A DNA stretch of 64,000 nt from Eledone cirrhosa. Its lineage: Eukaryota. Every line of letters begins with the position of its first letter. The stretch's first letter is position 1. Location of the stretch: assembly GCA_964016885.1 (NCBI GenBank), contig OZ024755.1, positions 36,642,001-36,706,000 of the forward strand, written 5' to 3'. The position numbers and the translations under genes are program-made. Shown here in pieces: positions 1-64,000 of this stretch. The notes beneath the pieces are model-generated. The model searched no databases and was not told the DNA's origin. It worked only from the letters and a program-made list of their open reading frames with translations.

Positions 1-607
1 GGTCGTGTAGAAGACACGGTAAAAAAGGCTCCCAGTCCACACTGTAAAGTGGTCGTGTAGGAGACACGGTAAAAAAGGCTCCCAGTCCACACTGTAAGGT
101 GGTCGTGTAGGAGACACGGTAAAAAAGGCTCCCAGTCCACACTGTAAATGTGGTCGTGTAGGAGACACGGTAAAAAGGCTCCCAGTCCACACTGTAAAGT
201 GGTCGTGTAGGAGACACGGTAAAAAAGGCTCCCAGTCCACACTGTAAAGTGGTCGTGTAGGAGACACGGTAAAAAAGGCTCCCAGTCCACACTGTAAGGT
301 GGTCGTGTAGGAGACACGGTAAAAAAGGCTCCCAGTCCACACTGTAAATGTGGTCGTGTAGGAGACACGGTAAAAAGGCTCCCAGTCCACACTGTAAATG
401 TGGTCATGTAGGAGACACGGTAAAAAGGCTCCCAGTCCACACTGTAAATGTGGTTGGTGTTAGGAAGAGCATCGAGCCGTAGAAAACCTGCCAGATACAG
501 TCCTATACGATCGAGACATGGTCACCCAATCAATCTTGCCTCAAGTGGGACAATTCCATGCTAGCGTGGAAGATAGGCGTTAAACGATGATGATGATGAT
601 GATGATA
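1..607 (+). mobile_element. SINE-like element with (GAT)n tail and internal about 50-bp tandem array (9 or more units)
   Basis: Unit CACTGTAAAGTGGTCGTGTAGGAGACACGGTAAAAAAGGCTCCCAGTCCA, then GTTAGGAAG(A/G)GCATC..GTAGAAA..CATGCTAGC..(GAT)n. Confidence 0.8.
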
Positions 608-874
608 GCTAAAGTGATAAACTTAGCCAATGGAAAACTAACTGTTTACACTATTGCCAAAAAAAAATTCGCCTAGTTCAAAATGTCACAATATGAGAGT
701 CATTCCATGTATTTTTTTATATACATTGTACCATAAGCAAAGAAAAATACCAAATTTCTATTAGAGTAGCATTAAAGTTGATGATAACCAAGTTACATGA
801 ATATTACTATTTTTAGTATTTTAATGCAGCTTATAAAATTAAACTGAGATATGACAATGTATTATGATTTTCTT

Positions 875-1090
875 GTGACGCTTAACTCCGCCAGTTGCAG
901 ACTGCGCATCAATATGTGATATCTCTCTCCACAAAGTTCAATCACCAGCAGCAGAGTTCAAAGAGTAAAGATCAAGTCCAGTCCATAAGTTGAGATTGTC
1001 AAGCCATCGTTTTAGCAGCCGGCCTCTGCTTCTCTTACCAGCCAACCTTCCTTCCAGGCATAACCTACTCACACCACGAGTTGATCTTTT
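875..1090 (-). mobile_element. RTE-clade LINE 3' end (family A)
   Basis: Matches 60590-60800; encodes EGRLAGKRSRGR..RWLDN. Confidence 0.8.
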
Positions 1091-1184
1091 TATTATGATT
1101 TTACTCAGCTCCTATTCCTTTCTCTTTAATTTGCTTACCTATGGTCATGAATCTTGACCATAGGTAAGCAAAAAAAAAAAGAAT

Positions 1185-1560
1185 ATGATCGCGAATACAA
1201 GTGGCCCAAATGTGATTCCGCCAAAGGGTCTTTGGAGTAACGTTACTCAAAGTGCGTAGCTCAGAGATCAGAGAGCCACTCCAAGTAGAGCCGTTACTTC
1301 TCTGACTTGAGAAATCACAGCTCTGATACTATTGTCATGGGGTTAGAATGTCTCCGGAAAGAATCACTCAACAGATTTTACGGGTGAAACCAACAGGTAG
1401 AGGAACCAGGGGTAGACCCTGAACAAGATTGCTAGATAACATCCATGAGCTTGGTTGGTTGCGCTTGAGGATCCAGCCGGATCATCTGGAGGGAGTGTTT
1501 CAGGGCTCTACACCAACAGCCCTCTCAGAAATAAGTGGGCCAAGAAAAGAAGAAGAAAAT
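1185..1560 (+). mobile_element. RTE-clade LINE 3' fragment, degenerate
   Basis: RSSEIRE..VEPLLL, GHGVRM, RGTRGRP-like translation; (GAA)n tail. Confidence 0.6.
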
Positions 1561-2799
1561 ATAGGTAGTATATTTACAAGTTAAAAAGTTGGTGCAGAAG
1601 AATTGGTGAAGAGATGATTGTGGTTAAGAAGCTTGCTTCACAATTACATGGCTCATGGTCTGATTTTATGGCACTGCACATCAAGTAAATGTTTTCTGCT
1701 AAGCCTAAATCATCATAATCATTTTGTATCTAGCTTTGATTCCTGTATGGCTTCTACGACTGGCTGCCTTTCCTAACACCAACCACTTCTCAGTGTATAT
1801 CAGGTGCATCTTATCATGACACCACAACTGCCACCTAACAAGGTGGGATAAAAGATCCCATAACTCCTTGTGGAGTCGTAGTGGTATGGTCATATGGCGC
1901 ATCTAGGGCACTTTTAAAGTTGGAGGAGCCCAACCCTCTCCAGGTCTCAACACAGCCAATTTTTTTCTATAGAGGAAGAATCGACCCCAGTACTGGACTG
2001 GTACCTTTTTAATAGTCCTGTAATTCCTGATAGAGTCATAGGGGCATCGTATTGAAATATGTTTCTTGGGCATTTTAAACCTGGCGGAGCCCACCCCACC
2101 CCTCTCCAGGCCTGAGTACAGGAGAAAGATAGAAAATAAGAGAGAAGAAATGAGAGAGATATAGAGGAAGAATCGACCCCAGTATTAGACTGGTACTTTT
2201 TTTATCGACCTCGAAAGGATGAAAGGTAAAGTTGACTCCAGCAGGATTTGAACTCAGAGCATGCAATGAGGTGGGACGAATACCATAAAGTATTCTATCT
2301 GACATCTTAACAACTCTGACAATTCGCCAAGGTAGGTTGTTGAATTTAAAAACAGATGCTCTTTTGTCACTTTGCAGTGATTTAGCTCTTCAGAAACCTG
2401 CTGTAACTCTCAAATATTAATAGAAAATAAAATCTTAGTTCTGAGTTGAAGCTATTCCAGTGTTGACTATGATTTTCATACTTCCCATTTTAATATATTG
2501 AATAGATGCAAATAAATTTATATCTTTTCCACAAAAGATGGCCTTGTGCTTAATCAAAGAAAATATGTTTTTAAAATAAAGAAAATTTGCCAAAGACATT
2601 CAACACTTATATTAAAGTCAACAAAATTATCCAACCATTAACTCTTTTCTTTAGTAATAATAGTACATCTCTATAGTATAGTAGAGTTGTATAATCTATG
2701 GAAATACTGAAAAAATACATATTAACTGATAAGCAGAGGGTGGTATATAGAACCGAAATTATGTTTAAAAAACAGACCAATTTAGCTATTTTAGATATC

Positions 2800-3090
2800 C
2801 AAATACCAGGACTTCTCCAACCATTCCCTATTGGTGGTGGTCGTTGGACTCAGTCCACAAACTGCCGCTTTCTTCCGCAAAATTGAGAGGCGTACATCCC
2901 GCTTGGAGGAGCATTGTAAGGTGGAGTGGTTGGTGCGGTGGGTGTCGCTGTCTGTTCTTTGTGGCAATGCTTTCACCATATTGTCCACAGGGTGCAGCCG
3001 AGATACACCACATAGACAGGCGTGTAGGGTCTGCCCCTTCTTTCTCTTTTTTTTCTCTTTATTACGTGAAATATTTATGAAATAAAACGT
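2800..3090 (+). mobile_element. CRE-like non-LTR element 3' end (restriction-like endonuclease C-terminus)
   Basis: GLSPQTAAFF..EWLVRWVSLSVLCGNAFTIL; AATAAA at the end. Confidence 0.55.
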
Positions 3091-4377
3091 CTGTTTAAAA
3101 ATAATATATCAAATTAACATTTAGCTATTTAGTATATCTTATAAGCAGAAGACCGACTTTTGTGTGGGAACAACATAGTTAAATGAATAGTCATCAGTAT
3201 ATATTGATAGTTATTGAACCCGCAGAGATAAAATTAAACTAGGCATAAAAGAAAAAAACTTGGTACACCCTTTTATGAGGTGTTTTGACAAGTTTGTTTC
3301 CAACACGAGTTATCTCTCTTTATTTCCGGTTATTACTTAATGATTTAAAGAAATAACTACATAAAATCTTTATCAAAGAGATGAACACTTCATCGAGTCA
3401 TGAAGTGGTGACGGTAAAGACAAAATTAGACATGCTAGAACAGCCTGGGCTATATAAAGGCAACAAATGCCAGATTCTTGAGAGAAAAAGGAGCCGAACA
3501 ATGAGAAGGGTAGTCTTCAAAACTAAAATAAATTGCCTGAAAAGCACTGGTCATGCACGCAAGTCATACTCTGAAAGTTACCACTAGCTATAGGTATTAT
3601 ATAGCTGTATGCAAGGGCCTCGTTGCGGGGGATACCAGGAGACAAGACCTCCCAACTTTTTCAGGAACGGGGGACAACCCCCCCCCCTACTTTTTCCCAA
3701 TTAAAAAAAAACAAATAAAATCCCATACATATGTATAATACATGTTTATGTGCATATATTTATATTTATATGAATATATATACCCTAAGATGCAATCGAT
3801 ATTAAATTTTGTTCGTTCGATATTTACATCCATTTGCTAAAATTAAAAAATTTGTAAATTTGATATAATAAATTCTTTTTAAGCTTATTTTTTTTTATAT
3901 CTGAACTTCATTTGAATATATAAAATTTAATTAGCGTAAAATTTTACTTATGTGATAAGGTCCGGGAAAGGCACCATTAGTAATATTAACTTGCTCCTTT
4001 AAGAATCAACAAATGTTGATTTGTCCCCCTCAGATTTTTAAGACAAATGAGGAGTATTAGCCGTGTGATGGCTGTGATTACTTTAACGCTGGTCAGCTCT
4101 CCTGTTCATAAAGCAGTAATTCCTCGTCAGGTCACTATCATAGAAGGCAGGGAAGGGGATATCAGAACGATAGAAATAACTGTAGGGATGCCAAATTGTT
4201 GTCATATATAAGGAAAATTCCACCTTATTAAACACTGAATATGCGAGACATCGACTAAAACAGAGGAAACTAAATATATGAACTCTTAGCAATCAATGGA
4301 AATAAACGTGAAAGAAAGAAAAAGATGTTTATAGTTTTCAATGAGAATATGAAGTTGACAGTATCGGAATTAATATA

Positions 4378-5040
4378 CAGGGTGGTCCGAAAGTCTTGTC
4401 ACCCTTATATATTGATTTAACTTTCGTTATTTTTTGTTTTAATAATATAATATATAACATCATTAACCAGTAATGCACTGAGTATTTGCTGGCCTTGTGC
4501 CTAAAGTAGAAACAATTAATTATAATATATAATAATAATAATATACTTTTCTTATAATATATAATAATAATAATAATTGTTTCTACGTTAGGCACAAGGC
4601 CTGCAATTACCCAGTGTATTACTGGTACTTTATTTTATCGACCCCGTAAGGATGAAAGGCAAAGTTAACCTCGGCGGGATTTGAACTCAGAATGGCAAGG
4701 GCCGTAACTATGCGTCAAAGCATGGCATCCGACCCTCTACCAATACTGCCAATCCACCGCCATATAATAATAATAATGATTTCATTTATTAGCCACAAGG
4801 GCCGACATGTAGGGGACAATACAAAGATAGGGGCAGTGGGGGTTTACAATAAGGTCGAGTAAAAGTGCACAATGGCAAGACTAATTTAACAATGAAGATA
4901 TAAAAATATAAAATAAATTGTATAAATATAACAAAATAAATTCCCCTATATAGAGGGTGGACGACCCAGGGTGACTCAGGTAATAATAATAATATAATTT
5001 TCTATTTGGTAGGTGGTGACAAAACTTTCGGACCACCCTG
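4378..5040. mobile_element. Tc1/mariner-type MITE with nested SINE insertions
   Basis: 26-bp TIR CAGGGTGGTCCGAAAGT(C/T)TTGTCACC at both ends; TA at 4376-4377 and 5041-5042. Confidence 0.85.
4575..4762 (-). mobile_element. tRNA-derived SINE with Nin/Deu-like central domain
   Basis: Minus strand has A box TGGCAGTATTGG, B box GAGTTCAAATCC and GCCTTTCATCCTTACGGGGTCGATAAAATAAAGTACCAG; about 20 full or partial copies in the window. Confidence 0.85.
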
Positions 5041-5415
5041 TAGAATATTTGTTCCCCTGTCTGATTATAATGTAACAAAATTTTTTTTTCTCTGTTCCTG
5101 GCTTGTAATCACTTTTTTTTTGTGTTGCTTAGGTCCCAAATAAAAAAAAAAGTGCTATTAAACAGTTAAAAGTTGGGGTTTGTAAAAATTCTAAGCTCTT
5201 CACTAGAATTATTTGTATGGATTTTACGTTGCTTATGTTAAATGATTTTTTTTAATATATGTTTCAAGTTAAATTAAAATTATAAAATAAAGAGTAATAC
5301 CTAAAGAAAATTATAAAAGTGCAATAAAGTATAAAATTGTTAAAAAGTGGATTAAAGAGATTTATTGATACTGGATTTTCGCACTCTGAATAAAGGCTAA
5401 GTTGTGTTTTAAGCA

Positions 5416-6499
5416 TTCGTCTCCAGGATGAAGCAGTGGAACTTGGTCAAGGAGGAAGTGCAGGTGACAAGTCAGAGAAGTCGACACAAACCTTTCTCAG
5501 GCTTTTACACTCTTGAGAATGGCCTCTGCTTCTGCCATGACGTGCCTGGACTGTTTGACGTTATTGGGGTACCGTTTGTGCCCAAGGAGTGGCGGCTATT
5601 TATAGACAGCTCCACCACAAGTTTGAAGGCTGTCCTCCTCCATAATGGAAACAAGTTCCCGACACTGCCCCTAGCTCATTCAGTCTGCCTGAAGGAAGAT
5701 TACTACAGTGTGAAAGTCCTCTTGGAAGCTCTACAATACAACCAGTACAATAAGGAAATCATTGGAGACTTCAAGATGGTGGCTTTCCTGCTTGGACTCC
5801 AAGGAGGCTTTATTAAATTCCAATGCTTCCTCTGCCTTTGGGACAGCAGAGCCACCTCTGACCACTACAAAAGAAAGAACTGGGAGCAGCGAACAGAATT
5901 TGTAGTTGGGACCCGGAACATCATGTGGGAGCCACTGGTTGATCCCAGGGTTGTGCTCATGCCGCCACTGCACATTAAGTTGGGGTCGATGAAGCAGTTT
6001 GTGAAGGCTCTCAACCAAGAATCAGCTGCTTTTAAGTACCTTCTTGAGTTCTTCCCCAAGTTATCTGAGGCCAAAATCAAAGGTGGAATTTTTGTTGGAT
6101 CTCAGATAAAGAAGGTGTTTGAGTCTACCGAGTTCTCCAATAAGCTCAATAGGATTGAGAGAACAGCATGGAACTGTTTCTGGGCAGTTGTTAAGGGCGT
6201 CCTGGACAACTACAGAGCTGAAAACTACCAGCAGCTGGTGCAGGATCTGATAAAGGCTTTTGGCGCCATGGGATGCAGGATGTCGCTTAAACTCCATATG
6301 CTGGACGCTCACCTAGAAAAATTCAAGGACAATATGGGCGCCTACTCAGAAGAACAAGGCGAACGATTCCACCAAGATGTGAAGGAGATAGATCGGAGGT
6401 ACTAGGGCCACTACAATGAAAAAATGATGGGGGGACTATATTTGGGGGTTAGTGCGGGAATGCGACCTGGACTACAACCGCAAATCCAGTAATTTCTGA
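5416..6499 (+). pseudogene. 5'-truncated, decayed Chapaev3-like DNA transposase
   Basis: Motifs WRLFIDSS..SLKAVLLHNGN, GDFKM, CFLCLWDSRA, PPLHIKLG, SLKLHMLDAH, SEEQGERFHQD. Premature TAG at 6403-6405, then a +1 G frameshift in MMGDYIWGLVRE. No introns. Family assignment from motif recall. Confidence 0.75.
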
Positions 6500-6549
6500 C
6501 GTGTATATATACATACATATATATATATACATATATATATACATACATA

Positions 6550-6921
6550 CATACATATACATATATATATGGCGGCTGCCAACTCGTTTTCGAGTACGGC
6601 CACTACTTTATATCCATGTAGGAGAACCCCTACCGATGCGCTGAATGTGTGTGATGTTTTAGTCCAGCCAGCGACTTGAAAACTCTGGTACAAACACTAC
6701 ACTTGTGACAATTACTGACACATAGTGCTGGGCCCATGGTACCATGTGACGACAAGTGCAGAGAGATGTCCAGATATAAAGCAATGCCTGTGCCGTGAAG
6801 CTTTTATAGTGAGCAAAGGCACTGCACAAAGCCAGTCCCACTCTCTTAACCAAGATGATATTTTACCAAAAAGAAGAACAAGTCAACATCATTGGATACC
6901 ATCAGGGTTGCAGGTGTTATA
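6550..6921. repeat. About 370-bp segment duplicated at 12060-12431
   Basis: Direct copies, about 95% identical by eye, both preceded by TACA repeats. Confidence 0.85.
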
Positions 6922-7204
6922 TCAGAGTTTCGCTTCTCCTAGAATTCTGCCTTGACAAAGACTAAGGGGTCATCTCTCCCGGTGATTTTGGATGGCCATT
7001 GACTCTTAAGAGCTCCTTTGCCCTTTGACAGGTTTTGTTTTTAGTCCTGCTGTATGTCCAAAGTCACCCTCCTCACCAAGAAACCTTGGTGGTGGTGGTG
7101 GTGGGGGGTTTGCCATGAGACAGGTTGTACTGGGATACATGTTACCAGTAGCACTGGTGACCTGACAATGTATATATATATACATACACCAACTGGTGAC
7201 CTGA

Positions 7205-11634
<4,430 letters not shown>

Positions 11635-11635
<1 letters not shown>

Positions 11636-11820
11636 AAAACATTTAAATATAAATTAATATATATGATGAAACACAAATACCAACATATCTGTATTTATAT
11701 TGTAAAAGAAAATTTAGTTAGCTAGAATTTTAGTTAGCTAAATTTTCTTTTACAATATAAATACAGATATGTTGGTATTTGTGTTTCATCATATATATTA
11801 ATTTATATTTAAATGTTTTA
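11635..11820. repeat. Inverted repeat with about 90-bp arms
   Basis: 11635-11724 pairs with 11731-11820; two differences near the loop. Confidence 0.95.
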
Positions 11821-12059
11821 CACGGCTCAGAAATATTTCTTTCTTTGAGCTAATTTCATTGTAAAGGAATTCATTACACTTAATATATATATATATATAC
11901 ATATACATACATATACAGTAGCTGGGAGCTTAACCCTGCGATGGACTGGTGTCCTGTCCAGGGGGGAGTCTTATACTCTCTCAATTCACGCCATGAAACC
12001 ACGATAAGCACCGGCCAAATGAGCCTTCTGGCTTAAGACAGACTTTAGACATACATATA

Positions 12060-12431
12060 CATACATACATATACATACATGGTGGCTGCCAACTCGTTTT
12101 CGACTACAGCCACTACTTTATATCCATGTAGGAGAACCCCTACCGATACGCTGAACGAGTGTGACATTTTAGTCCAGCCAGCGACTTGAAAACTCTGGTA
12201 CAAACACTACACTTGTGACAATTATTGACACATAGTGCTGGGCCCATGGTACCATGTGAGGACAAGTGCAGAGAGATCTCCAGATATAAAGCAATGCCTG
12301 TGCCGTGAAGCGTTTATAGTGAGCAAAGGCACTGCACAAAGCCAGTCCCACTCTCTTAACCAAGATGATATTTACCAAAAAGAAGAACAAGTCAACATCA
12401 TTGGATACCATCAGGGTTGTAGGTGTTATAT
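12060..12431. repeat. Second copy of the 6550-6921 segment
   Basis: Same sequence with scattered substitutions. Confidence 0.85.
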
Positions 12432-12544
12432 GACTCCAGTTCCCCAGTGAATTAACAACCCAGCAAGGAACTGGGCATATCAGAGTATTGACAATATCAT
12501 ACACCTAAACAACATATGTACTTGTCTATACCATACTAATTCAA

Positions 12545-12599
12545 ACTGCCTGAAGAGGTCACAGCCAAAGATGGCTGTCACTGAAATATATATAGCAGT
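12545..12599 (+). ncRNA. Minimal type-I hammerhead ribozyme
   Basis: ACTGC-CTGAAGA-GGT C ACAGCCA aaga TGGCTGT C ACT-GAAA-TATATA-TA/GCAGT, followed by AATAAA. Stem I has 5 bp and all core nucleotides are present. Confidence 0.85.
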
Positions 12600-12649
12600 A
12601 ATAAACGATGCTAAATTTTAATCATTTGACTTTTATTTAACTTTATTTT

Positions 12650-16133
<3,484 letters not shown>

Positions 16134-16135
<2 letters not shown>

Positions 16136-16277
16136 AGGAAAATATTAAACCCCGACGGCTATTTCTGGAAATAGCCGTCGGGGTTTAACATTTTCCTATT
16201 ACCCACTCTACTACGCTAAGTATTGAGTACTCTGGTGCGTTATGGTCCATCTGGTTCCTTACCACACTTCCTTCGTT
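16134..16277 (+). mobile_element. PLE-type pLTR 3' relic with 32-bp fold-back; same family as 63551-63636
   Basis: Hairpin 16134-16165/16168-16199; 16192-16277 is about 90% identical to the reverse complement of 63551-63636; TA runs on both sides. Confidence 0.7.
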
Positions 16278-16286
16278 ATATATATA

Positions 16287-16600
16287 ACCAAAGATTAGTA
16301 TGTTTCGTTGAATACAATTTTACAATAGATTAGAAGCACTCAACAAAAAAGTTTTCCTGGAGTTTTTAATATTATTCAAAATATTAACAAATGAAAAATA
16401 TTCTCATAATCAAAATATATACTTCATTATATATATTTCAAAGGTACTGTGTTGTTTTTTCAGTACGTCCTCATCAGACAAAATACATGATTTGATATAT
16501 GATATACCGCTACGGTCTTGATTATACAATTCCCGTATTGGTAGTGAGAATATTTCATTTTTTAATATATTGAATAATATATACGTATAAAAATAGGTAT
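16287..16600 (-). mobile_element. PLE-type pLTR relic carrying the hammerhead at 16417-16488
   Basis: Hammerhead, TTGAGTGC motif and a 3' end in a TA run; 5' boundary approximate. Confidence 0.55.
16417..16488 (-). ncRNA. Minimal type-I hammerhead ribozyme
   Basis: Minus strand: ATGTATTTTGT-CTGATGA-GGA C GTACTG..CAGTAC C TTT-GAAA-TATATA-TA/ATGAAGTATAT; 11-pair stem I including G.U pairs. Confidence 0.8.
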
Positions 16601-17144
16601 ATGTACGCGTGTGTGTGTGTGCATATACACACACATATAGCCCAAGATGTGGAGTTATTTCTTATTTTAGAATCTTATCGCGAAGGAAGCAAAATCCTAT
16701 ATAGAAACAATGCTATGCATTTGGTTTATATATGTGTATATATATATATATTAATTAACTTGTTTCAATAATCGCTGTAACATAATTTAAGGTACATAAA
16801 CAACTGGATAGTAATAATATATCTACAAACCAACGCTATCTCGTACTAGATACACTATATCTGGAGAAAATGTGAGGTGGTCATGGTTGGAATGCCTGTT
16901 ATTAAGCATTATAGTAGGTCGTCGAAACGAAGAATTTAAGCAGCGTATATTGTGAAATTAAGTACATTTCGTTGTTTCAGTTTTAATTTAATTTTACTTT
17001 GGGTTCGATAAGATGCTAATATAGGACATTACTACATTAATCCTAAGTGAAAAACAAAACATTGTATTTACAGGTCATTAAATTTTAAATGGAAAACAAA
17101 ATAATACAGGTTCAAGTGAAATGAATTAATTTTCTACTGTCCCC

Positions 17145-17243
17145 TATATATATATATATATGCATGTGTGTCTGTATATAAATATTTGTGTACGTATGAG
17201 GGTGTTATACCAACTACAATAAATTTTCTACTATCCACTATAA

Positions 17244-17300
<57 letters not shown>

Positions 17301-17367
17301 TGTGTGTGTATATATATATATATATGCGCGTGTGTGTGTATATATATATATATATGCATGCGTGTAC

Positions 17368-17408
<41 letters not shown>

Positions 17409-17450
17409 TGTATATATATATATATATATATATATGCATTATATATATGC

Positions 17451-17493
<43 letters not shown>

Positions 17494-17540
17494 TGTGTAT
17501 ATATATGCATGTATATATATATATATATATATATATATGC

Positions 17541-17575
<35 letters not shown>

Positions 17576-17621
17576 CATGCGTGAGTGTATATATATGAGT
17601 GAGTGTATATATGTGTGTGTG
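17145..17621. repeat. (TA)n/(TG)n/TGCA microsatellite
   Basis: Directly visible. Confidence 0.95.
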
Positions 17622-17706
17622 TTAAACCAACAACTACAATTCGCACCCGTTCGACGTAAACATCCAACATGCAAATTTCAAGCAATTATAAGCTTCGTCT
17701 CCTTAC

Positions 17707-17757
17707 CATCTTCGCCCAACAATTTTGCATCACTCCAAAATCACAAATGAAACGCAT
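17707..17757 (-). other. Possible first coding exon of a second minus-strand gene
   Basis: GCGAAGATG/GTAAGG start-plus-donor, in-frame upstream ATGs ([17 protein letters not shown]), CpG-richer unique DNA at 17630-18560; no downstream exon found in the window. Confidence 0.3.
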
Positions 17758-18712
17758 ATTGTAGTGCAATCTAAAGTAATGGTGGAGTGCTCTCTCTTTC
17801 TTCTTTTCTCTGTCTTTTGTTTAAATATGTATGAGAATACTACATAAGAAACCTGAACGTGAAGCCGGTGATATACTAAACTATGTTCTATTTATAAATG
17901 TAGTCCGGAATGGCTCGCACCCTAGACAAATCCCGGAACACGGCAAGCACGCTTCGGTTACAATTCTATTATGCTTGCCTTTAGTAAAATATTAATGGGA
18001 CAACTTTTCATATTTTCTCTTTAAATTATGAGCTGTGTCTAGGCAAAAGACATTTATAAATAACGCTCAGTTCCCCCCACCGTCAATTTTATCCTTTATT
18101 TACCCGACATTTTATTTTTCCGCATCTGGTGGGGCATTATTAGATTAATTATATATAATTACTGCCATCGATTTTAACCATAAACTTCGTAGATGGGACC
18201 TTTTTAAAATGTAGCCTTAAAATTCCGACAAGCTGAGTTTGCAATCTGGTTTCAACTCTTCGTGAAATCTCTCGATTCTCTTTACCTCAATAAGTTTATA
18301 ATAAATATTGTATTTATATAAAAAATAAACAAGAAAAAAGAAAACAACGATTGTTAAATTAAGAAAAGAAAAGGGCGGAGAAGACGCGCACGCCCAATCA
18401 CATATCACAAGAAAGGGCACTGGTGTTAACTCTAATAATTTTTTAGGCAAGCTAAAACAGTCGTGGCATGGCCGTGGGTGATAGTGAGGTTAAGGCATTA
18501 CGTGATATCTAGGTGAAGCGAGCCGCCGTCAAAGATTACTAGAATTTCGTTGTTAGCAGCCCTGGAGAAAATAGTTTGTCTTTTATTTTAAAATAAGACA
18601 TGCGTGTAGTTAGCTGTGCTTATATATAAAAAAAAATTATGGTATATTCTTCCTACTCCTGTGATTATTTTCGTTTAGTAGTAGCCCATAAAGGGCTAGA
18701 CAATAACCCAGA

Positions 18713-19100
18713 CTCTGCTGCACTTAGGGCTGAGGAGGGTAAACTCTCCAAGTATCGGTCGCTCTGCGACAGGTTTGCAGTCGAGCCGCTAGCAGTGGAG
18801 ACTTCTGGTATCCTTGGCCCTAGGACTACCTCCCTAATAACCACCATAGGCGCTGAGTTGGCTAGCCTCAGGTGTGAGCCTCGTGAGATGGAATGGCTCT
18901 TCCAGCACATCCCATACCATCCTCCGGGGAAACGCCTTCTCTATTCTGTCTGCTGGGATTGTGGGGCGACCAGTGTGTGGGACCCCATTTGCTCATAATA
19001 GTGAAAGATGGGGAGAGCAAGAGAGATGGAAGCAATGACAGTGGGAGTTCGACTCCTCTGTGTTCAGACCTGGTGTGCATGTGTGTATATGTTTATTTCT
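18713..19100 (+). mobile_element. CRE-like non-LTR element 3' end
   Basis: AALRAEEGKLSKY..PLAVETSGILGP..EWLFQ..GNA. Confidence 0.75.
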
Positions 19101-19390
19101 ATTCATTTGATATTATATGCTTGGTAAACATGATAATCTTAAAATCAATCATGATTTCAAGCTATCAAGAATGGGTGTCTATTTGATTCCAATGCTTCGT
19201 TTTTCTATGAAGCACTCTTTAACATCTATATGCATACAATACTGCTTCCTTGTCTTTGATGACAAGTTGCTCCCTTATTTATTAATTTCCAAGCTTTAGT
19301 CATTATTCTCACTAAGTAATCAATTACAAGTGGCACAACCTTCACATTTCAAAGCTTTCTCCTTCCACACAATTCAGTGGTAAGAAACAT

Positions 19391-19551
19391 TCAGGAGAGT
19401 TGGACAGCAGAAGATCTTCAGAGGAGAAACTGTCAGGAGAGCTGGACAGCAGAAGATCTTCAGAGGAGACACTGTCAGGCGAGCTGGACAGCAGAAGATC
19501 TTCAGAGGAGACACTGTCAGGAGAGTTGGACAGCAGATCTTCAGAGGAGAA
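19391..19551. repeat. 42-bp tandem repeat, 4 copies
   Basis: TCAGGAGAGTTGGACAGCAGAAGATCTTCAGAGGAGACACTG at 19391, 19433, 19475, 19517. Confidence 0.95.
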
Positions 19552-19781
19552 CACCCACACACCTCAAACAATTGTTTCAGCCATGATTCATAGTCTAACT
19601 TTTGTTAGTTTTCTCACATTCTTTCACAGATTTTCATGAATGTTTTTCTCAATTAGGAAAGTCATACCAGGAATTACAATTGGAAGGAAGATGTTGAGGA
19701 AAACTTGGGTAGAAGTGGTGAGAGCAGATTTCAGGATGCTGGATTCCACAACGGAACAGGACAACTAGAGGGACACTCTGG

Positions 19782-20240
19782 TTCTTCTTGTGATACTAAA
19801 CTCCGCCAGTTGCAGACTGCGCATCAACATGTGATATCTCTCTCCACAAAGTTCGACCACCAACAGCAGAGTTCAAAGAGCAAAGATCAAGTCCAGTCCA
19901 TAAGTTAACATTATAAAGCCATCGTTTTGACTGCCGGCCTCTGCTTCTCTTACAGCCAACCTTCCTTCCAGGCATAACCTACTCACACCATGAGTTGATC
20001 TTTTTATATGGCCGTATAGTTTGAGTATTCTTGACTTGACAATTGATGTAATTGGTCTAAGTTTGGTAATGTTGAGCAGCTCACTGATACAGATACGGTC
20101 GCTGAGCCGCTTGCCAGTCATAAGTCTCATGATGTGGTTCTAGAATGTAGAGAGCTTCTGAAGTGACCTTGTCGTCCAATTATCACAGTCAAGACCATAT
20201 AACAAAACTGGTAGGTTGTAAGTATCAAAGATCTTAGCCT
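19782..20240 (-). mobile_element. RTE-clade LINE 3' end (family A)
   Basis: RILKLYGHIKRS..CLEGRL; near-identical to other copies. Confidence 0.85.
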
Positions 20241-21082
20241 ACTCTTGTAGAGTGCACTTATCTAAGAAATGCAAGCATGGTAATATGGACTTAATTATGT
20301 CAATAATCCATATGTTATTATTTTAAAAAAATTTGATCTTTCAAGATAAAATAGTGCTATTGCTTGCTACACAACCATATTCTTCTGAGTAAATGATACA
20401 CTACACTTTTCATAGAACCCAAGCTACACTTTAATCATCCTTGCCTTTTCCTTCTTTTGTTTGCTCTGTAGAGTTTTATTTTTATACTAATTAAACTATA
20501 GTTCTTATGTATAAACTATTACAGTATGTTTTTCAAATTCCACTAGCATTCAGTTCATTTGCTATCCAGTCTGATCTCTCCTTCTCCAACAGTCTTGTTT
20601 CTTTTGCTTAACTTTTAATAAATACTTTATCTTCTCTAATTTCATGATAAAATGCACCTGTACACTCTGAGTAATGGTTGGCAGATAAACAGAGATAATG
20701 TAGAGGAGAGCTGACATTTTAGTCTTGATGAGGACATGACAACCTCTCTAGTTCTGGTGCTATAATAAAATTCACCCAGTACACTCTGTAAAATGGTTGG
20801 TGTTAGGAAGGGCATCTAACCAAACAAGAATGACTTACCCAGCCTATACCAGCTTAGCGGTAGCTAATTGACACTATGTTTAGATGGCATGGTTTTGTAA
20901 ATTTCCATGAATGGAGAATATTTTTATGACATTTTAATATTTTGATATCTAAAATGTTTTAAGTGTTGTTTAGAGTATAGTCTTTGGTCGTGTAGGTGTC
21001 ATGACAAAAAGTGGCCAGCACACACTATAAATGTGATTGGCATTAGGAAGAACATCCAGCTGTAGAAAACCAGCCAAACAGA

Positions 21083-21440
21083 AAAGGGGTTTACCGCTAT
21101 GAAATGGGAAGATGGTTACACCATCTGGCCTTTTGCCATCCCCTCGGTCCAGCCCCACCAGCTCGAGCTGGGAGGGAAGCCTGCAACAGCCAAGCCATGC
21201 TTTATGACCTCATTGAGAGCAGCATGGCGTGGAAGGTGGTTGGCACTGTAGCGACAGGAAAGCGGGTGGAGGCCAAAAGAGTCCACGGTAAATATATACT
21301 GATGAATCAGTGCAGCGTGATAGTCTGAACACTACATTTTCCCACTGCCCAGTTTATTAGCTGCAGATTCTTGTGGTGGCTACATGAGAAATGGGCTAGG
21401 CCAGTGATTCACAGTGTGGGGCGCATGCCCCACAAGGGAG
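21083..21440 (-). mobile_element. CRE-like non-LTR element, zinc knuckle plus RLE fragment
   Basis: GLHPLSC..RHAALNEVIK..GLDRGDGKRPDGVTIFPF..GKPL, with a frameshift. Confidence 0.8.
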
Positions 21441-21510
21441 CAATTTGAAAATGATGTTAATGAGAGCAAACTTCAGGTTTTACCCTATTTCTTTTACACC
21501 AAGGCAACTT

Positions 21511-23505
21511 TGGTACACATTACTGTCAGAAACTCCTGTCTCACCTCCTCCACATGTTATTGTACATCTGGCACCACCTATATGGCAGACATTACTGTCA
21601 GAAACTCCTGTCTCACCTCCTCCACATGTTATTGTACATCTGGCACCACCTATATGGTACACATTACTGTCAGAAACTCCTGTCTCACCTCCACCACAGG
21701 TTATTGTACATCTGGCACCACCTATATGGTACACATTACTGTCAGAAACTCCTGTCTCACCTCCACATGTTATTGTACATCGGACACCACCTATATGGTA
21801 CACATTACTGTCAGAAGCTCCTGTCTCACCTCTTCCACCACATGTTATTGTACATCTGGCACCACCTATATGGTACACATTACTGTCAGGAACTCCTGTC
21901 TCACCTCCACATGTTATTGTACATCGGACACCACCTATATGGTATACATTACTGTCAGAAACTCCTGTCTCACCTCCTCCACATGTTATTGTACATCTGG
22001 CACCACCTATATGGTACACATTACTGTCAGAAACTCCTGTCTCACCTCTTCCACCACATGTTATTGTACATCTGGCACCACATATATGGTATACATTACT
22101 GTCAGAAACTCCTGTCTCACCTCCTCCACATGTTATTGTACATCTGGCACCACCTATATGGTACACATTACTGTCAGAAACTCCTGTCTCACCTCCTCCA
22201 CATGTTATTGTACATCTGGCACCACCTATATGGCAGACATTACTGTCAGAAACTCCTGTCTCACCTCCTCCACATGTTATTGTACATCTGGCACCACCTA
22301 TATGGTACACATTACTGTCAGAAACTCCTGTCTCACCTCCTCCACATGTTATTGTACATCTGGCACCACCTATATGGCAGACATTACTGTCAGAAACTCC
22401 TGTCTCACCTCTTCCACCACATGTTATTGTACATCTGGCACCACCTATATGGTACACATTACTGTCAGAAACTCCTGTCTCACCTCCTCCACATGTTATT
22501 GTACATCTGGCACCACCTATATGGCAGACATTACTGTCAGAAACTCCTGTCTCACCTCTTCCACCACATGTTATTGTACATCTGGCACCACCTATATGGC
22601 AGACATTACTGTCAGAAACTCCTGTCTCACCTCTTCCACCACATGTTATTGTACATCTGGCACCACCTATATGGTACACGTTACTGTCAGAAACTCCTGT
22701 CTCACCTCCACCACATGTTATTGTACATCTGGCACCACCTATATGGCAGACATTACTGTCAGAAACTCCTGTCTCACCTCCTCCACATGTTATTGTACAT
22801 CTGGCACCACCTATATGGCAGACATTACTGTCAGAAACTCCTGTCTCACCTCCTCCACATGTTATTGTACATCTGGCACCACCTATATGGCAGACATTAC
22901 TGTCAGAAACTCCTGTCTCACCTCCTCCACCACATGTTATTGTACATCTGGCACCACCTATATGGTACACATCACTGTCAGGAACTCCTGTCTCACCTCC
23001 TCCACCACATGTTATTGTACATCTGGCACCACCTATATGGTACACATTACTGTCAGGGACTCCTGTCTCACCTCTTCCACCACATGTTATTGTACATCTG
23101 GCACCACCTATATGGTACACATTACTGTCAGGAACTCCTGTCTCACCTCCTCCACATGTTATTGTACATCTGGCACCACCTATATGGCAGACATTACTGT
23201 CAGGAACTCCTGTCTCACCTCCTCCACATGTTATTGTACATCTGGCACCACCTATATGGTACACATCACTGTCAGGAACTCCTGTCTCACCTCCTCCACC
23301 ACATGTTATTGTACATCTGGCACCACCTATATGGTACACATTACTGTCAGGAACTCCTGTCTCACCTCCTCCACATGTTATTGTACATCTGGCACCACCT
23401 ATATGGTGCACATTACTGTCAGGAACTCCTGTCTCACCTCCTCCACATGTTATTGTACATCTGGCACCACCTATATGGTACACATTACTGTCAGGAACTC
23501 CTACC
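21511..23505. repeat. 72-bp (69/72/75) minisatellite, about 27-28 copies
   Basis: Unit GGTACACATTACTGTCAGAAACTCCTGTCTCACCTCCTCCACATGTTATTGTACATCTGGCACCACCTATAT. Confidence 0.98.
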
Positions 23506-24458
23506 CACACGTTACTCTACATCTGGCATCACCCATACACCAATCCCTCTCAATGCTAGTATACCAACTGGTAGGAGAGAATGCAAGGGGACATTCAAGT
23601 CTTGTACCTTCCTATCTCTGTGTGTATGTGTTCTTTATGTTTAACTGGGTTGAGTAGGTAAGATGTTGTAATATTGCTCTAGAGTGTCATATATGTGCCT
23701 GGCCTTTCTCTCGCAGACTTGTACGTCTTATGTGTTGGCCGCCATAATAATAATAATATTCAGAGATCCACAGACATGGAGCTGGTTAAAAAGAGGAGAC
23801 CTTTAAAAAGCTACAGAGGGAATGCTAATGGCTGCAAAAGAGCAAGCCCTCAGAAAGAAGTGGGTGAAACACCATATTGACAAGAAGGAGGCTAGCTGAT
23901 TCTTTAGGATCTGTAGAGAGAGAGAGAGGAGACTGGCTCACATCATATCTGAGTGTAAACACCTAGCACAGACTCACTATAAATACTGGATACATGATAT
24001 GATAGGAAGGGTGACTCACTGGCATTTATGTAAACTAAATAATTTACCACATTCTGAGAAGTGGTATGAGCATAAGCCAGAGAAGATGATAGAAAACGAT
24101 TGAGTGAAGGTGCTATGGGATTTCAGGATACAGACAGACAAGAAATTAGAACACAATAGGCCTGACTGGTTGTTTGGAAATGGGTTTTCATGTAGTGATG
24201 GACTAGGGTTGGTGGTTGTAGCATGCTGCAAATGAAATATGAAATTTAAATACTTAAACTGAAAAGCTATTCATTATCCATTCAGCCTTTTTGACACACC
24301 AATATTTTTAATAATTGTTTCTACCATTGGCACAAGGCCAGCAATTACCCCAGTACATTACTGGTACTTTATTTTATCGACCCTGTAAGGATGAAAGGCA
24401 AAGTTAACCTCGGCGGGATTTGAACTCATTTGAACCAATATTTTTAATAATAAAAGCA

Positions 24459-24468
24459 TTTATTTATT
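24459..24468 (-). promoter_or_regulatory. Candidate polyadenylation signal of SMYD4 (overlapping AATAAA hexamers)
   Basis: TTTATTTATT on the plus strand about 60 nt past the stop; region is AT-rich so chance occurrence is possible. Confidence 0.45.
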
Positions 24469-24524
24469 TTTTTTACAGGAAATACACAAAGTCAATTCAT
24501 TTGAATTTAAGATTTTCCATATTT

Positions 24525-24772
24525 CTATAGAGTGAGTTTAGATTCAAGCAAAGTAAGTTCTTTATATTCAGGACATTTCAAACCAAAATGTATTGAAAAT
24601 AGACTTTTTGCTCGGTTGATAATATCTAAAGCTTTTTTGTTTTCTCCCGTTATGTAGAGTAATTCAGAGAATTTCTGAAGTTCTCGTGCCAATTCTAGGC
24701 TGCCACTTCCATAACACTGTTCAATAATTGGCAAACTGGAATTTAAAATTTCACAAGCTTCTTTATATTGAC
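24525..24772 (-). CDS. SMYD4: SMYD4 exon 17, terminal (..YGSGSLELARELQKFSELL..stop)
   Basis: TTTTCAG acceptor; YGxxSxExxxELxK motif; TAG stop at 24525-24527. Confidence 0.92.
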
Positions 24773-27700
24773 CTGAAAATAAAATAAAAATATATAGAAT
24801 CTGTTTTACAGCCAGATGCTCTTACTGACATCAACTCTTCTCATAATTTCTTACAACACACAGGGTTATAGTGTACCTATTCTAAACCCAATACATATGG
24901 TAAAGATACACACGGCAATGATATGCAAGGAAATACACAAATAAAAATAATATACTCACCAAGAGAAGTCAAACAACGAGCAATGCAGTCCTGTACTTCT
25001 CCATAGTCTTTACTGTGATGTGTAAGTAATCTCTTCCGCACATCAGCACAGAGGCGGAAAATATTGAGGGCCGCTGGAAAGTAGTGATATTGTTTATTTA
25101 GAGATGTCTGGCAAGGTGAGATAACTAGGTGAGGACTTTGTAATATAACTATGACTTTACAGAAATCAGGAAATGTTGGCAAGAATATAGAGTGTAAAAC
25201 ATTTACATATACAAACTATTGACTCAGTGAATATGCCTCTCTTCACATTTATTGCTATATCTACAATACTTCTCTACCACCATGTCACCCTATATGTAGC
25301 TGGTACCTTACCCCAACCACAAATCTCAACTTTAGCCCACAATAGGTTGTCTTGCAGGAATTTCCAGTAGTTCTCTATGTTATAGAACTCAAATTATTTC
25401 TCCTCCTTATCCAGGACTTCATCTTCTTCTTGTGATGCTAAGCTCTGCCAGTTACAGACTGCGCATTAACATGTGCCATCTCTCTTCATGAAGTTCGATC
25501 ACCAGCAGCAGAGTTTAAAGAGCAAAGATCAAGTCCAGTCCATAAGTTGACAGTGTCAAGCCATCGTTTTGGCTGCCAGCCACTGCTTCTCTTACCAGCC
25601 AACCTTCCTTCCAGGAATATATAATTGTTTCTACTTTTGGCACAAGGTCAGCAAATATCCCAGTGTATTACTGGTACTTTATTTTATCGACCCTGTAAGG
25701 ATGAAAGGCAAAGTTAACCTTGGTGGGATTTGAACTCAGACCATAAAGGGCCGTAACTCTTTGCTGCAAAGCATGGCGTCCGACCCTCTACTAATACTGC
25801 CAATCCACCGCCCTAAGGAATATATAATTGTTTCTACTTTAGGCACAAGGCCAGCAATTACCCAGTACATTACTGGTACTTTATTTTATCGACCCCGTAA
25901 GGATGAAAGGCAAAGTCAACCTCGGCGGGATTTGAATATATAATACCTTTCGATCACCAACAGCAGAGTTCAAAGAGCAAAGATCAACTCCAGTCCATAG
26001 GTAGACATTGTCAAGCCATCGTTTTGGCTGCCAGCCTCTGCTTCTCTTACCAGCCAACCTTCCTTCCAGGTATAACCTACTCGTACCATGAGTTGATCTT
26101 TTTATATGGCCGTATAGTTTGAGTACTCTTGACTTGACAATTGATGTAATTGGTCTAAGTTTGGTAATGTTGAGCAGCTCACTGATACAGATACGGTCGC
26201 TGAGCTCCTTGCCTGTCATAAGTCTCATGATGTGGTTCTGGAATGTAGAGAGCTTCTGAAGTGGCCTTGTCATCCAATTAACACAGTCAAGACCAGCTCA
26301 CTGATACAGATACGGTCGCTTCTGAAGTGACCTTGCCGTCCAATTAACACAGTCAAGACCATATAATGCAACTGGTAGGACTTCATCTAGTACGTCTCTA
26401 AACCTAGTTATTCATTGGTACCTTAAGTTTTATATCCTCATTCTACAGACTGTCTTAAGTTTGTGTCTAGCTCTTACTCAGATGTCACTAATCATTAATC
26501 AATGCTGGGTGGTGCATTCTTCATCAAGGTAAGCATTTACAACCATACATCCATAATGTTTCCTGGTAAGAATAACATCTATCTAGATTCTATGTTCATC
26601 TGATTGGTAGGTGATCAGATGGCCGGTCGGTTACCTTATGTTGGCATTGCAGATCATCAAGCCATTTGCATCACAAAACTTCAAGAGCCTTGATCGCTCT
26701 TCATTTATAATGCCAAGGCCAAAGACTCAATGTACATCATAGAAGCCATCCTGGTGCTGCCAAACAAATCCATTATTTTATATATAAATACAGGGTGGTG
26801 GATTGGCAGTATCGGTAGAGGGTCGGAAGCCATGCTTTACAATCTGAGTTCAAATCCCGCCGAGGTTGACTTTGCCTTTCATCCTTACGGGGTCGATAAA
26901 ATAAAGTACCAGTAATGCACTGGGTATTTGCTGGCCTTGTGCATAAAGTAGAAACAATTATTTTATATATAAATAACAAATTTAATATAGAAATGGCTTT
27001 TACAAGACTAGGAGCCATTTCTATATTAAATTTCTTGTATACACTCTACTAATGTATTGAGTACCTTACTTATCAATTGAGCCCAGGACTCACACATACA
27101 CACACATATATATATATATATAGGTTTGACTGTGCAAACAAGAAACGTCACTCAATACATGGGCAGAGTGATGTATATTATATTATAACTGTGAAACTAT
27201 AACAGTGACTCAAGAGCCTGGAATCTTGTGACGCTAAACTCTGCCAGTTGCAGACTGCATATCAACATGAGATATCTCTCTCCACAAAGTTCGATCACCA
27301 GCAGCAGAGTTCAAAGAGCAAAGATCAAGTCCAGTCCATAAGTTGACATTGTCAAGAATTTGTTTAACATACTTGTACACAACTATATTTACATTCAAAA
27401 GGTATTTAGACACCAAAACTAATATTCAGGCAATATATTAAGCAATTATACAGAACAAAAGAAAGGTACCTAATGGTATTTGGATATGTTTGATGTTAGT
27501 AATGATGACAATGGGATACCATAGATGAGTGGGCAAAAATAAACACTTACCTTCAATATTGGAAGATTCTAATAAGGAGAGAGCTTTCTTGAAGTTATCG
27601 GCATCTGCTAGCAAAACTGACTTAGTATGTTTCTTGGCATTTTTACAAGCTAACTGTGACAAACACTGAAAGCATTCTTCATCCTAAAGTCAAAACAACA

Positions 27701-30700
27701 AGAAGTTATTTTAATGAATATAGAAGAGATGTATTTATTAAAGACATTATAGAAATTTATGTATACAAATATAAATATATTGATTGATGTATAATTGTGC
27801 AAATTTCTGCTTGTATGTACATATTGAAGATGTTGAAGCAAATTCACTCCGTGACAAGCTGAATTTTCATATCATCATTTAACGTCCATTTTCCACGCTA
27901 GCATGGGTTAGATGGGTTGTCTCGTTTGAGGCAAGTCGGGTCAGGTGACCATGTCTTGCTCATACAGAACTGTTTCTGGCTTGGTTTCTACAGCCAGATG
28001 CCCTTGCTAACGCCAACCACATTTACAGTGTGTGCTGGGTGCTTTTTGTTGTGACACCTACACGACCACTTTACAGTGTGTGCTGGGTGCTTTTTGTTGT
28101 GACACCTACATGACCACTTTATAGTGTGTGCTGGGTGCTTTTTGTTGTGACACCTACATGACCACTTTACAGTGTGTGCTGGGTGCTTTTTGTCATGACT
28201 CCTATTTGACCACTTTACAGTGTGCTGGGTACTTTTTGTCATGACACCTACACGACCACTTTACAGTGTGTGCTGGGTGCTTTTTGTTGTGACTCCTACA
28301 CGACCACTTTACAGTGTGTGCTGGGTGCTTTTTGTTGTGACACCTACATGACCACTTTACAGTGTGTGCTGGGTGCTTTTTGTTGTGACACCTACATAAC
28401 CACTTTACAGTGTGTGCTGGGTGCTTTTTCTCGTGACTCCTATATGACCCCTTTACAGTGTGCTGGGTACTTTTTGTCATGACACCTACACGACCACTTT
28501 ACAGTGTGTGCTGGGTGCTTTTTGTTGTGACACCTACACAACCACTTTACAGTGTGTGCTGGGTGCTTTTTCTCATGACTCCTACACAACCACCATGTTT
28601 TGTCTAACCTATGCAAGCATCGAAAACTGGTCGTTAAATGGTGATGATGATGATGTCTTTGTCAGACATAGTAGAAGAAAGTTTAACAGCACAAGGAGAT
28701 GTGAGAGTTAAATATGGTGTAGAGTTCATACAGTGTAAACATCAGAGAGGCACTAGTTGCTAATGAGTTGTGTGGTGATGGTGGTGGTGGAGGTGGTGGC
28801 GGTGGTGGTGATGGTGGTGGTGGTGATAGTGGTGGTGGTGGAGATGGTTGTGGTGGTGGTGGTGATGGTGGTGGTGATGGTGGTGGTGGTGGTGGTGATG
28901 ATGGTGGTGGTGATAGTGGTGGTGGTGATGGTGGTGGTGGTGATGGTGGTGGTGATAGTGGTGGTGGTGCTGATGGTGGTGGTGGAGATGGTTGTGGTGG
29001 TGGTGGCGATGGTGGTGGTGGTGGTGTTGGTGGTGATGGTGATGGTGGTGGTGATGGTGGTGGTGGTGGTGTTGGTGGTGGTGATTGGGATTACAGTTAA
29101 GAGGATGACAGAGAGGAAGACAATAACAAAAGTAACAATGATAATATTCATGATGGTAGTGGTGATGATATACCAAAGATGAAGGTTTATTCGACCCTTC
29201 CACAATACAGGCTTCACAATGACATGTAAAGAAATATTGATCCTTCAGAATCTGTTGACGTTCCAGAAAATCCATCCTGAAGCTATGAGGTCCTACAAAG
29301 AGAAATGTCAGGATCATGTCAAATTTGTGATGAAACTGTACCAAAGGTCATATCAGAAATGTTTCTAACATCTTTAGTGTAGAAGGATCACTAAGCTTTA
29401 TCTCTAAAAATCTAAATGATACTACAGTGAACTGAGGACACTAAAGTGTGATAACAACATACAAAAGATATTGATTTCTTTATTGATTATATATTTATTT
29501 ATCCAAAAGATAACATTAACCCTTTAGCATTTACTATTTATAATAATGATAATAATGAAATTATTGTGTAAAGTGGTCAGGTGCACTACAACTTGTCAAT
29601 ATAGTACATAGAATAATACACAAATGTCAGGGAAGTACATGTGTGTATGTGTTAGCTGTAGTGTTGGCGGATCTCGGGAAGCATGGAGACCTTAAAGGAT
29701 GCAGTGTCTCGACAGCTAACAACTGATGCAGGTAGTTTGTTCCATGCTTCAGCAACTCTTTTACTACACTATATTTACTATTGTATTTTCACGGTAAACA
29801 CTATCTCACATAACAGAATTTACGAGATTTTGATATTATTTATTTTGAGAAAAATACCTTAACAGCAGCCGGTTTGAACAGAAAAGGTGAGAGAATTATG
29901 GCCAGATATGGTTGGTTTAAATGCTAAATGGTTAATGAGTAACAAAAATGAAGCATAGATATTGCAATACGAAAGCAGTTCAGTTAAGTATGAATATTGG
30001 AGTGTATTAATATGTAAGATGAAAATAATATTGTACCGTAACAACTGAAAATTTCTTTTCCTTTTGTGATATCTCTTACTGAACGAACAATCAAACTATC
30101 TTTCTGAAAACTAAAAACAAACATTATGATAGTTTTTGGTTAAAAAGTCATTTTATCATTTTATATTTCTTTTAGTTCTGTTAAAAAAACATGTCGGGTC
30201 ACACCTGAGTGCTACTGGTAACATGTAACCCAGTACAACCTGTCACATGGTTGGGTCGTCGGCGACTAAACTGGCAACCTCACCAAGTTTACTTGGTGAG
30301 GAGGGTGATTTTGGACACCCTGCAGGACAAAAGCCAAAACCTGACAAAGGGCGGAAGAACTCATAAGAGTCAACAGCCATCTAAAAAGAATTAAAAAAAA
30401 TCCTGCCAAATCAATGGGTGGCAGTGGTTCCAGCTACACACATCAAAAGACTGGTGTAGTGGTTCTGAGAACAATGTGGCTTTGCAGATGATCAATACAA
30501 ATTGACAATGGAAAGGTGCTCCCGCTCGAGTTAGAAGAGAACTATTGACCTTCAGGAGAAGCAGTGACCCCTGATTGTATTCAGCAACCAAAACAAATAT
30601 GAAGTACACCAAATCCAATGCTCCTAGGGGTGGCCCTGGTTCTTCTTATTTGTGAGTGTAAACTCGGCCAGATTAGATTAGATTAGATTAGATTAGATAA

Positions 30701-32803
30701 AAAAACAGAAAAACTAAATACTTTCATAAAAATTGACAGAAAAATTAAAAGTATTACGGTTTTGTTTATAATTTCCTCAAAATAAGAAATATTTCAAATT
30801 TGATTTCAAAACAAAAATCTAATAACAAACAATCTATAAACAAACAAAAATATATTTGTACCTTAAAGAGATGGATGGCTGACAAGAATGGTTTAGAAGA
30901 CTGGATGTTGGATATAAAGCTGTAGCTACACGGACCTGGCTGGATGTTTGGACAGAGATACCGTCATTAAGTGCAGTAGGACTTGGATGAGAAAGGTCTA
31001 GCTTTGTTATAGCATGAGCATTACATATAAGTTGTTGAATATGCTGTAGTAGAGCAGCACCAACATAGCGATGTGGCTCAGACCAGATTAAACCACTTTC
31101 CTTTGTTTTCTTACCAGAACTGTCTAATATCTCTTCAACTGTATACTTGTCTTGGAACCATCCAAATTGATTCAATATATGAAGCAAGAGAGCAGCAGTC
31201 TGGCAAAAAAGATTTAGAAAAAGTATTTTGCAGTTTTAGATGTGGAATAATTATAAAATACACCAGAACATGTCATAATTGAATGGAGATCAATGAAGAC
31301 AAGGAATGAAGTTGTGAAGCAAGAGAGCAGCAGTCTGGCAAAAAAGATTTAGAAAAAGTATTTTGCAGTTTTAGATGTGGAATAATTATAAAATACACCA
31401 GAACATGTCATAATTGAATGGAGATCAATGAAGACAAGGAATGAAGTTGTGAAGCAAGAGAGCAGCAGTCTGGCAAAAAAGATTTAGAAAAAGTATTTTG
31501 CAGTTTTAGATGTGGAATAATTATAAAATACACCAGAACATATCATAATTGAATGGAGATCAATGAAGACAAGGAATGAAGTTGTGAAGTATGATTTAAA
31601 GAAACTGAACCTCATCGAACTGAGTTGACTGACAATATACCATAATACAATAGACTCACCCGCGACACACACATATATATACACATCAACATATACACAT
31701 ATATACATATCAACATATACACATATATACATATCAACATATACATACATACACATATATACACATCAACATATACATACATACACATATATACACATCA
31801 ACATATACATACATACACATATATACACATCAACATATACATACATACATACACATATATACACATCAACATATACATACATACACATATATACACATCA
31901 ACATACACATATATACACATCAACATATACATACATATCAACATACACATATATACACATCAACATATACATACATACACATATATAGTCATCAACATAT
32001 ACATACATACACATCAACATATACATACATACACATATATACACATCAACATATACATACAAGCACATATATACACATCAACATATAGATACACATCAAC
32101 ATATACATAATACACACATCAACATACACATATATACACATCAACATATACATATATACACATCAACATATACATACATACACATATATACACATCAACA
32201 TATACATACATACACATATATACACATCAACATATACATACATGCACATATATACACATCAACATATACATACATACACATATATACACATCAACATATA
32301 CATAATACACATATATACACATCAACATATACATACATACACATATATACACATCAACATATACATACATGCACATATATACACATCAACATACACATAC
32401 ATACACATATATACACATCAACATATACATACATGCACATATATACACATCAACATACACATATATACACATCAACATATACATACATACACATATATAC
32501 ACATCAACATATACATACATACACATATATACACATCAACATATACATACATACACATATATACACATCAACATATACATACATGCACATATATACACAT
32601 CAACATACACATATATACACATCAACATATACATACATATCAACATACACATATATACACATCAACATATACATACATACACATATATACACATCAACAT
32701 ATACATACATACACATATATCTACATATACATACATACACATCAACATATACATACATACACATATATACAGGCACACTTACATGTTCGCACATTGTGTA
32801 TAT

Positions 32804-32835
<32 letters not shown>

Positions 32836-35800
32836 ATACACACACATTATATATATATACATAAGGGCGGTGGATTGGCAGTATCAGTAGAGGGTCGGAC
32901 GCCATGCTTTCCAGCATAGTTACGTCCCTTTACTATCTGAGTTCAAATCCCGCCGAGGTTGACTTTGCCTTTCATCCTTACGGGGTCGATAAAATAAAGT
33001 ACCAGTAATGCACTGGTAATTGCTGGCCTTGTGCCTAAAGTAGAAACAATTATATATATATACATACACACACTGTAAAGTGGTTGTGTAGAAGACACGG
33101 TAAAAAGGCTCCCAGTCCACACTGTATATGTGGTAGTCTCCTACACGACCACTTTACAGTGTGGACTGGGTGCTTGATACTGTGTCTCCTACACGACCAC
33201 TTTACAGTGTGGACTGGGTGCTTGATACTGTGTCTCCTACATGACTACTTTACAGTGTGGACTGGGTGCTTTTTACTGTGTCTCCTACATGACCACTTTA
33301 CAGTGTGGACTGTGTTTTTTTTGCTGTGACACCTACACGACCTCTTTAGTTTGGACTGGATATTGTGGTACCAACTTTACAGAGAGAGGGTGGTGTTGGT
33401 GGGAGTGGGAGGATGGAGTAGGGGTAGTGGGTTGGGGTGTATATTTGGTTAAGAGGTGCCTACTGACTGTAGGTTAACTTTGTACATAGGCAAGGCGGGT
33501 CTTCTGTATTACTGCATGGCGCTAAAGATCTCGGTCCAGTGACATTGTCTTAGAGGTGTGCAAGATCAAATTTTATCATGTTTTTCTGGGTCTACCTACT
33601 CTGTAACTTCCATCAATTTTGATCGCCCTGCACTTTTTTATACAGCTCTCATCTTTCATGCGCATCACGTGACCATACCAACGTAGTCTTCTCTCAAGTA
33701 AACAGCATCTGATCCCTCTTATTCCTAATTTCTCACTTAGTTCGTTCATGTTTTGCCGTTCGTGTATATTACTATTACACATCCAACAGAGCCTGCATGC
33801 TTCATTCCTTTCCAGTCAGCACAGGTCCTCTGCACACAATGCCCATGTCTCACTGCCATGTAACACTGAGAGAAGGGGGGTGGGTGTAAGCATATTAACA
33901 ATGTATGAGAGAGATTCTAGAAGGGTCCATCAGATTTAACAATATCTAAAATACATAATTCCAAGAGACAAAAGTTTGTTAGATAATAGATGTAAGCATA
34001 TTACAATGTGTGAGTGATCATAAATAACAAAAAGGTATGGACAGAACGAAGTTCCCAACACATATCTAGTAAGTTATATCTGCATAGAAATATATAAAAG
34101 GCAAAGAATGACAATTAAAACAAAAAAAAGTAATGTTTTACCCAATATATTTCAAGTGAAGGCGCGTGGCCGAGTGGTTAGAGAATTAGATGTAAAGTGG
34201 TTGTGTAGATGTCACAACAAAAAGCACCTAGTACTCACTGTAAAGTGGTTGTGTAGGAAACACGGCAAAAAGTACCCAGTACTCACTGTAAAGTGGTTGT
34301 GTAGATGTCACAACAAAAAGCATCCAGTATTCACTGTAAAGTGGTTGTGTAGATGTCACAACAAAAAGCATCCAGTACTCACTGTAAAGTGGTTGTGTTG
34401 GAGACACAACAAAAAGCACCCTGTACTCACTATAAAGTGGTTATGAAGATGTCACAACAAAAAGCACCCAGTACTCACTCTAAAGTGGTTGTGTAGGAAA
34501 CATGGCAAAAAGCACTCAGTACTTACTGTAAATGAGGTTGGTGTTAGGAAGAGCATCCAGCTGTAGAAACCAAGCCAAAATCAATTCTGTATGAGCAAGA
34601 CATGGTCACCTGATCTGGCATTGCCCACAACAGGACAACTCACCTAACCCATGCTAAATGGACATAAAACGGTGATGATAATGATTGCAAGTTCAATTTG
34701 CTTTTAGAATTATTTGACATTAAATGTTTCAATTATAATTAATACAAAGCATTGTGAGATATGTGATAAATGACTAAGCTTCAGAAAGCCGGTACAATGT
34801 GGTAGGAATATATAAAGCCCAAAGGATGACTAATGAAAACAAAATAATGTTTTACTCAGTATATTTCAACATGATATTTGAAAAGAAAGTAATAACTCTG
34901 AAATATCGAATGTCGATTTCAATATGATATTTCAGAGTTATTACTCTCTTTTCAAATATCATGTTGAAATATACTGAGTAAAACATTATTTTGTTTTCAT
35001 TAGTCATCCTTTGGCCTTTATATATTCCTACCACATTGTACCGGCTTTCTGAAGCTTAGTCATTTATCACATATCTCACAATGCTTTGTATTAATTATAA
35101 TTGAAACATTTAATGTCAAATATTTCTAAAAGCAAATTGAACTTGCAATCATTATCATCACCATTTTATGTCCATTTAGCATGGGTTAGGTGAGTTGTCC
35201 TGTTGTGGCAATGCCAGATCAGGTGACCATGTCTTGCTCATACAGAATTGATTTTGGCTTGGTTTCTACAGCTGGATGCCCTTCGTAACACCAACCTCAT
35301 TTACAGTAAGTACTGAGTGCTTTTTGCCGTGTTTTCTACACAACCACTTTAGAGCGAGTACTGGGTGCTTTTTGTCATGACATATTCATAACCACTTTAT
35401 AGTGAGTACAGGGTGATTTTTGTCGTGTCTCCAACACAACCACTTTACAGTGAGTACTGAATGGTTTTTGTTGTGACATCTACACAACCACTTTACAGTG
35501 AGTACCAGGTACTTTTTGTCATCTCTCCTACACATCCACTTTACAGTGTGGGCTGGATGTTTTTGCAATGGTTATAAGAATAAAATGTTAAGCTTACCAA
35601 AGTGTATTGGAGCTGGTCATCAACAGCGAAGTCAGAGGAATGAGTGATTAGTTTGTACACAGAAAAATAGTTGGTCTCATAGCAACCATCATCATTAAGA
35701 CCAGCAATACCAGAAAGAGATGTATCTTTTGCACGACTTTTTTTGAAATCTATAAACAAATATATTTATGGAAACTAAAATGAAATAAAAAACACATATC

Positions 35801-37656
35801 TGTGTGTTTGTGTGTATATGTGTGTATACATACATATATTTATGTGTTGGCCATCAACAAATCTCTGATGAAGACCATCACTATTATATAGAATCATCTT
35901 TTCAGCAGTGGTTCTTTAACCCTTTAACATTTAAACTGGCCATATCCAGCCAGAATTGTCTCACCTCTTTCTGTTCAAACTGGCTGTAATCGGCCGCTCA
36001 TACTGATGTTAAGGTATTATTCCCAAAATAAACAACATCAAAATCTCATAGATTTGATATTTTGTGAGATAATTATGTCAGGTAAAGTATTTACAGCAAC
36101 AATACAATAGTATATATATAGAGTAATGTAAATGCTAAAGGTTAAGTCCACCAACCTTCTATATGTGTTTTAGCAGACCTTATAAACAAAGCTGTGATTG
36201 TACAGAAGTATATTCTGATGGATGTTTAGCACTGTGTCTTTTTAAAACATCAATATATTCACAGACCTTCCTATATGAACTGCATATTATGCAGCCCATT
36301 GTCGTGAATTTACTGTAGTCAAATTTTTGTTGGACCATAAGACTAATAGAAAGACATGTAGGACCACAAATATCACAGAACAAATTTCCCTCATTCACTT
36401 AAAAAATTGTGTATTTTCGTGTAGCTTGTTTAAATTCTGTATGAAAGATGCATCATCATCATCATCATCATCGTTTAACGTCCGTGTTCCACGCTTGCAT
36501 GGGTTTGGACGGGGGTTTTCCCACTTGAGGCAAGAGTGATTGTCTTGCTCGCATAGGACTGTCTGGCGGGTTTTCTACAGTTGGATGCCCTTCCTAACAC
36601 CAACCACATTTACAGTGTGGGTCTGGGAGGTTTTTACCGTGTTGCCTACACGGCCACATTACAGCGTGGACTGTGTGTTTTTTTGTCGTGACACCTACAC
36701 GATCTCATTTGTTTCGGCCTGGATGGTGTGGCACCAACATAACTTTACATTGAAAGGGGCGGTGTGGATGGGGTGGGGGTGGTGGGACGGGGGTGTATTT
36801 TGTTAGAGATGCCTACTGACTGTAGTAGGTTTTACTTTGTATTTAGGTAAGGCGGGTCTTCTCTATTACTGAGTACTGCCAAAGGTCTCGGTCCAGTGAC
36901 ATTGCATGTTTTTAAAAAAAGATATCCCTACCATCCTTTACTCATCTTCTGCAAAAATGCATTGCTTTCGCAGTTGGTCTCACATATTTCAAATAGGACT
37001 TTACGCAATGATAAAACCACAGCCTTGATTTGTTCTGAGTAGGTTTTCTGCATACAAACTCACCAAATAGCAGAGGTAGTAGCATTCTAAACTTGTTCCA
37101 TTCTATTTTTATTCTAGCTACCATATGTTCATAACATATAACAACTAACAAGTGTTTTATGGCTGCTTTTCTCTGCCAGAGCAAAGGTAGGCTGTGTGGC
37201 CTCCATATATATATAATTGTATGAATATATATATTATATTAAAGTGAAATAAAGTGTCTTGTTGTTTCCTTGAGCAAGACACTTTATTTCACATTGCTCC
37301 AGTTTACTCAGCTGTAGAAATGAGATGATAGGGACTGGGGTCCCTATCATTCCACTGCAAAGTGGTCGTGGAGGTGCCACGGCAAAAAAGCACCCAGCAC
37401 TCACTGTAAATGAGGTTGGTGTTAGGAAGGGCATCCAGCTGTAGAAATCAAGCCAGCATCAGTTCCCGTCCCACCCTTGCAAGCAGGGAAAAACCGGACG
37501 TAAAATGAAATGATGATATATATATATAAATCAAGGTTTAGTAAATATAGAAAAAATTTTAAAATAAATTTCAAAAAGTTCACTGTACTTACTATATGTG
37601 CCTTTACCGCGGTATCTCTATATGTATTTTTTACATGTAGGAACACATACTTTTAT

Positions 37657-37704
<48 letters not shown>

Positions 37705-38142
37705 AAGAAAACTGTAAATTTTATAGTCTCACCAATGAGAACTTGTAAACCAGTCACCAAAACGACTCGCAGACTTAAGTGAGCAATGCCAATCTGGCAA
37801 AAAAAGAAAGAAAAAAAAGATAAAATTATATATATATATATTGGAAAATGTGCAAAATCCTTGGTACAGTTAGGTTTATATAAAAAAAGGAAAAGAATGA
37901 CTTCACTAAACAATTTAATCTAATTCTATAATATTATAATTTTACAATTTGGTTTTGTACAAAACCAAATTGTAAAATCATAATATTATAGAATTAGATT
38001 GTGTAGACTACAGGTGAAGTCATTCTTTTCCTTTTTTTAAATATATATATATATAATAATAATAATAATAATATAAGGGAATAAAGAATCAGTGTTGCAT
38101 TTGGCATACCACCTACAGGCGCAATTAATTTGCACCTCTAAT

Positions 38143-38181
<39 letters not shown>

Positions 38182-38417
38182 ACCCGGACACATTCTCCCA
38201 ACTTGTAGAAAACTTATAATGAAACAATTGTTTGGAAAGGGAGATCTATTTTAATTTTAATTATATCTCATATAAAATAATACAACTGGCTTTCCGCAAA
38301 ATACGTATAGTTAGCACCCCAAACGTAAAATTGGGATTATACTAAGGTATATCCTAATGTTTGTTGAGTGAGATGGAAGCCAGTCAGAGTATAGCTTAAG
38401 GCTTTCTCTGTTAATGT

Positions 38418-38461
<44 letters not shown>

Positions 38462-38841
38462 GGTTCAATTGGGGGTAACCACAGTAAGTACGATACTCAA
38501 TACATAGCAGAGTATAAGTATTTAATATAGAAATGGCTTCTGCAGGACTAGAACGGTTTCATTTGGGAGAAATCATCAGGAAGCCAACTGTGTAAGTAAT
38601 ATGGTGGTATTTATATCTTTTCTGGGGGTAGCAGAGGGTGGTGGTTGGGATGGGTTGAGGTCATTGGTTGATGGATTTAAAAACTATATTTAGAGAAACA
38701 AAGGCAGAAAAGAATTCAAGCTAAGTACCTATAGACAAACTGAGAGGCACTCCTAATTTTTAAGGTTCATTTATTCTAAGCAGACAATGGCTATTCATCG
38801 GTGAGGTCTGCAAAAATGGTCACACACACACACACATTATG

Positions 38842-38882
<41 letters not shown>

Positions 38883-41800
38883 AAAAAGCAATGAATAATC
38901 TTTTAGTCTAATTGAAGCAGACATCAAGTATACAAATGTTGAAGAAGTAAAGTGGTGAGAATCACTTGCAGAGTATGGAGAAAAAGTAGGCACTTATTCA
39001 ATATTCCAACATCACTAGTTATATGAATAACATTCTAGTTGTAGATGTAGCATGGCCGAATGGTGGGAGAGTTGACTTTGCAATTATTAGGTCTTGGATT
39101 ACACCCAACAATGTGGCATTTTGGGCAAGTGTCAACTTATGCCTTGTGAATAAAATTGGGCAGAAGGTAATTGTTTGGAAGTTTGTTGGATGGATTATAC
39201 TCATATTTCAGAAGTTCAGCTTTCTCACACACTGTGTCTTGTTGAATCTCGTTAAAGGTTCACTTGTCTGTGGAATACTCAGCCATTTACACGTTAATTT
39301 CACAAGCAGGCAGCTTCTTTAACACTTGTGGTTTCAAAATGACAGTGATTCATTCCACTTTTATCCAATACTCATTAGCATATAGTACCAGGTTTTAAAA
39401 TGCCTTAGACACGTCTTAAATACAGCAAATTTCTTCCAGAGAAGGGTAGAGTGAGAGAATGAAAGTGAGAAAGAGATATAGAAGAAGAATTGATCCCAGT
39501 ACTTGACTGGTATTTATTGACCTCAAATAGATGAAAGGTAAAGCTGACCTCGATGGGATTTGAACTCAGAGAACGGAGTGCCAAAATGAATACCATAAAG
39601 CATTCTATCCAATGTTCTAATGACTCTGCCAATTCACTGCCTTATAGATACTTTTAAGAAGGTATAAATAAGAAATGACTTACAAGAAAGATATTATAGG
39701 ATGAACTATACAAAATAACTTACTGAATGTAGTAATTTGAGAAAATAACATTCCACATAGTGAGAAGAGGCCCAATCTTTTACGCGACATTTGTGGCTGC
39801 AGTAGAGGACATTGCAGCATCTTTGGCAGCTGGCAAAAATATAAGAAAGCTATGAATGGCATTATACTGTAAAGAATAATTATATAAATTGTCTGCACTC
39901 TTGACAAGAGTGTAAATGTTAAAGGGTTAATAATGAATATTGATGAAAGGTGGGAAAAAGGTAGACAAAAAATTTTGTAGATGGTATAAGGATAAATACT
40001 TTGAAGAATGATACTTACGGGATAGGAGAAATTAAGTCAACAAAACAGTTATTGCAATGACATAAATAGTAATCAGGCAGCAGGACAGCAGCATATGGTT
40101 TCTCTACAATAAGGACATCTCCTGCTTTAATAGGATGTTTAGCCTGAAAATATTCAAAACAACATCAGATAGAGAGGAAAAACATGTTGGTATATTATAT
40201 AAAATATATGTATGAAGACCACGAAAAACATGGATGGAGGTGATAAGAGCTAACATCACTAGTTGGTACGATCTCATGTGTCTCAAACAATTTAGGCTCA
40301 AGTTTAGTGGCTTTTAGTGTTGTTTTGAGTTGGTCCTTATATCTTTGAAGAGGCCAACCCTGTGGTCTTTTCTCTGAAGTGAGCTTGCTGAATAAAACTT
40401 GACATGGAAACCTTGACTCTTCCATTCTTACTACATGTCCTGACCATCAAAAATGGTGTTTCATGGTCAAAGATTTGATGCTTTGACTGTTGGTTCTTGC
40501 AAGGACTTTGTTATAAGTCACATAGTATTCCCATTTGATGTTCAAGATTAAATGAAGCTTTTGCTGGTTAAGTGTTCTAATTTTTGGATGTTGCGTCATG
40601 AGAACCTCTGATGTAGAGTCCAGGTTTCACAGCCATATAGTAAGGTTGACAGGAATAACAGCATTAGAGACCATAATTTTTGTTAAGTTCAGATGTTTGT
40701 TGTTGAAGACCTGTTCGATTATCTTTCCTAATGTCCTGTGTGCAGCGCCAATTGTGTTCCATATCCTTTTCTGAGGTGCATTTGTTTGATAAAAGGCTGC
40801 CTAGATATGGAAAATGCTCTACTTGTTCAAGAGGTGTATCAGAAATGGCACTATCAAATCCTGGTAAAATGATATTTGGGGCTGGTTATACAAGGAACTT
40901 GGTTTTCTTGATGTTTACAGTAAAGTCAAAGTAATGGTAGGCCACAACAGAGTTGCTCACAAACAGTTGGAGTTCTTCTTTCGAATGACAGAGGGCAGTG
41001 TCGTCATCAGTCAGCATATTCTGAGACATACGCGTATAAGAGGGATAAGTTGTGGTGTGCAGGAGAGAAGGCTGAGATGGTATGGACATGTGATGCACAT
41101 GGAAGATGACCACTGGGTAAAGAAGTGCCAAGAAATCCCAGTTGAAGGAAGACGCAGTAGAGGAAGACCACAAAAATCATTGGCGGAGGTGGTGAGAGCA
41201 GACCTCAGATCGCTAACGCTCACGGAGGAGATGAGGAAGGACCGTGACGAATGGAAAGATGCTGTGCTGAATAGGACCCGTCCCACCCTTGCAAGCAGGG
41301 AAAAGCGGACGTAGAATGATGATGATGATGATGATGCATGTGTATTGCAAGGTTGAAAAGTTGAAAAGTTCTCCATTATATCTGGATTGACTGGAGGATA
41401 CTGGAGGAAGTTCGTGAAACATTACAGCCAGATACAAGCAGAATGGTGTTAGGTGCCAAGATGTATCCTTGTTTTAGTCCACACATGATTGGAAAGTCTT
41501 CTGACATTGTGTTTTGGTGGAATATACATATTGTCATGCATTGCTTGAACCAGAGAGACAAAATGGTTAGGACATCCAAAACGATGACAAACTTTCCACA
41601 TAGCAGTTCTTGGAACACTGTCAACATTTTGCAAGTCATAGAAAACAAAGAAAAGGGTTTTTTGTTGTTCCCTGCTTTTCTCTTGTTAAGTTGGTAATTG
41701 GAGAATAACTTAAAGGTTCTTGCATAAAATATTTGTTTCTACTTTTGGTACAAGGCCAGCAATTACCCAGTACATTACTGGTACTTTATTTTATCGACCC

Positions 41801-44800
41801 CATAAGGATGAAAGGCAAAGTTGACCTTGGCGGGATTTGAACTCACATCATAAAGGGCCATAACTCTATGCTGCAAAGCATGGCGTCCGACCCTCTACCG
41901 ATACTGCCAATACACCGCCCTAATAATAATAATTGTTTCTACTTTTGGTACAAGGCCAGCAATTACCCAGTACATTACTGGTACTTTATTTTATCGACCC
42001 CGTAAGGATGAAAGGCAAAGTTGACCTCGGCGGGATTTGAACTCAGAATGGAAAGGGCCATAACTCTATGCGTCAAAGCATGACGTCCGACCCTCTACCG
42101 ATACTGCCAATCCACCGCCCAATGCTGTTACATAAAATAATGATGGCAGGTTTTTAGACAGATATAAACAAGTTAACATAAACAGTTTTGCATCATAGAA
42201 CCAAGGGTAGTTTCAGGGGTATGAAAAGGGTTAAAGCTATTGTTTCACCATTCTGAGCGCCGGAGCTGTGGAGAGGCCAACACGTGGGACCCCAGAGAGA
42301 TGGGGAGGGCGAGAGAGATGGAGGTGATGACGGTGGGAGTTCGGCTAATCCACATATCCTTGTGGACTCCCTTATTTTCCCCCTTCTGATACATTGATTA
42401 TATTTTGTAAAAGTTCACTTACTGTTAAAAGAAGGCAGCGAAGTAACTTTGAGAAATGAATTAACTGTAAAGAGTTATTTATATAATGAAGTGTCACCAA
42501 TATTGATGAACAATTAATCTGAAGTGACATCATTTTTCAAACTAATAAAAAAAACCATTCCTGAACTTACTTGAAGATGTCGACCTACACTGCTATTACT
42601 ACAGAGTTCCACAGCACTTGATGCACCGCTAATGATAGAATTTGTGCCATAACTAACTTCGGTGTAGTCTTCTGAGATATCATCAGTGTCCTCGAGATGA
42701 GTTGAGGCAATATAATTTGGTAATTCCATTTCACTATAAAATAAAGGAAAAAAGGTTTGAGAAAAACCTTAGTTAATAATGATGGTGGAATGATGGATGG
42801 TGATGTCTGGTTGTTAATGTCATTGTTGTTGTTATTTAGACCCAAATCAGCCCAGATCATACAAATCTATCACAAAAAATATTCTGTCAATTTTTTAAAC
42901 ATAGTGTATCTAGGTTCACATTATCCAATGAGTCTTTCTTTTCCAAGATATTAAGATGTAAGGTGGTCATGTAGCTGTCACGACAGAAAGCACCCAGTCC
43001 ACACTGTAAAGTGGTCATGTAGCTGTCATGACAGAAAGCACCCAGTCCACACTGTAAAGTGGTCATGTAGCTGTCACCACAGAAAGCACCCAGTCCACAC
43101 TGTAAGGTGGTCGTGTAGGTGTCATGACAAAAAGCACCCAGTCCACACTGTAAAGTGGTCATGTAGAAGTCATGACAGAAAGCACCCAGTCCACACTGTA
43201 AAGTGGTCATGTAGCTGTCACGACAGAAAGCACCCAGTCCACACTGTAAAGTGGTCGTGTAGGAGTCACGACAGAAAGCACCCAGTCCACACTGTAAATG
43301 TGGTTGGCATTAGGAAGGGCATCCAGCTGTAGAAATCTAACCAGGAACGGTTCTATATGAGCAAGACATGGTCATCTGACCCAACTTACCTCAAATGGGA
43401 CAACCCGTCTAACTCATGCTAGCATGGAAAGTGGACATTAAATAATGATGATGATGATGATGAAGGATATATAATATATATATTACTAAATATTCCAATC
43501 ACATTCTACTAATCACCTAAAGGCTTTCAATTTAGTTTTTGGTGGACTTTTGTATGTTATTATTTCTCATTGCTGACTAGAATAGCGTCAGAACCTGATA
43601 AAGCCAAACTCTATGTTTATAACTTAATAAATTTCAAAATCGAGTTGTGTATCCTTTACCAAATAGCTATTGCATCTCTCAAAGACGATGACACAGGACT
43701 GTGACCTCTGGTGTCACACAGTAATACAGAAGACCCGACTTCCCACGGGTACAAGCCGAAGCTGGAGCATATAGACACTATGCCCCCACCCCCTCCCACT
43801 GTAAAGTGGTCATGTAGGTGTCACAACAAAAAGCACCCAGCCCACACTGTAAAGTGGTTGTGTAGGTGTCACGGAAAAAAAGCACCCAGCACTCACTGTA
43901 AAATGAGGTTGGTGTTAGGAAGGGCATCCAGCTGTAGAAATCAAGCCAGAATCAATTCCTGTATGAGCAAGACAAGGCCACCCGACCTGGCATTGTCCAC
44001 AACAGGACAACCCATCTAACCCATGCTAGCATGGAAGAATGGACGTAAAACGATGATGATGATGAGGATATCTTCTATTTTTCTGATTAGTAATAGTGCC
44101 AGGAACAAATCTCCAAAAGCATTCTTTCAAAGTCATTAAACTTTGTATTGTATAACCCATGCCAGTGTGGAAAAATGGACGTTAAACGGTGATGATGATG
44201 ATGATGACGACGATGATGATTTGAAATTGGTAAATATTCAAGAAATTAAATATTTCTCAAGCTTACATTTTAGTTTCCACTTTCTTCAACCAGTTTTGAA
44301 AATCAGACAATAAACTTTCTGTTATAAAAGAGAAAGAGAGATATATAAAAAACACCCTAAAATACACTCACACAATTGAAGGGGAAAAACGACAGAGGAC
44401 TAAACAAGAGAATGTGGTTAAGAAGGCTTTCGTTAAGTATTGGAATGAGATATATAACAAAGGTGGTTTGAATATGAGATGGAGTATAGGATCGAATGCT
44501 GAGTTTTTAGTGAGGCTGGGAAGGAAAAAGGTGGTTAAAACTGCATGTTTTCAGTTTTTCTACCTACTATACTAGTCAAAGGTGCATGTATAGTACAAAG
44601 AATAATGTACAAATGTCAGGAAAGTGAACAGTGAATGAGTCATGATATACATGTGTGCATGTGTATGGAGGTGGAATATCAGGTGTAGTGTTGGCGAATT
44701 TTGAAGGATGCAGTGTCCCAACAGCTAACAACTGATGCAGGTAGTTTGTTCCATGCTTCAGCAACTCTCAGCATGAAAAAATGTTTCTGAAAGTCATAGG

Positions 44801-47800
44801 AGCTGTACTGATTTCTGATTTAGTAAGAATGTCCACGAGTGTTAGACACATGGAATTCAAAAAGGTGCTCAGGGTTGTTGTTGAAGAAGGTGAGGGAAGG
44901 ATAATTGACATAGTATTCAGACTGAAGTACAAATATGTATCGTTTGGGAATGGGAAAGACTTTATGTCCATGATAAGGTATAACAGACACAACTTAGTGG
45001 TTGAAAGATTGGTTTCATAATTAAGGCCAGCAATTACCTCAGTGCATTACTGGTACTTTATTGGTGACTCAACAAAAAGCGTCCAGACCAGATGAAATAG
45101 CTATTGTAAGTCTCTTTACTCCCTTAAACTTAACCAGTCAAGGTAAGTCGTAAAAGGGTAAATATAAATATAAATACAATATAAATATTGTAGGTGAAGG
45201 AATAGTTACCTTTTTTCTTTGGATCATCCTCAGTTCTCTGCTGTAAATGGTTCTTTCCATCATTCAATTCTTCAAATAAACATTTGAAAGACAAAAATAA
45301 TAAAAAAATGTGAAAGTATTTTATGGTGATTTGCATTCATTTTCATAGTAAGAATATTGACTTCTATCGCACCAGCACCACTACCACCACCTCTACCACC
45401 ACTACCACCACCAGCACCACTACCACCACCAGCATCACTACCACCACCAGCACCACTACCACCACCAGCATCACTACCACCACCAGCACCACTACCACCA
45501 CCAGCATCACTACCACCACCAGCACCACTACCACCACCAGCACTACCTCCACCACCACCACCGCTACCACCAGCACCACCAGCACCACCACCACTACCTC
45601 CACCACCTCCACCACCACTACCACTACTTCCACCACCTCCACCACCACTACCATCAGCACCACCACCACCACCACCACCACTATCACCATCATCATCATC
45701 ATCATCACATGTTACCTTTCCCATGTTGGCATGGGTTAGATGGGATATTTTGAGACAATGTTTTACAGAGTTGCCCTTCCAGATGCCAACTCTTTTAGTT
45801 GCCTCTTATGACATGCAGGGAGATGGTGTTACCATCATCATCACCGTTTTACGTCCATTCTTCCACACTAGCATGGGTTAGACGGGTTGTCCTGTTGTGG
45901 GCAATGCCAGGTCAGGTGATCTTGTCTTGCTCAACAAAAATAATGTAGGGGAAATAATGGAAAATAATTGTTTCTACTTTAGGCACAAGGCCAGCAATTA
46001 CCCAGTACATTACTGGTACTTTATTTTATAAAAAGTAAAGTTAACCTCGGCGGGATTTGAACTCAGACTGTAAAGGGACGTAACTATGCTAGAAAGCATG
46101 GCGTTCAACCCTCTACCGATTCTGAGGGAAAATAATGTAGGGAAAATAATTGTTTCTACTTTAGGCACAAGGCCAGCAATTACCCAGTGCATTACTGGTA
46201 CTTTATTTTATCGACCCCGTCAGGATGAAAGGCAAAGTCAACCTCGGCGGGATTTGAACTTAGAATGGCAAGGGCCGTAACTCTATGCGTCAAAGCATGG
46301 CGTCAGACCCTCTACCGATACTGCCAATCCACCCCCCCTATAATTTAGGAAAAATAATTGTTTCTACTTTTGGCACAAGGCCAGCAATTACCCAGTGCAT
46401 TACTGGTACTTTATTTTATTGACCCCGTAAGGATGAAAGGCAAAGTCAACCTCGGCGGGATTTGAACTCAGATCGTAAAGGGACGTAACTATGCTGGAAA
46501 GCATGGCGTCCGACCCTCTACCGATACTGCCAGGAAAAATAATGTGGGGAAATAATGTAGGGAAAATGTAGGAAAATAATGGAAAATATTCTAAAAACCT
46601 GAAAACACATGACATTATGTGAATAAACAAATGAAGAATAATAATAATAAATACCAGCATTTGCTTCTTTGTAATACTGAAGATGGAAAAGACATTGGGC
46701 TTTCCGTAAACTGAGTCTTGCTGGAAGATGTGTTGGAATACTAGGACATTGTTTGACTTCTTCTATATTAGCTATACAAGCCTGGTTAATTTGAAACAAA
46801 AGTTCGGATATTTATACAGTAAATCTTTTTCTGAAGTGTAACAAAAGAAATAGTTACATGGAAGTATGGATTTATTATCATTTTTACACTAGAATTTTTT
46901 TCTATACACTGACATGTATGTGTGTATGTATGCATACATTTATATGTATAAGTATATACATATAAATGTATGCATACATGTATGAGTATATAAAATATAA
47001 ATACAGACACACTTACAAAAATACATACTCACACACATTAATACAAACACACACAGCGTAGTTTTTTTCACACGCGCATACATTCACACAGGCGGCAGAC
47101 ATAAAGAGAGGGGAGTAGTATGAGGTAGTCAAACTACTCCTTTCTCTTTACATGTTGTGGAAGAATCACAGACATTTATATATAGATGCTTTTCCATTCT
47201 GGCATAGAGATAATATCCAAATCTTTATGAAATCCCATCCTACTGTCTTAAAAATGAAAGGACACATTAAATATTCTATGTAGTAGAAGGTACACTATAC
47301 TGAAAAAATGGGATGGTCATGGGTGGAATGCTTTTAATCATCAGCCTGTTCTATCAGGATTGAGCTGAGGTTAAACAAGAATTCTTCAAGGTTAAGACAA
47401 CAGTCACAAGATGATAAAATTGGCAGGAGTAATCTTAGTTTGTAATGCTAGTTTAATTCTGCTTGCAGGGAAAGTCATTTGTGATAGACTGGTAGCCTAT
47501 CCAAACAAAGATTTATCTCTCATCTATTTAATGTCATATAAATAATATAAAGTTGTGTCAAAGACAGAACAATCTCCATAGTGCTGCTGTCATGATGACA
47601 TGCACTCAGTATGTAAGCGAGATGCAGGCCTTCAGCCAGTCTGAGAGGTCAGTAGCTTTGCATGAGTACTAGCTTGGTTGGTGACAACTCATCTAACCAT
47701 AGATAGCAGGGAAAGCTTTAGCATTTAAACTGGTCATATCCGGCCATAATTCTCTCACCTCTTTCTGTTCAAACTGGCTGTAACCGGCTGCTCATACTGA

Positions 47801-50800
47801 TGTTAAGGTATTGTTCTCAAAATAAATAATATCAAAATCTCATAGATTAGATATGTGAGGCAATTATGTGAAGTAAAGCTTTTACCATGAAAATATAATA
47901 GTATATATAGAGTAATGTAAATGTTAAAGGGTTAAATGATGAAATCAGAGATAAGCACTATCTCAGAAGATTATGGAGGTTTATGAAAAGACAGTTTTGA
48001 CATCTGACAATGGGAGACTTGTATACAATATATATTTGACCCCAAGAAGAGTAGAACATATCTCTACATAATAGACTGTTATACAATGTATATTATATCA
48101 TAAGAATACTAGAATATCACTCTACATACATGACAACAGAGTTCTTGTAAATTTTAGTGCTACTGCTTGTTTATGGCTCTATCACTTGGACGCTAACGTC
48201 GAAACTGGAGAAAAAGCTAGACAGGGCATACACACGTATGCTCCGTGCTGCTTTAAACGTGTCTTGGAGGGAACACCCAACAAATAAGGATCTCTATGGC
48301 AATATACCACCTATCAGCAGGTCAATACATGGACAGAGACTCAGATTTGCTGGCCACTGTTGGCGCAGCAAGGAAGAAATAGCAGGTGATGTGTTGTTAT
48401 GGAGTCCATCTCATGGAGCAAGAAACGCTGGTCGTCCCAAGAAGACATACGTCAAGCAACTTGAGGACGATACTGGATGCACTGCGGAAGAACTGGCAAA
48501 CGCTATGAGAGACAGAGATGGATGGAGGAAATGTGTCGTAGAAAGCCGAGCAAGCTCGACCTGATGATGATGTCTGCTGCTTAGAATGGCAGGGTGTTCT
48601 GAACTTGTGGTATCTATTTACAGCTAGGTGGACTGTGGCATTTGAGAGCTGTGTCTGGCAGGGTGTTCTAAACTTGTGGTATCTATTTACAGCTAGGTGG
48701 ACTGTGCCATTTGAGAGCTGTGTCTGGCAGGGTGTTCTGAACTTGTGGTATCTATTTACAGCTAGGTAGACTGTGGCATTTGAGAGCTGTGTCTGGCAGG
48801 GTGTTCTGAACTTGTGGTATCTATTTACAGCTAGGTAGACTGTGGCATTTGAGAGCTGTGTCTGGCAGGGTGTTCTGAACTTGTGGTATCTATTTACAGC
48901 TAGGTGGACTGTGCCATTTGAGAGCTGTGTCTGGCAGGGTGTTCTGAACTTGTGGTATCTATTTACAGCTAGGTGGACTCTGTGTAGTGAGCAAATGGGG
49001 TCTTCCCCCGTGCTGGTCACCCCACAGCTCCGGTGGACAGAATGGAGAAGGCGTTTCCCCGGAGGATGGTAAGGGAGATGCGCTGGAAGAGCCATTCCAT
49101 CTCGCGAGGCTCACACCGGCGGCTGGCCAGGTGAGTAGGGAGGTAGCCCTACGGCCAAGGACATCAGAAGTCTTCACTGCCAAGGGCACAACCGCAAACC
49201 TGTCGGAGAGTGACTGGTACTTGGAGAGTTTGGCCTCCTCAGCCCGAAGTGCAACAGAACCTTGGTTAGTAGCAGATAGTATCAGCAACAGAAAAATCAA
49301 TCACTTGATTCCTTGGTTTGATCTGATGATCAACTCCTTTCCTTTTTCTTTACAGTAATAACAGTTTCTGATTTAGGCACAAGGCCAATACATTTTTTTG
49401 AGGGAGAAGAGAGTCGATTATATCAACCACAGTACATTAGTGGTGATTTATTTTATTGACCCTATAAGGATAAAAGGCAAAGCTAACCTTGGCAGGATTT
49501 GAACTCAGAACATAAAGGGCCATAACTATGCCACAAAGCATGTTGTTGAACACCCTACTGATACTGTCAAATAACAGCAACAATAATGTTTCCTTCTATT
49601 TGATGGAAACAAGTTTAGAGTTACTCTCACTGTTGACAGCAAAAGGTTTCTTCCTACGTACAAAAGGACACCTGTATGATACCTCTGTGTGAAGTGCAAT
49701 AATGCATGGCAGTGAAACATGTTCAGAAACTGCAGAAGACATGCGTAGATTGGAAAGAAATGAAGCAGCCATGCTTCATTGGGTGTGCAATGTAAATGAG
49801 AGAGAAAGACAGCGCTTGGATGAACTGAAGGAGAAACTGGGTTTAAGAGGAATCCAAAGTTGTGTGCAAGAGAGAAGACTGCGTTGATACAGACATGTGA
49901 TGTGCGTGGATGATGATTATTGGGTGAAGAAGTGCTAAGAAATCCCAGTGGAGGGAGGCCACGGTAGAGGCAGACCAAGGAAAACCTGGGCAGATGTGGT
50001 GTGAGCTGACCTCAGATCATTGAGACTGACAGAAGAGATGATGAAGGAATGTGGTGAGTGGAGAGGTGCTATGCTGATAAGGACCCATCCAACCCAAATG
50101 GATATGATGATGATGATGAGAGAATAAGTGCAAAACATGAGAATGTTGTGAATGAAACTGAAATTGATAACTGAGCTGATGATTCTATTCGAAAATGGCT
50201 TGCCACTGCATTAACATTTTATTACACAATATAAAAGAATAAAAAAATTAGCAAGATTAGCTGAACACTCACCTGGTATTTGCCAAGGTGATAGAGGGCT
50301 GCAGATCGATTGGAATAACAAAGAGTAAGTTCACTTGAAGTTAATGGGGCCAATGTTAAGCCCTAAAAGAGAAAGAAATGGAAAACACATTTGAATAACA
50401 AGAAGCAAATACATTGAAATAAAATTGTGCTAATGCTAAACATATATATATATATATATATGGTCCCGTAACTCCTTTAGAGTCGAAGGGACACTGTATT
50501 GACATACAATGTTTCTTGGGTTTTTTAAGCCTGGCGGAGCTCATCCCTCTCCAAGTCATTTTTAATAGTTGGAAAGAGTAGATTGGCAGAATTATTAATG
50601 TCAGACAAAAGGCTTGGCATTATTAGTTCTAGTATCATTTAGAGCGTTGGACATTATGCTTTGCAGCAATTACGGCCCTTTACATTGAGTTCAAATACCG
50701 CGGAGGTTAGCTTTGCCTTTTATCATTACGGGTTCAATAAAATAAAGCACCAGTAACATACTGGGGTTGATTTAATCAACTTTCTCCTCCCACCTGAACT

Positions 50801-53800
50801 GTTGGCCTTGTGCCTAAATCAGAAACCATTATTTGTCATTCACTTTACACTCAACTTTGCCTATCATCCTTCTGGGGTGAATAAAATAAAATATGTCATG
50901 TATTCCTACTATTTGAAGGCTAAGATCTTTGATACTTACATACTACCAGTTGTGTTATATGGTCTTGAACCACATCATGAGACTTATGACAGGCAAGGAG
51001 CTCAGCGACCGTATCTGTATCAGTGAGCTGCTCAGCATTGCCTAACTTAGACCAGTTACATCAATTGTCAAGTCAAGAGTACTCAAACTATACGGCCATA
51101 TAAAAAGATCAACTCGTGGTGTGAGTAGGTTATGCCTGGAAGGAAGGTTGGCTGGTAAGAGAAGCAGAGGCTGACAGCCAAAACGATGGCTTGACAATGT
51201 CAACTTATGAACTGGACTTGATCTTTGCTCTTTAAACTCTGCTGTTGGTGATCAAACTTTGTGGAGAGAGATATCACATGTTGATGTACAGTCTGTAACT
51301 GGGGAAGTTTAGCGTCACAAGAAGAATGTATTGGGTTAAGTTAATCAACTACACCTACCTCACATCAAATTGCTGACCTTGTGCTTATGTTAGAAATTTT
51401 TATTACTAAAACAAAAGAATTCAACTAACTTTAGTGTAATGTTCGAGAGCCACAGCAAAGTTTTTCCTCTGAAATGCTTTATTGCCATTTTGTCGAGCAG
51501 CAATCGATTTTTGGTCAGATTTCAGGTGTAATTTACTTGAATTCTCCAAGTAGGCAGAGACCCAAGGAACTTTTCTGAAATATAAAGACATTAACAACTA
51601 AACAAAAACCTCAACAATGGGGACCTTAATCACCAGCAACATACTTTCACAGAAACCATGCCAAATATTTAATGCAGACCTGCCAACCTCTAGAAACCCA
51701 AACGGGCAGTACCATGAAAAAAGTGCCTGAAAACGTGGAGAATGAAGCAAAATGGGGAGATTTTACATAATGAAAGCTATACCCATTTTCACAAGAGAAG
51801 ACATCTCTCACCCACCCCAAAGTGGGTGGGAGATCTCCCCGTCAGACTGGGAGAGTTGACAGGTCTGCATTCTATCCGATGTTCTAACGATTCTGCCAAT
51901 TCGCGGCCTATTACTTTTACAGAAACGCTTGTGCCTTCCCATTTTCATTTATATCGCTTTATCAATAGTAAATTGTTCAGAGATTAAATAAATCATATCA
52001 TTTGAATGAAAACGATAGGTAAATTAATGCTAACAAATTTCAGGTATGGAACTTTAAATATGTTGTTTAGAGAATGCTTCTCATGATTTTACATAATGAA
52101 AGCTATACCCATTTTAACAAGAGAAGACATCTCTCACCCACTCCAAAGTGGGCAGGAGATCTCCCTGTCCGACAGGTCTGTTAATGTATGAGCAAGATAT
52201 AGTCATACAGTTAGTTGTGTCATGATAGGTACTGGGTAGATGGTGATGTTGCCTGGCCAACAGGGTTCTGTGCTTAAGCACAATGGTAAATCCAGATTAG
52301 GCATCTTTCAGTCTTATATTTTACAACCTTCCCTCTTCCTGGATTGGTAATAATGGTAGTAGAGTGTTTATTCTTATACTTTCTTCTACAAGTAATATAA
52401 AGAGGCTAGTGCTAGCCAAGAACTTCCACGTGGTTTCTTGACATGTTAGAAATAGTAGCCAAACCCCCCTCGAAATACATTTTACCGTCTTTTTAAAAAC
52501 GCAAGGCACATTAGTTAATGTACTTAATGTAGATACACTGTTGAATAAGAGATGACTTTGATCATAGACAATTACCAATTCATGAAAAGAGATGAGCCTA
52601 TGTGGGTCAGTTGTAATGAGCCTACAATTTTGAGAGGGCCTACTCCATCAGTTACAAGCAAAGGAAAGACTCTTTGATAAAAAATCTTCATAAATCGTTC
52701 TATTATTTGTAAGTACACTGTAAAAACTACATGTATATAACCGAAATTCATGCAGAAATCACATTTATTATTAAAACACTTCAGGAGCAGGTTGAAATGG
52801 GCCCTACATTTCACAACTGGTCTGAACCTATTATCAACTTTGCACGGTCCTAATTATTATTCTTTTGCTGCTTTCAGTCATTAAATTGCAGCCATGCTGG
52901 GGCACCACCGTGAAGAGATTTGGTCGTCCGTATCGACCACAGTATTTATTTTTTCAAGCATGGTACATATTTGGGTAAAAAAAAAGAGGAAGAGGCTATG
53001 TAGCCGGTAAGAGTGTTAGACACACGTGCCCGAGTTAAGACAATTTGAAATCCACCATCAATTGTTAAGAAACAAGTTAAAATCATTTAGTCGTCCGTTC
53101 GTAACGTACGTTACACTTTAGTTACATACACACACATCTACACGTAAATACATAAACAGATACAGACAACAGAAGGAAGGGCTGGTGAAACGCTATAGCG
53201 ATGTGTGTTGCGTCCCTTTAGGGTTTACCGGCTACATAGCCTATTCGAATTATATATTTACACTGGTCTCCGAGGTGGCCGTAATAGTAAAAATGTTTTG
53301 ATTATCAGGGTAGTTAGTTGTTAGGTTTCGTTACAATTTTTAAGGTGAAATTTATGTATTTTCTCTGATTTTTGATGTTATACACAAACATAAACTTCAG
53401 AATATTCGTAAAGTACTCGTTTTTTTTTTTGTCGTTCACCTTACCCGCCGAAAACTCCGCAACTGGTCTCTAGACATAAACACACACATATTGACGGGTT
53501 TCTACATAGGTTCTGTTTACCTATTTTAATTCACAAGGCATTGTCCAACTCGAGTCTAATGTATTCATGGTGTCACACAGTAGGAGTGAACGTGAAACTA
53601 CATGATTGCGAAGCGAATTCCTTAACCACACATTTCTGGGCAATTACTATGTTGAGAAAAAGCAAACCGGGAGATTTAGTTGTTAAAATAATGGTGTCTA
53701 TTATATACAATAAACATAAAAATAAGCACAAATAAAGAATCAGTTTATTGTGAGATATGAAATCCTCAAATATATCTATAATGTTAATTAAGTTTTCTCT

Positions 53801-54004
53801 TTACAGCGAAACCCCAATTATTTAGTAAATGATGAATTAAATTAGTATGAAAGAAAGAACGTACAAGATAACATTTTTCTTCAGAATAAAATCAATCCTA
53901 CTCTGATTAGTAGTGAGTGTTCGGAAATATTCTAGTGAACCATCTTTGTTGAATTCTTCAAATATATCTTCCAAAACAACCTGCCAGTTACCTATGTTCG
54001 CCAT
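24525..54004 (-). CDS. SMYD4: SET and MYND domain-containing protein 4-like lysine methyltransferase, 17 coding exons, about 748 aa
   Basis: Hand-spliced exons, all with GT-AG borders and matching phases: 54004-53865, 51574-51430, 50362-50273, 46781-46655, 45269-45210, 44318-44267, 42733-42571, 40143-40019, 39829-39724, 37793-37733, 35749-35598, 31199-30862, 30110-30037, 29292-29174, 27683-27551, 25073-24960, 24772-24525 (2247 nt). Motifs: N-terminal TPR (GNKAF, YSNRSAAL), SET-N (VGRHLQA..IKAGDVLIVEKP), MYND, NHSC, GKEIFSCYG, post-SET CHCEAC. N-terminal TPRs on a SMYD scaffold point to SMYD4. Confidence 0.92.
24960..25073 (-). CDS. SMYD4: SMYD4 exon 16 (..DYGEVQDCIARCLTSLG)
   Basis: TTTCCAG acceptor, GTGAGT donor; C-terminal helical domain. 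Confidence 0.9.
25418..26380 (-). mobile_element. Two RTE family A 3' fragments interleaved with SINEs
   Basis: 25418-25615 and 25948-26380 match family A; Nin-domain SINEs at 25622-25936. Confidence 0.8.
26420..26770 (-). mobile_element. RTE LINE AP-endonuclease fragment with stops
   Basis: GFYDVH*VFGLGIINEERSRLLKFCDANGLMICNAN..GHLITYQS..IDVIL. Confidence 0.75.
26792..26959 (+). mobile_element. tRNA-derived Nin-domain SINE
   Basis: A and B boxes plus central domain. Confidence 0.85.
26978..27090 (+). mobile_element. Fold-back pLTR relic (23-bp arms 26978-27000/27011-27033)
   Basis: Inverted arms visible; homologous to 38460-38550; ends in a CA/TA run. Confidence 0.55.
27551..27683 (-). 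CDS. SMYD4: SMYD4 exon 15 (DEECFQCLSQLAC..LLESSNIE)
   Basis: TTTAG acceptor, GTAAGT donor; phases 0/1 fit neighbours. Confidence 0.82.
27870..28595 (-). mobile_element. Same SINE-like family with about 12 internal 47-49-bp units
   Basis: Reverse complement of the same architecture. Confidence 0.8.
28772..29085. repeat. (GGT)n/(GAT) trinucleotide tract in SMYD4 intron 14
   Basis: Directly visible. Confidence 0.95.
29174..29292 (-). CDS. SMYD4: SMYD4 exon 14 (PHSFRMDFLERQQILKDQYFFTCHCEAC, post-SET)
   Basis: TAG acceptor, GTATAT donor; RQxxLxxQYFFxCxCxxC motif. Confidence 0.93.
29520..29931. mobile_element. piggyBac-type MITE (opposite orientation) with nested CR1/L2 3' fragment at about 29545-29760
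   Basis: TTAA-CCCTTTAGCATTTA ... TAAATGCTAAATGG-TTAA; interior matches 35920-36141. Confidence 0.7.
30037..30110 (-). CDS. SMYD4: SMYD4 exon 13 (SFQKDSLIVRSVRDITKGKEIFSCYG)
   Basis: TTTTTAG acceptor, GT donor; SET-C GxEIxxxY motif. Confidence 0.93.
30195..30670 (+). mobile_element. Interspersed repeat, probably a LINE 5' UTR; inverted relative copy at 6925-7205
   Basis: GTGCTACTGGTAACATGTA..CCAGTACAACCTGTC..TTGGTGAGGAGGGTGA shared with the reverse complement of 6925-7165. Confidence 0.55.
30862..31199 (-). CDS. SMYD4: SMYD4 exon 12 (..QLICNAHAI..VATALYPTSSLLNHSCQP, core SET)
   Basis: TTTTTTGCCAG acceptor, GT donor; NHSC signature. Confidence 0.95.
31180..31589. repeat. 135-bp tandem triplication spanning the intron 11/exon 12 junction
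   Basis: GAAGCAAGAGAGCAGCAGTCTGGC starts at 31181, 31316 and 31451. Confidence 0.95.
31665..32862. repeat. ATATACACATCAAC-based low-complexity minisatellite
   Basis: Directly visible. Confidence 0.95.
32865..33051 (+). mobile_element. tRNA-derived Nin-domain SINE, full length
   Basis: GGGCGGTGGATTGGCAGTATC..GAGTTCAAATCCCGCC..AAAGTAGAAACAATT. Confidence 0.85.
33545..33865 (-). mobile_element. RTE LINE 3' fragment (family B)
   Basis: ELSEKLGIRGIRCCLLERRLRWYGHVMRM..GRPRKT. Confidence 0.8.
34330..35500. repeat. Long inverted duplication, arms about 575 bp, 18-nt loop
   Basis: Left arm ends at 34907 and right arm starts at 34926; includes unique DNA and a SINE. Confidence 0.95.
35598..35749 (-). 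CDS. SMYD4: SMYD4 exon 11 (..NYFSVYKLITHSSDFAVDDQLQYTL)
   Basis: TAG acceptor, GTAAGC donor; YxxVYxLxxH SET-I motif. Confidence 0.9.
35920..36141. mobile_element. piggyBac-type MITE
   Basis: TTAA on both sides; TIR CCCTTTA(A/G)CATTTA; further copies at 29520-29931 and 47716-47931. Confidence 0.75.
36450..36905 (-). mobile_element. Same SINE-like family, longer copy with only about 2 units
   Basis: (CAT)n tail, core, and upstream part shared with 33340-33545. Confidence 0.75.
37733..37793 (-). CDS. SMYD4: SMYD4 exon 10 (IGIAHLSLRVVLVTGLQVLI)
   Basis: Long polypyrimidine tract plus CAG, GTGAGA donor; GIAHLxLR SET-I motif. Confidence 0.9.
37881..38039. repeat. Nested palindrome: 42-bp loopless inner arms plus 26-bp outer arms
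   Basis: 37917-37958/37959-38000 and 37881-37906/38014-38039. Confidence 0.95.
38458..38760 (-). mobile_element. PLE-type pLTR relic with degenerate hammerhead; related copy at 26978-27090
   Basis: Shares AATATAGAAATGGCTT and TATTGAGTA blocks with 26978-27090; ends in (TA)n; 5' boundary approximate. Confidence 0.55.
38534..38586 (-). ncRNA. Degenerate hammerhead ribozyme
   Basis: TGGCTTC-CTGATGA-tttctcccaaat-GAAAC-cgttctagtcct-GCA/GAAGCCA; 7-bp stem I, but GCA instead of GUH at the cleavage site. Confidence 0.55.
39724..39829 (-). CDS. SMYD4: SMYD4 exon 9 (CQRCCNVLYCSHKCRVKDWASSHYVEC, MYND finger)
   Basis: TTTTTGCCAG acceptor, GTAAGT donor; CxxC, YCSxxC, W, HxxxC pattern. Confidence 0.93.
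40019..40143 (-). CDS. SMYD4: SMYD4 exon 8 (AKHPIKAGDVLIVEKPYAAVLLPDYYLCHCNNCF..)
   Basis: TTTCAG acceptor, GTAAGT donor; SET-N and first MYND cysteines. Confidence 0.93.
40235..41700 (-). mobile_element. RTE/BovB-like RT fragment interrupted by a plus-strand RTE family B 3' end (41025-41337)
   Basis: DSVPRTAMWK..FGCP..GLKQG, ADDD-like motif, INIKKTK-like motif, YKDQLK; insert encodes QERRLRWYGHV..GRPQK with a (GAT)n tail. Confidence 0.8.
41733..42120 (-). mobile_element. Tandem pair of Nin-domain SINEs
   Basis: Two full copies separated by (TAA)n. Confidence 0.85.
42571..42733 (-). CDS. SMYD4: SMYD4 exon 7 (..YGTNSIISGASSAVELCSNSSVGRHLQ, start of SET-N)
   Basis: TAG acceptor, GTAAGT donor, ASSAVEL..GRHL motif. 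Confidence 0.92.
42957..43463 (+). mobile_element. Same SINE-like family with 7 internal about 48-bp units
   Basis: Array, core and (GAT)n tail. Confidence 0.8.
43730..44065 (+). mobile_element. Same SINE-like family, 2 units
   Basis: Core and (GAT)n tail. Confidence 0.75.
44267..44318 (-). CDS. SMYD4: SMYD4 exon 6 (ESLLSDFQNWLKKVETKI)
   Basis: Strong polypyrimidine tract plus CAG, GTAAGC donor; phase 1 to 2 is needed to join exon 7. Confidence 0.8.
44575..45020 (-). mobile_element. CR1/L2-clade LINE 3' end
   Basis: SNTRGH..RKHFF..RVAEAWNKLPASVV on the minus strand. Confidence 0.75.
45210..45269 (-). CDS. SMYD4: SMYD4 exon 5 (ELNDGKNHLQQRTEDDPKK)
   Basis: AG acceptor and GTAACT donor, phase 1/1, open frame; low-conservation linker. 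Confidence 0.65.
45370..45707. repeat. (CCA)n-type trinucleotide tract in SMYD4 intron 4
   Basis: Directly visible. Confidence 0.95.
45965..46531 (-). mobile_element. Three tandem Nin-domain SINEs
   Basis: Three copies separated by GGAAAATAATGTAG-type spacers. Confidence 0.85.
46655..46781 (-). CDS. SMYD4: SMYD4 exon 4 (ACIANIEEV...RKAQCLFHLQYYKEANA)
   Basis: CAG acceptor, GT donor, TPR-like RKAQCL motif, phases 0/1. Confidence 0.88.
47716..47931. mobile_element. piggyBac-type MITE copy
   Basis: Close match to 35920-36141; ends AAAGGG-TTAA. Confidence 0.7.
48157..48572 (+). mobile_element. RTE-like LINE 3' end
   Basis: YGSITWTLT..RMLRAALNVSW..RLRFAGHCWR..GRPKKTY; (TGA)n tail. Confidence 0.85.
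48587..48979. repeat. 69-bp tandem repeat, about 5.7 copies
   Basis: TGGCAGGGTGTTCTGAACTTG.. recurring every 69 bp. Confidence 0.95.
48982..49262 (-). mobile_element. CRE-like non-LTR element 3' fragment
   Basis: ALRAEEAKLSKYQSLSDRFAVVPLAVKTS; matches 18713-19000. Confidence 0.75.
49690..50119 (+). mobile_element. RTE LINE 3' end (family B)
   Basis: HGSET..RRLERNE..QERRLR; (GAT)n tail. Confidence 0.8.
50273..50362 (-). CDS. SMYD4: SMYD4 exon 3 (GLTLAPLTSSELTLCYSNRSAALYHLGKYQ, TPR)
   Basis: Polypyrimidine tract plus TAG acceptor, GTGAGT donor, YSNRSAA TPR motif. Confidence 0.92.
50908..51326 (+). mobile_element. RTE LINE 3' end (family A)
   Basis: Reverse complement of the family A copies; AAGAAGAA tail. 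Confidence 0.8.
51430..51574 (-). CDS. SMYD4: SMYD4 exon 2 (KSDQKSIAARQNGNKAFQRKNFAVALEHYTK, TPR)
   Basis: TTTCAG acceptor, GTTAGT donor, TPR helix motif. Confidence 0.9.
52989..53246. mobile_element. Non-autonomous element with 18-bp perfect inverted repeats (MITE or Helentron/DINE-like)
   Basis: AGGCTATGTAGCCGGTAA at 52993 and its reverse complement ending at 53242; internal CA/CAGA repeats and small palindromes; no TSD seen. Confidence 0.6.
53865..54004 (-). CDS. SMYD4: SMYD4 coding exon 1 (MANIGNWQVVLEDIFEEF...KKNVIL)
   Basis: AAAATGGCG start context; GTACGT donor; phase 2 joins exon 2 in frame. Confidence 0.8.
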
Positions 54005-54454
54005 TTTACCGGTGTTAAGCAAATTAGATTCCTTGTGAATATTTCTATGTATAGGAGACGGATGTGTTAAGACACGGTGTTATTACTGTTGTTTAACTCC
54101 AAGTTAACCTCCTCCCATTCTGCAAGCCCACGATAAAAAATGTTCCAGTTGTGACCATTTTATCATTTTGTATATGAAGGACTATATTGTCTGATGTGTC
54201 CATGTTAGAAACAGTAAGATGTGATTGGGGAAGGGGATTATTTGACTGCTATTTTTAGCAGAGCAAACATCTTTGTTGGTTTTTTTTATTGTACAGTTTT
54301 GAGTACATCAGCTAAAATACCCCTTCTGAGTTAAACTCTTTTTAGTATTCCGATTAAATAACAAATTAAATAGCAACCTGAAATCCTTTTCATTTTTTTC
54401 GTTCCTAAAATACTTCCCATCCCTTCCTTAGTTCATACAAGATGGAAGGGTCGA

Positions 54455-54612
54455 TAGTGTAAACATACACACACATGTACACCAGGTCCGAACACAGAGG
54501 AGTCGAACTCACACTGTCATCGCTTCCGTCTCTCACGCCCTCCCCATCTCGCACTATTATGAACAAATGAGGTCCTACGCGCTGACCACCCCACGACCCG
54601 GGCGGACAGGTC
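54455..54612 (-). mobile_element. CRE-like 3' UTR fragment
   Basis: Reverse complement matches 18945-19100. Confidence 0.65.
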
Positions 54613-55054
54613 AAACCACTCTGAGCCGTCCAGGACAGCTTTACACCCACTAGACGTTCTTATGTTTGTGTTCAACTCAGTGACTCGTTTTGGATATAAT
54701 TCAGCTCGTTTATGATTTATTCAACAAGTTTCAATTTACAGTAGAATAACATAGCAAATATGTTTTAAATATATACATAAATAACATTACAAATGCTTAG
54801 ATAACATTATAAATTGCTCGCGATTCTTTCAGAAGGAAAATGTTTGCAAGAAAGAAAAATATTAACGAAAATAAGGGGAAGCAGAGAGAGCTGCAGATTC
54901 TACACTTCAGGGAAGGAGGTATATCTCAGCTGTGCCCTGCCGACAAAATGGAAAAGTTATTGCTGCGGAGAACAGCCAGCGACACCCGCTTCATCACACA
55001 CTTCATCCCATTGTGAAAGTTATGCCTGATAAATAATTATTTCGAACATTAACA

Positions 55055-55403
55055 CAAAGTCAGCAATTTTATTTTATCGACCCCAGAAGGACGAAAGGCA
55101 AAGTTAACCCCCCATGGAGTTGAAATCAGAACGTAGAAAGTCCTAACTAAATACCACAAAGCATTTAGTCCGATGTTCTACCGACCCAGCCCGTTATCCA
55201 CTCTCATGCCTGATAAATAATTGTTTTTACTTTTGGCACAAGGCCAGCAATTATCCCAGTGCATTACTGGTACTTTATTTTATCGACCCCGTAAGGATGA
55301 AAGGCAAAGTTAACCTCGGCAGAATTTTAACTCAGACCATAAAAGGACATAACTCTATGCTGGAAAGACTGGCGTCCGACCCTCTACTGATACTGCCAAT
55401 CCA
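55055..55403 (-). mobile_element. Two Nin-domain SINE copies (one diverged)
   Basis: Central domain and B box present in both. Confidence 0.75.
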
Positions 55404-55837
55404 TATGGTTCATTTTTATCCACATACTAGACCGTCGGTTTATCCATCCAGTGACCAAAAACATTTCAGCTTTAATTACTACTTCGATAAGTACAGTGAA
55501 GGCAAAGCTTCGATAAGTAGGTTAGAATATTACGGAAACGTGTAGGAAGTTGTCCCCTATGCTTGCCAATGGCTAATGTCATTTTTTCACTGTATATTTA
55601 TTAGGAACTACCTTTTTAATGCTCACTGCTACCTTAGTTTGTAGTGTAGCAAGGCGGTCCGCAGTGAAATAAAAAGGTGTATAAGAAATCAGAAGGCGTT
55701 TCGACTTCAATACTTTTCCTGTTTCATTTCAGTTATTTTTTTCTTTTCTTAAGATTCTTATTAGATTATTAGATTTATGTTGTCTTTTGTTTTCACCCGG
55801 ACTGTATACTTCCCTGTCTTATATCTATAAGGTCCCA

Positions 55838-56240
55838 TGTGAAACTTCTGGTGTCTTTGGCCCTAGGGCTACCTCCCTACTCACCACCATAGGTTCTGAG
55901 CTGGCCAGCCGCAGGTGTGAGCCTCGCGAGATGGAATAGCTCATCCAGCGCTTCTCCCTTACCACCCCTCGGGGAAACTCCTTCTCCATTCTGTCCGCCG
56001 GGGCTGTGGGGAGGCCAACACTTGGGACCCCATTTGCTCACTATACAGAGAGATGGGGAGGGCGAGAGAGATGGAGAGGGCGAGGGAGAGGGGGAGGGCG
56101 AGAGAGATGGAGATGGCGAGAGTGATGGAGAGGGCGAGGGAGAGTGGGAGGGCGAGAGAGATGGGGAAGGCGAAAGAGATGAGGAGGGTGAGAGAGATGG
56201 AGACGATGATGGCGGGAGTTCGGCTCTTCCGCGTTCGGAC
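55838..56240 (+). mobile_element. CRE-like 3' end with expanded GAGGGC/GAGATG repeats
   Basis: ETSGVFGPRATSLL..RGN; matches 18795-19070. Confidence 0.75.
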
Positions 56241-56307
56241 ATCTTGGAAATTATCATAGCAACCATGTGCAAAATATTGTTAATTATGGTCTCTTTATCA
56301 TCTTTAT

Positions 56308-56660
56308 CACGAGAATGCTGAGGATGGCTCTGGACATTAATCAGTATACACTGAGGATGAAGAACTCAGAGCTGCACAGGAGCCTTCCAAAAGTCAGCTC
56401 AAAAGTGACACAGAGGAGACTGAGGTTAGCTGGACATGCTCACCGACATCTAGAGTTGACACTGCACTCAGTGCTCCTGTGGGAGCCCTTACATGGACAC
56501 ACTGGAAGAGGAAGACCAAGGTTAACGTATGTTGATGCCCTAAGGACAGACACTGGTCTGTTTGAGACGCAGGACATGGCAGCGATAATGAGGGACAGAG
56601 ACTGCTGGAGAGAACTCGCCCATGGATTTTGGGAATTTAACCCGCCCTAGATAGATAGAT
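56308..56660 (+). mobile_element. RTE-like LINE 3' end
   Basis: RMLRMALDI..RRLRLAGHAHRH..GRGRPRLTY; (TAGA)n tail. Confidence 0.8.
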
Positions 56661-57026
56661 ATCATGATAACTATAATGTAATTTCCTGGTTGGGCTCATT
56701 TTATTATTATTTTTTTTATTCTTGGTGGTAGCAACATGAGATTGTTGAGTTGCTGCTAACTCCTGCAGAGGCGTGTAAGAAATCAGGTGTTTTGATTGAA
56801 AACAAACACAAGAATTTATTAGGCAAGCATGACTTATGCAGAATATGTGTGAATGTAACAAATTATGCGTGTGATAAAGATGGTGTTGTGATGTGAGAAC
56901 GAACACCCACAAAGGTGTATGTGAGCAGGTCAGTGGAAAACAATGTCCAAGTCCATGAGTGTTGCAAACATTAGCTTTTAGTTACTCACATTGAAGAAGT
57001 AAAAAGTCCTTGCTTCGAATAAGAAT

Positions 57027-57218
57027 AATTGTTTCTACTTTTGGCACAAGGCCAGCAATTACCCCAGTGTATTACTGGTATTTTATTTTATCGACCCCAT
57101 AAGGATGAAAGGCAAAGTTAACTCATGCGGGATTTGAACTCAGATAATAAAGGGGCGTAACTCTATGCTGCAAAGCATGGCGTCCGACCCTCTACCGATA
57201 CTGTTAATCCACCTCCCT
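57027..57218 (-). mobile_element. Nin-domain SINE
   Basis: Full copy. Confidence 0.85.
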
Positions 57219-57507
57219 TGTATAATAATACAACTGTCAATTAAGAAATATATATCGAAGTAATTATTGTTACAGTTTACAACAACAGTGAATTTCAACG
57301 CTGCCAACTACTAACACTAAGATTAGCAAATTATTCCACACAACTGCATGTAGGTAACGCATAGAAAGCAGTATAATATCCATACAATACTCTGCCCTCC
57401 TGAAGTATTTCTGGAATTCTATCTGAAAATTATGTCTTTCTCTTTATTGAATATCCTAAATTAGAAGATAGGCGGCGAATTGGCAGAGTCGTTAGAACGT
57501 CGGATAG

Positions 57508-57964
57508 TTGAGCTACTGAACTTGTAGTATGACTGTATATACTATAAGGCAATAACCTCTCCATCATTTGAGCTCATTAACTTGTAGTTTGACTGTATAT
57601 ACTATAAGATAACCTTTCCGTCACTTGAGCCCCTGAACTTGTAGTATGACTGTATATACTATAAGGCAATAATCTCTCCATCATTTGAGCTCATTAACTT
57701 GTAGTATGACTGTATATACTATAAGGCAATAACCTCTCCATCATTTGAGCTCATTAACTTGTAGTATGACTGTATATACTATAAGGCAATAACCTCTCCG
57801 TCATTTGATCTCATTAACTTGTAGTATGACTGTATATACTATAAGGCAATAATCTCTCCATCATTTGAGCTCATTAACTTGTAGTATGACTGTATATACT
57901 ATAAGATAACCTTTCCGTCACTTGAGCCCCTGAACTTGTAGTATGACTGTATATACTATAAGAT
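57508..57964. repeat. 60/57-bp tandem repeat, about 8 copies
   Basis: TTGAGCTCATTAACTTGTAGTATGACTGTATATACTATAAG.. units. Confidence 0.95.
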
Positions 57965-59133
57965 GGTGAGAAACGACTTCTTATCTCCACATCTAGAAAG
58001 TTCTTTTCCAAAGCGAAAGACAAACAAAGTTTTATTTATATATTTATTTATGGAAACCTATAAAAGGAATGAGACTCTCTCACGATATTGGGGGAAGAAA
58101 ACCAGATTTAGTAGAATTAGTAGTAGCTTATCTTCTATTATGTGGCGAATTGGCAGAGTCGTTAGAACGTCAGATAGAATTATTTATGGTATTCCTTCCG
58201 GCTCTCTTCTCTCTGAGTTCAAATCCAGACTAGGTCAACTTTGTCTTTCATCCTATCGAGGTCGATAAAAAATAGTACCAGTCTAGTACTGAGGTCGATT
58301 CTTTCTAAGAGATATATCTCTTACTCATTTCCCTCCACCTCTCTCTCTCTCTATATATATATCTTCTATCTTTCCATTGTATTCAGGCTTAAAATGCCAC
58401 CAGGTTTAAAATGCCCACCAGGTTTAAAATTCCCAAGAAACGCCGTTTGTCAATATGGCGTCCCTACGGCTTTATCAGTAGTTACCGGACCATACCATCT
58501 TCTATTATGAGAGACTGAGTCTCTATATCAACATGTTTAAATACTCCTCCTTTCATTTCTTCTAAGCAGTACGATAATGTTGGTTATACTCATATTTGCC
58601 AATATAACCAATATTAGTTATCGCCTTAGTAAATATTTAATTCGAATAATTAAGTTAAATGCTATTGCAGGGGAAATAACTCTTAAAAATACTGCCTGTG
58701 AGTTATTGTTGCTGCAAATATATTTCGTCTTATTTTTAGTTTTTCTCCCTTCTTTTCGTTTTCCACTGCATTGAACACGTATAAACTTACAACAAATGAG
58801 TTAAGAAGCATATCCCGTTACAGCCGATCGAACTGCTAGAAATAATAGATAGCAACCCCTATCTTGCTCAGAATATTGACCTCTTGGAAACTGTTCAGAG
58901 ACGTGCAGCCAAATAGAAAAGTGTGGCAGCGATTCATATAAAAACGAAGAGAAATCGTTGTCACATAGTATAAAAAGAAAAAGAAAAAAAAAATCAAAAT
59001 AAAGAAACTTGTTCAAGAATGTAACACACCGTACGGCTTAGGATACGAACTCTCTTTAGGGTGTTAGTTACCACTTTAAACCACTAGGTGGAGCAGTTTT
59101 CAAAAAGAAAATCAGTCGATCCTCAAATGATCC

Positions 59134-59706
59134 TCATCTTTTTGATTTCCATGTGTCTAACACACGTGGACATACCCACAAAGTAAGAAAACAGCACAGT
59201 TCCCATGACTTTCGGAAACATTTTTTCACGCTCAGAGTTGCTGAAGTATGGAACAAACTACCTGCATCAGTTGTTAGCTGTCGAGACACTGCATCCTTTA
59301 AGGCCTCCATGGAACAAACTACCTGCATCAGTTGTTAGCTGGTGAGACATTGCATCCTTTAAGGCTTCCATGGAACAAACTACCTGCATCAGTTGTTAGC
59401 TGGTGAGACACTGCATCCTTTAAGGCCTCCATGCTTCCCGAGATCCGCCAACACTACAGCTAACACATACACACATGTACTTCCCTGACATTTGTGTATT
59501 ATTCTATGTACTATACATACACCTTTGACGAGTTGTAGTGCACCTGAGCACTTTACACAATAATTTAATTATTATGTGTATATCATGACTCATGCATTGT
59601 TCATTTTCCTGATGTTTGTACATTACCCTATGTACTATACATACACTTTTTGATAAGTTGTAGTGCATCTGAGCACTGTACACAATATTTCATTATTATT
59701 ATTATT
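59134..59706 (+). mobile_element. CR1/L2-clade LINE 3' end with internal tandem duplications
   Basis: SNTRGHTHKVRKQHSSHDFRKHFFTLRVAEVWNKLP; three copies of an about 61-bp segment; (ATT)n tails. Confidence 0.8.
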
Positions 59707-59743
59707 ATGATTCCATTTCTTTTTCCATTGCAATATCTTGGTT

Positions 59744-59920
59744 ACCACGTGTGGAGCCCAAGCTTTATCCTGGTCACCAAGTTTCATACCAAAATAAGCA
59801 TGGTAAACACGCTTTATGAAACTTGTGACTGAATTCCTGTTAGCAACAACTGTGTGTTCGATGCAGATGTAACAGAATACATCGGACTTATTGTTGTAAG
59901 ATCTGGCCGAATCCATTTCA
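59744..59920 (-). pseudogene. N-terminal fragment of a Chapaev3-like transposase
   Basis: DVFCYIC..KRVYHAYFGMKLGDQDKAWAPHVV, the N-terminal zinc-finger region of the same protein family as 5416-6499; truncated by a CR1 insertion. Confidence 0.7.
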
Positions 59921-59938
59921 TTCACATGCCCCCCCCCC

Positions 59939-60201
59939 AAAAAAAAAATAACAGTTCGTAAAAAATTGGTGCATGTAAACCCTTCAGAATTCGTTTATTC
60001 AAAGAAATAAGAAAGAATTTTGCATCATATAAATAGAAAATACCCGTACATGTAAACAAAAACGTTAAAAAGATCGTGTGGTGATACATAAAAAAGTTGA
60101 CCTGATTGAGCAAAACCAATGTGATTTTTGGATTCAGCACATCAAAATTGTCCTAAATCAGCTAAAAACACTTGGACAATAAATTTGGTATTGACCAGTA
60201 T
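59939..60201. mobile_element. Probable terminal non-coding region of the Chapaev3-like transposon
   Basis: Adjoins the transposase fragment; ends GATTCAGCACATCAAAATT..TTGACCAGT, resembling termini of this family (recall only). Confidence 0.4.
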
Positions 60202-60587
60202 TGTTAATGCTACCTTCCAGTGCCAACCCAAAACAGAAGAAACAACAGGCTATAAAGTATTTTGCTCAAAAACACAACGCGCCGTGGGATACAGGAACGG
60301 AATCCACGTCCTTATGCTGGTGAGTTCATTACTATAAACATTAGGTCATGAGATCGCTGTTATTATTAGCTTGGTACGTTACCACTTTGCGAATCTCTAT
60401 ACAATTAGAATTTCAGATCAATAACGATTATGCCAACCCGCCATATTTAAATCCTGTAACTTATTAAAATCATACTGAAAGATTTTTTTTAAAGAATGAT
60501 GCTAGACAAGTTGTGTAAATCTGACTAAAAGTATTTATTTCTATTTGCACAAAAATAATGTTCCAAGATTTTTAATGCTCACCCATT

Positions 60588-61490
60588 ATTCTTCTTGTGA
60601 CGCTAAACTCCGCCAGTTGCAAACTGCGCATTAACATGTGGTATCTCTTTCCACAAAGTTCGATCACCAGCAGCAGAGTTCAAAGAGCAAAGATCAAGTC
60701 CAGCCCATAGGTTGACATTATCAAGCCATCGTTTTGGCTGCCGACCTCTGCTTCTCTTTCCAGCCAACCTTCCTTCCAGGCATAACCTACTTACACCACG
60801 AGTTGATCTCTTTATATGACCGTATAGTTTGAGTACTCTTGACTTGACAATTGATGTAATTGGTCTAAGTTTGGTAATGTTGAGCAGCTCACTGATACAG
60901 ATACGGTCGCTGAGACGCTTGCCAGTCATAAGTCTCATGATGTGGTTCTGGAATGTAGAGAGCTTCTGAAGTGCTCCAATTAACACAATCAAGACCGTAA
61001 AACACAACTGGTATCAAAGATCATAATATTCAAATGATTGGAAACTTGTTTTGATGTTAGTACTTCCTTGTTCTTGTTGAAAGCTGCCCAACCCAGAGCG
61101 ATTCGATATTGCGCAGCAACCATTCCATTGTTGTTTGATGATAGTTTGTGACCGAGATATACAAACTCCGTATCTTGAGCAATTTGCTGGTTCTAGATTG
61201 TGAGTTGGAGATTGGCATTGTTTTTATCAGTTGTCATACACTTTGTTTTGGAGATGTTGATGTGTAAGCCAGCCTCCAGCGAATGTTTGGCAGATCAGTT
61301 CTAGAGTGACTCACGATGGCCAGATCGTCTGCATAGCTAAGATTTGATAGGATTTTACCTCCTATTTGATAGCCTGAGGAGCATTCTTCAATTTGGTAGA
61401 TAAATGCAGCAATAACTATACAGAAAAGAAGTGCCGATAGTACACCCCACTGCTTAACTCACTTCAAGATGTCTATACAGCGTGTAGTTT
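60588..61490 (-). mobile_element. RTE family A LINE, longest copy with RT remnant
   Basis: LSNLSYADDLAI, INISKTK, FVYLG, followed by the family A 3' end. Confidence 0.85.
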
Positions 61491-61689
61491 CCAAGTCTGT
61501 TTTGGTTATGTAAATAGGCTACCATGCCAAGTTCAAATATTCCTGCTGATAAGAATTCTTCTAGACATTTCCATTAACTTATATGGAATGATCCGACGAT
61601 AAAATAGGAAGCAAAATATTCCCCAATGTTATTGCTGAGTTAATGGGAAACAGAAGTCCATTAAATCAACCGCAATGTGTTACGGCTTT

Positions 61690-61980
61690 TTATTTTATTG
61701 ACCTTTTAAGGCAGGATTTGAACTCATAACTCTCTGTGCGGTAAAGCGTGGTCCGTCGCTCTACCGATTCTGCCAATTCGCCGCCCGTCCTGTTAATAAC
61801 GGTTTCTTATATAGGCACAAGGCAAGCAATTTTGGGGGAGGGGAAAGTCGATTAAATCGATCCCAGTGCGTGACTGGTACTTTATTTTATCGACCCCGTA
61901 AAGATGAAAGGCAAAGTTAACTTCGGTGGGATTTGAACTCAGATCACAAAGGGCCGTAACTCTATGCTCTGCCAATCCAG
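61690..61980 (-). mobile_element. Nin-domain SINE copies (older subfamily)
   Basis: A box, B box and central domain. Confidence 0.75.
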
Positions 61981-62745
61981 CGTCCTTTGCTCGTTCTGCT
62001 AACACCAGTTGGTATTATTACTTTCAAATATTTAAAGAGACTGTCAATATTTCCATTCATGTTTAATGGAGACCGGGGGTGATTGAACCTCACCAATGTA
62101 CACGTTTCAAACGAAATAAATATACTAACAACAAAAAATAAACAACAAATAGTTTGAATATAAGGAAATATATGGTGACTTCATCTATATGAAAAGTCTT
62201 AAATGAAAATTAGTCCCATTTAAATCATCTTCGAAGGGAAGTAACTAAAAAATATGCTTGACTTTTTTCCTTCCCTTGGACTGTTGTTCATTTAAAATCC
62301 ATATAATAAAAGGGATATAGATATATATGTGTATAAGCATTTCTTCTAACTTTAATTTTATACCTAATTGTGTATGGTTGACGGTATATTTAATTGATTT
62401 CCACGTGCAGTTGAAATGTTGGGTAAATATTCTATGGCGGTCGGCCGCGAAGAGATTGCTGTCGTTTATTTATCTACTATTTCTTCATAGGTGCCTTTTA
62501 ATCTTATAGCCTGGTCTAATTGATTTTTTGTGTGGTTAATTATGCTAATTGGGAGAGGAAATGGTGTATATATTATCAAATGATTCTATGGACATACTTT
62601 ATAGTATATATATATATATATATATTGTTATATTTGGGGAGGGTCATATTTGCGTAATATTGCCAGAATTAATAACAGAACACACTCACTGTTTCAGTGA
62701 CACACGATTTCATATAAAAAACCTCGCAAAACTAATTCATCGCCG

Positions 62746-62793
<48 letters not shown>

Positions 62794-62839
62794 GAAATGA
62801 CAGGAGGCTGGATTTGTGTAAATCCTTGAAAGGTTTATT

Positions 62840-62897
62840 ATACTATGATCATTTCAATGACCGGGTTCCGTATGAATCCGGTGATATCATCAGGTAT
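62840..62897 (-). ncRNA. Minimal type-I hammerhead ribozyme (inverted copy)
   Basis: Exact reverse complement of 63038-63095. Confidence 0.72.
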
Positions 62898-63037
62898 TCG
62901 AAATATAATACGTGAATGTAATAGATAAACTCGAGGGCCACCGGCTGAGGTTGAAGGAGCAGAATAGCGGTCGCCCTCGGGTCCTCGATTTTCAGCCCCA
63001 TGGATTTTATCTATTACATTCACGTATTATATTTCGA

Positions 63038-63095
63038 ATACCTGATGATATCACCGGATTCATACGGAACCCGGTCATTGAAATGATCATAGTAT
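63038..63095 (+). ncRNA. Minimal type-I hammerhead ribozyme (right arm of inverted repeat)
   Basis: ATAC-CTGATGA-TAT C ACCGG..CCGGT C ATT-GAAA-TGATCA-TA/GTAT, followed by AATAAA; first stem II pair is U.U. Confidence 0.75.
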
Positions 63096-63286
63096 AATAA
63101 ACCTTTCAAGGGTTTACACAAATCCAGCCTCCTGTCATTTCATTATAATATTTAACTCCGTAATAGCACCACCAACTACAAAAACAAAGACGGTTGAACT
63201 GCTTTACGTTGAGTACTCTCTATGTTATTACATTACGATTGACCATACGGAATAGACCAGCTCTATACAGTGGTGAACCCCAAACC

Positions 63287-63366
<80 letters not shown>

Positions 63367-63550
63367 TAAATAAATGCCATTGTTAAATAATAAATAAATC
63401 AACTAATACCTTAACACTTCACACAAAGTAAAACATTTCGTTTTAATCATTTTCTAACCCAGAAAAAAGAGAGAGAGAAACAAAAAAGGAAACAAATATA
63501 TTTTTCTTCCTAATAATCGTCTCTTTCTCCCTGTTTTCATATATATATAT

Positions 63551-64000
63551 AACAAAGAAAGTGTGGCAAGATACCAGGTGGACCATAACGCACCAGAGTA
63601 CTCGATACTTAGGGTAGTGGAGTGGGTAATAGGAAACGAGTCAGGATCCCGATGGTGGAGCTCCGGCCGTTTCGACAGCTAGATCCGAACTGTCCGGATC
63701 TAGCTGTCGAAACGGTCGGAGCAAATCATGGAATAGCTAAGATAAGGAAAGCTACGGCAACCAGAGATACCAGAGTGTCATGTTCGTGGATGCTACCCCT
63801 GGAGGGAAATTAGCTAAACAATGTAGAAAGGCCCTAAAAAAGACCTATCTAAAGATTAAAGTGGTAGAAAAGCCAGTAACTACCATAAAATCCCTGATCA
63901 GCAAAACATACCCCTTTAAGAAAACCCACTGTATAAATAAGAAATGTATTATATGTAAAATGAACCCCCAGATAAATTGTAAAACTAGAAATATAGTCTA
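63551..64000 (+). mobile_element. Penelope-like retroelement: inverted pLTR piece (63551-63687) followed by a 5'-truncated ORF running off the window
   Basis: Frame from 63723 reads KSWNS*DKESYGNQRYQSVMFVDATPGGKLAKQC..KIKVVEKP..PFKKTHCINKKCIICKMNPQINCKTRNIVY. This resembles the Cys-rich RT-to-GIY-YIG linker and the first VY motif of PLEs (recognition from memory). An inverted terminal segment upstream is typical PLE geometry. Confidence 0.75.

Follow-up and report, generated by a model that had tools for sequence, protein, structure and literature searches.

We asked whether a hammerhead-like sequence beside a long TA-rich array in this window (the whole stretch of DNA that was analysed, 64,000 nucleotides) is a genuine ribozyme motif, whether it is likely to cleave, and to what kind of element it belongs. 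The original prediction had singled it out as the cleanest hammerhead here and the best candidate for an active ribozyme, without naming the parent element. The motif comprises the following features.

12545-12599, plus strand: type I hammerhead, hereafter H1 (sequence, descriptor scan, shuffles and fold).
12586-12593, plus strand: palindrome ATATATAT, 8 nt, the sole helix III of H1 (sequence, duplex and cofold).
12600-12605, plus strand: AATAAA, followed by a T-rich stretch to 12640 (sequence).

The hammerhead motif H1 and related motifs in the window

H1 is a genuine hammerhead motif. Its helix I is formed by five Watson-Crick pairs (ACTGC at 12545-49 with GCAGT at 12595-99), and CTGAAGA (12550-56), GAAA (12583-86), T12593 (U16.1) and A12594 (H17) supply the complete type I core, C3 U4 G5 A6 N7 G8 A9 / G12 A13 A14 A15.1 / U16.1 H17. 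Helix II (12557-12582) begins with G·U, G-C and U-A, is interrupted by a C×C mismatch and continues as a distal helix of 7 bp (ACAGCCA/TGGCTGT) closed by the loop AAGA. The G10.1-C11.1 pair is absent, its place being taken by a G·U (12557/12582); a register moved by one gives G·U followed by U×C. Helix III is nothing but the palindrome AUAUAUAU, and a palindromic helix III of this kind is a mark of dimer-type hammerheads. The AATAAA and the T-rich stretch behind it look like the polyadenylation signal of the element. The stem I, core, 7-bp distal stem II and AATAAA that the original prediction had described were all found at their places in the sequence, and its predicted cleavage site, 12594|12595, agrees with hammerhead numbering and falls 3' of the triplet AUA.

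A looser scan returned five motifs (12550+, 16477-, 63042+, 62893- and one at 34906-34965). Those other than H1 and the last are listed here.

16417-16488, minus strand: H2, of the same build as H1 but in another repeat family, with a helix I rich in G·U (scan).
63038-63095, plus strand: H3, with U·U at the base of helix II, C×C, the palindrome ATGATCAT, an AUA site and AATAAA.
62840-62897, minus strand: H4, the inverted twin of H3, within the palindrome 62787-63148.

H2 and H3/H4 stand in two repeat families other than that of H1. The left end of the H3/H4 palindrome runs into (TA)n, and AATAAA follows the motif in H3/H4 too, as it does in one loose end of run X10 (see below). Four of the five motifs, H1 to H4, agree in four features: helix III is palindromic, the fourth pair of helix II is C×C, GAAA is preceded by U11.1 and the triplet is AUA. 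This combination was found in none of 126 matches from 150 shuffled windows, and no part of it is demanded by the descriptor. When the three distinct motif sequences are compared, both partners change in 10 of 14 pairs, which none of 500 shuffles reached; this covariation is partly circular because the motifs were chosen for pairing, and it comes from three sequences in all. With a covariance model built from these four motifs, neither the window nor four loci yielded another member at E < 1. The C×C mismatch common to the three families may define a small structural subclass that is absent from the tables compared. H1 alone among the motifs of the window has a 5-bp helix I made entirely of Watson-Crick pairs.

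We also considered whether H1 is a chance look-alike thrown up by AT-rich, low-complexity sequence. Its helix III letters are merely (AT)4 and lie beside TA tracts, Rfam gave no hammerhead match (at the gathering score over the window, or up to E = 10 over 11880-12680), and the loose descriptor yielded 0.84 matches per shuffled window. However, a strict descriptor matched once in the 64-kb window, at H1, and in none of 300 locally dinucleotide-shuffled windows; three further motifs show compensatory changes and a different palindrome, ATGATCAT; and the motif is conserved across the repeat family in which H1 lies. The 55-nt motif folds with z = -2.6, and folds of H1 in isolation (55-76 nt) contain helix I as well as helix II around the core, helix I being the open end. 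A chance origin is close to refuted, and we find it scarcely credible.

The fifth motif (34906-34965, minus strand) lies at the centre of a 1.3-kb palindrome (34265-35566) and has a U3-A8 core (TTGAAAA), a 6-bp helix I of AT pairs only and the minimal palindrome ATAT, with a partial copy on the other strand at 34880. It could be due to chance; the U3-A8 variant is known from schistosome Penelope-like elements (PLEs) (PMC4209133). Fold-back palindromes of 60-185 nt were seen at 11636-11819, 16134-16199, 37877-38043, 26975-27036, 4466-4626 and 33073-33207. Most of them touch a TA-rich or (TA)n stretch and resemble inverted PLE ends, and the scan found no hammerhead in them.

Repeat B, its neighbours and the surrounding locus

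The sequence around H1 is made up of repeats.

7200-11634, no strand assigned: impure (TA)n array of 4.4 kb, about 900 nt left of H1 (sequence).
12081-12431, minus strand: repeat A, unrelated to repeat B, with a decayed frame that has a C2H2 finger at its end (contigs, second copy).
12428-12645, plus strand: repeat B, the host repeat of H1, a non-coding, 5'-truncated copy of about 220 nt (contig depth, loose ends, junction).
12428-12481, plus strand: 54-nt hairpin at the start of repeat B (fold z = -2.9).
12645-16136, no strand assigned: impure (TA)n/(TG,CA) array of 3.5 kb, directly 3' of repeat B (sequence).

H1 had been described as wedged between two multi-kb TA tracts. The tracts do have that length, but both are impure alternating purine-pyrimidine sequence, with longest pure (TA)n runs of 42 nt (left) and 46 nt (right), and H1 is near the right one only: the first (TA)5 lies 60 nt 3' of the cut site, whereas about 900 nt of other repeats separate H1 from the left tract. 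The array at 12645-16136 is likely to be the insertion target, expanded later.

Logan contigs of 4 of the 24 listed runs were aligned to the 601-nt stretch 12060-12660. In run X1, 9,474 contigs aligned, and their summed depth was 7.2-7.9e5 over H1 against 3.6-4.7e5 just upstream, where contig depth is no copy number. Repeat B is clearly abundant. Since 13 X1 contigs carry other sequence 5' of 12428, the copy studied here appears 5'-truncated. Copies of the family are dispersed and truncated at the 5' end, and the motif lies close to their 3' end (45 nt from it in this copy): depth climbs toward H1, other copies reach 5' beyond 12428, and the loose ends of contigs show tails that are T-rich or (TA)n. 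The H1 motif was covered in runs X1, X4 and X10, three of the four aligned. In one X10 piece the common sequence is the 54-nt motif alone, with a different 3' flank in which AATAAA is again present. No listed run was designated as RNA, and run X20, by guess an RNA run, had no cover over 12438-12605; neither point bears on expression. The 5' hairpin recurs in pieces of X1, X4 and X10, and it is not an inversion specific to this copy because it is also present in the contig of another organism (X10 piece 14).

Variants at a frequency of at least 5% in X1 fell on 1 of 55 motif positions (12569, in loop II) and on 9 of 84 positions upstream, a contrast that is not significant (Fisher p = 0.09) and is suggestive at most. 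The letters of H1 are those of the family majority, and the copy deviates at just three listed sites in repeat B (12463, 12498 and 12609). Because an abundant family shows these same letters in its majority, the H1 locus is not special; the motif looks clean because the multicopy repeat is represented here by a young copy, and not on account of a function tied to this locus.

The island 12081-12645 splits at 12431: there, in contigs of all four runs, repeat A continues with different sequence, and repeat B joins repeat A at a common ATAT. The island had been considered as one element with a plus-strand GIY-YIG end, and this was rejected on the split into two repeats; its three read-through frames gave no Pfam match and no homolog among 62 candidates. 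Repeat A has an (ATGT)n tail at 12047-12080 and a second copy at 6571-6922 (94.6% identical), on which zf-C2H2 reached E = 0.003, below the cut-off. It is a candidate LINE/SINE 3' end, which may be RTE-like.

Over the 564 nt of repeats A and B together, 29-51% of sampled 31-letter words were common to runs under 14 other organism labels, and therefore at least one of the two repeats has very low divergence across those labels. With A and B queried together, 16 organism labels were found among 20 of the 24 listed runs. We claim no horizontal transfer, because four runs were aligned, the B motif was present in three of them and the labels hold for A and B jointly. Exact matches to family B numbered zero in public metagenome contigs, and a scan with the class pattern gave zero viral matches. 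Three viral-contig matches to family B and three prokaryote matches to the class pattern were discarded, as all six lacked hammerhead stems on inspection.

The window contains a complete gene.

54001-24522, minus strand: SMYD4, complete and multi-exon (TPR, MYND and SET), compared with Octopus sinensis SMYD4.

Its exons are 59-88% identical to those of Octopus sinensis SMYD4, save for one piece aligned across introns, which points to a coleoid cephalopod as the likely host. In the alignment the gene stops one codon short of the Octopus sinensis protein. H1 lies 12 kb behind this stop on the opposite strand. A 72-bp tandem array of about 27 units, with several frames open, occupies 21511-23502, 1 kb behind the SMYD4 stop. 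A 330-aa open frame at 5413-6405 (plus strand) has no Pfam match and is interrupted at 6504 by the microsatellite tail of a repeat A copy; it may be the remnant of a DNA-transposon transposase. Between two short TA/CA runs lies a 130-nt SINE-like piece (11915-12047), single in the window, which may resemble a widespread SINE tail. A minisatellite family of 48-50 bp occurs in both orientations at 1-454, 28016-28593, 33136-33359 and 34191-34550, with further sites at 35292-35548, 42957-43304 and 43797-43902. Numerous short 3' fragments of LINE RT frames with a G-R-R-x-R-G-R-P-type end were seen at 19782-20213, 25881-26297, 50963-51327 and 60588-61013, and also at 40868-41314, 48151-48564 and 56210-56650.

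Predicted folding and cleavage of H1

The claim that H1 is the best candidate for an active ribozyme is not borne out by its modelled folding or by its published look-alikes. A stable helix III was not found in the monomer, where closing it costs 3.4 kcal/mol and its pair probability is 0.03-0.15. As a self-duplex the 8-bp palindrome ATATATAT reaches -3.2 kcal/mol, which is weak, and the optimum of a two-copy cofold has the 8-bp intermolecular helix III without an active core. Folding in five contexts also showed a competitor of helix I and the core.

12548-12559, plus strand: competing hairpin GCCU-GAAG-AGGU (pair probabilities in five fold contexts).

The pair probability of this hairpin was 0.49-0.70 in the three longest contexts and 0.14-0.22 in the two shortest, and that of helix I fell from 0.78-0.84 with short flanks to 0.02-0.08 with at least 25 nt of natural flank. 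With longer natural flanks the core is thus predicted to be sequestered in the hairpin.

Both G10.1·U11.1 and the AUA triplet are sub-optimal for cleavage of H1. Of four triplets compared in a viroid hammerhead, AUA was the slowest (PMC1636495), and natural hammerheads with U·U at the base of helix II have been reported (PMC3088659; PMC7229834). PLE hammerheads of the same build as H1 showed no cleavage as monomers and low cleavage as dimers (PMC4209133), and tandem PLE transcripts would bring pairs of hammerheads together (PMC6765202). From the folds and these relatives, H1 is predicted to cleave poorly and mainly as a dimer.

Probable affiliation of H1 with Penelope-like elements

The window also contains a piece of a PLE coding region.

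63642-63998, plus strand: Penelope-like ORF fragment (HMMER search and profiles).

The fragment comprises the end of the RT thumb, a C-x4-C-x2-C linker and the start of the GIY-YIG region, carries an inverted hairpin at its 5' end (63660-63722) and lies about 500 nt beyond the H3/H4 palindrome and 51 kb from H1. In a full HMMER search it had 370 relatives at E <= 0.001, and the order is RT-linker-GIY-YIG; a word-index search with it gave nothing among 24 candidates. The linker is of the CX2-5CxxC type of Neptune/Nematis, in contrast to the CxCX5C of the Hydra clade. Its own hammerhead is not seen because the fragment runs off the window end. Loci of its clade were absent from viral and genome contigs, and one was found in metagenomes (L007); this sole public locus has no such hammerhead in the 340 nt behind the match.

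Metazoan PLE hammerheads resemble H1 in being of type I with a helix II of 7-8 bp, a helix I of 4-5 bp, a small palindromic helix III and AU-rich flanks (PMC4209133). They occur mostly as solitary truncated copies, with opposite-strand pairs 100-700 bp apart (PMC4209133). The inverted H3/H4 pair is like these pairs, and its position beside (TA)n is the inverted, 5'-truncated arrangement known for PLEs. The nearest row among those in Fig. S3 of the same source is the D. willistoni PLE, with a 5-bp helix I, an 8-nt palindrome and AUA; it also has U before GAAA, the GAAA column having been placed from the PDF text (PMC4209133). A D. virilis PLE variant is likewise among the closest systems (PMC4209133). 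H1 differs from the PLE min-HHRs in lacking both their typical G10.1-C11.1 and their extra nucleotide after A9, and from metazoan PLE hammerheads in its G·U at the base of helix II (U·U in H3), its C×C fourth pair and the absence of a linked ORF (PMC4209133).

The PLEs of the Hydra clade have in common with H1 the (TA)n target, a hammerhead near the 3' end and a palindromic helix III, of 3-4 bp in Hydra (PMC8557442). Counted by eye in Files S1/S2 of that source, 18 of 26 rows have U before GAAA and 12 of 26 have A at the cut site. However, all 26 rows have C at 15.2 and a helix III starting with AC, whereas H1 has U and starts with AU, and C×C in helix II, present in H1, occurs in none of the 26 (PMC8557442). 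Penelope-13_HM of this clade has an inverted copy with a second motif, and Hydra-1_Obim of Octopus bimaculoides is unlike H1 in sequence (PMC8557442). Five short H1/H3 motifs were absent from the text of the same supplement, in which line breaks can hide matches.

We consider it probable that H1 is the hammerhead of the 3' end (pseudo-LTR) of a PLE that inserts into (TA)n, here as a truncated copy, and that it would cut weakly and mainly as a dimer. Insertion into (TA)n, as in Neptune, Hydra and Naiad, was found for repeat B at one locus, whose 3' end abuts (TA)n and whose 5' junction is ATAT, and also for H4. H3/H4 display the partial tandem or inverted 5'-truncated arrangement; repeat B displays the 54-nt hairpin, which recurs elsewhere. 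No RT/GIY-YIG ORF is linked to the hammerhead repeat at the truncated B copy, and tblastn with 150 PLE relatives and two profiles found no PLE coding remnant in repeat B, matching 63642-63998 only; the faint likeness of a frame of repeat B to PLE C-termini failed to score (E 0.6-0.7). As no ORF is linked at the H1 locus, we infer the PLE membership of repeat B.

From published PLE work, the GIY-YIG endonuclease of the element would nick (TA)n, and the RT would start copying the RNA at a 3' end some 50 nt past the cut site and break off early. Two hammerheads, in a tandem transcript or in two RNAs, would join through their AUAUAUAU palindromes, which would form an 8-bp helix III. A cut after A12594 would leave 2',3'-cyclic phosphate and 5'-OH ends and part the body from the AAUAAA. 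Because the copy holds both sides of the cut site, the template RNA would have been uncut or re-ligated there. The lone, ORF-less copy behind SMYD4 is likely to be a passive insertion.

It is possible, if rather unlikely, that repeat B is a short non-autonomous element in its own right, a non-LTR retrozyme or SINE-like monomer of about 250 nt, whose transcripts from tandem masters would be cut by paired hammerheads, circularised and returned to the genome by a PLE enzyme acting in trans. Repeat B resembles the non-LTR retrozymes (PMC7229834; Li et al. 2026): it is short and non-coding, and its type I hammerhead would need a dimer. Its lack of an ORF, its size within the 150-450 bp retrozyme range (PMC7229834) and the recurrence of its 5' hairpin in the X1, X4 and X10 pieces would fit. 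The axolotl retrozyme HHR_Amex2 also accommodates U·U as the basal pair of helix II (PMC7229834), monomers commonly occur singly, and pLTRs gave rise to retrozymes (bioRxiv 10.64898/2026.07.22.740005). However, the defining traits of non-LTR retrozymes are head-to-tail tandem units that each carry a hammerhead, the canonical contacts between loops I and II, and circular RNAs (PMC7229834). No tandem copy of repeat B is present in the 64-kb window, and no joint of a 3' end to a 5' end was found among the joints listed, a weak negative with short contigs and 173 further loose ends. Also against it are the T-rich or (TA)n tails of copies, their continuation to the 5' side of 12428, and the fact that no canonical loop I/II contact was recognised. 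The readings of repeat B as a PLE 3' end and as a retrozyme-like monomer are kin (bioRxiv 10.64898/2026.07.22.740005).

A further possibility is that H1 is active as a ribozyme specific to this locus and has been retained because it processes a transcript of the host, such as an antisense or read-through RNA; we think this very improbable. The wholly intact core letters, the 5-bp Watson-Crick helix I, the isolated fold of 55-76 nt with helices I and II and the AATAAA behind the site would agree with it. Against this, the motif is the majority form of an abundant family, and the three listed differences in repeat B are those of any young insertion; no gene was found on the strand of H1 here, SMYD4 ending at 24522 on the minus strand; and the monomer is predicted to misfold in its natural context.

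As the 3' end of a PLE, H1 is a kind of sequence already described (Cervera and De la Peña 2014; Craig 2021). Thousands of such motifs are present per animal genome (PMC4209133), and the H1 copy therefore matters little alone. The repeat annotation of O. vulgaris lists 31 recently active Penelope-like families, with ribozymes absent from its main text (PMC13282606). Among the papers searched, none dealt with these cephalopod families or with the C×C subclass, which may be on record already, for example in Lünse, Weinberg and Breaker (RNA Biol 14:1499). A bolder proposal, which we regard as speculative and improbable, is that the motifs form an undescribed cephalopod subclass of hammerheads (3 bp - C×C - distal helix II, U11.1, an 8-nt palindrome, AUA and AAUAAA directly behind) in at least three unrelated families that target (TA)n. 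C×C would then be a docking site replacing the loop-loop contact, and repeat B would spread as a small circular RNA that is non-autonomous and in which cleavage and polyadenylation compete.

The role of hammerheads in endonuclease-bearing PLEs is an open question according to Craig et al. 2021 (PMC8557442). The H1 family offers a clean test case: it is abundant and young, its motif is intact, and a poly(A) signal lies six bases past the cut. The palindrome can be swapped between families (AUAUAUAU versus AUGAUCAU) as a test of dimer specificity. If H1 is indeed the 3' end of a PLE, cephalopod families would be added to a known class.
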